Below, piece after piece: positions 1 to 64,000 of a stretch of DNA of 64,000 bases. The stretch comes from Gammaproteobacteria bacterium (lineage in GTDB: Bacteria; Pseudomonadota; Gammaproteobacteria; CAJXQU01): contig OZ245018.1 of NCBI GenBank assembly GCA_965223825.1, positions 1,939,792 to 2,003,791 of the forward strand, written 5' to 3'. A program made the translations under genes and the position numbers. The notes under the pieces are model-generated. The model saw nothing but the letters and a program-made list of their open reading frames with translations. It ran no database searches and had not been told where the DNA came from. The stretch's first letter is position 1. Each line of letters opens with the position of its first letter.

Positions 1-488
1 GCGAAGACGATCGTGGCTTTTTGTCGATCAATCTTGTGGACTTCGATACTTGCTGTAAACATTAAATACGTTCCCCATAACACACCGAGGATCGTGCCGA
101 TATAAGGTAAAATACTTGCCACGGCCATCACTGGCATGATTGCTGAGGCAAACGCAACGCAACGATAGGCAGTCTCATAATTTTCCGCTGACCCCATCAA
201 ACGCCAGATCACATAAAGTATCGCGGCTGAAACAAAACTCCAGATCAGCATAAAAATCGGAAATCCGATCAACGCAGCAATACCCATTCCCGCCAGTCGT
301 CCGCCACCGAATAAGCCGAAAACAGTAAAAATCAGCCCGGCAACAAATCCCATCACCACCAGAAAAATAATTGGATCCGTCAAGCCGCCCGTTCGCGGCA
401 TGGTTCGGTAAAACTCAACCGGTTGCTGAATGACACGTAAGGCGGTGTCTTTCACATTGTTTAAATCAAATGGTAATTTTTCACTCAT
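1..488 (-). CDS. Multi-pass membrane protein (Yip1-like topology), 3' end truncated by window edge; ATG at 486-488
   Basis: Continuous minus-strand ORF from window edge to ATG at 488; translation (MSEKLPFDLNNVKDTALRVIQQPV... then hydrophobic helices) shows multiple TM segments; not in ORF track because it runs off the edge. Confidence 0.5.
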   Translation of the reverse strand, partial: MSEKLPFDLNNVKDTALRVIQQPVEFYRTMPRTGGLTDPIIFLVVMGFVAGLIFTVFGLFGGGRLAGMGIAALIGFPIFMLIWSFVSAAILYVIWRLMGSAENYETAYRCVAFASAIMPVMAVASILPYIGTILGVLWGTYLMFTASIEVHKIDRQKATIVF

Positions 489-604
489 GGCGTATCCCCC
501 GATAGTCCAGAATTTGATGAATCGCGTGCGGCAACACGAGATCGCGTAGAAGTCAGATATTTGTCACTCTTAAAGGTGGATGATCCAACATCAACCAGAA
601 CAGA

Positions 605-1033
605 TCAACTCACGTGACTGCCCCATTCCCAAACCATTAAGACGATACCGATAAAAAACAACGAAACAGCTTCGAGAATAAAGCCGTTCATTAAGGCAAT
701 GCCACCGACGCCTGCCAACGCAAGACCAAGAACGTACAGGGTTGGACCTGGAATCAAGTCAGCTTGTTTCCGTCGATAGCCTGAGACAATTAAGCTGATC
801 CCGATGATCACCACACTGATCGCAGCCAGACACCAAAGCCCTTGATACACCAACGTCATCGTTGAATAAGGACTCTGGCCACTAAGATATTCGATCACGA
901 TATATTGTGTGATCTTCCATAAAACATGTGATGCGAATAGACCAACGATCAAGATAAACACACCAAACAGTGCGACAATTAAACTTCTGCCCTTAGAACT
1001 TTGTTCGAAGTAAGTCTGCATATCATTCCCCAT
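605..1033 (-). CDS. Small inner-membrane protein (4 predicted TM helices), hypothetical
   Basis: ORF 605..1213; internal start MGNDMQTYF at 1033 chosen because upstream part overlaps the + strand gene starting at 1121; hydrophobic helices (LIVALFGVFILIVGLFA, LWCLAAISVVIIGISLIV, LGLALAGVGGIALM, VSLFFIGIVLMVW). Confidence 0.5.
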   Translation of the reverse strand: MGNDMQTYFEQSSKGRSLIVALFGVFILIVGLFASHVLWKITQYIVIEYLSGQSPYSTMTLVYQGLWCLAAISVVIIGISLIVSGYRRKQADLIPGPTLYVLGLALAGVGGIALMNGFILEAVSLFFIGIVLMVWEWGSHVS

Positions 1034-1120
1034 TTTTGTCCACCCGACACAAGACAGGCTTAGGACACGGATACACTTTTTTATTATGCTTACCGCTCTG
1101 AATAATAAACCCGATCCCTC

Positions 1121-2482
1121 ATGACTGACAATTCTATCCAATGCCCTGAGTGCGGCGCTGAAATCGAAATCTCCGATGTACTCTCGCGCAAGATCGAACA
1201 CGATCTCAAACAATCACTAAAAGCTGAACATGAACAAAAGCTTAAACATGCGCTAGAGCGACAAAAATCCCACGCTCAAAATGAGTTTGATCAGTCCTTG
1301 CAGCAACTCAAGAGTGAACTGGAAGGTCAAGCAAAACAACTCGAAGCCGCAAAAGCCAAAGAGCAAAATCTACAGCAGCAAGCGACCGATCTTGCCCGTC
1401 AACAAGCCGAGTTAGACACCACTGTCACAGCTCGATTAAAAGAAAAAGAAACACAGCTCAAAACACAATTAAGTGAAAAATTACGCGAAGAAAACTCATT
1501 ATTAATAAATGACTTAAAAGAACAACTGCAAGAGAAATCAACCGCAATAGATGAATCCCGCACACGTGAAATGGATTTGATCAAACAAGCACGCCAGCTC
1601 GAAGAAGAAAAGAAAAACATGCGTTTGGAAGTGGAGCGTCGTGTTGATGCGAGTCGTAAGGAACTCGAATCACGCATGGCTAAAGAGTTCGACGAAGCAT
1701 CGCGTTTGAAGTTGCTGGAAAAAGAAAAACAGATCGACGGTTTGCGTAAGTCGCTCGACGAAGCTCGACGAAAAAGTGAACAAGGATCAATGGAAACGCA
1801 AGGCGAAGTCTTAGAGCTTGATCTGGAAAACCGTCTACGCACCGCATTTCCTCATGATCAATTCACTCCCGTGGCAAAAGGGGCAAAAGGCGCGGACGTA
1901 ATCCAACAAGTGTTTGACGCGACCATGAATGAGTGTGGAAAAATCATCTGGGAAGTCAAAAACACTAAAGCCTTCTCGCCACTGTGGATTCAGAAACTCA
2001 AGGATGATCAACGATCGGCTGGCGCGAGTTTAGCCGTTCTGGTCAGTGTGGTATTGCCAGACTCGATCAAACAGTTTGGTCAACACGAAGGGATCTGGTT
2101 ATCCGATATTCACTCCTATTTACCGCTGGTGACTGCGTTGCGCGATCAGTTAATTCAAGTCAACTTTGCTCGTCAAGCCTCTGAAGGTAAAGGGGAAAAA
2201 ATGGAGTTAATGTTCAGCTATTTATCTGGCGATGAATTCCGCCAACGGATTGAAGCGATCGTTGAAGCCTTTAACGATATGCAGGACCAACTCAATAAGG
2301 AACGCCGTGCAATGGAAAAACTTTGGCGCGAGCGGGAAAAACAAATCCAACGTATCACCAATAATACGGTTGGGATGTATGGCGAAGTACGTGGAATAAT
2401 TGGCTCATCCGTCGCCAGCATTCCGTCATTGGAACTGGATCCGGACTTTGATGAGGACGATGATCAAAAACGACTCCTATAA
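1121..2482 (+). CDS. DUF2130-family protein: N-terminal C4 zinc ribbon (CPECGAEI) plus long coiled coil and conserved C-terminal domain
   Basis: 453-aa ORF; N-terminal CxxC, ~200 aa of heptad-rich K/E/Q coiled coil, C-terminal globular region with GKGADVIQQV motif typical of DUF2130. Confidence 0.7.
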   Translation: MTDNSIQCPECGAEIEISDVLSRKIEHDLKQSLKAEHEQKLKHALERQKSHAQNEFDQSLQQLKSELEGQAKQLEAAKAKEQNLQQQATDLARQQAELDTTVTARLKEKETQLKTQLSEKLREENSLLINDLKEQLQEKSTAIDESRTREMDLIKQARQLEEEKKNMRLEVERRVDASRKELESRMAKEFDEASRLKLLEKEKQIDGLRKSLDEARRKSEQGSMETQGEVLELDLENRLRTAFPHDQFTPVAKGAKGADVIQQVFDATMNECGKIIWEVKNTKAFSPLWIQKLKDDQRSAGASLAVLVSVVLPDSIKQFGQHEGIWLSDIHSYLPLVTALRDQLIQVNFARQASEGKGEKMELMFSYLSGDEFRQRIEAIVEAFNDMQDQLNKERRAMEKLWREREKQIQRITNNTVGMYGEVRGIIGSSVASIPSLELDPDFDEDDDQKRLL

Positions 2483-2969
2483 GCTGTTACCGAATCCAAT
2501 CTCAGCTGTGACAATTTTCCGTCCTAATACAGCAAGATAAGAACCATCTCGCACCCCTTGTTAATTTATTGACGTTTTACCCTCAAGTTTTCCCCCTCTA
2601 GGTCGTTAACTATTTCAGCAGTGATTGCAAATGGATATGCAGCTGCATGCTTGCGGTCATGGAGTGACTGCAAATACGGCCAAGGATGGCCACCCCATTT
2701 TCACATTCCCCCACGCCCGGTTCGTTTCTGGACGAAAAATGCTGATTAACATGATGTAAACGGTTACATCAGCAACACCTTCGAGCGAGTTCAAAACAAC
2801 ACACCGCCTTAAAAAGAGTTTATCGGATGATCTTCAACATCGCTGAGTTTTAGGGGTAAATAGCCATCAGGGATTATTTACAATTAACTTGGCACGAGTA
2901 ATGCTTTCTCTTTAGTGCACAACAATCACCCCCTGGTTGTTGTACTCCTCCCTTTGGGTTTATTTTTTA

Positions 2970-2996
2970 CGCCTCTCTTTTGAGAGGCGTTTTTTT
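2970..2996 (+). terminator. Rho-independent terminator (plus-strand orientation; hairpin cgcctctc-tttt-gagaggcg followed by T7)
   Basis: Perfect 8-bp GC-rich stem followed by TTTTTTT on + strand; on the minus strand the trailing tract is A-rich/mixed so it is a weaker terminator for mazG. Confidence 0.6.
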
Positions 2997-3789
2997 ATTT
3001 GTAAGATCGTTCATGCAGCTTCGCTTCATCCCACAAAGCATCCATCTCTTCTAACGTTGCTTGATCCGGATCAGAACCTTTTTCAGCTAAAGCGGATTCG
3101 ATGTAGCGAAAACGCCGTTCGAATTTATTATTTGATCGACGTAAAGCCTGTTCTGGATCAACATCCAAATGCCGTGCGAGATTCACGCAGACGCAGAGTA
3201 GATCACCCAATTCATCTTCGATCTTTTCTTTGCCCATCTGCTGGTCGATCGCTTCGTGAATTTCACCGACCTCTTCTTTCAACTTTTCCCAGACAGGTTC
3301 GATCGTTTGCCAGTCGAACCCAACGCGAGCTGCACGGCCCTGAATTTTCGCGGCACGTGTGAGCGCGGGTAAGTTGATCGGAATATTTTCCATTAGGCTC
3401 GTCAGCGCGTTACCTTTCGCTTCTCGTTCAGCCTGCTTTTTCGCTTCCCATTGCGCGTTCAAATCGACCTCATCAACCTTCTCACCGGCGAAAACATGCG
3501 GATGTCGATCCACTAATTTCCGACAGATTGCCGCGACAACATCATCAAACGTAAAGTGATTTTGCTCAGCTCCCAATTGAGCATAAAAAACAATCTGAAA
3601 AAGCAGATCGCCTAGTTCTTCAGGTAGTTCATCTAACTGATTGTTTTCAATCGCATCGACAACTTCATAAACTTCTTCAACAGTGTGCGGAATGATCGTC
3701 CGGTAAGTTTGTCTGAGATCCCACGGGCAGCCCGTTTCCGGATCGCGCAACTGCTGCATGATCTGCAGTAATTCCTCGATTTGACTCAT
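2995..3789 (-). CDS. mazG: Nucleoside triphosphate pyrophosphohydrolase MazG
   Basis: 264 aa; tandem MazG domains, N-terminal PETGCPWDLRQT, EEVYEVVDAIE and second EELGDLLFQIV/EEVGEIHEAI motifs typical of MazG. Confidence 0.9.
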   Translation of the reverse strand: MSQIEELLQIMQQLRDPETGCPWDLRQTYRTIIPHTVEEVYEVVDAIENNQLDELPEELGDLLFQIVFYAQLGAEQNHFTFDDVVAAICRKLVDRHPHVFAGEKVDEVDLNAQWEAKKQAEREAKGNALTSLMENIPINLPALTRAAKIQGRAARVGFDWQTIEPVWEKLKEEVGEIHEAIDQQMGKEKIEDELGDLLCVCVNLARHLDVDPEQALRRSNNKFERRFRYIESALAEKGSDPDQATLEEMDALWDEAKLHERSYK

Positions 3790-3843
3790 AGTGCAACCTG
3801 TTGTTTAAATGAGCGAAGATCATATCACCTGAAGGGCAGTCGA

Positions 3844-4419
3844 ATGGCAATCCCCTTGATATTACGATTAGATATTTCCGGTCTCCCAATGACTTGGATC
3901 CCGTGGGAAGATGCTGTCAGTCTTTACACGCGGGATATGGTTGCATGGACAGCCGGTGAGAGTATGTTCTCGATACACGGCGGTACGAACCGTCTCACAG
4001 GACAACGTTCGCATATCGACGTGAATTCCATTATCGCCGTGAGACGACAATCAAAAACACGCTTCCGCCCACGCACTATTCCCCCTTTAAATAACCGCGA
4101 ATTATTTTATCGAGACGGAAATTTATGCCTTTATTGCGGTCGTATACTCGCAGATAGTCAGCTTACTCGCGATCATGTAAAACCTGTCTCTCGTGGCGGT
4201 GAGAATGTCTGGTCAAATGTTGTGGCCGCCTGCAAAAGTTGCAACACCCGTAAAGGTTGTCGTCTACCTGAAGAGGCAAATATGCCCTTACTGGCCATCC
4301 CATATGAACCCAATTGGTCAGAATACCTTGCGCTATCAAACCGTCGAATTCTGGTAGACCAAATGGACTTCCTAAAGGGTCGGTTCTCACAAAGTGATCG
4401 GCTGCTTAGCTTGCTCTAA
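3844..4419 (+). CDS. HNH endonuclease-domain protein
   Basis: ORF 3781..4419, start taken at MAIPLIL (3844); HNH motif LCLYCGR...TRDHVKPVSRGGENVWSNVVAACKSCNTRKG (Cys4 + His-Asn-His). Confidence 0.75.
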   Translation: MAIPLILRLDISGLPMTWIPWEDAVSLYTRDMVAWTAGESMFSIHGGTNRLTGQRSHIDVNSIIAVRRQSKTRFRPRTIPPLNNRELFYRDGNLCLYCGRILADSQLTRDHVKPVSRGGENVWSNVVAACKSCNTRKGCRLPEEANMPLLAIPYEPNWSEYLALSNRRILVDQMDFLKGRFSQSDRLLSLL

Positions 4420-4564
4420 TCTTGTATCCAAGACGCGATCAATCAAACATAACCCCTAGCCACACCCACCGCCCGTCTGCGGATTGCGTACGATCAAGAA
4501 TATGCTTAAATAGCGACTGACTTTTTGAATGAATGTTTCACTCACCCCCTCAGGAAAGCATCCA

Positions 4565-5740
4565 ATGGATTTATTCACCTCGAGCCAACGCATGGCTGAT
4601 GTTCAAGCCCCGATCATCCCCGTGATCGGCGATCTCATTCACACCAATCCCGGCACGATCAGCCTCGCCCAAGGTGTGGTTTCCTATCCTCCGCCTGCGG
4701 CTGCGCTTGAGTCGCTGAGTACATTTGCTTCTGATGTGAGCAATCATCTCTACGGATCTTCCATCGGACAAGCTGATCTACTCAGCTTGATCAAAGAAAA
4801 GTTAGAACTGGAAAATCATATAAAATCTGATCTCACTGATCGCGTTATCGTCACTGCCGGCGCTAACATGGCCTTTCTCACGGCACTATTTGCGATCATT
4901 GATTCAGACGATGAAGTCATTCTTCCGACACCGTATTATTTTAATCATGAGATGGCGATCAAAATGTTGGATGCTTCGCCCGTTCTTGTGCCGACAGATG
5001 CACATTTTCAGCTTGATATTGATCAGATAAAAGCTGCGATAACTGATCGCACGCGGGCAATTGTCACCATTTCCCCGAATAATCCTTCGGGAGTGATGTA
5101 TCCCCGCGAGGTACTTGAGCAGATCAATCGATTATGCCGCGATCGTGGGCTGTATCATATTTGCGATGAGGCGTATGAATATTTTACCTATGGAGAAAAT
5201 ACACACTTTTCTCCTTTAAGCTCACCGGATTCTGTTGATCACACCATCGGTATCTATTCACTTTCTAAGGCTTATGGGTTTGCCAGTTGGCGAGTGGGTT
5301 ACATGGTGATTCCGCCGCAATTATTGTTACCCATCATGAAAGTGCAAGACACAAACCTCATTTGCAATAGCCTGATCGCGCAACACGCTGCTCAGGCTGC
5401 ATTGACCACCGGACGAACCTACTGCGACGCTCAGGTAAAACAATTAGATCACACACGTGAATTAATTCTGACAACACTCGAACCGTATCGCGAACAAGTA
5501 TCGTTTCCTGATCCACAAGGGGCTTTTTATTTAATGATGAAAGTACAAACCGATCTGCCTGATATGCTGATCGTCGAAAGATTAATTAAAGAACATCGCG
5601 TTGGGGTATTACCCGGTTCAGCATTTGGCTTAGAAAATGGCTGCTATTTGCGTGTGTCATTCGGCGCGTTGCAGGTCGATACGGCACTATCTGGTATTCA
5701 GCGATTAATGAATGGATTACAAGCTATCTGCTACAATTAA
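4565..5740 (+). CDS. Pyridoxal-phosphate-dependent aminotransferase (class I/II fold)
   Basis: ~390 aa; PLP-lysine context YSLSKAYGFASWRVGY, NNPSG and other class-I aminotransferase motifs. Confidence 0.85.
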   Translation: MDLFTSSQRMADVQAPIIPVIGDLIHTNPGTISLAQGVVSYPPPAAALESLSTFASDVSNHLYGSSIGQADLLSLIKEKLELENHIKSDLTDRVIVTAGANMAFLTALFAIIDSDDEVILPTPYYFNHEMAIKMLDASPVLVPTDAHFQLDIDQIKAAITDRTRAIVTISPNNPSGVMYPREVLEQINRLCRDRGLYHICDEAYEYFTYGENTHFSPLSSPDSVDHTIGIYSLSKAYGFASWRVGYMVIPPQLLLPIMKVQDTNLICNSLIAQHAAQAALTTGRTYCDAQVKQLDHTRELILTTLEPYREQVSFPDPQGAFYLMMKVQTDLPDMLIVERLIKEHRVGVLPGSAFGLENGCYLRVSFGALQVDTALSGIQRLMNGLQAICYN

Positions 5741-5825
5741 GAACGCTGAATCGAACTTTTATAATCGTAACAGTCAACTAATAGAATAATAACAACGTAC
5801 CCACAACGAATTACAGGATTTAACC

Positions 5826-6233
5826 ATGCGTAAGCTTTCTAAAATACTCGTCGCCAGCCTGTCGGCGGCTTGCCTCAACTCCCTTAGTTTTAACGTCACC
5901 GCTGCTGATGCCGAAGGCAATTATGCCGTTTGGGGTGAAGGTGGCCTTTCTTGCTTTCAATATTCAAAATTACGTGCTGAAGGGAATGACGACAAAGTAA
6001 AAGCATTTTTGCGTGGTTATCTGACCGCTTACAACACGGTAAGTGGTGACACATATAGCATTACCGGTCCAGTGAAAATGCCACAAGCTTTGGAAATTAT
6101 TGATGAACATTGTGACGAAAAAGCCATCGACAGTTTTGATCGTGCTATACAAATGATGATCACCAATGTCGAAGACAACCGTTACCGCACACCCAATCAA
6201 AAAGGTGTCGTTGGTGGTTGGGGCAAACAGTAA
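5826..6233 (+). CDS. Small secreted/periplasmic protein, hypothetical
   Basis: 135 aa; N-terminal signal peptide MRKLSKILVASLSAACLNSLSFNVTAADA; no recognisable catalytic motif. Confidence 0.55.
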   Translation: MRKLSKILVASLSAACLNSLSFNVTAADAEGNYAVWGEGGLSCFQYSKLRAEGNDDKVKAFLRGYLTAYNTVSGDTYSITGPVKMPQALEIIDEHCDEKAIDSFDRAIQMMITNVEDNRYRTPNQKGVVGGWGKQ

Positions 6234-6254
6234 TGTCTATGGATTAACCTGAAC

Positions 6255-6899
6255 ATGATCACATCAGACTCGATCAGGGCCAGTTTTGACATGATGGAGG
6301 CCATAGCCTTTGAAGATGAAAATCACATTGACGATTTACATCTCACACCAGCCGCAGTCTTAATTGGATTGATCGATTCTGATGATTCAACCGGGTTTAG
6401 TATTTTACTCACAACGCGGACACAACACTTACATCATCACCCCGGTCAGATCAGTTTGCCCGGTGGTCGGCTCGATGCGACAGATAGCTCGCTTATGCAC
6501 ACCGCATTGCGCGAAACACATGAGGAAATTGGAGTCAGCAATCAGTACATTGACATGCTTGGTGGACTACAAACTTACAAAAGTGTGACGGGTTTCATCA
6601 TCACACCTTTCGTCGCTTACATTCGTCCGGGGTATGATTTGAAACCAGACCCTTTCGAAGTCGATGATGTATTCAGCGTTCCATTAAGTACCGTCCTGAA
6701 CCCGCTAAACCACCGAAAGATCCTACGCGATAATGCTATGAGTACAGAAAATGAACAACATGATTTCTATTTTGAAATAAACTATGGTACAAAGCGGATC
6801 TGGGGGGTAACCGCCGGTATATTAGTAAGTTTTTACAAGAGGTTAAGGGAGAAACATCCTCTATATTGTGAATTGGTGCCTCAATTTAAATCGCAATGA
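6255..6899 (+). CDS. NUDIX hydrolase, CoA pyrophosphatase-like (NudL family)
   Basis: NUDIX box GQISLPGGRLDATDSSLMHTALRETHEEIGV; upstream LLTTR motif typical of CoA-pyrophosphatase subgroup. Confidence 0.8.
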   Translation: MITSDSIRASFDMMEAIAFEDENHIDDLHLTPAAVLIGLIDSDDSTGFSILLTTRTQHLHHHPGQISLPGGRLDATDSSLMHTALRETHEEIGVSNQYIDMLGGLQTYKSVTGFIITPFVAYIRPGYDLKPDPFEVDDVFSVPLSTVLNPLNHRKILRDNAMSTENEQHDFYFEINYGTKRIWGVTAGILVSFYKRLREKHPLYCELVPQFKSQ

Positions 6900-6989
6900 T
6901 TGCACAACCTTATAAAATAGGTGATCATTTAAAGTGAGCACTTCGAAATCGGCCATACTGGCTAACTTTTTCTACTTAGGAGAAAACAC

Positions 6990-7274
6990 ATGATCAAAGC
7001 AACTCGTATCTCAGCTCTTATTTTGGCTGCTGGCCTCACTGCTGGTTGTAGTTCAATCACGGTTGAGCAACTGGATGCAGTCGCTGCAACAGCTAACAAC
7101 GCTCTGTCAGAAGCACGCGCAGCACAAGACGCGGCTAGCAATGCTCTGAGCGTCGCAAACGAAGCAAATGCAACTGCACAAAGCGCACAAGAAGCGGCTG
7201 ATGCTGCACAAGCTTGCTGCAATGCTAATACAGAACGTTTGGACCGTATGTTCAAACGCGCTATGCAGAAGTAA
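6990..7274 (+). CDS. Lpp-like alanine-zipper outer-membrane lipoprotein (Braun-lipoprotein-like, C-terminal Lys)
   Basis: 94 aa; signal peptide + lipobox LTAGC; Ala/Gln/Asn-rich heptad coiled coil; ends ...RLDRMFKRAMQK with terminal Lys as in E. coli Lpp (…ATKYRK); good RBS AGGAGAAAACACATG. Confidence 0.75.
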   Translation: MIKATRISALILAAGLTAGCSSITVEQLDAVAATANNALSEARAAQDAASNALSVANEANATAQSAQEAADAAQACCNANTERLDRMFKRAMQK

Positions 7275-7299
7275 TTTCTTAGTCAGCATGCACTAGATC

Positions 7300-7336
7300 A
7301 AAAAAGCCGTTCCTCGGGAACGGCTTTTTTTTATTC
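7300..7336 (+). terminator. Rho-independent terminator after lpp-like gene
   Basis: aaaaaGCCGTTCCtcgGGAACGGCttttttttatt: 9-bp stem, T8 tail. Confidence 0.85.
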
Positions 7337-7496
7337 TCATAATTTCCCTATAAACGCACTTGGAGAAAAAGAGTTTTATTAAAATTCACTCAATCCAATC
7401 TCGCCGTAAATTATCATCTCAGTTCAGTTAAATTTTTAACTTAATTTCTAAAATAAAAAAAACGTCCCATTTCGATTATTTTTAATTCAATCTGAT

Positions 7497-8597
7497 TTAA
7501 AATAATTCAGAATACGCGCCGGGTTCATGTCCAACTTTTTCGTTCTCTAGGTCAGGATCAATCAGCACTTCACTGACTGACGCTTTCGCTTCTTTCGAAA
7601 GATCTTCCATCTGGTAAGAGTCTGGTGCAGCCGCTTCTTGAATCAGCGGCAACGTATCTTGTGCTCCAGCGCGAAGGCTGATCAAGACAGGAATACCACG
7701 AGCATCCGCCATCACTTCACGCACGCGATTCCAATCAACTTTAACGTTCGCACGTTCTTTATTTTCTTTATGGGAATTTGTCGCCTTGCTGATCGTATCA
7801 ACCAAACGTTGGTAATTAGATTGCTTTTTATCTGCCTCTTCTTCTAATGGCGTATGCACTTCTAAATAGAGATCGCCATTTCGCCAACCGGCTTTGTAGG
7901 GTTGATTCACGATTGTCACCTTCGTATTTACCGGCGTCATTGCGAATAATTGCTCAATATCTTTGGGGTAAAGTCGAATACATCCGTGCGTCACACGCAT
8001 ACCTAAACCATAGGGTTTATTAGTGCCATGAATTAAGTAGCCCGATATACCCAAACCCATTTTGTAAGCACCGAGCGGGTTGTCAGGGCCAGCAGGCACC
8101 ACATCCGGAAGAATGTCGCCTTCAAGTGCATGTTCACGCTTGATCGACTCTGGAGGCGTCCAGGTTGGATTTTTCACTTTAGAAACAATCCGTGTTGATC
8201 CATGTGGCGTTGCCCAATCTTGTCGACCGATACTGATCGGGTAAGTCACCACATTCTGCTTTTGCCCACGCGCAACTTTCGGGTAATAGTACAAACGCAT
8301 TTCCGGTACATTAATAATAATTCCGTCGCGCGCTGTTTGTGGCAACACGTAATGAGTCGGTACGATAATTTCTGTCCCCTCACCGGGCAGCCAGGTATCA
8401 ACCGTTGGATTTGCACTACGCATTTCCAAAAATCCCTGATCATATGCCCAGGCCAAATCAGAAATCGTGTCCTCATGTCGTGAGGTAGTTAAGCTCAATG
8501 AACCGAGCACAGAATCACCGTTTGCCGCTAATTCAAAACTTTGAGCCAGCAATTGAAAAGGCGCTAACAAACCCATTACTAACAAATAATTTCGCAT
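7497..8597 (-). CDS. L,D-transpeptidase (YkuD/ErfK family), periplasmic
   Basis: 366 aa; signal peptide; YkuD catalytic motif HGTNKPYGLGMRVTHGCIRLYPKDIEQLF (His...Cys). Confidence 0.85.
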   Translation of the reverse strand: MRNYLLVMGLLAPFQLLAQSFELAANGDSVLGSLSLTTSRHEDTISDLAWAYDQGFLEMRSANPTVDTWLPGEGTEIIVPTHYVLPQTARDGIIINVPEMRLYYYPKVARGQKQNVVTYPISIGRQDWATPHGSTRIVSKVKNPTWTPPESIKREHALEGDILPDVVPAGPDNPLGAYKMGLGISGYLIHGTNKPYGLGMRVTHGCIRLYPKDIEQLFAMTPVNTKVTIVNQPYKAGWRNGDLYLEVHTPLEEEADKKQSNYQRLVDTISKATNSHKENKERANVKVDWNRVREVMADARGIPVLISLRAGAQDTLPLIQEAAAPDSYQMEDLSKEAKASVSEVLIDPDLENEKVGHEPGAYSELF

Positions 8598-8601
8598 AAA
8601 G

Positions 8602-8970
8602 TTATTTTAACATCGCAATAAACAGACAGAGCCAACCGATCATAAACGACACCCCGCCCAATGGCGTGATCATCCCAAACTTTCGGATATCCAATAATAC
8701 AAGTAAATAAAGACTGCCACTAAAGAGAAAAATTCCAATCAATAAACTAAAACCACTCCACTTTAACCAGCTTGATTCTGTCATAAACTGACTAATTAAG
8801 CCGATCAGGATCAAGCCAAGCGCATGGAACATGTGATACTGCACTCCCGTATTCCAAACAGCTAACATTTGTTCAGAAACGCGACTCCGGATCGCATGTG
8901 CACCAAACGCACCAAAGCCGACGCCGAGGAAGCTCATGATCGCACCCGTCATAATAAAAAACTTCGCCAC
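8602..8970 (-). CDS. DUF423 family inner-membrane protein
   Basis: 122 aa, 4 TM helices, FGAFGAHA motif characteristic of DUF423/YgdD. Confidence 0.7.
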   Translation of the reverse strand: MAKFFIMTGAIMSFLGVGFGAFGAHAIRSRVSEQMLAVWNTGVQYHMFHALGLILIGLISQFMTESSWLKWSGFSLLIGIFLFSGSLYLLVLLDIRKFGMITPLGGVSFMIGWLCLFIAMLK

Positions 8971-9011
8971 GTCTTCTCCTTAAATGATCTGTCGAACTTT
9001 AGCGCAATTTA

Positions 9012-11129
9012 TCACAAATCCACTGTTTCTCGGCTGATTAATGACACCGAAACTTGTACACCTTTCTCCGTATTATCAATAGACAGTGTACCACCGTGAA
9101 ACTCCGAAATTTGCTGCGCAATGTACAAACCAATGCCCAAATGGGGAACTTGATGCAGGCTTAACCGTGCTTTTTTATCGGCTGTGACTTCGCCCGTTTT
9201 TGGTAAATTGAAAGCTGGTCCAGAATTGTCGATCGTAATCAGAAATCGTGAGTTGATTTCATCGTCTTCCACGCGTAACACGATCTTGATCGGTGTCTCT
9301 TTTTGGGCATATTCCACCGCATTGGAAACTAATTTATCCAGCATTTGCACTAAAAGATCGGGCACTCCGATGAAGGAATACCGTTCTGAACCCTTAATGG
9401 TGCCATGTCTTTCAGCATTAAATTCAAACGGCACGCTAGGATAAGCATTACGATAGCCTTTAACACATTGATCGAGCAATTGGTCGAGTTCAATCACGGA
9501 ATAATCAGCGCTGCGTAGCGCTTGATCAAGATGTGCCGCCTCACTTAAACGAACGGTTAAACGTTGTAAACGCGCGATACCTTCTCGTGCGCGCGTGAGA
9601 TAAACCAACCGCTCATCCCCTTCTGCATTAGCAAGATTTTCCAGTGATGACTGCACAACAGCCATCGGCGTTTGTAGCTCGTGCGAAAGTTTTCCAGCCA
9701 AGCTTTCCAAATAATCATGGTGCTCAGACAAACGTTTTAACATTAATGAATATTGTTGCGAAAGATCGCCGAGCTCATCTGCCCACGGCTTACCCACTTC
9801 GGTTTCCACCACACGTCCGTTGATATCGATCGCGGCATTAGCATCACGGCTCAACCGTCGAATTCGACGAGACAAACTGGCCGAAAATATTAACAACAGC
9901 AACGTCACAAAAACAAAAACCAACAAGGTGCGTGTGAATAAATTCGCTAGGGCCTGACGTTGTACCATTTGCAAATTACCCGTGGTTTCTTCAACGATTA
10001 CAGCACCGATTATATTCTCACCGAATCGTATCGGTTGTGCTGCGGAGACAATCGCAGCCTCTTCATCCGATGATGAGCGCCAGCGTAATGCAGCTTTTCC
10101 TGATAATGCTTGCAACACTTCCTGCCCCTGCAAACGGGATGCGCCTTGTAATTCATCACGAAAACGATCATTCACCGACGGGAGGATTAAACGATAAAAA
10201 CGATTCACGAATTGACGGCGATCAGGATTTCGCAAAGAGCCACGCGTCGCCAACACATTACCCACTTGATCCAACACCCAAATACGACGACCCGGTGACA
10301 AGCTCAGTGCGTGTAAATGCGCATTGAGCTGATCAGAACTGCTGACTAAATGGTTCAATAATTGAGGCTGCTCAGGATCAAAACTCTCGATCACGTCAAT
10401 CTTAGTCGCCTTATTCGGTTGAAGTCGCACGTCGACATCGTGAATAATGAAACCTAAATCCTCAGCAAGCACATTCTCTGGCATGCGCAGCTCCACGCTA
10501 TAACCCTGGTCGTGCTCTTGCCAAAAACCATGTGCATTCGTCACTTTTCGGACAAATGGTCGTGGCTCCCAGATCGTCTCATCCCAGACCAAGCCTTGTT
10601 CGTAAATCCCGATTTGCCCCGGTGCCGCTGGCGCAAGCCACCAGTGCTGACGATCACCCTGTTCGTCGTGATAGATCAGTTCGATCTGATCACCTTGCAC
10701 CTCAAAAGGTTGATCGGGTGACTGATAGATAAGATTCTCGTCATTCACATAGAACAACAAATAACGCTCCTGATCGCGTTGCGCGATCAGGACTTTTACG
10801 GTGAGTTTTCCGTCTGCTGAAGAAAACACTTCGGCCCATTGCAACAGGCTATCCCAATCTTCGGTGTAACCATCTACTTGCACAACTTGACGCATTGGGT
10901 GAATAAACAAAGATCGCAAACTATTCGGTGACGCTTCGGGGAAAGAATCGGCCTTGCTAACGAGAAATCCGGCGGCCATGCTCGCATCGCCCGCGAGAGA
11001 AACTTCTAGCCCTTCGCGCAAAAACGACTCCATTTCACGCACATAATCATAGGCGACATAAGGCAAACTCAGGACAGCAATCGCGATCAGTACTAGTTGC
11101 CGTCGAATAGAAAAACGGTGTCGACTCAT
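9012..11129 (-). CDS. Sensor histidine kinase with large periplasmic sensing domain
   Basis: 705 aa; N-terminal TM, ~350-aa periplasmic region, second TM, HAMP-like, H-box SHELQTPMAVVQSSLENL, C-terminal HATPase (GIGLYIAQQISEFHGGTL). Confidence 0.85.
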   Translation of the reverse strand: MSRHRFSIRRQLVLIAIAVLSLPYVAYDYVREMESFLREGLEVSLAGDASMAAGFLVSKADSFPEASPNSLRSLFIHPMRQVVQVDGYTEDWDSLLQWAEVFSSADGKLTVKVLIAQRDQERYLLFYVNDENLIYQSPDQPFEVQGDQIELIYHDEQGDRQHWWLAPAAPGQIGIYEQGLVWDETIWEPRPFVRKVTNAHGFWQEHDQGYSVELRMPENVLAEDLGFIIHDVDVRLQPNKATKIDVIESFDPEQPQLLNHLVSSSDQLNAHLHALSLSPGRRIWVLDQVGNVLATRGSLRNPDRRQFVNRFYRLILPSVNDRFRDELQGASRLQGQEVLQALSGKAALRWRSSSDEEAAIVSAAQPIRFGENIIGAVIVEETTGNLQMVQRQALANLFTRTLLVFVFVTLLLLIFSASLSRRIRRLSRDANAAIDINGRVVETEVGKPWADELGDLSQQYSLMLKRLSEHHDYLESLAGKLSHELQTPMAVVQSSLENLANAEGDERLVYLTRAREGIARLQRLTVRLSEAAHLDQALRSADYSVIELDQLLDQCVKGYRNAYPSVPFEFNAERHGTIKGSERYSFIGVPDLLVQMLDKLVSNAVEYAQKETPIKIVLRVEDDEINSRFLITIDNSGPAFNLPKTGEVTADKKARLSLHQVPHLGIGLYIAQQISEFHGGTLSIDNTEKGVQVSVSLISRETVDL

Positions 11130-11836
11130 TGAGAACTGTGCGCCGGGCTATTCCAACGGTAACCCATGCCGTAAACCGTTTCGATACAATCAAAATTCGG
11201 ATCGAGTTGTTTGAATTTTTTACGGATTCGTTTGATGTGTGACGTGATCGTGCTGTCATCAACAAACACATTCGCGTCCTGCATGAGCTGATCGCGATGT
11301 TTTACGTGACCCGGATAACGCACCAAAGAGTGCACCACCCAAAACTCCGTCAAGGTCAGCGGGACTTTTTGATCAAGCCAAGTTGCGATCAATCGTTCAG
11401 AATCGATCACGAGCTGATCACACGTTAACAAGGCCGGTGTTTCGGTTTGTAATAACGCGTCAATACGCCGAAATAAGGCGTTTATACGCGCCAAAATTTG
11501 CGGCATGGTGATACTTTTGGTCAGGTAATCATCCGCACCGAGTCGTAGCCCGGAGATAGCGTCGTAATCAGATTCTTTCGCAGTGAGAAAGATGATCGGT
11601 AAACTGTTCGATTTACCGCGTAACATCTGACACAAGGTAAACCCCGCTTCGGCTTCGTCGCCCAAGCTAATATCCAAAATCACCAGATCCGGCAACTTTA
11701 CTGCAAACGCTTGTTCCGCGCTGGCTCTGCTAGCATAGGTCGAAATGTCATACCCCTGCTTTCGCAGATGCGCTGCATAGTTCTCACGCAAGGCTTCCTC
11801 ATCTTCAACAATCGCAATCCGTCGAGACATGCTCAC
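11126..11836 (-). CDS. OmpR-family response regulator (receiver + winged-helix)
   Basis: 236 aa; receiver Asp pocket IAIVEDEE...LVILDISLGDE; C-terminal wHTH (TLTEFWVVHSLVRYPGHVKHRDQL...VDDSTITSHIKRIRKKF); 4-bp ATGA overlap with kinase gene. Confidence 0.9.
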   Translation of the reverse strand: MSMSRRIAIVEDEEALRENYAAHLRKQGYDISTYASRASAEQAFAVKLPDLVILDISLGDEAEAGFTLCQMLRGKSNSLPIIFLTAKESDYDAISGLRLGADDYLTKSITMPQILARINALFRRIDALLQTETPALLTCDQLVIDSERLIATWLDQKVPLTLTEFWVVHSLVRYPGHVKHRDQLMQDANVFVDDSTITSHIKRIRKKFKQLDPNFDCIETVYGMGYRWNSPAHSSQ

Positions 11837-12392
11837 AACTCCATTTTAAATTCGCGCTATTCTCGCAATTTCCACCCATTCACTTTCGGCTTATTGTAGT
11901 AATTCAAACAGCGGTTAGCGAGAGTCATAAATGCACTGTAACGCATCCACCAACAAAACCGAATGCCACCGACATAAAGACGTTGAGATGCCTTCTTTTC
12001 GCCACAATTCAGCCCGACTTCGTCACAGAAGCACCCTCTGAACGACCGTTTTACTTGTTCAACTAAGCATCCACAAAGTATTACGGCCAACTTATGTCAA
12101 ACACAACGCCTTCTCTCGACTCCCTCCAACCCCTTGCCGCCAGTTCTTCTGGCGGCCTTCTTAAGCCGGATGATAAGCACAGTCACTCGCTTTCGCGCTG
12201 GTTACTGCGGGGCATTGCGCTATGTATTTTGCGCAGCGTTCTTCACGGTTTTGCTATCTCGATTAGCCTTTGCACGCTCATCTTTTTAATCTCATAATCA
12301 CCTCGTACCCAGCAACCTAACCCCATGAATGTCGATTAAACTTTTTTGCTTTTCTGTCGCTATAGCAATAAATCAAAATACACTTTAGAGGC

Positions 12393-13274
12393 TTGCCGAT
12401 GAATCCAGCGACAAACAGTTCAAATGCACCCGACACGAATCAGGGTTCTATTACGGTAATGACCTTATATATTGAAGACTCGATGTATGCCATTCCCATT
12501 GATAACGTTGTGAGCCTGAGTAAAGAGACCGATCACATCCAACCATTACCCATCAAAGCACCTGGTCTACTTGGTGTGAGCCATTTTCTCGGTTCCGTTG
12601 TGCCGGTGTTGGATGTTGCGAGTCGCATTGGCGTTAAATCAGGAACGGCATCCAAGCAAGAAATGATCGAAACACTGACGGCGCGTGAACAAGAACACGT
12701 TGAATGGCTCGATGCGCTGGAACGATCAATAAAAACAGGTGAGCGTTTTAGTAAAGCACGCGATCCGCATGAATGTGCTTTCGGCCAATGGTACGATAAT
12801 TTCGATTCACGAAATGAAGCGCTTCGCGAAATTTTCTCTCAATTTGACGCGCCGCATCGACAAATTCATAGCCTCGCCGATAAATTACTGAGTATGCGCG
12901 ATGCCGGTAATGAAGAAGCAGCGATCAAAGAATTAAATTTCCAACGATCAACCACACTTCGGCGTTTACGATCGCTCTTTAGCCATGCTCGATTACAACT
13001 ACAAGAACTAATGCGTCCAATTCTGTTATACGTGACACAAGACGGAAATAAACCCGCCTTCGCACTGTTGATAGACGAGGTGCATGATGCGCTGACGTAT
13101 GATCTTGCGAGTTGTCATAGTCCGGAAAAAGCCGGTTTTAATTTGTTACTCGGTCAAGATAAATTCATTAAAGGTGTTTTTTCTGATGCCCAACATCCTA
13201 AGTGTATTCTTTTAGATGTTGATAACATTCTCAAGCCTGAACACCTGCACGCCCTTTCAGAAGCCGCCGCATAA
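12393..13274 (+). CDS. CheW-like protein with a chemoreceptor zinc-binding (CZB) domain inserted into the CheW fold
   Basis: 293 aa; N-terminal CheW half (YAIPIDNVVSL...PGLLGVSHFLGSVVPVLDVASRIG), central CZB motifs HECAFGQW ... APHRQIHSL (Cx[F]Gx[W]...HxxxH), C-terminal CheW half (AFALLIDEVHDAL...ILLDVDNIL). Confidence 0.7.
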   Translation: MPMNPATNSSNAPDTNQGSITVMTLYIEDSMYAIPIDNVVSLSKETDHIQPLPIKAPGLLGVSHFLGSVVPVLDVASRIGVKSGTASKQEMIETLTAREQEHVEWLDALERSIKTGERFSKARDPHECAFGQWYDNFDSRNEALREIFSQFDAPHRQIHSLADKLLSMRDAGNEEAAIKELNFQRSTTLRRLRSLFSHARLQLQELMRPILLYVTQDGNKPAFALLIDEVHDALTYDLASCHSPEKAGFNLLLGQDKFIKGVFSDAQHPKCILLDVDNILKPEHLHALSEAAA

Positions 13275-13283
13275 ATCAATCAC

Positions 13284-13315
13284 CATATCCTGATCCGAAC
13301 GTGGATCAGGATATG
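13284..13315. promoter_or_regulatory. Perfect 13-bp-arm palindrome between cheW-CZB stop and trHb start (catatcctgatcc-gaacgt-ggatcaggatatg)
   Basis: Seen directly; no downstream T-run, so operator/attenuator/processing hairpin more likely than terminator. Confidence 0.4.
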
Positions 13316-13331
13316 CTAAAATGGCCGTCTT

Positions 13332-13730
13332 ATGAGCCAAGACAATCCCCTTTCCGCCTACCAAATTATAGGTGGCGATGACGGCGTTCGAGAACTCGTT
13401 GATCGCTTTTACGATTATATGGATACACTGCCGGAAACGGTGGGTATTCGCGCTCTTCACCCTAACGATTTACGCAGTGCACGTGAAAAACTCTATATGT
13501 TTTTTAGTGGCTGGATGGGCGGCCCTGATCGTTACATTGCGGCATTTGGCCACCCACGTTTACGTGCTCGACATTTACCATTCAAAATCGGCAAAAGTGA
13601 GCGTGATCAATGGATGTTATGCATGGAAAAAGCGCTCGCTGACATGATCGAAGTCGATGCCGCTTTCAAAGCGCAATTACTTTCATCGTTTAATCAAACA
13701 GCCACGTTTATGATCAACCAGGAAGAATGA
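13332..13730 (+). CDS. glbO: Truncated haemoglobin, group II (trHbO/YjbI-like)
   Basis: 132 aa; 2-on-2 globin motifs IGGDDGVRELVDRFYDYM, proximal His in FGHPRLRARHLPF, W in GWMGGPDRY. Confidence 0.85.
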   Translation: MSQDNPLSAYQIIGGDDGVRELVDRFYDYMDTLPETVGIRALHPNDLRSAREKLYMFFSGWMGGPDRYIAAFGHPRLRARHLPFKIGKSERDQWMLCMEKALADMIEVDAAFKAQLLSSFNQTATFMINQEE

Positions 13731-13842
13731 AAACCAAGTTTATTTTTTACCACGGTAAGACATCGGAAATTCGCCCCAAAAGCGGGTGGAAAATGCACCT
13801 AACTCTCTCGGTAAGCAACAACCTTTACTCAGACTAAACCGC

Positions 13843-14814
13843 TTAATGTCCTTTATGTGCACCCTCGTTTTTCAGCGCTTTCGCTTGTTCTACCCAATGC
13901 TCGCGTCTGATCGTGCCTTGACTGTTTAACTCAACATCAAACCGTTCGACATCTTTCTCATTCCACTTTGCGATATCACTAAAACGCGTCACACCGAGAC
14001 GACGTAGTACGCTCACATGCTCCTCAGCCAAGCCGCGAATTTTTTGTAAATCATCCTCTTTCTTACGCAAGAACTGATCGACAATAGACGGTTTCTTTTG
14101 ATTTTCTAACGAGGCCTTTAGCTGTGATATTTCGTTGTCTTTTTTCGCGATCTCATCGAATAATTCTTGCACACGATTTTGTAGACGGCCAATACGGCTA
14201 ATCGCTAACTCTGGATCCGTATTACCGCTCAATGCGGCTAATTGCAATGACTCGCCCGTTTGTGATTCAAGCTCTGCAATGCGCCGGTCGCGCTCAAGAA
14301 CACCCATGCGCGCTTGTTCAAACGCATTCTTTAAGACACGGCTTTGTTCTGTAATCTCATCTAGATCGCCTTCAAACCGACTTAGTTGAGATCGGATTTC
14401 GGTTAATTCTGTTTTCAATTTCGCGTTATCTTTCATTTGTGCATCGAGTGCATTGCGGGTCGTTTTCAGGGAATTATTAGCAATGTCACTTTCACGAGTC
14501 AGTGTTTGGATCTGCTGCTTACGCTCGTTGTAGCGCATATTCGCATTTTGTAATTCCTGTTGAATTCGTGACAAATCGGCCTCTTCCAAGTGGTTTTGAG
14601 CCTTTTCAGCCTCTAACTGTTCGCTTAACCGTATGCGTTGATCTCGCGTTGCATCCAACTCTTTTTGGATCGTATGCATGTGTCCCATTAGCGCTACTTC
14701 TGCATCTTCCAGTTTATGCTTCCAAGCTGATCGCGTGAATAACCATCCGCACAACCACGCTAATGCTGCAGTCGCCAACAGATAGAGTACGATTTCCCCT
14801 ATCAGATAATTCAT
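13843..14814 (-). CDS. N-terminally membrane-anchored long coiled-coil protein, hypothetical
   Basis: 323 aa; one N-terminal TM, ~230 aa of E/Q/R/L-rich coiled coil, conserved basic C-terminal tail; start abuts stop of upstream BON gene (14814/14816). Confidence 0.6.
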   Translation of the reverse strand: MNYLIGEIVLYLLATAALAWLCGWLFTRSAWKHKLEDAEVALMGHMHTIQKELDATRDQRIRLSEQLEAEKAQNHLEEADLSRIQQELQNANMRYNERKQQIQTLTRESDIANNSLKTTRNALDAQMKDNAKLKTELTEIRSQLSRFEGDLDEITEQSRVLKNAFEQARMGVLERDRRIAELESQTGESLQLAALSGNTDPELAISRIGRLQNRVQELFDEIAKKDNEISQLKASLENQKKPSIVDQFLRKKEDDLQKIRGLAEEHVSVLRRLGVTRFSDIAKWNEKDVERFDVELNSQGTIRREHWVEQAKALKNEGAHKGH

Positions 14815-14815
14815 T

Positions 14816-15556
14816 TCACTTTCTCCCCACCCTCAATTGCTTGTCCAACGTAAATTGCATTGGTAAGTTTGCAACGGCTTCATCAAAAGCCCGCTGAGCC
14901 TGCTCACCAGAGACAATACCTGACACACGAATCTGATTACCGATGTAAGCCAATTGCCCTTCTTCTACCCATTGTAGAAATGGGATCATCAAAGGCAAAT
15001 CCTGCAAGTACCATACCGGTTTTTCACTTAGTCTATCAACAGTTACGCTATATACATGATCTGTCGGTTCAAGCAACGAGGTAAACGTCTTCGCCAGATC
15101 ATTTTTAATTTTTCCCGTCGGCACAGTGCCATTAATTGCGACACCTAATCTATCCTTACTGACAAACAGATCAGATGAATACACTTCCGCTCGAGCACTA
15201 CTTTGAATGATTGTTTTTTCGGGTGAGGATGGGGATGGCGTATCAGCGATTACATTGCTTTCAACACTCAAGCGCTCTTGATGAAACGCGATCGTTCGTT
15301 GATAGATCACGCGCGCACCGTTGTTTTTTGCAATCAAGGCGGCTTCTTTGACGGAATCGGCAGGTCCCGTCAATAACATATCCAAGCCGCTCGTTTCGAC
15401 ACGAACAACGGATAGTTGTTCGTCAGCGAGTGCTCGAACAACCTTACCTTGAAGTCTGTCTTCCAGCTGTTGCGGCGCGTACTTGAGCGTTAGCCCCATC
15501 GCCAGCAACAGCAGAAGCAGACAAAACCACTTCACCAACTTACCTACCCCACCCAT
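14816..15556 (-). CDS. Membrane-anchored periplasmic protein with two BON-like domains, hypothetical
   Basis: 246 aa; N-terminal signal/anchor FCLLLLLLAMGL; BON-like segments (LSVVRVETSGLDMLLTGPADSVKEAALIAKNNGARVIYQ; IRVSGIVSGEQAQRAFDEAVANLP). Confidence 0.55.
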   Translation of the reverse strand: MGGVGKLVKWFCLLLLLLAMGLTLKYAPQQLEDRLQGKVVRALADEQLSVVRVETSGLDMLLTGPADSVKEAALIAKNNGARVIYQRTIAFHQERLSVESNVIADTPSPSSPEKTIIQSSARAEVYSSDLFVSKDRLGVAINGTVPTGKIKNDLAKTFTSLLEPTDHVYSVTVDRLSEKPVWYLQDLPLMIPFLQWVEEGQLAYIGNQIRVSGIVSGEQAQRAFDEAVANLPMQFTLDKQLRVGRK

Positions 15557-15668
15557 TTTAATCCTTCGACGCCAGAATTTTTACACAGCGACCATTATGA
15601 CGATAGTCAGGCAGAACCACGTAACAATTGTTCAAAGTTGCACGGGGCGTTCTCTGTGTTATTCATCC

Positions 15669-15878
15669 TTAAATACCCAAATACATGGTGATGACTTTTT
15701 TCAATGCGAAACCAAAAATACCGAGACCTAACCCGATAAAAAGCACCATTGTCCCAAATTTTCCTGCGCAAGATTCTTTCGCCAATCTGTAGATGATAAA
15801 CAGCATGAACAAACAAGTGGCGGTCAGACCCAAAGTCAGGGAAATCGATTCAAATTTTTCAATAAAAGCGGCGTCCAT
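15669..15878 (-). CDS. Possible small 2-TM membrane protein (69 aa)
   Basis: ORF with two clear hydrophobic helices, same strand and just upstream of BON gene; no homology I can name. Confidence 0.35.
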   Translation of the reverse strand: MDAAFIEKFESISLTLGLTATCLFMLFIIYRLAKESCAGKFGTMVLFIGLGLGIFGFALKKVITMYLGI

Positions 15879-15919
15879 TTGAGAACCTGATCACATTGAC
15901 AAGCCTATTAGACTACCAT

Positions 15920-16130
15920 AGAGTTGCGCCTGCTCGCGGTGCTTCGTTTAAAAATGAAGCGTTATGGGAAGTCGGTCTAAATCCGACGCTGCCCCCGCAA
16001 CGGTAGATGAGCATAGCCTGATTACAAAGCCACTGTGAAAACATGGGAAGGCGATCAGGCTGGAGAGTTCGCGATTTGTTAGCACACTCCACTCATAAGC
16101 CCGGAGACCGACCGAGAGCACAATAACCAG
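15920..16130 (+). promoter_or_regulatory. Cobalamin (B12) riboswitch in btuB leader
   Basis: Conserved elements readable: GGTGC..AA..GGGAAGTCGGTctAAATCCGACGCTGCCCCCGCAACGGTA ... B12 box AAGCCACTGTGAAAA..GGGAAGGCG; followed by expression platform and RBS GGGGAGA before TTG start of TonB receptor. Confidence 0.8.
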
Positions 16131-16270
16131 TCGCGGAGGGCGATGGATGGTCATGCTCAGAATCAACCGCCTGTCATGCCGCGATCACGTCTATCGTGTT
16201 CCACCATCAAACTCTCTGCTATCACCATTTCTTTGCTGTTCGGGTTGGAACGGTAACGGGGAGAATAAAA

Positions 16271-18217
16271 TTGAATAATATTACAGCAGGTTCATTTGCC
16301 CTGCTCACGACAGTTGGCCTGATCGCATCCGCGCAGGCAGAAAACATCCAGAACCTTGACGATGTATTAGTCACCGCATCTCGCGCACCGATTGCAAAAG
16401 ATCAAACCGGCTCATCGTATACCGTCATCACCGCAGAACAGATCGAGCAATCTCAACAAGTACAAGTGCATGAATTATTGCGAACTGTGCCCGGCATCGC
16501 AGTAAGTCGATCTGGTGGTATTGGATCGCAAACACAAATTCGTATGCGAGGCGCGGAGGCTGATCAGACATTAATTTTGATCGACGGCATCGAAGCAAAC
16601 GATCCTGGTCAAGGCTCTAGTTTTGATTTTGCGCATTTACTGACTGCCGATATTGAACGTATCGAAATCCTGCGTGGCCCACAAAGTGCGCTGTGGGGAA
16701 GTGATGCGATGGGTGGCGTGATCAATATCATTACTAAATCCGCGACCCGGAACCAGTTAAATGCCACGCTCGAAGCGGGAAGTTATTCTACAGTCCAGAA
16801 CACCATCAGTGGCAGTGTTGCTGGCGATCGCTACGGTATTGCCGTTAATGGTAATTTTCTACGCAGTGCTGGTATCAATGTCTCAGAGCAAGGCGATGAA
16901 GAGGATGGCTACCGGAATTCGACTTTGAATTTAAAAGCAAATTTCAACCCATTCGACAATCTTGATCTACTTTTTACCGCTCGCAAAAGCGCATCAGAAA
17001 AAGACTTCGATCCAACCTCGTTCATCACCTCCAAACCCGTGGATGGCGATCGCATCTCAGACGTTGATCAGTTTTATAGCCAATTTAATGCCGTATTGGA
17101 TACCTTAGATGGCCACTGGCAACACGTGTTCAACATCGCGTGGACCAAAACTGACAACGATAATTTTGCCGACGGTGTTGAAAACAGTTCAACCAATGGT
17201 GAAAAACGTAAAGTGAGTTATCAAAGCAATTTTTTCTTTGATACACCTTCATTTGCTGAGGCTGAACATACGTTAAGTCTCGCGCTGGAATACGAGCGTG
17301 AAGAATTTAAACAAACCGGCACCGCCAGCACATTCGGTAACCCAAACCAAGAACAGGATTTGAGTAACCGAGGCGTCATTGGTGAATACCGCATCAGCCT
17401 ACTCAAACAAATCCACGCATCTGCATCCATCAGACATGATAATAACGACGCATTTGATGATGCGACCACGTGGCGGACGAATATCGCGTGGGCAATTCCA
17501 AACACCGGTTCTACAGTACGTGCAGCTTATGGTACTGCTGTGAAAAATCCGTCATTCACGGAGCGGTTTGGTTTTACACCGGATACTTTCTTCGGTAACA
17601 CGAACCTCGAACCGGAAGAATCCAAAGGCTGGGAAATTGGTCTCGATCAATCTTTCTTGCAAGATCGCCTCACCGCCAGCGTGACATATTTTAAAGAGCG
17701 GTTAGAAAACGAAATTAACGGCTTCGTGTTTGATCCGACTCTCGGCACTTTTGGTGGTTTCACCGCACAAAACGTGCAAGGTGACAGCAAACGTCATGGT
17801 GTTGAACTGGCGCTAAACGCGATCATTTCTGACGCGCTCAGCATGAACGGCATGCTCACGTATGTTGACTCAACTCAGCCCGATGCTAATGGTGAGCAAA
17901 TCCGCGAGTTACGACGCCCTGAATACACTGCCGCGTTTGGGACGAATTATCGTTTTTTTCATAACAAAGCGAGCGTCAACCTCGATATCAGCTATACCGA
18001 CACGCAAAATGACAGTGACTTCAGCACATTTCCTGCAACACTCGTTACACTTGACGACTATGTGTTAGTGAATATTGCGACAGAATACGCGGTTCACCCT
18101 CGTGTGACCTTATTCGGCCGTATCGATAATCTCCTCGATGACGACTATCGCGATGTTTATGGTTACAACACAACGGGAATCGCCGGTTATGCGGGTTTTC
18201 GTGTTAGCTTGTATTAA
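16271..18217 (+). CDS. btuB: TonB-dependent outer-membrane receptor, cobalamin-type (BtuB-like)
   Basis: ORF 16196..18217; likely TTG start at 16271 after RBS GGGGAGA; signal peptide, TonB box region DVLVTASR, plug + 22-strand barrel, C-terminal aromatic YAGFRVSLY; riboswitch-controlled and followed by btuF/cobO. Confidence 0.85.
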   Translation: MNNITAGSFALLTTVGLIASAQAENIQNLDDVLVTASRAPIAKDQTGSSYTVITAEQIEQSQQVQVHELLRTVPGIAVSRSGGIGSQTQIRMRGAEADQTLILIDGIEANDPGQGSSFDFAHLLTADIERIEILRGPQSALWGSDAMGGVINIITKSATRNQLNATLEAGSYSTVQNTISGSVAGDRYGIAVNGNFLRSAGINVSEQGDEEDGYRNSTLNLKANFNPFDNLDLLFTARKSASEKDFDPTSFITSKPVDGDRISDVDQFYSQFNAVLDTLDGHWQHVFNIAWTKTDNDNFADGVENSSTNGEKRKVSYQSNFFFDTPSFAEAEHTLSLALEYEREEFKQTGTASTFGNPNQEQDLSNRGVIGEYRISLLKQIHASASIRHDNNDAFDDATTWRTNIAWAIPNTGSTVRAAYGTAVKNPSFTERFGFTPDTFFGNTNLEPEESKGWEIGLDQSFLQDRLTASVTYFKERLENEINGFVFDPTLGTFGGFTAQNVQGDSKRHGVELALNAIISDALSMNGMLTYVDSTQPDANGEQIRELRRPEYTAAFGTNYRFFHNKASVNLDISYTDTQNDSDFSTFPATLVTLDDYVLVNIATEYAVHPRVTLFGRIDNLLDDDYRDVYGYNTTGIAGYAGFRVSLY

Positions 18218-18278
18218 ATAGAAATAACCTGGCTGGGCGGGATTTTTTTGGGAGCATGATCCCGTCCAGTCTTAATTA

Positions 18279-18974
18279 ATGGTAATAAATCAACGTATGA
18301 TTAAAAAACGTGTGCTCCTTTCTTGGAGCAGCGGCAAAGACGCCGCATGGACGCTTTGGCAATTACAGCAAGATCCTGAGGTCGATATTATTGGCCTGCT
18401 TACCACCATGAACGGCGAATTCGATCGCGTCGCTATGCACTCCACCCGTCGCACCTTGCTGGCCGCACAAGCAGAAGCGGCAGGCCTACCCTTATTTACC
18501 GCCAACCTGCCTTGGCCGTGCAGCGACAGTAAATACCGATCAGTCATGCACCGAACCGTCAAAAAACTCGTCCGTCAGCAGAAAATTACGCATATCGCCT
18601 TTGGGGACTTATTTCTTGAAGACGTACGCGAATATCGAGAAACGCTCTTCGCCTCAACACCCGTTGAACTGCTGTTTCCACTCTGGGGCAAAGACACTAA
18701 AACCCTTGCAGCTGAAATGATCGAAAATGGACTACAAGCACAATTAACGTGCCTTAACCCCAACCAATTAGACAAACGCTTTGCCGGTCGGCAATTTGAT
18801 CATAATTTTCTCAACGAACTCCCGGAATCCGTCGATGCCTGTGGTGAGCGTGGCGAGTTTCATACGTTTGCTTACGCAGGCCCGATGTTTTCTGCGCCAC
18901 TGGCAGTTCAAAGCGGCGAAACGGTAGATCGCGATGGATTTGTGTTCTCTGATCTGAAATTATTCGGATCATGA
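18279..18974 (+). CDS. COG2102/DUF71 (MJ0570/Dph6-like) ATP pyrophosphatase-family protein
   Basis: 231 aa; PP-loop LLSWSSGKDAAW; GERGEFHTF motif of the Dph6/MJ0570 family; 4-bp overlap with btuF. Confidence 0.75.
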   Translation: MVINQRMIKKRVLLSWSSGKDAAWTLWQLQQDPEVDIIGLLTTMNGEFDRVAMHSTRRTLLAAQAEAAGLPLFTANLPWPCSDSKYRSVMHRTVKKLVRQQKITHIAFGDLFLEDVREYRETLFASTPVELLFPLWGKDTKTLAAEMIENGLQAQLTCLNPNQLDKRFAGRQFDHNFLNELPESVDACGERGEFHTFAYAGPMFSAPLAVQSGETVDRDGFVFSDLKLFGS

Positions 18975-19894
18975 AAATTGTTTCTCTCTTACCGAGCGCT
19001 ACTGAAATTCTCTGTCAGATCGGTCTGCAAGATCAGCTTGTCGGTGTCACACACGAATGTGATTATCCACCAGCGGTATTAGATCTGCCGAAAGTCACAA
19101 TAACGCTAATCCCTAAAGACGCCACCAGCAAAGAAATTGATCAACAAGTAAATGACCATTTATCCGAAAATGCAGCATTGTATTCGCTGAATATGGACGT
19201 GCTCGAAACGCTGCAACCGGATCTTATTGTCACGCAAGCCTTATGCGACGTTTGTGCTGTGGCCGAATCCGAAGTGAATGCTGCCGCCTGTACCCTGCCC
19301 GGCCAACCGCGTGTGATCAACCTTGAGCCGATGTCATTGCAAGATGTTTACGACACGATCACGCTCGTCGGTAAAGAAACGGATCACATCGATGAGGCAA
19401 AAAATGCACTAGAAAAATTGCAAGCCCGTGAACAAATCGTTCGTGCCAGAACACAGAAGATCAGCAAAGCCAAATGCCCCACCGTCGGCTTTTTAGAATG
19501 GATTGATCCGCCCTTCAACGCAGGCCACTGGACGCCCGAATTGATCGATTATGCTGGTGGCATCGACGTGCTCGGTAATCTCAACCAACCATCGGAAACC
19601 ACCAGTTGGGATCGCGTACGACAAGCTGATCCGGATGTGATCTTTGTTGCCGTCTGCGGGTTTAGTTTGGAACGTACACTGATCGATATGGACATTATGG
19701 CGAGCTTTCCCGGCTACACCGAATTAAACGCTGTCAAAACCAATCGTGTCTATGTCACTGACGGCAATGCCTACTTTTCCCGATCTGGTCCACGTTTAAT
19801 CGACTCACTGGAAATCATGGCGCATGCACTTCACCCAGATATTCATCCCGCCCCACTGATAGCGGATCCCGCGATTATCTATCAAACCCCCTAG
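18971..19894 (+). CDS. btuF: Periplasmic cobalamin/iron-siderophore binding protein (BtuF-like, cluster A-2 SBP)
   Basis: 307 aa; MKIVSLLPSATEILCQIGL...VGVTHECDYP motif typical of BtuF/FecB-type SBPs; B12 cluster context. Confidence 0.8.
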   Translation: MKIVSLLPSATEILCQIGLQDQLVGVTHECDYPPAVLDLPKVTITLIPKDATSKEIDQQVNDHLSENAALYSLNMDVLETLQPDLIVTQALCDVCAVAESEVNAAACTLPGQPRVINLEPMSLQDVYDTITLVGKETDHIDEAKNALEKLQAREQIVRARTQKISKAKCPTVGFLEWIDPPFNAGHWTPELIDYAGGIDVLGNLNQPSETTSWDRVRQADPDVIFVAVCGFSLERTLIDMDIMASFPGYTELNAVKTNRVYVTDGNAYFSRSGPRLIDSLEIMAHALHPDIHPAPLIADPAIIYQTP

Positions 19895-19948
19895 ATCGCA
19901 CGCTCGATATGCTCGACAGTACTGATTATATGCTCAAGAGAAAAAACC

Positions 19949-20545
19949 ATGACCGATAAACACCACGAAGCACACATGCAAGAAACCAAAGCCACCATGG
20001 ATGATCGGATAAAAAGTGCAAAAGATAAAAAGGGTCTGATCTTAATCTTAACCGGCGACGGCAAAGGCAAAAGCAGTTCTGGCTTCGGCATGGTCGCGCG
20101 ATCACTCGGCCACAAAATGCATTGCGGTGTCGTGCAATTTATTAAAGGCGCGTTCAGCACCGGCGAAGAAAAATTCTACAAACGCTTCCCCGATGAAGTG
20201 GAATATCACGTCATGGGCGAAGGCTACACCTGGGAAACCCAAAACCGCGATCAAGATGTTGCAGCAGCCGAACGCGGCTGGGCTGTCGCACAAAAAATGC
20301 TGCAAGATCCGAACTTTGATCTCGTCTTACTCGATGAATTAAATATTGTGTTGGATTTTAATTATCTCGATATTGATAAAGTGATTGCTGATCTACAAGC
20401 CACCCCCCCCATGCAACACGTCGTCATCACTGGCCGAGGCGCACCACAAAAACTGATCGAGATCGCGGATACGGTAAGTGAAATTCAAGTGATCAAACAT
20501 GCGTTCGATCAGGGGATTACGGCGCAGAAAGGAGTGGAGCTTTAA
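19949..20545 (+). CDS. cobO: Cob(I)yrinic acid a,c-diamide adenosyltransferase (CobO/BtuR)
   Basis: 198 aa; P-loop GDGKGKSSSGFG, VVQFIKG, ITGRGAP motifs of BtuR/CobO. Confidence 0.9.
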   Translation: MTDKHHEAHMQETKATMDDRIKSAKDKKGLILILTGDGKGKSSSGFGMVARSLGHKMHCGVVQFIKGAFSTGEEKFYKRFPDEVEYHVMGEGYTWETQNRDQDVAAAERGWAVAQKMLQDPNFDLVLLDELNIVLDFNYLDIDKVIADLQATPPMQHVVITGRGAPQKLIEIADTVSEIQVIKHAFDQGITAQKGVEL

Positions 20546-23094
20546 TCATTTTCACATCCGTCCTTCAGCTGCTTGCTCAATCTGTTTAAATCTAGTTGGA
20601 TCTGATCACGCAAACCTTGCCATTGAGTGCCAGGTTTTGCAAACTGTTCGATAAGAGTAAAAGCACGACGAGACAACCTGTATGCTTTCTCATACTGCTC
20701 TAGCGCTTCAAGTCGATCAGATTTATTCGATAGGCTCCTCGCCAAGTACGGGGTGTAAGCGGCAGCGTTCGTCTGTACCAGGGGTTCGTAAAGTTCGACC
20801 GACCGTTCACTCGCCGTCAGCGCGTCGTCATCACGTCCCACCGCCGAAAGTTGAATAGAAAGATTATTCAGGCTCAACGCCAAGTCCGGGGTGTAAGCGG
20901 CAGCGTTCGTCTGTACCAGGGGTTCGTAAAGTTCGACCGACCGTTCACTCGCCGTCAGCGCGTCGTCATCACGTCCCACCGCCGAAAGTTGATTAGAAAG
21001 AGTATTCAGGCTCCTCGCCAAGTCCGGGGTGTAAGCGGCAGCGTTCGTCTGTACCAAGGGTTCGTAAAGTTCGACCGACCGTTCACTCGCCGTCAGCGCG
21101 TCGTCATCACGTCCCACCGCCGAAAGTTGATTAGAAAGAGTATTCAGGCTCCTCGCCAAGTCCGGGGTGTAAGCGGCAGCGTTCGTCTGTACCAAGGGTT
21201 CGTAAAGTTCGACCGACCGTTCACTCGCCGTCAGCGCGTCGTCATCACGTCCCACCGCCGAAAGTTGATTAGAAAGAGTATTCAGGCTCCTCGCCAAGTC
21301 CGGGGTGTAAGCGGCAGCGTTCGTCTGTACCAAGGGTTCGTAAAGTTCGACCGACCGTTCACTCGCCGTCAGCGCGTCGTCATCACGTCCCACCGCCGAA
21401 AGTCGAATAGAAAGGTTATTCAGGCTCCTCGCCAAGTCCGGGGTGTAAGCGGCAGCGTTCGTCTGTACCAAGGGTTCGTAAAGTTCGACCGACCGTTCAC
21501 TCGCCGTCAGCGCGTCGTCATCACGTCCCACCGCCGAAAGTCGAATAGAAAGAGAATTCAGGCTCCTCGCCAAGTCCGGGGTGTAAGCGGCAGCGTTCGT
21601 CTGTACCAAGGGTTCGTAAAGTTCGACCGACCGTTCAATCGCCGCCAGCGCGTCGTCATCACGTCCCACCGCCGAAAGTTGAATAGAAAGATTATTCAAT
21701 ATCCTGGCTTGTTCTGCTTCCTCACCTCCTTCTGTCAGAAGGGTTTTACTTACTGCAATGCTTAAATTCAACAAGTTTGTTTCGATATCATTTCGACATA
21801 ATCCAAGATCCAGCTTTCGACAGCGTTCTGGTTCTTGCACGCAGAAAGCTTCAAGACTGCCAAGTGGTAATGGAGAGGCCAGTATTTGTCCTGCATCATA
21901 AGCGAGGCGGCCTAACATCGAAGTCGCATGATCAATTTGCGCTGCACTAACCAACGCACTGTAAAGTAATTTGCCCGCAGCTTCGTTTTGAGAAAGGACG
22001 TTAGCAAGCAATGACGCAGCGAGTAGGTCAGGCTCCATCGGCTTGACCTTGCCTGGCTTGATCGTACCGTGATCAGACGTTTCCGCAGCTTGCCAGTAGC
22101 TCAGTTTTTCCGGTGATTCAAGATCAAAATACGATAAGCCCGTTTCATCCGCAAATGCAGCCATTTGCACTTTGCTAAATCCCTGTGTTATGGCGGAGAG
22201 GGCAATCAACACCTCGAGTGATTGCTCTGTATAATGGAATGCGCTTGCTTCTTTTCTAATTCGAATAAGTTCGCGTTTGACTAATTCATTGATGACCTCA
22301 GCACCCGTTAAATGCCGGTTGCTTTCATCCTCAATCAGATTGAATGCATAGGCTAGAATAAATAAAGGGGTTTGGTTATGTTCGCTTTGCTGCAACCACT
22401 GGAAAAAATCTTCCCGATCCAAGCCTGGCATTTTTGCCACTTCAGATCTTTTTTGTAGCATCCCCTTACAAGCAGAATCGAAAAACTCCCAATTTTTTCT
22501 CTTTTCATCTAAGGCAGAGAGCGGGAGTTGTAACGAAAATTCAGAAGCGGTTTGATCAAAAAGAGTTTGGATGTTTGTCGTTTTTCGGGAAAGAAACACT
22601 ATCCTAAGAGGCGATTCAGGTTCTTCGCTGTCATAAATCGCACGAAGTAAGGTTTGGATCTGGCTATGCCGCTCTTCAGGATAATCAATGATGAAAAGTA
22701 AGCCTTTATCACCTGTGGCATAGGCTGCATCGTTCTCATCATAATCTAATTGCCCTGCTGCCCAACCACGCGCTCTCGCTTCCTCCGCAAATTCAAACGC
22801 CAGGCGTGTTTTACCCACTCCACCTTCACCGGTAATGATGCCATAAGCGATACGTAAATCGGAGTCTAGCCAATCATGGAGTGTTTTTAATTCATCTTCT
22901 CGACCGAATAACGGGGTTAAACGACTCTGCCAGCGAAGTAGCGAAGTCACTGAGTTTGTCACACTGTTGGGTTTAAATGGGATCTGGAGAGTTTTAGGCT
23001 TGTCTACGGAGCCAAATGAAACTGTGCCGTAATCCCCACTGATAAAAATACCAGAGGAATTTTTTACATTAATCGCTCTTTTAGAATCGAGCAT
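20542..23094 (-). CDS. STAND-class P-loop NTPase (NB-ARC/NACHT-like) with C-terminal TPR-like repeat array and a short N-terminal signalling motif
   Basis: 850 aa; N-term motif RAINVKNSSGIFISGDYGTVSF; Walker A GEGGVGKTRLA, Walker B LLFIIDYPE; helical linker; ≥9 TPR-like 46-aa repeats of which 7 are near-identical; 1-nt spacing to upstream small gene. Confidence 0.85.
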   Translation of the reverse strand: MLDSKRAINVKNSSGIFISGDYGTVSFGSVDKPKTLQIPFKPNSVTNSVTSLLRWQSRLTPLFGREDELKTLHDWLDSDLRIAYGIITGEGGVGKTRLAFEFAEEARARGWAAGQLDYDENDAAYATGDKGLLFIIDYPEERHSQIQTLLRAIYDSEEPESPLRIVFLSRKTTNIQTLFDQTASEFSLQLPLSALDEKRKNWEFFDSACKGMLQKRSEVAKMPGLDREDFFQWLQQSEHNQTPLFILAYAFNLIEDESNRHLTGAEVINELVKRELIRIRKEASAFHYTEQSLEVLIALSAITQGFSKVQMAAFADETGLSYFDLESPEKLSYWQAAETSDHGTIKPGKVKPMEPDLLAASLLANVLSQNEAAGKLLYSALVSAAQIDHATSMLGRLAYDAGQILASPLPLGSLEAFCVQEPERCRKLDLGLCRNDIETNLLNLSIAVSKTLLTEGGEEAEQARILNNLSIQLSAVGRDDDALAAIERSVELYEPLVQTNAAAYTPDLARSLNSLSIRLSAVGRDDDALTASERSVELYEPLVQTNAAAYTPDLARSLNNLSIRLSAVGRDDDALTASERSVELYEPLVQTNAAAYTPDLARSLNTLSNQLSAVGRDDDALTASERSVELYEPLVQTNAAAYTPDLARSLNTLSNQLSAVGRDDDALTASERSVELYEPLVQTNAAAYTPDLARSLNTLSNQLSAVGRDDDALTASERSVELYEPLVQTNAAAYTPDLALSLNNLSIQLSAVGRDDDALTASERSVELYEPLVQTNAAAYTPYLARSLSNKSDRLEALEQYEKAYRLSRRAFTLIEQFAKPGTQWQGLRDQIQLDLNRLSKQLKDGCEND
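20736..21700. repeat. Seven tandem near-identical 138-bp (46-codon) repeats inside the STAND NTPase gene
   Basis: Direct inspection: unit cgccaagtccggggtgtaagcggcagcgttcgtctgtacca(a/g)gggttcgtaaagttcgaccgaccgttcactcgccgtcagcgcgtcgtcatcacgtcccaccgccgaaagt(t/c)ga(t/a)tagaaag... recurring every 138 bp with only a few substitutions. Confidence 0.9.
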
Positions 23095-23095
23095 G

Positions 23096-23401
23096 TTATG
23101 CCGTGTCCGATAAATAGGTCAGGAGCGCAATAATGACCGCAGCCACCCCGCAGAGCCAAGTAAGAAAAGCACCTAACGATTTCCACCAAGGCTGATCGTT
23201 TGTTTGTTCTGATGTGTGATCTGTCATGTGTATTTCAGAAACTGAAACATGGTCACCAGACACAAAAGTGCCTTTAGCGTTTTTTACGTTGATGCTCCGA
23301 GAAGCGCTTCGGGTGATGTGAAAAAGGAAAAAAAGAAATAGCAAAAATGCGAGTAGGTAGAAAAGGTCGTGCTGGTCGAGATTATCAATCAAGCTTTGCA
23401 T
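23096..23401 (-). CDS. Small two-TM membrane protein carrying the same ~25-aa motif as the N-terminus of the downstream STAND NTPase (candidate effector/partner)
   Basis: 101 aa; strong RBS TAAGGAGGG 6 nt before ATG; TM1 FYLLAFLLFLFFLF, motif RSINVKNAKGTFVSGDHVSVSE, TM2 LGAFLTWLCGVAAVIIALLTYL. Confidence 0.7.
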   Translation of the reverse strand: MQSLIDNLDQHDLFYLLAFLLFLFFLFHITRSASRSINVKNAKGTFVSGDHVSVSEIHMTDHTSEQTNDQPWWKSLGAFLTWLCGVAAVIIALLTYLSDTA

Positions 23402-23529
23402 ATTGCCCTCCTTATGAGAGCAATATACTAAGAAGATTAGTTACCATACAAGCTAATCGTTGACAAAAAATGTTAGGAATAAAGTTATTTGACGAGTGAA
23501 TCTATTGACTTACTTTACTGTCAAAAATC

Positions 23530-24378
23530 TTACAAGCCTTCCCCTTCCCCACGCAAGTAAATAAAGTAATACACTAACGCCACCAAAACCGCACCACCAA
23601 CAATATTCCCAAGCGTAACGGGGATGATATTACCGATAAATCCATTGAAGTCGAGCAACGCTATTTGTTCTGGAGTGAAGTTGCCTGCAGCGACAATATC
23701 TGGATTCCAGGACGCGACGATGCCGAGTGGAATCATGAACATGTTGGCGATGCAGTGTTCAAAGCCCATCGCAACGAATGAGGAGATGGGTAACAGGATC
23801 GCGAGAATTTTATCGGTAACGGATCGTGCGGCATAGCACATCCAGCTGGCTAGGCAGACGAGTGCGTTACAGAATAAGCCAAGGAAAAACGCTTGGGTGA
23901 ATTCATGATCCACTTTGTGGATAGCGACCTTGATCGCGGTGACGCCGACTTGGTGATGATTTCCATCGAGATAACCCGAGAGATAAAGTAAAAATAACGT
24001 CCCGAAGGCACCGATCATATTGCCGAGATAGACCAAGCCCCAATTGCGTAAAATTTGAGGTGTTGAGACCATGCCGCCAGCCCACGCCATAACGATCAGG
24101 TTATTTCCGGTAAACAGTTCTGCTCCAGCGATCACAACAAGCACAAACCCTAGTGAGAAAGCGATCCCCCCAAGCATTCGTGACGCCCCCCACGCTTCGG
24201 CGGGATCGGTCATGACGACGGTATAGTACATCGCGCCAAAAGAGATGAATGCTCCAGCAATGAGCGCCAATACGATCAGTTGGCTAAAGGACATTGTCGC
24301 TTTAGTGACGCCGATCGATCGCATTTTATCTGCAACTTCAGGTGGTGAAAATGGATCAGTGAATCCAGATTTTGACAT
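23530..24378 (-). CDS. Formate/nitrite transporter family (FNT) channel
   Basis: 282 aa; FNT signature regions (LGGIAFSLGFVLVV..GAELFTGN; GNIIPVTLGNIVGGA). Confidence 0.85.
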   Translation of the reverse strand: MSKSGFTDPFSPPEVADKMRSIGVTKATMSFSQLIVLALIAGAFISFGAMYYTVVMTDPAEAWGASRMLGGIAFSLGFVLVVIAGAELFTGNNLIVMAWAGGMVSTPQILRNWGLVYLGNMIGAFGTLFLLYLSGYLDGNHHQVGVTAIKVAIHKVDHEFTQAFFLGLFCNALVCLASWMCYAARSVTDKILAILLPISSFVAMGFEHCIANMFMIPLGIVASWNPDIVAAGNFTPEQIALLDFNGFIGNIIPVTLGNIVGGAVLVALVYYFIYLRGEGEGL

Positions 24379-24434
24379 GCTGCCTCCAGTGGAATGGTTT
24401 ATTTTTTGTTGTTTGTTTGTGTATATTTCTTTAT

Positions 24435-24466
24435 ACCAAAAAAAACGGGGCTCAATGAGCCCCGTT
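24435..24466 (-). terminator. Rho-independent terminator after isocitrate lyase (minus orientation)
   Basis: CGGGGCTCaatGAGCCCCG hairpin; on minus strand followed by U8 (plus-strand aaaaaaaa at 24437-24445). Confidence 0.8.
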
Positions 24467-24496
24467 CTTATTCTTTCTCAGTAAGTTGAGCAGTTC

Positions 24497-25813
24497 TTAA
24501 TCGAACTGTTCTTCTTCTGTAGAACCTGTCAGTGCCGTTACTGATGAAGCTCCACCTTGGATAACAGTCGTTACGTCATCGAAGTAGCCTGCGCCAACTT
24601 CTTGTTGATGCGATACGAATGTGTATCCGCGCTCACGAGCTGCAAATTCTGGCTCTTGAACCATTTCAGTGTAGTGTTTCATGCCTTCGCCACGCGCATA
24701 GTTATATGCGAAGTCGAAAGTGCGGTACCAGTTAGTGTGGATACCCGCCAGTGTGATGAACTGGAATTTGTAGCCGAGCTCGGACAAGTCATCTTGGAAG
24801 CTGGCGATTTGTTTGTCGTCCAGGTTTTTCTTCCAGTTGAACGATGGTGAGCAGTTGTAAGCCAACAGCTGTCCTGGGCATTCTGCTTGAACCGCTTGTG
24901 CGAATTCACGTGCAAAACCGATATCAGGAGTACCTGTTTCACACCATACCAAGTCAGCATATGGCGCGTAAGCAATACCACGGCTGATCGCTTGTTCCAG
25001 ACCGTTTTTCACACGGTAGAAACCTTCTTGAGTACGCTCACCAGTTAAGAATGGCTTGTCGTTTTCATCGAAGTCACTTGTCACTAAGTTTGCAGCTTCT
25101 GCGTCAGTACGTGCTAAGACGATTGTTGGTACGCCCATAACGTCAGATGCTAAACGTGCTGCCAACAGTTTTTGAACCGCTTCTTGTGTAGGAACAAGAA
25201 CTTTACCGCCCATGTGACCACATTTTTTAACAGCCGCTAACTGATCTTCAAAGTGAGCGCCTGCTGCACCGTTAGCGATCATGTTTTTCATGAGTTCGTA
25301 TGCGTTAAGAACGCCACCGAAACCGGCTTCTGCATCTGCAACGATTGGTAAGAAGAAGTCGATTGCGTCTTTTTCTTCAACTTTGCCGTCTGCAAGGTTT
25401 TTCCATTGGATCTCATCAGCACGTCGGAACGTGTTGTTGATACGACGAACCATTGTAGGAACTGAGTCGTATGCGTACAGAGATTGATCCGGATACATTG
25501 TTTCAGAGCTATTGCCGTCAGCAGCAACCTGCCAACCTGACAGATAAACAGCTTCAAGACCAGCTTTAGCTTGCTGCATTGCTTGACCAGCAGTGATCGC
25601 ACCGAAAGCGTTTACATAACCTTTGTTTGCGCTACCGTTGACTTTGTCCCACAGTACTTCCGCACCACGTTTTGCCAGTGTGTACTCTGGTTGAACACTA
25701 CCGCGCAGACGTACGACGTCTTCAGCACTGTATCCACGTTTAACATTTGCCCAACGTGGGTTTTCTGCCCAGTCCTTTTCTAACTGTTTGATTTGCTCTT
25801 CTCTAGAAGCCAT
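24497..25813 (-). CDS. aceA: Isocitrate lyase
   Basis: 438 aa; catalytic signature KKCGHMGGK; overall ICL length and motifs. Confidence 0.95.
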
Positions 25814-26103
25814 ATTGATTCTTTCCTCTATCCGGATGACAATAAAATTTAAACTTTTACCCGCCTGCGTTATCTACTCAATTGGGCGGTTGGTACTTCA
25901 GATAATATAACTCCTTGTTTTATCTGAAACCATCCCCGATTTAGAGTAATTCAGGGTTTAAGACCATGGGTCTAGCAATAATAGCAGATGCCTGAATAAT
26001 CGGGCGCTAAACTCTACGCCGCACTGCATCATTTGTCAAATAAAGGTATAATTTCTTCCCACTATTCATATCTTTACACCACAGCCGATACATAATTTTA
26101 AGA

Positions 26104-26424
26104 ATGTCTAATCAACCAGAATTTGAAGATGGTGCTGGGCTTGAGGTACAGGAAGCAAAACCTGAACTTGAAGAACCAGCTCAATATAAAGTCGTTTTGC
26201 TGAATGACGATTTCACGCCAATGGACTTTGTTGTAAATGTCCTTGAAGTTTTTTTTCAAAAGAATCGACAGGAAGCAACGCGAATAATGTTAGAAATACA
26301 CACTCAAGGAAAAGGAATTTGCGGCACTTTTAGCTACGAAGTGGCTGAGACAAAAGTAGCGCAAGTTAATGACTATGCAAGAGAAAATCAACACCCTTTA
26401 CTATGTACTCTCGAAAAAGCTTGA
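26104..26424 (+). CDS. clpS: ATP-dependent Clp protease adaptor ClpS
   Basis: 106 aa; [20 protein letters not shown]...[17 protein letters not shown] hallmark. Confidence 0.9.
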
Positions 26425-26530
26425 AACCTATCACAGTGTCAGAGAAGATACAGTGTAAAGGAAACCAACGAATTAGCCGTTACTTACAACGAAGGGAATC
26501 AATTGGCTGTTCAACAAATGGAGTGGTCTT

Positions 26531-28822
26531 GTGCTGAACAAAGAACTGGAACAATCATTAAACCTCGCGTTCAAGGAAGCGCGCGAGAAACGTCATGAGT
26601 TTATGACGGTAGAGCATTTATTGCTCGCCTTACTCGACAACCCATCTTCTTCACGCGTACTACGTGCTTGTGGTGTCAAAATTGACGAGCTACGAGAAGA
26701 GCTGGAAAAATTGGTCAACGAAAACGCCGTTTTATTACCAGAAGGTGATGAACGCGACACCCAGCCAACACTGGGCTTTCAGCGAGTTTTACAACGCGCT
26801 GTTTTTCATGTCCAATCTTCAGGTAAGAAAGAAGTGTCAGGTGCGAATGTCCTGATCGCAATCTTTGGTGAACGCGAATCCCGCGCCGTTTACCTCTTAA
26901 ATAAACAAAACATCACACGCCTCGACGTGGTGAATTACATCTCACATGGCATCACAAAAACGCCAAGAGATGAATCATCCACAGATGAAACGATGGATTC
27001 AGCATCACCGTCTATGGATCAGGCTAGCCCTGCCCCAGAGCAGTCAGACAATCCATTGGATAATTACACCACGAACCTGAATGAACAAGCGCTAATCGGC
27101 AAAATCGATCCTTTAATAGGCCGAAGCCATGAGGTGGAGCGAACGATTCAAATTCTGTGTCGGCGTCGCAAAAACAACCCACTACTCGTTGGAGAAGCTG
27201 GTGTGGGTAAAACCGCTATAGCAGAAGGTTTAGCGAAACATATTGTTGAAGGCAACGTACCTGAAGTACTTATGGACAGCACGATCTATTCATTGGATCT
27301 AGGTGCTCTGCTTGCTGGTACAAAATATCGCGGCGATTTCGAGAAACGTTTAAAAAGTGTTCTCGCGCATCTTAAGAAAACACCGGGTTCTGTTCTCTTC
27401 ATTGATGAAATTCATACCATTATTGGAGCCGGCGCTGCATCTGGTGGTGTTATGGATGCCTCAAACCTGATCAAACCAATGCTTGCCTCTGGCGAAATGA
27501 AATGTATCGGTTCGACGACGTATCAAGAGTATCGTGGAATTTTTGAAAAAGACCGTGCCCTTGCACGACGTTTTCAAAAAATCGATGTGACTGAACCTAG
27601 CGTGGATGAAACCTATGAAATCCTCAAAGGGTTAAAGTCACGATTTGAAGATCATCATGAGATTTCATATACCGATCAAGCGTTAAAAGCCGCGGCAGAA
27701 CTGACTGAACGTTATATTAATGATCGTCATCTTCCGGACAAAGCGATTGACATCATCGACGAGGCAGGTGCAAGCCAACGACTGTTACCGGATGATCAAC
27801 GCAAAGCGATCATAGATGTAAAAGATATTGAAGACATGATCGCTAAAATCGCGCGAATTCCAACTAAAACCGTTTCATCGTCAGATAAAGACGTCCTCAA
27901 AAACCTTGAGCGCGATCTGAAAATGGTTGTGTTCGGTCAAGATGAAGCCATTCAAACATTATCTGCTGCAATTAAAATGTCACGCTCTGGCCTTGGTCGA
28001 GATGACAAACCAATTGGTTCTTTCCTGTTCGCCGGTCCAACGGGTGTGGGTAAAACAGAAGTTAGCAAACAGCTTGCTCAAATTATGGGGATTGAATTAG
28101 TTCGGTTTGACATGTCTGAGTACATGGAGAGGCATACCGTCTCTCGCCTGATCGGCGCACCACCAGGATATGTTGGTTTTGATCAAGGTGGCTTATTGAC
28201 TGAAGCGATTAATAAGCAGCCGCATGCAATTTTACTGCTAGACGAAATTGAAAAAGCACATCCCGATGTGTTCAATTTGCTCTTGCAAGTCATGGATCAC
28301 GGCAAGCTAACAGATACTAATGGTCGGGAAACTGATTTCCGTAATGTGATCATCATCATGACGACCAATGCAGGCGCGGATCGTTTAAATCGCACATCCA
28401 TTGGTTTCACAACACAAGTTGAATCGTCGGATGCAATGGAAGATATTAAACGTATCTTCACACCAGAATTCCGTAATCGTTTGGATTCTATCGTCCACTT
28501 CGGTGGTTTGGCGCTTGAAACCATCATTCACGTTGTGGACAAGTTCATCGTCGATCTGGAATTCCAGCTTGATAAGAAGAAGGTCACGTTAGTTGTCGAT
28601 GATAGCGCTCGTCAATGGCTTGCCATTCACGGCCATGATCCACTCATGGGTGCGCGGCCGATGAATCGCTTGATTCAGGACAAAATCCGTCGCCCGCTCG
28701 CTGAAGAGTTATTGTTCGGCAAGTTGGAGAATGGAGGCTTGGTTCGAATAACAACCAAAGATGAAGAACTGGATATTGAGATCAGCGTGCTAGATCGGGA
28801 AGAAACAGAAGAAGCTTCCTGA
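26531..28822 (+). CDS. clpA: ATP-dependent Clp protease ATP-binding subunit ClpA
   Basis: 763 aa, GTG start; N-domain EHLLLALL, two AAA+ modules (GEAGVGKT; GPTGVGKT), immediately after clpS. Confidence 0.95.
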
Positions 28823-28852
28823 TAAAAAATAGACTTGAGTCGTTAAATTAAA

Positions 28853-28888
28853 ACGCCCGCTCTTTTTTGAAGACCGGGCGTTTTTTTA
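28853..28888. terminator. Bidirectional rho-independent terminator between clpA (+) and argA (-)
   Basis: acgcccgctc-ttttttgaa-gaccgggcgt followed by T7 on + strand and U-rich tract on - strand. Confidence 0.8.
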
Positions 28889-28898
28889 TACTTATCGT

Positions 28899-30206
28899 TT
28901 AAAGTGTTTTGAAAAAAACTTTTGAATTTCGCTGGAAGTTATACAAGGTCTGCCGCTCTGAGGGTAAATCTTCGATCAGCCCTTCCACAAAGCCTTGTTC
29001 AATAAACCAATGCGCAGTCTGTGTCGTCAAAACAAATAGTTTCGATAACCCAAAACGTTTGGCTTCTTTTTCAATGGCATTGAATAACAATTCACCTCGT
29101 CCATGATTCCGGTAATCATGCCGTATGGCGAGGCAAGACAACTCAGCCACTTGTTCATTTTCATGTAGATAAAGTGCAATACAACCAATGATTGCATTAT
29201 CACGCACCATCACGGTGAAATGATGAACTTCCATCTCGAGTTTTTCCCGTGAGCGTTTAACTAAAATCCCCTTCTGTTCCATTGGAATGATCAGTTCTAA
29301 AATACCACCGATATCTTCAATTGTTGCTTTTCTAATCTCATCAAAAGGAGCTGCGCTGAGCATCGTACCAACACCATCTCGTGAAAAAAGCTCTAGTAAA
29401 ACACCACCATTCACCAAACGATTAATCATGTGCACGCGTTGCACACCGTTTTGACTTGCGGCCAATGCACACAGTAACTCTGTTTGTGCGCCAGGCTCTT
29501 CAACCAACCGCTGTTCAACCACATCCGGCGTCATTTCGCGCAATAGTTGGCCATTTTGATCTAATCCTAGCTCACCCTCGGTTAGCATCACGAGCTTATG
29601 TGCACCGAGCGCAACCGATACCGATGCCGCCACATCAAAAGCGCTGAGATTAAACACCTCTCCTGTTGGTGAATACCCGATCGGAGAAACCAAGACAATT
29701 TCACCGCTGTCGAGACGCTGATTGATTGATTGGGTGGAAATGCGTCTAACCTCTCCGGTATGACAAAAATCAATTCCGTCTCGAATACCTAAAGGACGCG
29801 CCGTGACGAAATTTCCTGACGCGACACGAATTTGCGCTCCGCCCATTGGCGAATTAACAAGTCCTGTCGAAAACAGCGCCTCAATTTCAACGCGGCATGC
29901 GCCTACGGCCCTTTTAACGCTCGCGAGCGATTCTGCATCAGTGATTCGAAGACCCAACGCATATCGTGGTGTTAGCCCATCACGTTCCATTTCTTGCTCA
30001 ATTTGCGGACGAATACCATGAACCACTACTAATCGAATGCCGAGGCTAGATAGCAAAGCGAGATCGTGAATAAGCGCAGAAAAGTTGCTTGAAGTAAGTG
30101 CTTCGCCACCGAAATAAACGACGAACGTACTTCCCCTATGTTGATGAATATAGGGTGAGGCGGCACGAAACCAGTCTACAAATTGGCTGTCATCGTTCAT
30201 TGTCAT
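28899..30206 (-). CDS. argA: Amino-acid N-acetyltransferase (N-acetylglutamate synthase) ArgA
   Basis: 435 aa; N-terminal amino-acid-kinase-like fold + C-terminal GNAT (HDYRNHGRGELLFNAIE). Confidence 0.9.
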   Translation of the reverse strand: MTMNDDSQFVDWFRAASPYIHQHRGSTFVVYFGGEALTSSNFSALIHDLALLSSLGIRLVVVHGIRPQIEQEMERDGLTPRYALGLRITDAESLASVKRAVGACRVEIEALFSTGLVNSPMGGAQIRVASGNFVTARPLGIRDGIDFCHTGEVRRISTQSINQRLDSGEIVLVSPIGYSPTGEVFNLSAFDVAASVSVALGAHKLVMLTEGELGLDQNGQLLREMTPDVVEQRLVEEPGAQTELLCALAASQNGVQRVHMINRLVNGGVLLELFSRDGVGTMLSAAPFDEIRKATIEDIGGILELIIPMEQKGILVKRSREKLEMEVHHFTVMVRDNAIIGCIALYLHENEQVAELSCLAIRHDYRNHGRGELLFNAIEKEAKRFGLSKLFVLTTQTAHWFIEQGFVEGLIEDLPSERQTLYNFQRNSKVFFKTL

Positions 30207-31371
30207 TAATACAAAATTCGTGAATTAAATTTTCCAAAATTCGGATCGTCGGTGTTAAGCGATCAAGCGCAACATATTCATCGGGCTGATGCGCCTGAGC
30301 AATATCACCAGCGCCTAGAATAATCGTATCAATCCCTAACGCATCTAAAAACGGCCCTTCTGTGGCAAACGCAACGGAACCCGCCTTGCGTTGGCTGAAT
30401 TGTTCAGATGCCGTCACAATTCGTGAACTGGCTGGCGTGGCCATCGGTGGAATTGCTTCTGTCAACGTGCACAACTTGTATGTTAACCCAGAATCTAAGA
30501 GAGCGTTAGCAACCTGTTGATTTATATCGGCTCGTACCTGATCAACATTCATCCCAGGTAAAAGACGTAGATCAATTTGCAACTCACATTCACCGCAGAT
30601 CCGGTTCGGATTATCGCCGCCGTGAATGTGGCCTAGATTCATAGTTGGTGTCGCTACTTCAAACAATGCATGCTGGTATTGTTGCTGGATCTGATCGCGC
30701 CAGTTTAATAACGATCCGATCACACGGTGCATACCCTCCATCGCATTATTGCCATAGGCAGGATTACTCGAATGCCCAGACTGACCAAAGACCGTGATTG
30801 ACTCCATCATCACGCCTTTGTGCATTCGGATCGGTGTGAGTCCTGTAGGTTCGCCGATCACGGCATATTTCGCACGAATGTTCCCCTGTTCAACCAACAA
30901 CCGCGCACCAGACATCGTACTTTCTTCGTCTGCAGTTGCTAGGATGATCAGCGGTTTGGTTAATTCCTTTCCGGCAAAGGCTTGCAGTGCGGCTATCACC
31001 AGCGGGAAAAAACCTTTCATGTCAGACGTACCCAAACCGTACAATCGATCATCACGCTGGGATAACGTAAATGGATCACTATTCCACCGAGCATCGTCAT
31101 ACGGCACAGTATCGGTATGACCGGCCAAAATTAGACCATCGTCGCCCTCACCTAGTCGCGCGATCAAGTTGTACTTGTCTGGTGACGATGTTACTAATTG
31201 TTTTTCGATCGCAAAACCCAGCTCGCTAAACCAACTTGCAAGAAGATCGATCACCGTTTCGTTACCCATGTCGAATGCAGGGTTCACACTGCTTACCGAA
31301 GGGGCTTCGATCAAACGAGCATACATCTCTGTTAGATCAGGTAATTGAAAGCTTGCGTTAATCAAGGTCAT
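30190..31371 (-). CDS. argE: Acetylornithine deacetylase ArgE (M20 peptidase family)
   Basis: 393 aa; M20 metal-binding motifs (AGHTDTVP, GTSDMKG, ATADEE); 17-bp overlap with argA. Confidence 0.85.
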   Translation of the reverse strand: MTLINASFQLPDLTEMYARLIEAPSVSSVNPAFDMGNETVIDLLASWFSELGFAIEKQLVTSSPDKYNLIARLGEGDDGLILAGHTDTVPYDDARWNSDPFTLSQRDDRLYGLGTSDMKGFFPLVIAALQAFAGKELTKPLIILATADEESTMSGARLLVEQGNIRAKYAVIGEPTGLTPIRMHKGVMMESITVFGQSGHSSNPAYGNNAMEGMHRVIGSLLNWRDQIQQQYQHALFEVATPTMNLGHIHGGDNPNRICGECELQIDLRLLPGMNVDQVRADINQQVANALLDSGLTYKLCTLTEAIPPMATPASSRIVTASEQFSQRKAGSVAFATEGPFLDALGIDTIILGAGDIAQAHQPDEYVALDRLTPTIRILENLIHEFCINDNER

Positions 31372-31449
31372 CGTCGCTATTTATGTCTCTTAAATTTTGT
31401 CAGGTTGTTCTTTTCTTATTCTAGGCAACAGCTTGAACTATCTTCTCAA

Positions 31450-32109
31450 TTATTGCGCCTTTTCCGCTTCTAAAGCGGGAGAAGGAACAGGTGCTTTTAT
31501 CGAAGATAAATTTGCCGCCATGTCGGTCACCATCGCTGTTAATGCAGCACTCATCGCTGCTGTTAAAGATGTATAACCAGTCCCTGAGATCGCTTCTTTG
31601 TGTTTTTTATATCCTTCAGACACCACAATATTAGTTCGCTCGTTGATCAACACCCAACGCATTTCCGCATCCAACGTATCTCCGAGTATTCCGTCAAATT
31701 GCAGTACCGTTATCACCATTCGATAGTCCATCGCACCGAATGCATTCCAAGGATAAGGGTATAAAGACAACTGCGGATGCGCTTTCGACAAGCCTTGAGT
31801 AATCTCGCGGATCATCGCGTCATTTAAGGGCTCAGCCCATTGATCAAACTCGGCAAGCTGTAACTGATTTTGCGAATCACGAGTGACAATCTGTAAACGA
31901 TCAAGATATTTCGGTAATGATAACGGTCCAATTCCGACACGAACGCGTGCCTGTGAGGCACCAGTTGTCGCAGCCGAGACTTCACTTGGCGTCACATGTA
32001 ATGTGTAAAATCGCGCTGGTTGTGTGGTGGCGCAGGCTGTTAGAAGCAGCATGAAAATACTGGTAAAACAGAAAACTTTCGCTCGATCACGTTGTGAATG
32101 TTTCGTCAT
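31450..32109 (-). CDS. pqiC: PqiC/YmbA-like ABC-transport auxiliary lipoprotein
   Basis: 219 aa; lipoprotein signal LLLTACAT; downstream of pqiB on same strand. Confidence 0.7.
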   Translation of the reverse strand: MTKHSQRDRAKVFCFTSIFMLLLTACATTQPARFYTLHVTPSEVSAATTGASQARVRVGIGPLSLPKYLDRLQIVTRDSQNQLQLAEFDQWAEPLNDAMIREITQGLSKAHPQLSLYPYPWNAFGAMDYRMVITVLQFDGILGDTLDAEMRWVLINERTNIVVSEGYKKHKEAISGTGYTSLTAAMSAALTAMVTDMAANLSSIKAPVPSPALEAEKAQ

Positions 32110-32115
32110 AATTTA

Positions 32116-33792
32116 TTAATCCGTTTTACCTCTAATAAGAGAGTCTGGGTTGCGCTGTAAATAGTTCGCCAGCTCACGCATTGATCGCGCCGCGTCAGAG
32201 AGCTCGATCAGGGCTTTTTGTAATTCGTATTGAAGGGTGGAACCCGGCTCAAATGTGCTGAATGCATTACTCGCACTTTTCATCGTGCCATCAGCAGAGG
32301 TCATCGTGTCGTTAAACTGCGTAAAGGCTGAATCAACTGTAGACAACGCCTTGTTGGCCGATCGCAATGTTGTCGAGAGTCGCTGATCAACTGACGATAA
32401 GGTTTGCGATGCCGTATCCAACGTTGTCGTCGCCGCATCAGTCGCGTCCTTCACCCCTTTTAAGGCACTGACCAACTCACCAGAAATCTGATCAAGCGGC
32501 ATGTTTGAGAGTTTATCCATAAGTGCCTTGGCGGTATCAGCAAACTGATCCAGTGTTGGCGGAATGGTGGGTAATTCCATTTTACCTGCTGCATCTTCAC
32601 GCATCACAAGCGACTCAGTCGGATAAAAGTCTAGCGCCACGAAAAGTTGTCCTGTGATCAAACTGCCGGTTTGCAATTGTGCTCGCAAGCCGTCACGAAT
32701 GAGATGATCAATAAATTGTCGATCCGTCGCTTCGTCGCTTGTGCTCGACTGTCCGAGCCTTTCTGGTTCAAGTACAACACTCACAGGAATACGCACATCA
32801 TTCGTTTTTTCATCTATTTCCAGATCAATTCGCGCGACCTTCCCTACAGGGATCCCTCGCAGCTCAACTGGCGCCCCCACTTTTAAACCGCGAATCGAGC
32901 CTTCAAAATGTAAAGTGTAAGCCAGAGTACGGGTGTAACTCAGTTGCGTTGTATGCGTCAGTGAATCGTATAAACGAAATACTGATCCTGGCTGACTCAT
33001 TTCACTGCGTTCAAGATTATCTGGCACTTTGAAAGAAATGCCACCACTCAATAATGAAACAAACGGTCCTGTACGCAGATTAAAGCCTTGCGCACCGGCT
33101 TCCAGACTTATCCCGCTATCAATCCAAAACTGTGTACCATTTCGAACAAACTGATGATACGGCGCACGAATAAAGATCGGCAACGTCACATTTCGTCCGT
33201 CTTCCGATAATGATCGTTCCAACACTTTACCGACTTGTTCACCGTGAAAGTGAATCGGTGCGCCCGCACCGATATAACGCACATCGTCACTTTTCAACAC
33301 ATAACGACGGCCCTCCACCTCACTCGTTAAGGCAGGTGGTGTTTCCAAACCGACAAATTCATCGCGCTCCTCACCTTGCCCTGGCTCAACTTCGATATAC
33401 GGACCTGTCAGCAACGTTGATAAACCACTCACGCCGCCCAATCCCACTTGAGGACGCACAACCCAAAAACGCGTGCTTTCTTTAAAAAAATCCTCAGTGC
33501 CTTTGTTCATTTGCGCGACAATACGAATGGTTTTTAGATCGCTATTAATCACGATATTTTTCACACGGCCTATTTCAACATCACGAAATTTGAAGCGCGT
33601 TTTTTCAACATTCAAGCCTTCTGCAGTATTAAAATTTATCGTAATTTCAGGCCCTTTATCGATAATTGATTTGTAGATCATCCATGTGCTTACCACCAAT
33701 GCAATAATCGGCAATAACCAGACGATTGAAGGCCCTCGACGTTTTTTAATCGCCGCGTTTGCTGCAGGTTGAACGGGGTTATTTTCGGTCAC
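32116..33792 (-). CDS. pqiB: Intermembrane transport protein PqiB (multi-MCE domain)
   Basis: 558 aa; N-terminal TM, three MCE repeats, C-terminal helical region. Confidence 0.85.
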   Translation of the reverse strand: MTENNPVQPAANAAIKKRRGPSIVWLLPIIALVVSTWMIYKSIIDKGPEITINFNTAEGLNVEKTRFKFRDVEIGRVKNIVINSDLKTIRIVAQMNKGTEDFFKESTRFWVVRPQVGLGGVSGLSTLLTGPYIEVEPGQGEERDEFVGLETPPALTSEVEGRRYVLKSDDVRYIGAGAPIHFHGEQVGKVLERSLSEDGRNVTLPIFIRAPYHQFVRNGTQFWIDSGISLEAGAQGFNLRTGPFVSLLSGGISFKVPDNLERSEMSQPGSVFRLYDSLTHTTQLSYTRTLAYTLHFEGSIRGLKVGAPVELRGIPVGKVARIDLEIDEKTNDVRIPVSVVLEPERLGQSSTSDEATDRQFIDHLIRDGLRAQLQTGSLITGQLFVALDFYPTESLVMREDAAGKMELPTIPPTLDQFADTAKALMDKLSNMPLDQISGELVSALKGVKDATDAATTTLDTASQTLSSVDQRLSTTLRSANKALSTVDSAFTQFNDTMTSADGTMKSASNAFSTFEPGSTLQYELQKALIELSDAARSMRELANYLQRNPDSLIRGKTD

Positions 33793-34405
33793 TCAACTTC
33801 TCCTGTACATCCCAGATCCGACGTGGATCAAACGCATTTGCCGCTAACATGGTAAACACGACAACTAACGCAAATGATGTCGCCGCTGGCCCCGCGATCA
33901 CACGGGCAAGCTCGCCTAAATCCACTAGGGCGACAAGGATTGCGATCATAAAAATATCTAGCATTGACCAGCGACCAACAAAAGCAATCACACGATAAAC
34001 TTTCGTCCAATAACGCGCATCGGCGGGGAGCTGAAAATACACGATACTCATTAAGGCAATCAGCCCAACCAACTTCAATAATGGTACGAGTATACTCGCG
34101 ACCAAGACGAGTATTGCGATCGGGATCATCCCTTCGTGCATCAACGCAATGATGCCACCGGCGATCGTGTGCGTCTCTTCCTGTGCTAAGTTACTCACCG
34201 ACATGATTGGAAATAAATTTGCCGGAATATAAAAAATAATACTGGTTAATACCAACATCGCCGTCGTTCGCAAACCGCCGGATTTACGCTGGTGTAACTC
34301 ACTGTGACAACGTGGGCAACGTGAATCTTCCGTATTATGTGCAGACAACAAACCGCAATCATGGCAACGTAATAAATTCTGAGAATGCGCGGTTTCAAAC
34401 GTCAT
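33779..34405 (-). CDS. pqiA: PqiA-family integral membrane protein (second half as separate gene)
   Basis: ORF 33779..34444, start at MTFET (34405) giving ATGA overlap with upstream half; zinc ribbon CHDCG...CPRC followed by TM helices. Confidence 0.75.
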   Translation of the reverse strand: MTFETAHSQNLLRCHDCGLLSAHNTEDSRCPRCHSELHQRKSGGLRTTAMLVLTSIIFYIPANLFPIMSVSNLAQEETHTIAGGIIALMHEGMIPIAILVLVASILVPLLKLVGLIALMSIVYFQLPADARYWTKVYRVIAFVGRWSMLDIFMIAILVALVDLGELARVIAGPAATSFALVVVFTMLAANAFDPRRIWDVQEKLSDRK

Positions 34406-35025
34406 GCTGTTTGTCCTGATCGAATCATCCCAATCTGCTCCCAAAATGTTTCTTCATCCATCGTCGAACTCAACAAGGTCGTGATCAGCATTAGCACTGC
34501 AAACGAGTACAGTCCCCAGTCGAAAAAAACCTGTGCATCACCGGAGAGTTTTACAATCGCGACAATGATACCGAGCGTATAAACCTCGAGCATCGCCCAC
34601 TCATCCATGTGATGGATCCAACGCATCATATCCATCACATACGACGGTGCATTATTGAAATAAAGGTTCGCGCTCACCGCGAGCGTCATGAACAATTTCA
34701 AGAATGGAAAGATCACACTGGACAACAACACAAGAACCGCCACCAACCACAAACCACTATCAAACAACGCAGTGAAACTTCGCCACAACGGCACCTCGAC
34801 AAAATCACCTAAAAGCTGAATACCTAACATAGGTAAAAACATCGCAGGAAAGTAAAATAATAACCCGGCAATAGATAACGCAAAGGTACGTTCGACAGTG
34901 TGCTTTCGTGGCGAGTACAACACACAACCACAGCGAGGGCAGCACGCTTTTTCACCTAGCTGAGTTTGTGGATGTTGAATGAGGAGATCGCACTCACGAC
35001 ACGCGATCATCAGGTGATTAAGCAT
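34402..35025 (-). CDS. pqiA: PqiA-family integral membrane protein (first half as separate gene)
   Basis: 207 aa; CRECDL...CPRCG zinc ribbon + TM helices. Confidence 0.75.
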   Translation of the reverse strand: MLNHLMIACRECDLLIQHPQTQLGEKACCPRCGCVLYSPRKHTVERTFALSIAGLLFYFPAMFLPMLGIQLLGDFVEVPLWRSFTALFDSGLWLVAVLVLLSSVIFPFLKLFMTLAVSANLYFNNAPSYVMDMMRWIHHMDEWAMLEVYTLGIIVAIVKLSGDAQVFFDWGLYSFAVLMLITTLLSSTMDEETFWEQIGMIRSGQTA

Positions 35026-35136
35026 GTCCTAACGCAATCGCGAAAACGAAGCAGTTGAGATAATCATTATGTTATTTTAACACGTCAACGTAATCACGCG
35101 TTTTCATCGAATAAAGGCAACCGTCACCGAATTGAA

Positions 35137-35631
35137 TTACGTCTTATCGCTTTGTGTAAACTCTCCGATCGCACGGTTCTTTTTGACATTTTCCCAGCTA
35201 AATAATTTCCCATTCATGGAAATATAAACACCGGAGGACAACGCTTGCGCTGCAGAGATCGCACAACCTAAGTTAAACAACGCATCCGATTGCTTAAATG
35301 CGTAAGGCACCATCGCACCGAGTAAAACAATCGTCTTCTCAGCCAGTTTAGAATCCCCACCGAGTACGCGCGCCGTGTCCGTCATCGTATCCGTCCCATG
35401 CGTGATCACGATTTGATCTGACGAACATGCAAGACAATGTTTTAGGATTAATGCCCGATCATCATCGTTCATTTCAAGACTATCTTTTAAGAGTAATGTT
35501 TCTACTGAAATCTCCACCTTACAACGGCCCTGCGTCAACATTTGTGGCACAGCCGTTTCATCGAAGATCAACTCTCCATTCAGCTCGTTATACTTCTTAT
35601 CAATCGTCCCACCAGTAACGAATAACTGCAT
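35137..35631 (-). CDS. Asparaginase N-terminal-domain-only protein
   Basis: 164 aa; TGGTIDK and ITHGTDTM motifs of L-asparaginase catalytic N-domain; no C-domain present. Confidence 0.6.
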   Translation of the reverse strand: MQLFVTGGTIDKKYNELNGELIFDETAVPQMLTQGRCKVEISVETLLLKDSLEMNDDDRALILKHCLACSSDQIVITHGTDTMTDTARVLGGDSKLAEKTIVLLGAMVPYAFKQSDALFNLGCAISAAQALSSGVYISMNGKLFSWENVKKNRAIGEFTQSDKT

Positions 35632-35905
35632 CGTTCACAACCTCAAATTAAAAACAAAAGTCTTGCGCAAGAATAGAGAAAAAACCGATGAGAAACTAGC
35701 ACCAGACTATTTTTTACCGAGATGTACAAAAATCATCAGAAACCAGTTTGGCTCAGGCAAATTTCCCTTGTTTGGTGTTAGTTAATTGACTAACCTCGAG
35801 AGCGTAATAATTAGCTGCCATTATAATGGCACAATAGAACGTCTACAGGGATGGTGACGGGGAAATTAAAGTCACACTGTAGGCATATAATTTAGGGAGA
35901 AATTT

Positions 35906-38725
35906 ATGTTCAGCTTCACAAAAAATAGCAAAACACTCACTCTTGCTCTCAGTATTTTTATAACTAGTACACTCAACTCTAATTCTCTTCTCGCTATCGA
36001 ACTGTCACTAGAAAACGTTGACGGTGATTTTGGTGTGGAGTTGCTTGGTTCCAATACAACGACCAATTTTGGTTTAGTCAGAGACTACCAAATCGCAACG
36101 ACTACGTACGGAGTTAATGACGTAGTCACTTTAAGAAGTTCAGGTTCCGGTAGCTACATCGATTTCTATTTTCCTTTTAGTAAAAAATTCGACAGCCCGA
36201 CAGCGTCACTATACGAATGGGGTATCTCAGGAAGGTATTACTACTCCCCCAATAGAACAATCGATTTGTTTTCCGTCGGAGATGTAAATAGTGATGGCAG
36301 AGATGACATGATTCTTCTTTACGACAATCAAAAAAAGTTATTTTATGGATCAACATTTCAAAATATGTCAACGAATCTTGCTAGTACCACCTCATGGGAA
36401 AATAGAGGCATAACTTTTTCCCAGCTCCTTTTTGAAAATATAAGAAATGCGATTCCTTTAGGAGATATCAATGGCGATGGTGATAAGGATTTCCTGATGG
36501 AGACTCGCACCAATGCGAATAATGATACAGGGACTATCACTGAGCATACGCTTCATGTTGTTTTTGGCGGTGAATACAAACCCGTTGATATTTCATCAGA
36601 TGAGCTAGATGGGTACAGTGGCTTCACCATTACCCTACCAGCAAACAATAAGGTGAAAACATATGCTGGAAATGGCGATATCAATGGAGATGGACTCGCT
36701 GATATAGTGATCAGTAGCACGTACCCTTCTCAAAACACCAGCTTGGGAATATATGTGATTTACGGTCGCCCCCAATTTCCACTAAATATCGATTTGGATA
36801 CATTCAGTCCCTCTGATGATGAAGGTTATATTTTAGACCTCGTAGGTACTGGATTTAGCACTCCGGGGGATTTGGCGCTTTTAGACTTTAATGGTGATGG
36901 TTACTCGGACATCGTTAGTAGGATGGGAATAATATATGGTTCAGCCGAACCATTCTCGACAGGCACCCGTTTTACAAGTCTCGAAACACCAGATGTTACT
37001 CAGTTTAATTTTAATCATGCCTATATGCGAAATGGCGGTGATTTTGATGGGGATGGTCGAGATGAAATTTTAGTTTCTCAAACTCGTTTAAAAGATCCTG
37101 TACCCAATTCTCTTTATACCCACGATCACTTAACCACTATCATCTTTGGACGCTCAGACTTTCCAAGTGAAATTGACCCCGACACACTCGGTTCAGCTGA
37201 AAAAATCACCATTGTCGGCAGTGGTAATTTTGATGCTGAAAATCCCAATTTTGCGCGTGCAGGCGACTTAAATGGAGATGGACTTGCTGATCTTAAGATC
37301 GGAAATAATAATGACAATGGAGGGAATGGTTCATTACATATCGTATTTGGTGACCCAAATCGATGGTCAGACTCTTACGTTGATACATTCAACAGTATCA
37401 CGACCTACCGCAGTGGTTTCCAAGGCTCCATTCAATCTGCCGGTTGGAATTATTACTGGAACCCCATAGCCGCAATCGGGGATTCTTCTCATTATCAACA
37501 ACTAAAATGGACTAGTTGGAATTACGATAACGATGGCATCAGTGGTCGTAGTGATGATCAACTTAATTACGGTAATTTAAATGAAAATGGTGGTCACCCA
37601 GGTAAAGGCGCCGAGCAAGGAGGCGTATCCTACGACCGATATGTAATCGCGGCATATCAAGCAAGCCAAGATGGTGTGTACGCCATTCAGGATAGCTTTA
37701 TCGATCACACGACTTCAAGCTGCGCGCAATGGAGTAATGGCGATGATATTCGAGTTTATGTTAACGACTCTCTCCAATTATCTGTTCCACTCCCCAAACA
37801 GGGCTCAGCCAGTTTTGATACTGCTTTAGGTTCACTGAACGCAGGAGATCAAATTTATGTTGCGATTGGACCAAACGGGCGTGATGGTTGTGATGGTTTC
37901 AGTATGGATTACGCTATCGCGATTGAGGGTACCCTATTGAATACTGCACCCGTCTTGAATCATATTGCTGATCAAGTCACTAATCAGGGTATCTCTGTAT
38001 CGATGTCAGTGAACGCATCAGATACTGACTCATTAACTTATTCAGCCATTGGTTTACCCACCGGCTTAAACCTCAGCTCAAGCGGTATTATCAACGGTAC
38101 ACCAAACACGGCAGGTAGTTACAGTGTCTTGGTGACAGCAACCGATCCAAGCGGTGCTTATGATCACCAATCTTTCAACTGGACGATTGGCAATACGAGC
38201 ACTGTGCTTGCTGGCTATCAAGCTGATTTTGCCAGCACGGCTAATTGGTCTTACCTGTGGAATGCCGATAGCAGCATTGGTAATGAAAGTGGTTATGTGG
38301 GGCTTGCTTGGAGTGGCTCAGATTTCCGCAGTGGTGAGTCAAGTTATCCCGCCTCCAGTGAATTACGTTACGGCTTCCTCGGACCACGCCGCAGTCATCC
38401 TGGTGCAGGGATAAATATTGCAACCGAAAACAGGTACGTGATCGCCGCATACACCTTCGATCAACCGGGTAGTTATCGATTAGAAAATGCCTATATCGAG
38501 CACCTTGTTTCAAGCTGCTCTGCATACAGTAATGGCGGTGAAGTTCATGTCTATATCAACGATAGCTTGGTTGATTCCTTCACATATGCACCTGAATCAT
38601 ACAATACGTTTAACATGCCGTTAGGTACTGCCAGTGTCGGCGATAAACTTTATGTTGCCGTCGGACCAAATGGCGCTGATGGCTGTGATTCTTTCGGCAT
38701 GGATTACTCCATCGTGCTGGAATAA
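35906..38725 (+). CDS. Large secreted FG-GAP/VCBS-repeat protein with Ig-like (dystroglycan-type) domain and two copies of an uncharacterised Cys-containing C-terminal domain
   Basis: 939 aa; signal peptide; repeated DxNGDGxxD(I/L/F) motifs (DINGDGDKDF, DINGDGLADIV, DFNGDGYSDIV, DFDGDGRDEIL, DLNGDGLADLKIG); putative Ig segment APVLNHIADQVTNQGISVS...; duplicated ~190-aa domain ending GPNG(R/A)DGCD(G/S)F(S/G)MDY. Confidence 0.85.
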   Translation: MFSFTKNSKTLTLALSIFITSTLNSNSLLAIELSLENVDGDFGVELLGSNTTTNFGLVRDYQIATTTYGVNDVVTLRSSGSGSYIDFYFPFSKKFDSPTASLYEWGISGRYYYSPNRTIDLFSVGDVNSDGRDDMILLYDNQKKLFYGSTFQNMSTNLASTTSWENRGITFSQLLFENIRNAIPLGDINGDGDKDFLMETRTNANNDTGTITEHTLHVVFGGEYKPVDISSDELDGYSGFTITLPANNKVKTYAGNGDINGDGLADIVISSTYPSQNTSLGIYVIYGRPQFPLNIDLDTFSPSDDEGYILDLVGTGFSTPGDLALLDFNGDGYSDIVSRMGIIYGSAEPFSTGTRFTSLETPDVTQFNFNHAYMRNGGDFDGDGRDEILVSQTRLKDPVPNSLYTHDHLTTIIFGRSDFPSEIDPDTLGSAEKITIVGSGNFDAENPNFARAGDLNGDGLADLKIGNNNDNGGNGSLHIVFGDPNRWSDSYVDTFNSITTYRSGFQGSIQSAGWNYYWNPIAAIGDSSHYQQLKWTSWNYDNDGISGRSDDQLNYGNLNENGGHPGKGAEQGGVSYDRYVIAAYQASQDGVYAIQDSFIDHTTSSCAQWSNGDDIRVYVNDSLQLSVPLPKQGSASFDTALGSLNAGDQIYVAIGPNGRDGCDGFSMDYAIAIEGTLLNTAPVLNHIADQVTNQGISVSMSVNASDTDSLTYSAIGLPTGLNLSSSGIINGTPNTAGSYSVLVTATDPSGAYDHQSFNWTIGNTSTVLAGYQADFASTANWSYLWNADSSIGNESGYVGLAWSGSDFRSGESSYPASSELRYGFLGPRRSHPGAGINIATENRYVIAAYTFDQPGSYRLENAYIEHLVSSCSAYSNGGEVHVYINDSLVDSFTYAPESYNTFNMPLGTASVGDKLYVAVGPNGADGCDSFGMDYSIVLE

Positions 38726-38757
38726 CCTAACCTGTAACGATATTTCCGAAAATATTA

Positions 38758-38795
38758 ATAGCTGATCAGATACCTCTGATCAGCTATTTTTTTAA
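38758..38795 (+). terminator. Rho-independent terminator after FG-GAP gene
   Basis: AGCTGATCAGatacctCTGATCAGCT + T7. Confidence 0.8.
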
Positions 38796-38852
38796 TATCT
38801 CGATCTCAAAACACCTCTATTTCACTTCAACGCGATGTAATAAAGACTTATG

Positions 38853-39078
38853 CAATGATGCGGTGCAGCATCGCACCAGCCATGTGCAATATTTCAGGTT
38901 AGGGTCTGATCTTAATACTATAACCCATTGTTTAAATTGAGAATTTAATGTTGGCATGGTATCTGCAAACTCTATTGTAATTGGTCTCCACCAACCGCTC
39001 CCGCAAAGGGACACCCTTGTGGGCTCAGAGAAAGAATTGCGAACCGTTCTGCGACTCTGAGCCCACTCTTTTATTTTC
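38853..39078 (+). repeat. Copy 1 of a ~230-bp non-coding element (candidate sRNA; internal hairpins and 3' terminator-like stem GGGCTCAGAG...CTCTGAGCCC + T-rich)
   Basis: ~97% identical to 39249..39485; preceded by terminator/AT-rich DNA; ends in strong stem-loop followed by actcttttattttc. Confidence 0.7.
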
Positions 39079-39248
39079 ATTCTTCCGGTTGAGTTCAAAC
39101 TTCATTCATTAAAAAACTTTGAATAATTCAATTTTTAATTAAAAACTTATTTTTTCTAATATATTTTTAAAACGTTTAAATAAAATTGAGTGATTTTTTA
39201 AATCATTTATTCTCAAACCCCATGTTCTCAAAGTGAAGCGTAAAATCT

Positions 39249-39485
39249 AACTCACATGTAATGATGCGGTGCAGCATCGCACCAGCCATGTGCAATATTT
39301 CAGGTTAGGGTCTGACCTTGAAACTATAACCCATTGTTTAAATTAAGAATTTAATGTTGGCATGGTATCTGCAATCTCTATTGTAATTGGTCTCCACCAA
39401 CCGCTCCCGCAAAGGGACACCCTTGTGGGCTCAGAGAAAGAATTGCGAACCGTTCTGCGACTCTGAGCCCACTCTTTTAATTTTC
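39249..39485 (+). repeat. Copy 2 of the ~230-bp non-coding element
   Basis: Direct repeat of 38853..39078 separated by ~170 bp of very AT-rich DNA (39080-39248); minus-strand ORF seen in copy 1 is not preserved here. Confidence 0.7.
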
Positions 39486-39588
39486 TCCCTTACTTTTTAT
39501 GAAAATAACTTTTCAATAAACGAAAAAAAACGTGTTAACCTCGTAGCAAGATTACACGTTTTTTAGTAAAAAAGTTGAATCGTTAAAA

Positions 39589-40506
39589 CTAATCAGGAAC
39601 TGTCATTTTACCTTCGCTAACTAACACAGCAGGGCCACCAACTCGCACAACTAACTTATCCGGTTTGTTATCCATTTCAATATTCAAAATACTATGTCGA
39701 GTATTTTCCATACCACGATCAATGGTGAACGTATGCGTGCCGTGTTTGATATGTTTGTGTTGACTTAAGTAAGCTGTAAATGCTGGCATGGCAGAACCGA
39801 TCGGTAAATCTTCTGAATGACTAATTTCAGGTCCGACCAAGCGGCCATGAAAATCCGGTGTTCCACCACCGCGCGTTGGGGTAACGAGAAGAATTTCACG
39901 TGCCAATGTGGCTGGCGCGCTGGATAAGCTCCACGCGATAAAATCAAATTTCGCTTTTCGCACTGCAGGATAGGTTTTGATCGGAACGATCAAATAGTTT
40001 TTCCCACAAGAAACTAACAACGGTTTTAATTTAGGTGAACCTAATTCTGATGCCGAAAGCTTCAAAATATCCGCCAGCTCTTCCTCGGGTGGTACAAAAT
40101 GATCAATTTCTGATTTCACCGGCATAGAAAACATCACCATGCTCGGTTTCTTATCTTCAGTAGAGGAAATAAACGTATCGACCACGCCAATATTTTGTTC
40201 AAACTTAACTGGTGTACCGTTTTCTGTAAGTTTTAAATCACCAATTGTGCTGAGTATCCACCCTGTTGCTATGATCGGATGTCCACCAAAATCCACTTCT
40301 CCCAATGGTGAGAAAATTCGCAACCGTCGATAGGCTTCTTCACGATTTTCACCGAAAACAAAAACAGTTTCCGATAAATTCATTTCCTTTGCGATCCGTT
40401 GCATCAAGTCTTTTGTCATGCCATCAGCATTTGGAAAAACTGCTATTTGCGCACCTTGAAAAATGCGTGTCGTAAAGACATCGGCAATATAGTAATCGTA
40501 CTGCAT
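39589..40506 (-). CDS. PhzF-family (phenazine-biosynthesis-like) isomerase
   Basis: 305 aa; N-terminal YIADVFT...GAQIAVF motif characteristic of PhzF/YddE. Confidence 0.85.
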   Translation of the reverse strand: MQYDYYIADVFTTRIFQGAQIAVFPNADGMTKDLMQRIAKEMNLSETVFVFGENREEAYRRLRIFSPLGEVDFGGHPIIATGWILSTIGDLKLTENGTPVKFEQNIGVVDTFISSTEDKKPSMVMFSMPVKSEIDHFVPPEEELADILKLSASELGSPKLKPLLVSCGKNYLIVPIKTYPAVRKAKFDFIAWSLSSAPATLAREILLVTPTRGGGTPDFHGRLVGPEISHSEDLPIGSAMPAFTAYLSQHKHIKHGTHTFTIDRGMENTRHSILNIEMDNKPDKLVVRVGGPAVLVSEGKMTVPD

Positions 40507-40519
40507 ACCCGCTCCCCTG

Positions 40520-43207
40520 TTATTTAGCTAAGCTGATGGCATCGTCTTGCTGAAGCGACATTTCACTTAGTAATGTTTGTAATTCTGGTTTACATGAACC
40601 GCAGTTCGTTCCCGCTTTGAGACACTTCCCAATTTGATCAACGCTCACCAGGTTTTGTTCGATAATTGCATTATTTATTGTGTTTTGCCCGACATTAAAA
40701 CACGAACACACAACAGGCCCTGTGTCTGCCGATGGATCGGCTGGTCGACCGGACAAAAGATTAAAACGCGCTTCTGTTTCAAATTCAGCTTCGTGAAACT
40801 GCGTTAATAACCAGTCACGTGCTGGCAGTAGATCGTAATCGTTAGCAACAAATATGCAGGCTTCAATACGACCATCCTTAAAAAAAACGGCGCGATAAGC
40901 ACCCGACTTTTCATCCTGATATTCCATCACATCAAGATCATCGTCCAAGATCGATAACTGTTCTTTTACATTATCTTTCCACAATGTCGATTCTGTAGAA
41001 TTGGCCATTTCATATCGCCAGAACTCATCTTCGATCGCCAATGCCCAATAATCAGCTGCTGGTGAAATTATCTTACGCCGACTCAAAATAAAACCATGTT
41101 GTACTGATAAAAAAGGTTGAATATTTACCGGGCTATATTTAAATTCAGGTTGCCCTGAAAACGGATCATTCGACGAAAACACTAACGTATCAACTCGCGC
41201 TGAGGAAGCAAATTGTGCGTTCCAATGGATCGGTACAAATACCTCACCTGGCCGTTGATCATCACTGATTTTCAAGCGAACGGTGATCCCCCCCTTCTCA
41301 CTCTGCACTGATACAAGCTGCTGTTCTTTCAACGAAAGTGACGCCGCTGTATTAGGATGAATCGTCGCGTAAGGTTCAATAATATGCCGTGACAACGTTG
41401 GTGCTTTACCCGTTCTCGTCATCGTATGCCAATGATCGCGTACACGCCCAGTATTCAACACAAACGGATAGTCTTTCGTGATCGCATTTTTAGGAGAGAA
41501 ATAGCTTAGCGGTAAGAATTGCGCTTTTTTGGTTGCCGTAAAAAACTGGCCATCACCAAACAGTCTTGTTGTCGATTGTGACTTTTCTTTTATTGGCCAT
41601 TGTTTTGGGATAAATGCATCATACTCACCGTCATCCAAATCCTTTAAACCGCTAATATCAAAATCACGCTCACCGGTATTTTCAAAACCAGACAACGCTG
41701 CGTGTTCGCGAAACACGTCCGCAGCCGACGAAAAGTTAAATCCATCTGTAAATCCCATACGCTGCGCAACTTGACTGATAATCCACCAATCATGACGAGC
41801 ATCACCGGATGTAGGCATGAACGATCGCATTCGCGAAATACGTCTTTCTGAGTTTGTGACAGTGCCAGACTTTTCAGCCCAGCCTGTGGCGGGTAATAAA
41901 ATATCAGCACAATCCGTTGTGTCAGTATTTTGCACGCAATCCGACGCGATCACGAGATCGCATTTTTTTAATGCCGCTTTTACACGATCAGCATCCGGCA
42001 TACTTACCACAGGATTTGTCGCCATGATCCAAACTGCTTTGACTTTCCCTTCTTCCACTGCCTGAAATAAATCAACGGCTTTTAAACCCGGTTTTTTTGC
42101 GATCACCGGCGACGACCAAAAGCGTTGTACTAAATCAGTCTCTTTCGGATTAAAGTCCATGTGTGCTGCTAACATGTTAGCCAAACCACCTACTTCTCGT
42201 CCGCCCATCGCATTTGGTTGGCCCGTAATCGAAAACGCACCACTACCTTCTTTTCCAATGCGTCCCATTGCCAGATGACAATTAATGATCGCATTAACTT
42301 TATCCGTACCACTCGAAGATTGATTAACGCCTTGAGAAAATAAACTGATCGTTTTTTCTGTCTCTGCAAATGCTGCATAAAAAGCGCGAACATCATCGGC
42401 AGACACATCACAAATTTCAGCGACTTTTTCTACAGTTGGAGATGTCTTTTCAGCACTCACAATTGCGGCATCAAAACCTTCTGTAAACGCATTGATATAG
42501 TCAGCTTTATGCAAACTGTTAGATGTGAGATAAGTCAGAAGTCCATTAAAGAGCACGACATCGGTTCCCGGCTTAATGGGTAAGTGAAGCCATGCCCCAT
42601 CACAACTAGCGGTTTTACGTGGGTCAACAACGATCATACGTAAATTGTCACGCCCTTCCGCCGCCGCTTTCATGCGTTGGTATAAAACCGGGTGACACCA
42701 AGCGGCATTTGAACCGATCAACACCATGAGATCCGCTTTCTCTAGATCTTCATAGCAATTCGCGACCGTATCCTTACCGAATGCACGCTTATGACCCGCC
42801 ACGGCAGATGACATACACAAACGTGAGTTCGTGTCGATATTCGCCGATCCAATATAGCCTTTCATTAGCTTATTCGCGACGTAGTAATCTTCCGTCAGTA
42901 ACTGACCAGAAACATAAAATGCCACAGCCTCGGGGCCATGTTTTGCAATTACATCTTTGAGCCCATCAGCAACGGCAGACAACGCCGTGTCCCAATCCGT
43001 TAACGTTCCATTGATGTGCGGATGTAAAAGACGCCCTTCCATGTCAACGGTTTCAGCTAACGCTGAACCCTTTGAACAAAGCCTTCCAAGATTTGCAGGG
43101 TGACTGGAATCACCTTTGACCTGATACCCCCCAGACTCATTCTGGGAAATAATCACGCCACAACCTACCCCGCAATATGGGCATGTGGTTTGAACAGCAC
43201 TATTCAT
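40520..43207 (-). CDS. nasA: Assimilatory nitrate reductase catalytic subunit (molybdopterin), with C-terminal BFD-like [2Fe-2S] extension
   Basis: 895 aa; N-terminal CPYCGVGCG 4Fe-4S motif, MoCo-binding regions, C-terminal CSCFNVG...CGSCKPEL. Confidence 0.9.
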   Translation of the reverse strand: MNSAVQTTCPYCGVGCGVIISQNESGGYQVKGDSSHPANLGRLCSKGSALAETVDMEGRLLHPHINGTLTDWDTALSAVADGLKDVIAKHGPEAVAFYVSGQLLTEDYYVANKLMKGYIGSANIDTNSRLCMSSAVAGHKRAFGKDTVANCYEDLEKADLMVLIGSNAAWCHPVLYQRMKAAAEGRDNLRMIVVDPRKTASCDGAWLHLPIKPGTDVVLFNGLLTYLTSNSLHKADYINAFTEGFDAAIVSAEKTSPTVEKVAEICDVSADDVRAFYAAFAETEKTISLFSQGVNQSSSGTDKVNAIINCHLAMGRIGKEGSGAFSITGQPNAMGGREVGGLANMLAAHMDFNPKETDLVQRFWSSPVIAKKPGLKAVDLFQAVEEGKVKAVWIMATNPVVSMPDADRVKAALKKCDLVIASDCVQNTDTTDCADILLPATGWAEKSGTVTNSERRISRMRSFMPTSGDARHDWWIISQVAQRMGFTDGFNFSSAADVFREHAALSGFENTGERDFDISGLKDLDDGEYDAFIPKQWPIKEKSQSTTRLFGDGQFFTATKKAQFLPLSYFSPKNAITKDYPFVLNTGRVRDHWHTMTRTGKAPTLSRHIIEPYATIHPNTAASLSLKEQQLVSVQSEKGGITVRLKISDDQRPGEVFVPIHWNAQFASSARVDTLVFSSNDPFSGQPEFKYSPVNIQPFLSVQHGFILSRRKIISPAADYWALAIEDEFWRYEMANSTESTLWKDNVKEQLSILDDDLDVMEYQDEKSGAYRAVFFKDGRIEACIFVANDYDLLPARDWLLTQFHEAEFETEARFNLLSGRPADPSADTGPVVCSCFNVGQNTINNAIIEQNLVSVDQIGKCLKAGTNCGSCKPELQTLLSEMSLQQDDAISLAK

Positions 43208-43214
43208 TTTGTTC

Positions 43215-43577
43215 TTAAGCTTTTTCTAAAATTTCGACAATGCCATCGTTAACCCTTACAGTAAACGTCTTTAGTTTCACGTTTTCATCTTGTAAGCATT
43301 GCCCCGATTCCAGACAAAAATGTTGTTTATAAAGTGGTGAGGAAACGACGGCTTTGCCTTTTACATCACCAACGATGCCTCGTGATAAAACATTAGCGTT
43401 TCCGAAAGGATCAAAATTACTGATCGCATAAATATCACTTTCATCGTCACCAACTTTAAATACAGCAACCTGCTCATCTGCAACCAACGCGCAGACGCCA
43501 TCATTTATCGTGAGCTCTTCCAATGGACAGAGCGTAACCCAAGTTTCATTTGTCATTTTATTCGCAGCCACATTCAT
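43215..43577 (-). CDS. nirD: Nitrite reductase [NAD(P)H] small subunit NirD
   Basis: 120 aa Rieske-like fold; directly downstream of nirB. Confidence 0.9.
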   Translation of the reverse strand: MNVAANKMTNETWVTLCPLEELTINDGVCALVADEQVAVFKVGDDESDIYAISNFDPFGNANVLSRGIVGDVKGKAVVSSPLYKQHFCLESGQCLQDENVKLKTFTVRVNDGIVEILEKA

Positions 43578-43583
43578 GTTGTA

Positions 43584-46115
43584 TTATCCAACTTTCTTAA
43601 AGTGAATTTTTTCTTCTTTTGTTGCAGGACGGATCTGATCACGTTCCTGAACAAAGACAACGTTATTATCATCAGCATCGCTGTTAACAAAATGACGGAA
43701 ACGTTTTACTTTTTCTTCATCTTCGATCGTCGTTTTCCACTCACATTGATATGTATCAACAACCAACTCCATCTCATCTTCAAGCTGTTTCGCTAAGCCA
43801 AGTTTGTCGTCGATAATCACGGATTGAAGGTGTTCAAGCCCCCCCTCCATGTTTTCCATCCACGTGGATGTTCGTTGTAACCGATCAGCCGTTCGAACAT
43901 AAAACATGAGCAAGCGATCGATATATTTAATCAATGTTTCTTTATCCAGATCCGGTGCAAAAAGATCAGCATGACGAGGTTTAATTCCACCGTTACCACA
44001 GACATACAGATTCCAACCATTTTCCGTTGCGATCACGCCAATATCTTTACCCTGTGCTTCTGCACATTCGCGCGTACAACCTGACACTGCAAATTTAATT
44101 TTATGTGGTGAACGTAGTCCTTTGTAACGATTTTCCAGCTCGATAGCGAGGCCAACACTGTCATCAACACCGTAACGGCACCACGTGCTACCTACACAAG
44201 ATTTCACTGTGCGTAACGATTTTGCATACGCGTGACCTGATTCAAAACCCGCATCCACTAACTCTTTCCAAATATCCGGTAATTGATTTAAACGTGCACC
44301 GAAAAAATCAATACGTTGACCGCCAGTAATTTTAGTATATAAGCCATACTTCGTACCGACATTACCGAGAACAGTTAGTTTTTCTGGCGTGATTTCACCA
44401 CCTGCGATTCGCGGAACGACAGAATACGTTCCGTCTTTTTGCATATTCGCTAAATAACGATCATTCGTGTCTTGCAACCCACGGTGATCTTTTTCAAGAA
44501 CATAATCATTCCAGCAAGAGGCAAGGATCGACGCAACCGCAGGTTTACAAATCTCGCAACCTTTACCTTGTCCATGTTTATCTAATAATTCTTTAAATGA
44601 TTTAATTTCTTCGACGCGAACAAGATGATAAAGATCTTGTCGAGTGTAAGGAAAATGTTCACAAATATCAGTGTTAACTTCCATCCCAAGTTTGGCCATT
44701 TCACTGTTCATAACTTGTGTCATTAATGGCACACAACCACCACAACCTGTGCCCGCATTTGTACAACTTTTCAGCTCGCCGATCGTCACAGCACCTTCTT
44801 GAACTGCAGCACATAAATCGCCTTTCGACACATTATTACATGAACAAATTTGTGCAGAATCTGGAAAAGAATCTACACCAATGCCCGCCATACCGCTGCC
44901 GTCACGATCTGGCAATATCATTGAATCTGGAAATTCTGGTAATTCAATGGCATTCAACATCATCTGCAATAAGTTACCGTAAGCATCGGCTTCGCCAAGT
45001 AAAATACCACCAAGTAAATGTTTTTTATCGGCGCTAATAACGATTTTTTTGTATATGCCGTTCGGCTGATCGATATACGTGTAGTTTAACGCGCCTGGTG
45101 TACGACCGTGTGCATCACCAAAGCTTGCAACATCGACGCCCATGAGTTTCAACTTCGTACTCATGTCCGCGCCAGTAAATGATTCTTTCCCATCAACCAG
45201 ATGATCAGCTGCAACTGCCGCCATCGTATAGCCCGGTGCAACCAAACCAAAAATTTGATTATTCCAAAGCGCACATTCACCAATGGCATAAATATCCGGA
45301 TCACTTGTTTGACAATGATTATTGATCACGATGCCACCACGTGGGCCGATTTCCAGATCACAATCACGTGCAATTTCATCACGAGGTCGAATGCCTGCAG
45401 AGAAGACGATCAGATCGGTTTCTAACGATTCGCCATCTTCAAACTCCATACGGTTAATCGTGCTATGACCATCGGTGATATTAATCGTATTTTTAGAAGT
45501 ATGAACTTTAACGCCCATCTCCTCGATTTTATTCTTAAGTACATTTCCACCGGCATCATCAATTTGCACAGCCATTAAACGAGGTGCAAATTCAACAACA
45601 TGTGTTTCTAAGCCTAAATCTTTGATCGCTTTCGCGGCTTCTAATCCAAGCAAACCACCACCAACAACCGTACCGACTTTAGAGTTAGCACCAGCTTGAG
45701 TGATCGCCTCTAGGTCCTCAATTGTCCGATAAACTAAGCACGCTTCGCGCTCATGGCCAGGAACCGGCGGTACAAAAGGAAATGAACCTGTGGCGAGAAT
45801 TAATTTGTCATACTCAACTGTTCGGCCTTGAGAAGATGTGACGGTTTTTGCATCCCGATCAATTTTATCTGCCTTGTCGTTAAGATGAACAACCACACCG
45901 TTCTCATCATAAAAGCCCTCTTCAACCAAGGACAGATCTTCTGCTGTACTCCCCGAAAAAAACGCGGATAAATGAACCCTGTCATATGCATAACGAGGCT
46001 CCTCACAGAAAGTAATAATTTCAAAATCATCACGGTTTTCTGCTTTCACCAGCTCCTCGATAAAGCGGTGTCCGACCATACCGTTCCCAATAATGACGAT
46101 GCGTTGTTTGCTCAT
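43584..46115 (-). CDS. nirB: Nitrite reductase [NAD(P)H] large subunit NirB
   Basis: FAD/NAD Rossmann (IIGNGMVGHRF), BFD-like CxxC, sirohaem/4Fe-4S nitrite/sulfite reductase motifs; start taken at MSKQRIVIIG. Confidence 0.95.
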   Translation of the reverse strand: MSKQRIVIIGNGMVGHRFIEELVKAENRDDFEIITFCEEPRYAYDRVHLSAFFSGSTAEDLSLVEEGFYDENGVVVHLNDKADKIDRDAKTVTSSQGRTVEYDKLILATGSFPFVPPVPGHEREACLVYRTIEDLEAITQAGANSKVGTVVGGGLLGLEAAKAIKDLGLETHVVEFAPRLMAVQIDDAGGNVLKNKIEEMGVKVHTSKNTINITDGHSTINRMEFEDGESLETDLIVFSAGIRPRDEIARDCDLEIGPRGGIVINNHCQTSDPDIYAIGECALWNNQIFGLVAPGYTMAAVAADHLVDGKESFTGADMSTKLKLMGVDVASFGDAHGRTPGALNYTYIDQPNGIYKKIVISADKKHLLGGILLGEADAYGNLLQMMLNAIELPEFPDSMILPDRDGSGMAGIGVDSFPDSAQICSCNNVSKGDLCAAVQEGAVTIGELKSCTNAGTGCGGCVPLMTQVMNSEMAKLGMEVNTDICEHFPYTRQDLYHLVRVEEIKSFKELLDKHGQGKGCEICKPAVASILASCWNDYVLEKDHRGLQDTNDRYLANMQKDGTYSVVPRIAGGEITPEKLTVLGNVGTKYGLYTKITGGQRIDFFGARLNQLPDIWKELVDAGFESGHAYAKSLRTVKSCVGSTWCRYGVDDSVGLAIELENRYKGLRSPHKIKFAVSGCTRECAEAQGKDIGVIATENGWNLYVCGNGGIKPRHADLFAPDLDKETLIKYIDRLLMFYVRTADRLQRTSTWMENMEGGLEHLQSVIIDDKLGLAKQLEDEMELVVDTYQCEWKTTIEDEEKVKRFRHFVNSDADDNNVVFVQERDQIRPATKEEKIHFKKVG

Positions 46116-46170
46116 GCCCATACCTCTAACTTAAATTCGTTGCCTAATAAAATGAGTGCCAGGTTTCTCA

Positions 46171-47433
46171 CTAGGCTGCGGTTTGTTTTTCTTCTGTCGG
46201 CATTTCAATATTCACGGGACCAAACATCAGGTCTCTCCGTATTGTTGAAATATCTGTCGACGCTATGATCAAATCCATATATTCAGCATTCAAACTGGTG
46301 TTTCCAAAAAGTACCGCACCAATCAGCACGTTATTTTGGATCACAAGTTTTCTGTAAATTCGATTTGCCGGATCAATCATCGTAATCGATTCAGATTGAT
46401 CATTACCTTGAAAGTCACCGACGGAAAAAACATCAATCCCAGTAACTTTTAATTTTGTAGATGTGATCGTACCCACATACGCCTCACTTAAATCTTCACA
46501 TAATAATGCAGCACAAGCTTTTGCCATTTCATACAACGGTGCAACAAGGCCATAACACACTTTTCGATGCTGTACACATTCGCCAATAGCGTAAATATCT
46601 TTTTCTGACGTCTGCATGTGATCATCAACCACAATGCCCGCTTCACAATTAATTCCGGATGTTTTTGCTAATGAAATATTCGGACGAATCCCTGCTGTCA
46701 TAACCACTAAATCTGCAGAAATTTCAGAACCATCAGAAAATTGCACAGCACCGACATTCTTTGCATTACTGCCATGTGAAATAAACGCGCTAGTATTCGC
46801 ACCCATTTTAAATTTAATGCCACGCGCAGATAAGCTGTCGATCAACATTTGTCCCGCAACGGAATCAAGTTGGCGATCCATTAAGCACGTGCTGCGATGA
46901 ACAACCGTGACATCCATACCTTGAATTTTTAATCCATTCGCTGCTTCAAGGCCTAATAAACCTCCACCGATCACAACGGCTCTTCGATGTTTACGAGCAG
47001 CGGCCAACATGAAATCAACGTCTTTAATATCTCTAAAACTCACAACGCCTTCGAGATCATTTCCCTTGACTGGAATAATAAAAGGATTTGAACCTGTCGC
47101 GATGACTAATTTGTCGTAATCGATTTTTTCGTCATGATTGACTTCAATCTGTTTTGATTCGCTATTGATGGCAGTCACCCAACTATTTGTTCTAAGTTGA
47201 ATATTATTTTCTTCATACCAATCAATAGAATTGATCATTATTTCATCAAGTTTTTTTTCACCCGATAAAACTGGCGAGAGCATGATCCGATTATAATTAC
47301 CGTGTGGTTCTGCACCGAAAACTATAATTTTGTAACGTGCCGAATCACGTTCCAATAATTCACTCAGGAAACGACCTCCGGCCATTCCGTTACCTATCAC
47401 AATGAGCGTTTCTTTAGTCTGTTTCATGATCAT
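46171..47433 (-). CDS. FAD-dependent pyridine-nucleotide oxidoreductase, NasC-like electron-transfer subunit for assimilatory nitrate reductase
   Basis: 420 aa; homologous to N-terminal half of NirB (IVIGNGMAGGRF, VVIGGGLLGLEAA) without sirohaem domain. Confidence 0.8.
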   Translation of the reverse strand: MIMKQTKETLIVIGNGMAGGRFLSELLERDSARYKIIVFGAEPHGNYNRIMLSPVLSGEKKLDEIMINSIDWYEENNIQLRTNSWVTAINSESKQIEVNHDEKIDYDKLVIATGSNPFIIPVKGNDLEGVVSFRDIKDVDFMLAAARKHRRAVVIGGGLLGLEAANGLKIQGMDVTVVHRSTCLMDRQLDSVAGQMLIDSLSARGIKFKMGANTSAFISHGSNAKNVGAVQFSDGSEISADLVVMTAGIRPNISLAKTSGINCEAGIVVDDHMQTSEKDIYAIGECVQHRKVCYGLVAPLYEMAKACAALLCEDLSEAYVGTITSTKLKVTGIDVFSVGDFQGNDQSESITMIDPANRIYRKLVIQNNVLIGAVLFGNTSLNAEYMDLIIASTDISTIRRDLMFGPVNIEMPTEEKQTAA

Positions 47434-47579
47434 TACATTACTAATTGCATGCTGTATGCCAATTACCTATCTTTCTGTTTTATATGAGGTTTTAACTGGT
47501 TAAAACCTAACGAGCAATACCCTTCGCCCAAACTAAGTGCGATTAACACTTTAATTGCACACATGCGGTGCGCAATACT

Positions 47580-49322
47580 TTATTTAGCCCACAATAAATA
47601 CAATAAAATTATTGATAATATCGTTGTCATAAAGCTCAACCCCTTCCAGAACAACAAGGGATCACGTTCTATCAAGGGAGATTTTTCTGCTTGTAAATAC
47701 TTTTTATTCGGGTGTCTTAAGTCAAAAACAAACTCTGAAACATCCTCGTAGCGTAAATACGGATCGGGATGTACTGACTTGCGTAATGCGCCATCCATCC
47801 ACAGTGGTATTTTCGGACGATTTTCTAAACTGCTTGTATACGTTAATTTATTTTGTTTGGCTTTATTCGTTGCATGCTCTAACGATTCACCGTATGGATG
47901 TTCTCCACCGCATAACATTTCGTAAACTATGACCCCCAGCGAGAATAAGTCCGCGCGGGTACTGATCCGTCCGCCAGACAAATATTCCGGTGCTGTATAT
48001 TGTTTTGTGCCGAGTAAAGTATCACGCTCAATCGGTGTGGTAATTTCCATAACACCAGCAACACGCGTGGATCCAAAATCGATAATTTTTACCGTTCCAG
48101 TCTCAGACTCAATCATAATGTTGTCTGGTTTAAGATCCTGGTGCAGCATTTCTAATCGATGGAATGCACGTAATCCTTTTGAAATTTGTTCAACAATACT
48201 TCGTACTGTTTCTAATGGTGGTTCAGGATTATCGATCATCCATTGCGCGAGCGTTTGTCCTTGAATGTATTCCGTCGCGTAATAGAGAAAATTTCTTTCA
48301 CGATCATGTGGCCACGCTTTTAAAACGTGCACACTATTTAAGCGTCTTGCGATCCATTCTTCCATCAAAAACCGTTCAAGATAGGCTGGATCATCTTGGT
48401 AATTGATTGAAGGTGTTTTAAGAATAACTTGATTGTCTGATTTCGTATCCGCAGCAAGATAAACTTGCGTACGTTTACTGGCATGTAATTCACGAATAAT
48501 TTTGTAACCATCAATGGTCATTCCCGGGGACAAATCGGGTGGAAAAGGAAGCTGCGTTAAACTATTAAAAACATCATCCATATCCTGCGTTGGTAATGAA
48601 TCAATTGAAATGATTTGCACAGATAAATTATCGGTACTCCCATTCTCATAGGCGCGATCAACCAATGACTTTGCTGCTTCATCAAGATCATCAATTTGTA
48701 ATGCCTTGAGCAGATCAGGATTTTCAAGATCTTCATACACACCATCGGTTAATAATAAATACCTATCACCGACTTCTATCGGAAATGATAAATAATCAAT
48801 GTCTAACCGACTGTCCACACCCATTGCTCGACTGAGATAATTTTTATCTTTAGAAACCCAAACACGATGATCAGTCGTTAGTTGATCTAATTCGCCTTCA
48901 CGTAATTGATAAATACGAGAATCACCAACATGAAATAAATGCGCCGTTGTAGATTTAAAAACAAGCGCACTAAGTGTACAAACCATACCGCGGTTTTGAT
49001 CACGAAACTCTTTACTTTGTTGTGTTTGAGAATAAAGCCACGAGTTCGTTGCGGTTAAGACTTGTTGCACTGATTTTTTTACTGTCCATGCATCCGACGT
49101 GCAGTAATAATCCTCTAAAAAACCCGTTACCGTTGCTTCACTTGCAATATGTCCAACATCACTACTACTAATGCCATCTGCCAGTGCAACCGCAATTCCC
49201 TTGTTAGTTAATTGCGGTTCTTTAGGAATATACACACCATGAAAATCCTGATTGATTTCCTTTCGGCCTTTATCAGAATATTGACCTACTGATATTGAAA
49301 GTGTTGTGTTTTGCTGTGACAT
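47580..49322 (-). CDS. Bifunctional PP2C-family Ser/Thr phosphatase / Ser/Thr protein kinase
   Basis: 580 aa; N-terminal PP2C (ALADGISS..., LLTDGVYE), C-terminal Hanks kinase (HQDLKPDNIMI, DFGS, APE), C-terminal TM. Confidence 0.85.
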   Translation of the reverse strand: MSQQNTTLSISVGQYSDKGRKEINQDFHGVYIPKEPQLTNKGIAVALADGISSSDVGHIASEATVTGFLEDYYCTSDAWTVKKSVQQVLTATNSWLYSQTQQSKEFRDQNRGMVCTLSALVFKSTTAHLFHVGDSRIYQLREGELDQLTTDHRVWVSKDKNYLSRAMGVDSRLDIDYLSFPIEVGDRYLLLTDGVYEDLENPDLLKALQIDDLDEAAKSLVDRAYENGSTDNLSVQIISIDSLPTQDMDDVFNSLTQLPFPPDLSPGMTIDGYKIIRELHASKRTQVYLAADTKSDNQVILKTPSINYQDDPAYLERFLMEEWIARRLNSVHVLKAWPHDRERNFLYYATEYIQGQTLAQWMIDNPEPPLETVRSIVEQISKGLRAFHRLEMLHQDLKPDNIMIESETGTVKIIDFGSTRVAGVMEITTPIERDTLLGTKQYTAPEYLSGGRISTRADLFSLGVIVYEMLCGGEHPYGESLEHATNKAKQNKLTYTSSLENRPKIPLWMDGALRKSVHPDPYLRYEDVSEFVFDLRHPNKKYLQAEKSPLIERDPLLFWKGLSFMTTILSIILLYLLWAK

Positions 49323-49397
49323 AATAGTTTCTTATTGAATTTAAGTGATTCATTAACAACGTGCTAAATCAACTTAGCACGTTGTCTATATTTATAA

Positions 49398-50864
49398 TCA
49401 GCTTACATCGATCATCTGGACGGTGCCATCCGGCATTGTTTCAGCAATGGCTCCTTTTGGTTCATTCATAAACAAAATGCTGATTAAACCAAGAACGGCT
49501 GCACCCGCAATCACCAAAAAGAACGTTTGTGCTGACACCATGGAATAGATTGTTAAGAACGTAACCGCACCAACATTACCGTAAGCACCGGCCATCCCAG
49601 CAATCTGTCCGGTCAAACGTCGCTTAATTAGTGGAATAATGGCAAACACGGCACCTTCCGCAGATTGCACAAAAAATGAACATGCCATCATTGCGAGCAC
49701 TGCAACTAATACCGGCCAGTCTGACGTTATTTGTGACATGCTGAAATAGCCGATCGCCAATCCCGCTAATAAAATAATTAAGGTTTTTTTACGACCAAAT
49801 TTATCACTTATCAAACCACCACCAGGACGCGCAACAAGGTTCATAAACGCATAACCCGAAGCTAACATTCCCGCATATACTTGTGATAATTCGAACGTAT
49901 CCATAAAAAATAAAGGCAACATGGAAATCACGGCAAGCTCTGAACCAAATGCGAGAAAATATGCTAGATCAAGAATTGCCACTTGTTTAAATGAATACCG
50001 ATCAATCTCTGGTATTTCTTTCGTGAAGACGTCCTTGTTTACCTTAATTACGTGATACGTTTGATAGAAATAGACTAGAACTAAACCTGCATAAATCATC
50101 AACATACCGCTGTCGTTAAGCATTTGCAGCTTGTTTAATTTCCAAGTTAATAGCGCTAATGCAAGATACATAGGAATATTCATGATCAGATAAAAAATCA
50201 GATCACCTTTACTGCTGACTTCTAATGCACCTGTTTTTTTCGGTTTAAAATAGGTTGATCCTTTTGGCGTATCCGTCACTGAGAAGTAATAAATAAAGGA
50301 GTAGATAAAAGCGATTAATCCCGTTAACGCGATCGCATAACGCCAGCCATCATCTCCACCGAATGCAAGTGCAATTGTTGGTAATGCCATCGCAGCAGCA
50401 GCTGATCCAAAATTTCCCCAACCACCATAAATACCTTCTGCAAGTCCCATTTGTTTTGCTGGAAACCATTCACCGATCATGCGGATACCGATTACAAATC
50501 CTGCACCAACAAAACCCAATAAAAATCGACCAATAGCAAGCGACTCAAAGGTATTTGCCGTGGCGAAATAAAAACAAATAAGGGATGAAATAAATAGTAA
50601 ACCTGAATAGGTTTTTCTAGGGCCGATATTATCAACCAACATTCCGATCAAAATACGCGCAGGGATTGTCAGTGCAACGTTTAAAATGAGGAGCGTTTTA
50701 ACCTGTTCAGCAGTCAAACCAAGGGAGTCTTTGATCGATGCCATTAGTGGTGCGTGGTTAAACCAGACAACAAAGGTAATAAAAAAAGCGATCCACGTAA
50801 GGTGGAGTGTTTTAACCTTTCCAGAAAAGGAAAAGAGGTTTAGAGATTGATTGTCCGCACTCAT
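49398..50864 (-). CDS. narK: MFS nitrate/nitrite transporter (NNP family, NarK/NasA-type)
   Basis: 488 aa, 12 TM; NNP signature regions (GxxxNxGxxG-like in [16 protein letters not shown]). Confidence 0.9.
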
Positions 50865-51139
50865 TGAGCGTGCTCCATGTTAATAAAAATTCTTGACAAC
50901 ACGGCACACCCTTCACAGTAAAGTGAGGAAACGAATTACTCTAAATTGTTTCAAAGTGGCGCAGCATCGTTGCCGGCATAGGCGGTATTTAGCAAGTTTC
51001 TTGCCAAATACAAATTCTAGGTATATATCATTGTTTTATATAGCTTTAAACTATAATCACTCATATAAAATAAGACCCGTTACAGGTTTGTCGCACTCTT
51101 TATGTGCATAAAATATTATTTATGCACCAATCTGATCAG

Positions 51140-51170
51140 CTATAAAAAAGGCTCCATTTAGGAGCCTTTG
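51140..51170 (-). terminator. Rho-independent terminator after nrt ABC operon (minus orientation)
   Basis: AGGCTCCatttAGGAGCCT hairpin, U-run on minus strand (plus tataaaaaa). Confidence 0.75.
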
Positions 51171-51210
51171 AACTAAAAATGATAACGGTAAAAACGGAAA
51201 CGTTTACAAC

Positions 51211-52896
51211 TTAATGCTCGTCGCATTCTGCTAAGAACGTCAGCAACTCTTCACGGTATTTATAATAATCAGGATGTGCAACTAAGGCCTTGCGAGTTCG
51301 AGGTCGTGGTAGATTCACTTCCATAACCTTACCGACTTTTGCATGTGGTCCATTGGTCATCATGACGACACGATCAGCGAGCAAAATCGCTTCATCCACA
51401 TCATGTGTGATCATGATGGCGGTCACTTTTGTTCTCGCCCAAACCTCCATTAAGACTTCTTGTAACTCCCAACGCGTAAGAGAGTCCAACATACCGAAAG
51501 GCTCATCCAATAATAACAACTTTGGTGATAGAGCAAATGCACGTGCAATACCGACACGTTGTTTCATTCCATTTGAAAGCTCAGCGGCTTTCTTATCCAA
51601 CGCATCACCCAAGCCGACTTTAGCTAAATAATACTCAACAATATCTTTTCGCTCGGCTGCAGTCGCATGTGGATAAACGCGATCAACCCCAAGCTCGACA
51701 TTCTCACTCGCTGTCATCCAAGGAAATAAACTCGGTGCCTGAAAAACCACCGCACGATCAGGCCCAGCGTTCGTTACCTCTTTGTGATCTAACACTATTC
51801 CACCATCACTGATCTCGTTTAATCCAGCCGTCATCGATAGCACTGTCGATTTACCGCAACCAGAATGGCCAATAACGGAAATAAACTCTCCCTTTGTGAT
51901 GTTTAAATTAAAATCTTCAACCACCGTTAACGGGCCTTTCGGTGTTGGGTATATTTTTGTGAGATTAAAATATTCCAAATATTTTGGATCACCGATTTTA
52001 TCTTGGAACGCCTTCAACACTTCCGGCTGTGAAAGATCCGGCTCAGGTTCACCAAAATCACTTGCTGTATTGGGTTTCACATTCGGCAGGTGCACAATAT
52101 TTGAATCTTCTGCTGCAGATTCCTGCAGACCAACGTTCATCAGATATTGTGTGATCTCACTACGTAATTGCTTGAATCGTTCATTATGATTCATCGCTGT
52201 GCGATCACGTGGTCTTTCCAAATCAACAATAAACTCGGGGCCAAATGTTGCATCAGGCCCTGGGTTTAACGGAATAATGCGATCCGCCATGATCAAACCT
52301 TCATCAACATCGTTGGTGATCAGAACAACCGTTTTCTTTTCCTGCTCCCAAATACGTACAATCTCATCTTGCAGATTTGCTCGAGTCAATGCATCTAAAG
52401 CACTCAACGGCTCATCTAGCAACAATACGTGCGGGCTTGCAGCTAAAGCACGAGCAACATTCACTCGTTGTCGCATACCACCAGATAATTCTGAAGGACG
52501 GCGATTAAGGGCATGTGATAAGCCGACCATGTCAATATACTTTTCGGTACGCGCTTTACGCTCTTCAGCTGAAAGCTGACTGAATGCAGAATCCACCGCT
52601 AAGGCGACATTGCCGTAAACCGTCAACCAAGGCATCAAGGAATAACTTTGAAAAACCACACCACGATCAGAACTTGGCCCTGTGACTTTTTCACCTTCTA
52701 AAATAACCTCACCATTATCGGGTTTTATTAAACCCGCAATAGTTGAAATTAATGTTGTTTTCCCTGTACCAGAAAAGCCAACAATGGCGACAAACTCACC
52801 TTCCGCTATCTCAAGATTGATATCCTTAAGGACAGACGTCTTATTATGTCCCTGACCATATGATTTACTAATATTTTTTAAACTTAAAAAAGACAT
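51211..52896 (-). CDS. nrtCD: Nitrate ABC transporter ATP-binding protein, tandem ATPase fusion (NrtC/NrtD-like)
   Basis: 561 aa; two Walker A (GFSGTGKTT; GHSGCGKST), two signature [18 protein letters not shown] motifs. Confidence 0.85.
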
Positions 52897-52907
52897 TTTC
52901 CTACTCC

Positions 52908-54056
52908 TTACATTGCTTCGCCATAGGAAAAGAATTTTTGTAATGACAGCATGATCCGATCAAGCAAAAAACCGATGATGCCGATAGTGAAAACTGCAAC
53001 CATTATTTTACCGAGAGATTGTGAGCTGCCGTTTTGAAATTCATCCCAAACAAACTTACCCAAACCTGGGTTCTGGGCAAGCATTTCAGCTGCAATCAAT
53101 ACCATCCAACCAACACCTAACGAAAGTCGCAAGCCGGTAAAGATAAGGGGTAATGAGCTTGGTAATACAATTTTTGTGATCGTTTTCCACCAGCCAAGTT
53201 GTAGTACCTTTGAGACGTTCATCAAATCTTTATCTATCGATGCAACACCAACGGCTGTATTAATCAACGTTGGCCACAACGAACATAATGTCACGGTGAT
53301 AGCGGAAACCAAGAATGACTTAGAAAACATTGCATCATCACTGGAGGTGTAAACAGCACTGATGATTAATGTCACTATCGGCAACCACGCCAATGGAGAG
53401 ACCGGTTTGAAAATTTGAATGATCGGGTTAAGTGCCGCATTAAATAATGGACTTAAGCCACAAAATATCCCTAATGGAACAGCAATAATCGTCGCAATAA
53501 AAAATCCAACAAAAACCGTTTTCAAACTGGTCATGATTTGTTGTGGGTACGTCGGCTTACCAGTGTAAGGTCGGATTTTAACCTCGGCATCAGGATTTTT
53601 AGCGAGTTTTGCTGCATTCCTTACTTCTTGCCTTTCAAAAAAAGCGTCTTTTTTCACTTGTTCTTTTTGATGATCTTCCATCAACAGTTTGGTTTCAGTC
53701 CAAACTGATGAAGGGCCAGGTATTGCACCTAAACTGGTTTGCACTTTTCCTGCGCCCCAATCCCACAATAAAAGAAATACCATAAAAGCCAAAACGGGAA
53801 CACCAATCTGTTTGACGATTTCTTTGAGTTGAATAACCGGATCTTCACCGGAAAGAAGTTTTACAAAAGGAATAAACCAAGTAAAACCAATTAATTCTAA
53901 AAAATTAATCAATTTAATTGAAAACCCGACACCCGACTTCTTCGGTTTCGTATCTGCATCCTTGGTTTGATCATTCGCTGTGTCTGAGACACTTTCATCC
54001 ATTGTTTTCATTTGATCCATCGCTGTTTCGTTTTTTAATACTGTATTCGCAGTCAT
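52908..54056 (-). CDS. nrtB: Nitrate ABC transporter permease NrtB (with N-terminal extension)
   Basis: 382 aa; ABC permease EAA-like loop region, 6 TM in C-terminal 270 aa; ~100-aa hydrophilic N-terminal extension. Confidence 0.85.
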
Positions 54057-54137
54057 GATTACCCCAGGTTCTCATATTGATGGTGCCAGCATCATTACTG
54101 GCACCGTTTGACTGAATTAAATTAGTAGCTTAGTTAA

Positions 54138-55514
54138 TTACTCAACTTTTTCTGATCCTTTCAGACCGATTGAGAATTGATCTAAGTAAGCATTAGGTTG
54201 TGACCCATCGAACGTGATGTTGTCGATGAACTCAGTTTGCGGAGCTTTGTAGCCTGTTGAATCCCAAGGTACTTCGCTTTCTGCAATTTTCCCTTCTTCT
54301 AATAATTCTTTCGCCGCAGCAAGATATACGTCAGGTCGATACACCTTTTTAGCTGTTTCGTGATACCACTCATCAGACTTCTCTTCAGTAATTTGTCCCC
54401 AACGACGCATTTGCGTGAGATACCAGATAGCGTCAGAGTAAAACGGATAAGTTGCGAAATAACGATAGAAAACATTGAAGTCAGGCAATGAACGTTTATC
54501 GCCTTTTTCATATTCAAATGTGCCTGTCATACTGTTTGCGATCACTTCGTAATCAGCACCAACATATTCTGATTGAGATAAGATTTTGACTGCTTCCGGA
54601 CGATTAGCATCGTTGTTATCATCCAACCATTTCGCTGCTCGAATTAATGCTTTAACCACAGCTTTATGTGTATTTGGATTCGCATTTGCCCACTCTTCAC
54701 TGACACCAAAAACTTTTTCCGGGTTGTTTTTCCAGATTTCATAATCTGTAATAACTGGCACACCAATGCCTTTGAATACCGCTTGTTGATTCCACGGCTC
54801 ACCAACGCAATAACCATAAATCGTACCGGCTTCTAACGTTGCAGGCATTTGCGGTGGAGGCGTTACTGATAACAGCGCATCAGCACTGATTTGACCGGTA
54901 ATATCATTCGCTGAGTAATACCCAGGGTGAATTCCACCCGCTGCTAACCAATAACGTAATTCATAATTGTGTGTCGATACTGGAAAAACCATCCCCATGT
55001 TAAAAGGCTTACCTTCCGACTTATATTTATCCACAACCGGCTTTAAAGCTGAAGCTGAAATAGGATGGACAGGTTTACCGTCTTCGCCTGAAGGAATATT
55101 CTCTTTCATCTGTTCCCAGATATCATTAGAAACAGTAATACCATTCCCGTTAAGATCCATACTGAATGCAGTGATGATATTCGCTTGTGTACCAAAACCA
55201 ATTGTCGCCCCTAATGGTTGGCCCGCAAGCATATGGGCACCGTCAAGCTCGCCGTCAATCACGCGATCAAGCAATACTTTCCAGTTCGCTTGTGGCTCTA
55301 ATGTGACATACAAACCTTCATCTTCGAAATAACCTTTTTCGTAAGCAATGGCCAATGGCGCCATATCCGTCAGCTTAATAAACCCGAATTTAAGATCTTC
55401 TTTTTCTAAATCTTCAACGGCATAACTTGCTGTTAAACTGCCTGCTAATGTCAGACTAATCCCTGCAAATAAATTGCGTACGATTGATTTTTTACTGAAT
55501 ACTGAGCACTTCAC
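54138..55514 (-). CDS. nrtA: Nitrate ABC transporter periplasmic substrate-binding protein NrtA
   Basis: 458 aa; signal peptide; NrtA/CmpA family body. Confidence 0.85.
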
Positions 55515-55571
55515 TTTTATACCCCTTTAAGTTTTTCTAATGCTTATTCAACTAAATAAGCGTTTAAATAG

Positions 55572-56159
55572 TTAATTAATCATTTCGGATGCTGAAATAA
55601 CACTTTGTGCTAATTCAGATAATTTTATATTGCGATCCATCGCCATTTTCCTCATGGCCTTATACGCTTCATCCTCATCAATTTCAGAACGTTGCATGAC
55701 AATTCCTTTTGCTTTTTCGATGAGCTTCCTTTCATCCAAAGCTGAAGTTGTCCTTGAGAGTTCTTCACGTAACGAGTTTTCATTGGTAAAGCGAATTTCT
55801 GCTGTTCTTAAGATACCGTCCAATCTTTCAGGTATTTGATCTGTCGTAATGTATGAACTGACCCCGGCAAGTAATGCCATTTGGATATCATCATCAGAAT
55901 CGCGATTAGAGAAAATAACAACAGGCACAGGTTGTTGCCGTTGCAATTGCTGGACACAAGCTAAAAGTCCATCCATTTTTTCATTACTAATCACAAGTAA
56001 GTAATCTGCATTTCCCATAATAATGTTTCGGGTTACGTCACTAATGCGATCACAAAGATGTGTAATGCGATACCCGGATTTAAGCAACGCTCGCTCAATC
56101 CCCACCTCGTTAATTTTTTCTGTTGTGTACAACAGAATTCTTTTGCTCATGCTAGACAT
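55572..56159 (-). CDS. nasT: ANTAR-domain response regulator NasT (nitrate assimilation antiterminator)
   Basis: 195 aa; receiver-like N-domain, C-terminal ANTAR (LDERKLIEKAKGIVMQRSEIDEDEAYKAMRKMAMDRNIKLSELAQSVI). Confidence 0.85.
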   Translation of the reverse strand: MSSMSKRILLYTTEKINEVGIERALLKSGYRITHLCDRISDVTRNIIMGNADYLLVISNEKMDGLLACVQQLQRQQPVPVVIFSNRDSDDDIQMALLAGVSSYITTDQIPERLDGILRTAEIRFTNENSLREELSRTTSALDERKLIEKAKGIVMQRSEIDEDEAYKAMRKMAMDRNIKLSELAQSVISASEMIN

Positions 56160-56258
56160 AATCTTTTACTTTTATGGTTGTTATTTTTTTATTCTATTTA
56201 TTTGATTAAAAAACGATCATGAGGAGATTCCCTTCTCCCCAAAATCGGTAAGAGGACT

Positions 56259-57530
56259 TTAGAACTTCACCATGAAAAATGCCCAGAACTTAGTTAGGTC
56301 ATTACTTAAACCTGACGTGTTCATTACATTTTTATCGCCTTCGTAATCTGCGTATTTCAGGCCAACGGTGTAATGCTTGTTAAAGGTTTTCATCACTTCA
56401 AGATCAATCTCTTTACCGTAATCATAACCGTCTTTATCAGAACTAAGATCATGATAAGAAGCAACGAATTTTGCACCAAAAGCTTTTAAGACAGCAGTGA
56501 AATAAAGGTCTTCAACGCCATCGCCTGGAGTGACTAAGAACTTATCAGCCCAGCCTTGGAAGGCGTGATTAGTTCCCAAGATCGTCACGAATCGATCAGC
56601 ACCGCCATTACCTTCTTGAAGCTCATAACTGACCTTCATCATCAATGATTCAAACGGTCCAGACAGTTTGAATTTAGCGCCTATTTCCCCTAGGAAATAA
56701 TCTGCATCAATAGAATTTGGGTTATCACCTGCATCTGACTGAGTTGCAAACTCTGCTGTGTAGATACCTTTAATTTGCTCATTGACTGGAAATGCACCGT
56801 TCAAACGAATACCGTAGGTATCAGTTGAAAATGCAGCCGCGTTTTCGAAATCTAATAAATATGCATAGGCTTCAATATTTGCATATTTAAAACCAGTGTA
56901 TTTACCGTTGAAATAATGTGAATCACTCGTGAAATCATCTAATGGTGATGGTGCATCCTCACCAAAAATACGATTAATATTCCAAGCATAACCGTAGCTC
57001 AGTGTGGTATCTGGCAGTGACGTATTCACTACGGTGAATGCATCTTGTGTTTGCCAGTTTTGACGCCATAACACAGTACCCATATAACGATGGAATGGCG
57101 CATCTCGGTAAGTAATGATTTGACGACCAACTTTAAACATCGTGTCAGGTAGGCCGTTATAAAAAAGATAACTTTGATTTATTTCAGTTTGTTCCGGATC
57201 AACCACCGTCGCATATTGTGGTTTAGGATCTGCTGGTTGGTTATATTCTTGACCAAAAAGTGCTTGTACATGCTCAACTTGTCCGTATAAACCAAAACCA
57301 TGAAATGTTCCTGTTTTATACCCTAATGTAATACGTGCAGTGTATGCATTTGCATCTTCTTGCGCACCTTCATCATCAACATTTTCATAACGCAATCGCG
57401 CACTAAAATCTGTTTTCCCCGACGTTAAAGCGGTCCATAACGGATCATCCGCTTGCGCTGTATGACTCGTTGTTAACGCACTTGCCAATATTCCCCACAA
57501 TACTGGATTTGTCCCCAATTTCTTACTCAT
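56259..57530 (-). CDS. AlgE-like (alginate-export family) outer-membrane beta-barrel porin
   Basis: 423 aa; signal peptide ending AQA; alternating beta-strand pattern; C-terminal ...FFMVKF aromatic terminus. Confidence 0.7.
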   Translation of the reverse strand: MSKKLGTNPVLWGILASALTTSHTAQADDPLWTALTSGKTDFSARLRYENVDDEGAQEDANAYTARITLGYKTGTFHGFGLYGQVEHVQALFGQEYNQPADPKPQYATVVDPEQTEINQSYLFYNGLPDTMFKVGRQIITYRDAPFHRYMGTVLWRQNWQTQDAFTVVNTSLPDTTLSYGYAWNINRIFGEDAPSPLDDFTSDSHYFNGKYTGFKYANIEAYAYLLDFENAAAFSTDTYGIRLNGAFPVNEQIKGIYTAEFATQSDAGDNPNSIDADYFLGEIGAKFKLSGPFESLMMKVSYELQEGNGGADRFVTILGTNHAFQGWADKFLVTPGDGVEDLYFTAVLKAFGAKFVASYHDLSSDKDGYDYGKEIDLEVMKTFNKHYTVGLKYADYEGDKNVMNTSGLSNDLTKFWAFFMVKF

Positions 57531-57564
57531 TTCACTAATCTCCTGCTAGTGCCCATTTAAAAAA

Positions 57565-57615
57565 ACAAAAGCCAAAAACAAAAAAAGGCCATGTCAGATC
57601 ACTCCGACACGGCCT
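57565..57615 (-). terminator. Rho-independent terminator downstream of ure operon/57865 gene (minus orientation)
   Basis: GGCCATGTC...GACACGGCC hairpin; minus-strand U-rich tail (plus aaaaacaaaaaaa). Confidence 0.6.
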
Positions 57616-57864
57616 CTTTGCTCGTTCTTAGTATTTAATATTTTTGTAAGACTGCGCCGTTGCAGTCGTTTCATGGATCTAGCATAGCAAAAGAGATGCC
57701 AAGAGTTTTTATTCTTTTATTTTCAATAACTTAGCATTTTCTCAATACTTTTTAAACAGAAGGTTTCGCACTAAGTTGATGCGGAAATTATCATGCTGCA
57801 ATAAAACGCGCACCAGATTGGGCAGAGAAAGCCAATGCTTCAACTCGAATTTAAGAAAACAAAA

Positions 57865-58677
57865 CTAGCGTTGCTGCCCGAACTCCAAGATCACTTCACT
57901 CGCCGGATTTTTAATAATATATTGTGTTCGTTTTTCAGTTCTATCTTGTTCAGTCTTATGTAAAGGCGCATCGTTTTGCACGACGGATACCAGCTTTTCG
58001 GTTTCTTCACCAGCTCCCGGCTCATTAACTACTTTTTTTTGTACCGTAATATTTTCATACGACGTCGCGTATTCATGTGGCGCTTGATTATCCATGTTTA
58101 ACAAAGCTGTGTTATAAACACTTTTTTCACAGGCTTCGACTAAAATTTTAGCTAAATGCGACGTATTAAGTGCTGTCGTTTCATTTAAATTTTCAGGAAC
58201 TGGTGCATTCCATTTATTGCGTTGAAGCAAGGTTTTTGAATCAGCCGACCGAACCAAACACTGAATAGGTAACACTTGCTCTTCGTGATTATGTGCTTGT
58301 CGCGGATCTGACTGTTCAAAGCTGATTGAAAACCCTTGCGTTAATTTCCCCACTTCAATCGCTGCAACAATAACTTCCAAAGTGTGTGAGGTATAAGCCT
58401 CTTCAGTACATGTTTTCATCTCACAGAACCTCACTTGGTTTTCGGGCAAACCACGCTTTTTCCATTCTGCTTGAATATTTTTAGTTAAGACATCTCGATT
58501 TTCATCATCAAGCTTAGTCGCTATATTTAACGCCTTAATAGTAATCAAGGTTGTCAGGTTGTTCTCAGTTTTATCCGTCGCATATCCAAAAGTGGGCCAC
58601 GAGAAACTCAGCGTCATTAGTAATAACGAGATCACTCTGGCTTTTATTCTTGTGTTTTCATTACGATTAGGTTGCAT
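57865..58677 (-). CDS. Secreted hypothetical protein appended to urease operon
   Basis: ORF 57865..58713; probable start MQPNRNE (58677) with signal peptide ...[16 protein letters not shown]; overlaps ureG 3' end. Confidence 0.55.
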
Positions 58678-59290
58678 GATCGAGCATCCCCTCTTTAATA
58701 AGAAAATCCGCAATAATTTCTAAGCCCTTCTCTTCTTTTAAGTTGGTAAAGACAAACGGTTTCTCCCCGCGCATTTTTTTTGCATCGCGATCCATGACTT
58801 CTAAGGAAGCACCGACAATAGGCGCAAGATCGATCTTATTAATTACAAGCAAATCCGATCGTGTAATACCCGGCCCCCCTTTTCGTGGGATTTTATCCCC
58901 GGCGGATACATCGATAACGTAAATTGTAATATCAGCTAACTCAGGGGAAAAGGTTGCACTCAAATTATCGCCTCCACTTTCAACGATAACCATTTGTAGA
59001 TCAGCAAAGCGAGACTGTAACTGATCAATAGCGGCGAGATTCATTGACGCATCTTCTCGGATCGCCGTATGTGGACACCCTCCTGTTTCTACTCCCATGA
59101 TCCGATCAGGTGTCAATGCACCTGATCTAACCAAGAACTGCGCGTCTTCTTGTGTGTAAATATCGTTCGTCACAACCGCGATATTGTAGCGATCGCGTAA
59201 ATAATGGCACAAGGCATCGACTAATCGCGTCTTGCCCGATCCGACTGGGCCACCAATTCCAACACGAAAGACATCCGCATTTTCTGACAT
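58667..59290 (-). CDS. ureG: Urease accessory GTPase UreG
   Basis: 207 aa; P-loop [18 protein letters not shown] metal-binding motif. Confidence 0.95.
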
Positions 59291-59348
59291 AGTTATTTCT
59301 CCTTATCGATCTTGTTCTTACTTATTTGCTTGCTTTCCGCTCGTGACA

Positions 59349-60116
59349 CTACGATCGGAACAAACGCGTGTATTGTGTTTCATGCCAACCACTTGCCATC
59401 GCAAGCCCAGGCAAGGAATATCCCAAGTCAGCATCATTTAATAAATAGGCTTGTTGAATAACGTGATCCATTTGCCCTGCTAAGCGCCGCAGTAACTGTT
59501 GTCCGTGTGTTTGTCCTAAGGGAATCAGCTTGATGGCGGCCGCGATCTGATTTTCATGCCAGGCCCATAAATATCCGGCGCAGAGTTCATGTTGTGTAAT
59601 TCGCCATGGAACAGCAGCAAGAACGAGTGCAGCGGCATAAGAAATATCAACGTGATTGAGCTCATTCTTTAAACGTTCAATTACGATTTTTGTTGCTTCA
59701 AATGTGTTACTTTCTGGTTCAATATTTTTAATTAAACGTAGTAACGCCGCGCCCATTTGCCGATCTTCATCCAGCAGTTCACGACTTTCCCGCATAGATA
59801 ATAATTGCGCGTTCCAATTTGCAAATAATGCCAGATCGTTCATCTGCAACGCATCAAACAAACGGATTAAGATAGGAAGGTCAACCGCACAGAACGCATG
59901 CTCCGCAATCCCATTTATCCACTCATATGCACTATCAACATCGTGCACCCATGCAGCTTCGATCGCAGACTCTAGCCCTTGTGAATAGGAATAAGCCCCA
60001 ATGGGTAACGTCGGGCTGATCAATTGCCATAAACCAAACTGAGCAAGTTGTGAGGATGTGTTTCTCTCACCCGATCGTTGTGTTGTCTCGATGCGTTTCG
60101 TTGAATCAGTGGGCAT
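59349..60116 (-). CDS. ureF: Urease accessory protein UreF
   Basis: ORF 59349..60209, start set at MPTDS (60116); UreF motif LISPTLPIGAYSYSQGLE. Confidence 0.8.
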   Translation of the reverse strand: MPTDSTKRIETTQRSGERNTSSQLAQFGLWQLISPTLPIGAYSYSQGLESAIEAAWVHDVDSAYEWINGIAEHAFCAVDLPILIRLFDALQMNDLALFANWNAQLLSMRESRELLDEDRQMGAALLRLIKNIEPESNTFEATKIVIERLKNELNHVDISYAAALVLAAVPWRITQHELCAGYLWAWHENQIAAAIKLIPLGQTHGQQLLRRLAGQMDHVIQQAYLLNDADLGYSLPGLAMASGWHETQYTRLFRS

Positions 60117-60633
60117 GTGAATGACCAGAGTTTTGACCAACATCATCATCGGATCCATGACGATGTTGGTGAGCGTGCTTACCATGATAGGCGCCCGCTT
60201 CAGGCTCAAAAGCTTGCTCTGATTGCGTAATCGCGAGTCCTTGTAAACCTAAGATCATGTCATCTAACACATGATCATGCAGATAAGCGATCCAATTCTC
60301 ACCGACTTGTACCGACACATGACGGTTACCAAGATGATACGCCGCCTTCGCCAGCGCTTGTTGATTTTCAGCAGTGACAATACTGACCCGTTCTGGTGCG
60401 GCGATCACTTCGATGATGTCACCGTCGACGCTGATCAAATGTTCTCCTCCACGCAATAAACTGCCGCGCGGTAGCATGAGCGCGGCTTCTCGGCCCGATC
60501 CTAAAAGCAACCGTTGACGGCTGATCTGGCGCTTGGCAAAGGGCAAACTACACGTATCTGAAATACTCTCTGTAGGGTTAAACGGATCATTAATAATGAC
60601 GTCCTGTTCGTAGCGTTTTTTAATGGTGATCAT
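60106..60633 (-). CDS. ureE: Urease accessory metallochaperone UreE (His-rich C-terminus)
   Basis: 175 aa; C-terminal HGKHAHQHRHGSDDDVGQNSGHSHAH. Confidence 0.85.
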   Translation of the reverse strand: MITIKKRYEQDVIINDPFNPTESISDTCSLPFAKRQISRQRLLLGSGREAALMLPRGSLLRGGEHLISVDGDIIEVIAAPERVSIVTAENQQALAKAAYHLGNRHVSVQVGENWIAYLHDHVLDDMILGLQGLAITQSEQAFEPEAGAYHGKHAHQHRHGSDDDVGQNSGHSHAH

Positions 60634-60655
60634 CGTGGTCAGTCATCCTGCATCA

Positions 60656-62359
60656 CTAAAATAAGAAGTAACGTTGCGCTAATGGTAATTCCGTTGCTGG
60701 TTCGCACATTAAGAGTTGGCCATCGGCATGGACTTGGTACGTTTCCGGATCAACCTCGATCGTCGGCTGATAATCGTTCAGATACATATCTTTTTTCTGA
60801 ACATTCCGACAGTTTTTCACTGCTGCCAGTCTTTTTTGTAAGCCAAGTTTTTGCGCAATGCCCTGACTGATCGCCACTTGCGAAACGAAGGTCAAACACG
60901 TTTCATGTCGTGCGCCACCAAAGGCACCAAACATCGGACGATAATGCACAGGCTGTGGGGTTGGAATAGACGCATTGGGATCACCCATCGCGGCGGCGGC
61001 GATCATGCCGCCTTTTACTATAATCGAGGGTTTTGCCCCAAACATAGCAGGATTCCAGATCACCAGATCAGCTAACTTACCCACTTCGACTGATCCGACT
61101 TCGTGACTGATACCATGCGTGATCGCAGGGTTAATTGTGTATTTTGCAATGTAACGTTTCGCGCGCAAGTTATCGTGTCGATCACTATCTTCTGGTAATG
61201 CACCACGTTGTACTTTCATCTTATGTGCGGTTTGCCAAGTTCGCGTGATCACCTCCCCTACTCGTCCCATGGCTTGCGAGTCTGACGAAATCATCGAGAA
61301 CGCGCCAAGATCATGCAGAATATCCTCCGCTGCGATCGTTTCGCGACGAATTCGCGATTCCGCAAATGCAACGTCTTCCGCAATCGACGGATCAAGATGG
61401 TGACAGACCATCAGCATATCCAAATGTTCGTCGACCGTATTGATCGTATAAGGCCGCGTAGGGTTGGTTGATGACGGTAACACATTCGCTTCACCGCAAG
61501 CTTTGATAATATCCGGTGCATGGCCACCGCCCGCACCTTCCGTGTGATACGTATGAATCGTCCGACCTTTAAAGGCTGCAAGCGTATCTTCTACAAAACC
61601 AGACTCGTTTAATGTGTCAGTATGAATCGCAACTTGAATATCGGTCTCTTCTGCAACACTCAAACACGTATCGATCGCGGCTGGCGTTGTCCCCCAATCT
61701 TCGTGGAGTTTTAAACCCATCGCACCCGCAGCAACTTGTTCCGTTAAGGCTTCTGGTAACGACGCATTACCTTTTCCCATAAAACCTAAATTCATCGGGA
61801 ACGCATCTGCCGACTGCAGCATTTTTCCAATATTCCAAGGGCCTGAAGTACAGGTTGTTGCATTCGTGCCCGTTGCGGGGCCAGTGCCACCACCAAGCAT
61901 AGTCGTGATACCAGACATGAGTGCTTCTTCAATTTGCTGCGGACAAATGTAATGAATATGCGCATCAATTCCACCGGCTGTAATGATTGACCCTTCACCG
62001 GCAATCACTTCCGTTCCTGGCCCAACAATAACATCAACATTTGCTTGCGTATCAGGGTTACCACCTTTTCCGATGCCACTAATGCGTCCGTCTTTAATAC
62101 CAATATCAGCTTTATAAATACCAGTATGATCAAGAATTAGCGCATTCGTGATAATCACGTCGACAACATGTTCTGCTGTCAGCTGAGATTGGCCCATGCC
62201 ATCGCGGATCACTTTGCCGCCACCGAATTTCACCTCATCACCATAAACGGTGAAATCCTTTTCAACTTCAATAATTATCTCGGTGTCACCTAAACGAACA
62301 CGATCGCCCACTGTCGGACCGAACATTTCTGCGTAGGCACGTTTATCCATCTGACTCAT
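60656..62359 (-). CDS. ureC: Urease alpha subunit UreC
   Basis: ~567 aa; [27 protein letters not shown]-terminus, MVCHHLD and other urease active-site motifs; TGATG 1-nt overlap with ureB. Confidence 0.95.
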
Positions 62360-62664
62360 CACAGATCCCCCATGATTTTTCCGTTAAACCCAAATACACG
62401 TCGGCTGCCCACATACGGAACTAAGCTAATCGTACGGGAATGACCGGGTTCAAAACGGACAGCCGTTCCAGATGGAATATCCAAACGCATTCCACGCGCT
62501 TGTTCTCGATCAAACGAAAGCGCTGCATTGGTTTCATAAAAATGGTAATGCGATCCTATTTGGATTGGCCTATCACCCGTATTCGTAATGCTAAGGGTCA
62601 CTTTTTGCAGGCCTTGATTTATTTCTATCGTGCCTTCATCGACGATCAGTTCACCTGGAATCAT
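62359..62664 (-). CDS. ureB: Urease beta subunit UreB
   Basis: 101 aa; [11 protein letters not shown]...[13 protein letters not shown]. Confidence 0.9.
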
Positions 62665-62676
62665 TTTATATACCTC

Positions 62677-62979
62677 TTAACTAATCGGGTTATGCACGGT
62701 GACTAATTTCGTGCCATCGGGAAAAGTCGCTTCAACTTGCACTTCGTGCACCATGTCAGCGATCCCTTCCATCACATCATCACTGGATAATAATGTCGTG
62801 CCGTAACTCATTAAATCACTTACAGTACGTCCCTCACGTGCGCCTTCCATAATTGCAGAGGAAAGATACGCCACCGCCTCGGGATAATTTAATTTTATCC
62901 CACGTGCTAGACGACGTTCTGCGACAATGGCGGCCATTGAAATCAGCAATTTATCTTTTTCTCGTGGACTGAGTTCCAT
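62677..62979 (-). CDS. ureA: Urease gamma subunit UreA
   Basis: 100 aa; [13 protein letters not shown]... Confidence 0.9.
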
Positions 62980-63039
62980 ATATCTACTCCGAAATATTGA
63001 TGCTGAATAAGCTCATATTTTATTAAATTAAAAAAATCG

Positions 63040-63909
63040 TTATGTCGACCAAATCCTTGGTTCGCACTTTTTTTTCCCCACAACAACAGGACGAATCTGC
63101 GCCCATGCTGATCGCAATAACAATAATCCTTCTTCTATTTCATCGCCTAAATAACGCACAACCAGCAGACCATCAATACATGTGGCAGACCATACACCTT
63201 GTGAATAAACTGATAAGTGATCACGTAGCTGTTCGAGATCGATTTGATCAGCTGGAGTCGCATACAATGCACCGAAGACCGTCCTGCCTGATAAGCCCCA
63301 AGGTGATGTTAGACAAGCGCTTCCCGGACTTAAACGTAAACGATCAGAAAAGCAGCGTTGATTCTCTTTATTAAGAATAAGTTGATTATCAAAGTACGCA
63401 TTGTCGTAATGATCACCAGATGCCGGTCGGCCTAAACCGTAGAGCTCCATACCAATAAAACGCGATCGCTTATTTAAATTTATTTGTGTTTTTGTTTTAA
63501 CATTACTGTGCCCGAACAACAGTGTCTCCTGCACCATCCATTCAAGCGTTGCATCTTCTGCGACATGAAGTTCTTGAATTTGCTGTGCCGGTAATCCACT
63601 ACTTCGATAAAACTTCCCTGCGCCCGGCGTCGTGATCAACGCATGTGCATTTGCATCGACTGAAATAGTAATCGCGATCTGATCACCACCCGCTACGCCA
63701 CCCGGCGGATGTAATAAATAAACATGACTCACATCACCTTCAGGATAAAACGGTTTTAACACACGTAACGGGCCAAAAGACTTGCGTGCGCTTAGCACCG
63801 TTTTATTTTTCCGCTGTGAAAACCCTAGACTGATCGACGCTAACCATTGCAAAGCTGCAGCGGAATCCCCCTCAGTCATTTCCTGAATTGTCTCTTTCGC
63901 CGCTGACAC
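63040..63909 (-). CDS. ureD: Urease accessory protein UreD (UreH)
   Basis: 289 aa; first gene of ureDABCEFG on minus strand; UreD-family central motifs (LLHPPGGVAGGDQI). Confidence 0.85.
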   Translation of the reverse strand: MSAAKETIQEMTEGDSAAALQWLASISLGFSQRKNKTVLSARKSFGPLRVLKPFYPEGDVSHVYLLHPPGGVAGGDQIAITISVDANAHALITTPGAGKFYRSSGLPAQQIQELHVAEDATLEWMVQETLLFGHSNVKTKTQINLNKRSRFIGMELYGLGRPASGDHYDNAYFDNQLILNKENQRCFSDRLRLSPGSACLTSPWGLSGRTVFGALYATPADQIDLEQLRDHLSVYSQGVWSATCIDGLLVVRYLGDEIEEGLLLLRSAWAQIRPVVVGKKKCEPRIWST

Positions 63910-64000
63910 GTCACATCACTCCATTGGCTGAATTAGATACCTTTACATCAAAGGTCGTTATCGTTATTACGCATACGTTAAATATGGGTATATAAGAGTG

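Follow-up and report, generated by a model that had tools for sequence, protein, structure and literature searches.

What is encoded by two nearly identical stretches of DNA that lie one behind the other between an FG-GAP gene and phzF in a gammaproteobacterium? Within the window, the 64-kb (64,000-nt) stretch of DNA analysed as a whole, a repeat search placed the direct repeat at 38850-39077 and 39256-39483, two units of 228 nt that are 97% identical and lie 406 nt apart from start to start; pairwise alignment found 222/228 identical positions and six substitutions. The first-pass annotation had described two direct repeats of about 97% identity, which holds; its coordinates came close for copy 1, while copy 2 begins at 39256 rather than 39249. 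The edges of the repeat are sharp on both sides, the flanks outside being only 38-45% identical in pairwise alignment, and the identity begins at a distal activator site and stops at a terminator T-run. Contigs assembled for this species from numerous independent runs break about 33 nt inside the repeat from either side; this is how a k-mer assembler behaves at a true repeat, so the duplication is more than chance or assembly noise. Two further elements frame the units, the first of which confirms that copy 1 follows the terminator of the FG-GAP gene.

38757-38788, plus strand: intrinsic terminator of the FG-GAP gene, a 14-bp perfect stem and T-run, parting that gene (35906-38725) from copy 1
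39078-39255, no strand: inter-copy spacer of about 177 nt, 77% AT, with no counterpart in the single-copy relatives

The spacer had been given as 170 bp of more than 80% AT, figures that the measured 177 nt and 77% replace. The reading favoured here, with a probability of roughly two in three, is that each unit would form a complete, self-contained gene, comprising activator sites, a sigma-54 promoter, a trans-acting small RNA (sRNA) about 100 nt long and its terminator, and apparently switched on by nitrogen limitation.

Relatives carry the same element at the same place. Two lineages, L017 (PhzF 89% identical) and L023 (PhzF 80%), have one copy each between the FG-GAP gene and phzF, directly after the FG-GAP terminator. 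Four more distant lineages (L018, L019-22, L043/44 and L045/46; PhzF 64-67%) gave covariance-model scores no higher than noise, and the DNA following phzF in them lacked both sigma-54 and NtrC motifs; L024 (PhzF 83% identical, truncated) has no copy there, in a different, GC-rich context. On this comparison the ancestral state is a single gene between the FG-GAP gene and phzF, with an apparent tandem duplication in the present species. A decayed MITE- or REP-like element, or a recent tandem duplication that is neutral and without function, would account for two near-identical tandem copies at which assemblies break, and is given almost no credence. The unit has neither terminal inverted repeats (8-9/30 matches) nor target-site duplications, no transposase was found near the repeats, a covariance-model search of the 64-kb window recovered two copies only, and the orthologous single copies in two diverged lineages keep an RNA body that is far more conserved than coding DNA. 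The locus therefore proves immobile and free of a transposase, as originally judged; the accompanying suggestion of a genome-specific dispersed repeat gives way, as the 64 kb contain just two copies and each of two relatives has one at the orthologous locus.

Database searches point in the same direction, for neither the genome-representative, the metagenome nor the plasmid collection holds a real match, which likewise speaks against a mobile or neutral repeat. The plasmid collection gave no blastn match and the metagenome collection none to an exact 22-mer. A gapped pattern run against the metagenomes returned nine matches, eight of them in an unrelated coding gene of bacteria with 62-68% GC and one a coincidental match where a contig of 50% GC ends. 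The six matches to a 20-mer among genome representatives were fortuitous, confined to the 20-mer itself and spread over unrelated genomes (46-71% GC). The family search in covariance-model databases that had been proposed was likewise without result: across the whole window, Rfam 15 matched neither copy at gathering thresholds, and at E values up to 10 it gave chance-level matches only in the interval 38700-39650. A Qrr match of 28.4 bits (gathering score 50) covers the FG-GAP terminator, at 38704-38793, and not the sRNA. The distribution of the putative sRNA thus appears narrow and clade-restricted.

The unit had been taken for a single structured RNA of about 230 nt, and conservation divides it in two. 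Between the window and L017, the 5′ body of the RNA (38983-39022) is identical at 40/40 positions, flanking coding DNA at 72-76%, the terminator hairpin at 41/46 and the proximal activator site at 14/17. In the upstream half, the spacer keeps 31/61 positions (51%) and the discriminator, from the −12 element to the body, 5/15 (33%). The upstream half, about 128 nt long, has otherwise diverged to the level of a random alignment; what it keeps at constant positions is limited to three islands, namely the NtrC-type palindromes, the sigma-54 motif and the IHF-like site between them. The six substitutions between the copies are likewise confined to the DNA before the predicted start, the RNA portions of the two being 100% identical. 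It is very improbable, then, that the whole unit forms one structured noncoding RNA driven by a sigma-70/UP promoter in the AT-rich DNA upstream, even though the full unit folds with z = −3.2 and AT-rich DNA does precede copy 2. Short islands at fixed spacing are how protein-binding DNA behaves, not RNA, and copy 1 and the copies of the relatives follow directly on a gene terminator, with no AT-rich spacer. The promoter or UP element once placed in that spacer is replaced by a sigma-54 motif inside the repeat. The hairpin reported near the 5′ end of each unit, an inverted repeat GGTGCagcatcGCACC at 38862-38877 in copy 1 and at +406 in copy 2, is really a DNA feature, formed where the right half-site of one NtrC-type palindrome abuts the left half-site of the next; in L017 the hairpin is lost (GGTTC...GCACC). 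The upstream portion of each unit is thus predicted to be promoter and enhancer DNA, with the following elements.

38851-38867, no strand: copy 1 distal NtrC-type site TGCAATGATGCGGTGCA, centre about −119, lying 21 bp before the proximal one and matching GCACCA-N3-TGGTGC at 8/12
38872-38888, no strand: copy 1 proximal NtrC-type palindrome CGCACCAGCCATGTGCA, centre −98, 10/12 match
38921-38933, minus strand: copy 1 IHF-like site AAACAATGGGTTA, between enhancer sites and promoter, one mismatch to WATCAANNNNTTR
38952-38967, plus strand: copy 1 sigma-54 −24/−12 motif TGGCATGGTATCTGCA, exact match to TGGCAY-N5-YTGCW
39257-39273, no strand: copy 2 distal site TGTAATGATGCGGTGCA, weakened by a C-to-T substitution to below the 8/12 reporting cut-off
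39278-39294, no strand: copy 2 proximal NtrC-type palindrome CGCACCAGCCATGTGCA, centre −98
39327-39339, minus strand: copy 2 IHF-like site AAACAATGGGTTA
39358-39373, plus strand: copy 2 sigma-54 −24/−12 motif TGGCATGGTATCTGCA, the same as in copy 1

The centerpiece of this arrangement is the sigma-54 motif, whose −24 GG and −12 GC lie exactly 10 nt apart in the TGGCAC-N5-TTGCW form of such promoters. Exact motifs number three in the window, compared with 0.34 expected by chance. Across the three lineages it reads TGGCATGGTATCTGCA, TGGCACGTATGCTGCA and TGGCACAGATCATGCA (consensus TGGCAY-N5-MTGCA), with GG, GC and their spacing invariant, the N5 diverged, and the gap to the conserved RNA body held at 15, 15 and 16 nt. 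The IHF-like site behaves similarly: in the window, L017 and L023 it occupies the same strand and offset, 30-31 nt before TGGCA, and its consensus positions are kept while its N4 has changed; the base rate of the pattern is 8e-4 per position. Activator sites at −96 to −98 and −117 to −119, accompanied by an IHF-like site, fall within the zone about 80-150 bp upstream where bacterial enhancer-binding proteins (bEBPs) serve sigma-54 promoters, often with an IHF site interposed. A promoter of the sigma-70 type, TTGGCA-16-TATTGT, overlaps the sigma-54 motif and matches at 9/12 positions (38951-38978 and 39357-39384); were it the functional one, the same RNA of about 100 nt would be made and the palindromes would bind a classical repressor or activator. 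This is quite improbable. Such matches number three in the region against 3.2 expected, the −10 hexamer falls to 1-3/6 in L017 and L023 with any spacer of 16-18, and the invariant GG/GC together with an enhancer about 100 bp upstream and an IHF-like site is the layout of a sigma-54 promoter.

Which protein would bind the palindromes is a separate matter, and NtrC is here assigned as the probable activator by resemblance of motif alone. By motif score, two sites resembling TGCACC-N5-GGTGCA, 21 bp apart, lie upstream of the sigma-54 promoter; members of the NtrC regulon have two or more. The exact pattern GCACCA-N5-GTGC is present, within the window, in the two repeat units only. Sites scoring at least 10/12 number five in the 64 kb; each of the three exact sigma-54 motifs has one of them 98-100 bp upstream, and two fall within coding sequence, so that intergenic sites of this strength occur in the window at sigma-54 promoters only. 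The strong NtrC-like site at 7206, considered as a second sRNA locus, was set aside, since it sits inside a gene for an Lpp-like lipoprotein.

The third exact sigma-54 promoter, at 57686-57701, heads a nitrate/nitrite assimilation operon that ends at phzF, beside copy 2. It has the same three-part layout as the sRNA promoters (NtrC-type site, IHF-like site and sigma-54 motif), with the IHF-like site, at 57721-57733, at the matching offset and strand. Such a neighbour explains the regulation proposed for the sRNA genes, and the description of the surroundings as an accessory region does not fit it. The leader of this nas operon carries a hairpin with the hexaloop AACGGC, followed by a terminator. 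There is a minor but real chance that the sRNA genes depend on sigma-54 and yet answer to another enhancer-binding protein, with a nitrate-specific signal or an unrelated two-component input. NtrC-family proteins can share similar palindromes, and the distal sites score only 8-9/12 (9/12 at −117 in L017, and weaker still in copy 2). None of ntrC, rpoN, ihf or hfq lies in the 64-kb window, and their presence in the organism is assumed. The proximal sites argue for NtrC: they score 10-11/12 against GCACCA-N3-TGGTGC in all lineages, with centres at −98 in both copies, −96 in L017 and −97 in L023, and the nitrate promoter has such a site at an equal distance upstream. Moreover, in a related order such an operon stands under NtrC; ChIP-exo in Methylomonas found an NtrC motif like that of E. 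coli, and control by NtrC of nirBD, the nitrate transporter and glnA (PMC12799797).

Downstream of the promoter, the transcribed portion predicted for each unit is compact. The +1 was placed by counting 12 nt on from the C in the −12 GC.

38978-39077, plus strand: predicted sRNA of copy 1, about 100 nt long, with a predicted +1 (±2 nt) and a predicted end in the T-run
39019-39066, plus strand: copy 1 terminator hairpin, a 12-bp stem (39019-39030 with 39055-39066) followed by a T-run at 39067-39077
39384-39483, plus strand: predicted sRNA of copy 2, also about 100 nt long, whose terminator stem pairs 39425-39436 with 39461-39472 and is followed by a T-run ending at 39483

The terminal stem-loop with its T-rich end had been recognised from the outset, and as a terminator it stands; its details do not, as the stem is longer, at 12 bp, and the interval from GGGCTCAGAG to CTCTGAGCCC is 24 rather than 26 nt. 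The copy 1 RNA has a minimum free energy of −36.1 kcal/mol (z = −4.6), folding z-scores overall run from −4.4 to −4.6, and the covariance model scores copies 1 and 2 at 130 and 131 bits. The structure prediction with covariation that had been called for favours the terminator stem: across lineages its 12 pairs include two compensatory changes, one change from G-C to G-U and none broken, and 97% of terminator cells are paired compared with 32-49% when the partners are slid. The covariation amounts to two pairs in one lineage among three compared and is statistically weak, since 42/500 shuffles did equally well. The two small 5′ hairpins are invariant between lineages, and the 5′ part in isolation (z = −1.6) is not significantly structured. 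The loops of the sRNA hairpins, CUCC (4 nt) and GCAAA (5 nt), dispose of one candidate function, that of an ANTAR-decoy sRNA like EutX or Rli55; the ANTAR-decoy motif consists of two adjacent hairpins whose hexaloops begin with A and have G as their fourth base. The U-run occurs on the plus strand only. With a promoter of its own and a Rho-independent terminator ending in a U-run, each unit has, judged from sequence, the parts of a stand-alone gene for an Hfq-type sRNA. No plus-strand gene follows the sRNA, because phzF is convergent. Conservation, the copies in relatives and the terminator covariation together support the initial suggestion of a duplicated pair of sRNA genes, each with an intrinsic terminator on the plus strand.

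Could the conserved stretch instead be translated? The first-pass annotation recognised a single ORF, of 93 aa on the minus strand; it exists (38817-39098) and is not the only one, for two on the plus strand had been missed, one of 43 aa at 38981-39112 and one of 59 aa at 39387-39566. Their shared frame, TTG/ATG-VSTNRSRKGTPLW..., is open in all three lineages, with TTG, ATG and TTG as starts. An intact frame conserved among homologues was precisely what the annotation had said would tell against an RNA, and such a frame does exist, but the signs of coding are absent. No Shine-Dalgarno sequence precedes it, about 5 nt separate its start from the predicted 5′ end, and it passes through the terminator to non-homologous ends, whence the lengths of 43 and 59 aa. 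The substitutions between lineages within it are all non-synonymous, and its first 13 codons are invariant at every position, within an invariant stretch of 40 nt that includes all third codon positions, where neighbouring genes differ at about 25% of nucleotides. A gene for a small protein, or a dual-function RNA with this frame translated, is accordingly highly improbable, and the original preference for RNA over protein is upheld.

For the favoured sRNA gene these elements suggest a simple course of events. Under nitrogen limitation, we infer, NtrC~P on the upstream sites would touch sigma-54 RNA polymerase through an IHF-assisted DNA loop. The transcript would begin about 5 nt before GGUCUCC and stop at the 12-bp intrinsic terminator with its U-run. 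Its invariant 5′ portion of about 40 nt carries C/U-rich tracts, UCUCCACC, CCGCUCCC and ACCCUUGU, that resemble the anti-Shine-Dalgarno sequence, so that the RNA most likely pairs with ribosome-binding regions; base-pairing there with target mRNAs, probably with Hfq, would repress their translation. The sRNA would thereby form a post-transcriptional arm of the nitrogen-limitation response, co-activated with the adjacent nitrate/nitrite assimilation operon, and the tandem duplication in this species would double its dose. On the fuller proposal, that this is a previously undescribed, clade-restricted sRNA family which would serve as the post-transcriptional arm of the NtrC response, is wired like the nitrate operon and was recently doubled by tandem duplication in one species, our confidence is evenly divided.

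As to targets, RNAduplex comparison with the 58 translation-initiation regions of the window gave one lead, an 8-nt match to the ribosome-binding site of phzF (40509-40516), to which the CCGCUCCC tract is perfectly complementary in this species. As a conserved target this site was rejected: the match is absent in L023, and chance alone would yield about one such 8-mer match. Within the 64-kb window the comparison yielded no conserved target. In its boldest version, the proposal would have the sRNA also feed back on the nitrate operon through this complementarity.

The locus makes the coupling of nitrate assimilation with riboregulation directly testable, and, because some lineages have one copy and another has two, sRNA gene dosage can be studied in it as a natural experiment. 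Sequence comparison alone resolved a whole regulatory architecture, namely two activator sites, an IHF site, a −24/−12 promoter, an RNA and a terminator, and in doing so illustrated that a "structured repeat" can be half promoter. The covariance model, R1, and the composite promoter signature, in which GCACCA-N3-TGGTGC is followed after about 66-70 nt by TGGCAY-N5-NTGCA, can be used to find more such genes.

To our knowledge, sRNAs dependent on sigma-54 and NtrC are few, NrsZ and NfiS of Pseudomonas being the main examples, and come mostly from model organisms; the present genes would add a new example in an uncultured relative of Methylococcales (gammaproteobacterial methanotrophs). In tandem layout, the nearest match is PrrF1/PrrF2 of Pseudomonas aeruginosa, two sRNA genes more than 95% identical, arranged as a direct tandem with a short spacer, each with its own promoter, regulator sites and terminator, and arranged otherwise in related species. 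The PrrF genes belong to the iron response, with sigma-70 promoters repressed by Fur, and Rfam 15 shows no sequence similarity between them and the RNA described here. Qrr1-5 of Vibrio (RF00378) are alike in being multi-copy, near-identical sRNAs of about 100 nt. Each has its own sigma-54 promoter with upstream sites for an NtrC-family activator (LuxO), carries a single-stranded seed that does not vary and ends in an intrinsic terminator; their copy number varies by species, which suggests dosage effects. They are, however, dispersed rather than tandem, and their LuxO site, TTGCA-N3-TGCAA, differs from the NtrC-type palindromes (GCACCA-N3-TGGTGC) seen here.

NrsZ of Pseudomonas is an NtrC/RpoN-dependent sRNA with the promoter TGGCACAGCCCCTGCA; it requires NtrB/C and is induced on nitrate or nitrogen limitation (PMC4253122). 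It shares with the present RNA a stand-alone gene, a sigma-54 promoter (TGGCAC-N5-CTGCA, compared with TGGCAY-N5-MTGCA here), a place beside nitrogen-regulation genes and a repeated functional module. In NrsZ that repetition lies within one transcript of about 226 nt, encoded beside ntrC and processed into three similar modules, which exposes ACAGGCAG in a loop and activates rhlA (PMC4253122). The present locus instead has two genes with separate enhancers, promoters and terminators, conserved tracts that are C/U-rich, and the nas operon rather than ntrC as genomic neighbour. There is no similarity of sequence or structure between the two, and the RNA of about 100 nt contains neither the ACAGGCAG motif nor the three modules that, downstream of ntrC, mark the NrsZ family. 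The nitrogen-fixation ncRNAs NfiS and NfiR of Pseudomonas stutzeri (PMC6606865) and the enterobacterial GlnZ (PMC9731577), whose levels depend on NtrC/RpoN and nitrogen limitation, similarly add post-transcriptional control to the nitrogen regulon. Rfam 15 links no family to the present RNA. NfiS and NfiR are single-copy and, so far as is known, specific to Pseudomonas, and GlnZ is processed from the 3′UTR of the glnA mRNA rather than encoded by a separate gene. Set among these systems, the tandem genes most likely represent a new RNA family whose general type is already familiar, rather than a novel type of element.

Two direct copies of a 228-nt sequence, 97% identical with six substitutions, lie 406 nt apart from start to start in the window, and their borders are sharp: the sequence immediately outside is 38–45% identical, which is the background for AT-rich DNA. 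The first-pass annotation saw here a duplicated, structured noncoding element of about 230 bp, with an sRNA gene pair or a genome-specific repeat as candidate explanations; the features of the repeat that it described are present at slightly different coordinates, corrected below, and the terminator of the FG-GAP gene (38757–38788) does precede copy 1.

Layout of the tandem pair
38850–39077: copy 1
38862–38877: inverted repeat GGTGCagcatcGCACC, copy 1
38978–39077 (+): predicted sRNA, copy 1
39019–39030 with 39055–39066: terminal stem, 12 bp
39067–39077: T-rich run following the stem
between the copies: spacer, 177 nt, 77% AT
39256–39483: copy 2
39384–39483 (+): predicted sRNA, copy 2

Same-species short-read contigs from many independent runs end about 33 nt into the repeat on both sides. 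A k-mer assembler stops at a true repeat in just this way, so the species carries the tandem pair stably. The Logan contigs concerned (L001–L010 and L035–L042) end 158 nt past the FG-GAP gene or, on the other side, 139 nt past phzF, and short-read assemblies of this species are systematically broken by the pair. As for a mobile element, the unit ends carry neither terminal inverted repeats nor target-site duplications, and no transposase lies near the units, in agreement with the earlier reading.

All six differences between the copies fall upstream of the start predicted for a sigma-54 transcript, which is some 12 nt beyond the GC of the motif, and the copies are identical over the ~100 nt from this predicted start to the T-run. 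The repeat therefore looks like a duplicated transcription unit and not like a duplicated 230-nt RNA. The putative promoter in mid-unit, TGGCATGGTATCTGCA, matches the sigma-54 form TGGCAY-N5-YTGCW exactly, with GG and GC 10 nt apart; exact matches of this kind number three in the window, where chance would give 0.34.

Related lineages were located through the neighboring phzF-like gene, the nearest named relatives being MAGs labelled Methylococcales or Gammaproteobacteria. Two lineages, L017 (PhzF 89% identical, synteny complete from the nas operon to pqiAB) and L023 (PhzF 80% identical), carry a single copy of the element each, at the same position beside phzF. Comparison with L017 resolves the unit into parts of very different conservation.

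Identity between the window and L017
flanking coding DNA: 72–76%
proximal palindrome: 14/17
61-nt spacer upstream of the promoter: 31/61
sigma-54 motif, 16 nt including the diverged N5: 11/16
15 nt from the −12 element to the conserved body: 5/15
38983–39022, the 40 nt from GGTCTCC to CCTTGT: 40/40
terminator hairpin: 41/46

Of the five terminator differences, four account for two compensatory changes of base pair, one from C-G to U-A and one from U-A to C-G. In L023 this stem has a further change, from G-C to G-U, and the terminator loop is rewritten; no pair is broken across lineages. Pairing stands at 97% and falls to 32–49% when the partners are slid, although with three lineages the covariation is statistically weak (42 of 500 column shuffles are as good). 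The two small 5′ hairpins are invariant, and covariation is thus uninformative for both; the isolated 5′ part has no significant structure (z = −1.6), a prediction that fits an accessible seed region. A ~100-nt, terminator-ended segment is thereby shown to be under strong nucleotide-level constraint, in two complete copies of the unit. The segment is judged noncoding: a plus-strand frame (TTG/ATG-VSTNRSRKG...) is open in all lineages, but it lacks a Shine–Dalgarno sequence, would start about 5 nt from the predicted 5′ end of the transcript, and crosses the terminator into nonhomologous ends of 43 and 59 aa. Its substitutions between lineages are all nonsynonymous, and the 40 invariant nucleotides include all third codon positions.

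In the upstream half, conservation follows the pattern of protein-binding DNA, with three islands kept at fixed positions across lineages. The first is the sigma-54 motif itself (TGGCATGGTATCTGCA, TGGCACGTATGCTGCA and TGGCACAGATCATGCA in the three lineages), in which GG and GC are kept while N5 diverges, and which lies 15–16 nt upstream of the conserved body. The second is a proximal NtrC-type palindrome matching GCACCA-N3-TGGTGC at 10–11 of 12 positions, centered at −98, −98, −96 and −97, and accompanied 21 bp (two helical turns) farther upstream by a second site (8–9 of 12) wherever there is sequence to compare. The third is an IHF-like site on the opposite strand with at most one mismatch to WATCAANNNNTTR, which in each of the three lineages starts 30–31 nt ahead of TGGCA; AAACAAtgggTTA, AAACAAgcacTTA and TATCAAatagATA keep the consensus positions and change N4, for a pattern with a base rate of 8e-4 per position. 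These motifs show the anatomy of a putative sigma-54 promoter with its enhancer. A sigma-70-like match overlaps the sigma-54 motif, but at chance frequency and with an unconserved −10 hexamer. What had been annotated as a 5′ hairpin joins the right half of the distal palindrome to the left half of the proximal one, and its L017 equivalent (GGTTC...GCACC) is unpaired.

Convergent with copy 2 lies a gene cluster for nitrate/nitrite assimilation. Read from the copy 2 end, it comprises the phzF-like gene, an assimilatory nitrate reductase, nirD, nirB, a NirB-like reductase, a PP2C-kinase, a NarK-type transporter, an NrtABC-type transporter, an ANTAR (NasT-type) regulator and, heading the cluster, a 423-aa ORF (56259–57530) that matches no Pfam or NCBIfam family; urease genes lie beyond. 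The third exact sigma-54 motif of the window heads this cluster and is arranged as the sRNA promoters are, with its best NtrC-type site centered at −100 and, at an equal offset, an IHF-like site on the opposite strand.

Predicted promoter elements of the nas operon (minus-strand operon)
57686–57701 (minus): sigma-54 motif
57721–57733: IHF-like site
57768–57782: promoter element

At 10 of 12 consensus positions or better, the 64 kb contain five NtrC-type sites with each palindrome counted once (10 matches on both strands against ~3 in shuffles), three coupled to the sigma-54 promoters and two inside coding sequence. One 10/12 match (7206–7220) is a chance occurrence inside a small, alanine-rich, Lpp-like lipoprotein gene (6991–7275, +; MIKATRISALILAAGLTAGCSS...) between two convergent genes. 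An NtrC-similar element, CGCACCGCATGTGTGCAAT, is centered at about −129 before the reductase-nirBD-nasA-phzF genes (intergenic 47434–47579, minus). The same intergenic region holds a GG-N10-GC motif, TGGCATACAGCATGCA (47446–47461), whose predicted start at ~47435 lies almost on the ATG (47433/47427). Either this motif is an internal promoter from which a leaderless mRNA would arise, or it matches by chance. ChIP-exo in Methylomonas sp. DH-1 yielded an NtrC motif very close to the E. coli one, placed nirBD, the nitrate transporter and glnA under NtrC, and found NtrC bound near nasT and narK (PMC12799797). The nas operon leader (57585–57676, minus) is predicted to fold into a 6-bp hairpin with the hexaloop AACGGC, then a 14-bp terminator and U-run (z = −6.6), and looks like a NasT/ANTAR antitermination leader downstream of the NtrC-IHF-sigma-54 promoter. 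An ANTAR decoy role for the sRNA is rejected on its loops of 4 and 5 nt; the hexaloop hairpin expected of such a role is found in the leader itself.

A covariance model built from four sequences (both window copies, L017 and L023) matches exactly twice in the 64-kb window and once per relative, at the same locus. The RNA-family search that the first-pass annotation had proposed, run against Rfam 15, finds no family matching the unit. Four more distant lineages (PhzF 64–67% identical) give no match within 10 kb of phzF, and their post-phzF gaps lack sigma-54 and NtrC-type motifs; 185,579 species-representative genomes, the JGI metagenome collection and PLSDB plasmids return only chance or unrelated matches. 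Elsewhere in the window, Rfam identifies a cobalamin riboswitch (RF00174, 93 bits; 15920–16130, +) upstream of a TonB-dependent receptor gene (16196–18217) and B12-related genes, and a 5_ureB_sRNA match (98 bits; 61924–62209, +) antisense to the urease alpha-subunit gene (60656–62362, minus), a match that is most likely due to the conserved urease coding sequence and gives no evidence of antisense RNA here.

The single gene of the relatives sits directly after the FG-GAP terminator, ~110 nt before the phzF stop. Compared with it, copy 1 retains the upstream context and copy 2 the downstream context, the AT-rich spacer lying between. The distal activator site of copy 2 bears a weakening substitution (TGCAAT to TGTAAT). 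As the RNA parts are identical, the duplication would likely act on sRNA dose. Gene content around the locus varies between lineages, L017 having two tandem FG-GAP paralogues (11332–17043; 923 and 948 aa) versus one in the window (939 aa). A 164-aa ORF matching only the asparaginase N-terminal domain (35137–35631, minus) and a pqiA divided between two overlapping ORFs (221 and 207 aa; 33779–35025, minus) are the same in L017, and are thus conserved features, not sequencing errors.

Mechanistically, phosphorylated NtrC at −119 and −98 would meet the sigma-54 polymerase through an IHF-assisted loop, so that nitrogen limitation would produce the ~100-nt RNA alongside the nas operon. The invariant C/U-rich 5′ portion (UCUCCACC, CCGCUCCC, ACCCUUGU) resembles an anti-Shine–Dalgarno sequence and may base-pair with target mRNAs at their ribosome-binding regions, probably with the help of Hfq, and so repress translation. 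A target search over the 64 kb gave one notable match, at about chance expectation: GGGAGCGG, a perfect complement of the invariant CCGCUCCC, in the phzF ribosome-binding site (ACAGGGGAGCGGGUAUG; 40509–40516, minus). This 8-mer occurs in the window otherwise only on the antisense strand of the sRNA genes; L017 retains 7 bp with one G-U (GGGGAGUG), and the site is absent in L023.

Taken together, these features point to a new, narrowly distributed sRNA family under sigma-54/NtrC-type control. There is fairly high confidence in the predicted gene model, and less in NtrC as the particular activator. Sequence alone makes the architecture unusually clear, its coupling to nitrate assimilation is testable, and nothing found here would overturn expectations. 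Precedent for an NtrC/RpoN-dependent sRNA exists in Pseudomonas NrsZ, whose promoter, TGGCACAGCCCCTGCA, shares the CTGCA −12 element with the sRNA promoters here (PMC4253122). The likeness to NrsZ would be one of mechanism, namely NtrC/RpoN-driven, nitrogen-regulated expression; that to the Qrr sRNAs is one of gene family logic (multicopy, with predicted sigma-54 dependence and an invariant seed), and that to PrrF1/PrrF2 one of tandem layout. By sequence and structure, the sRNA described here stands outside all three.
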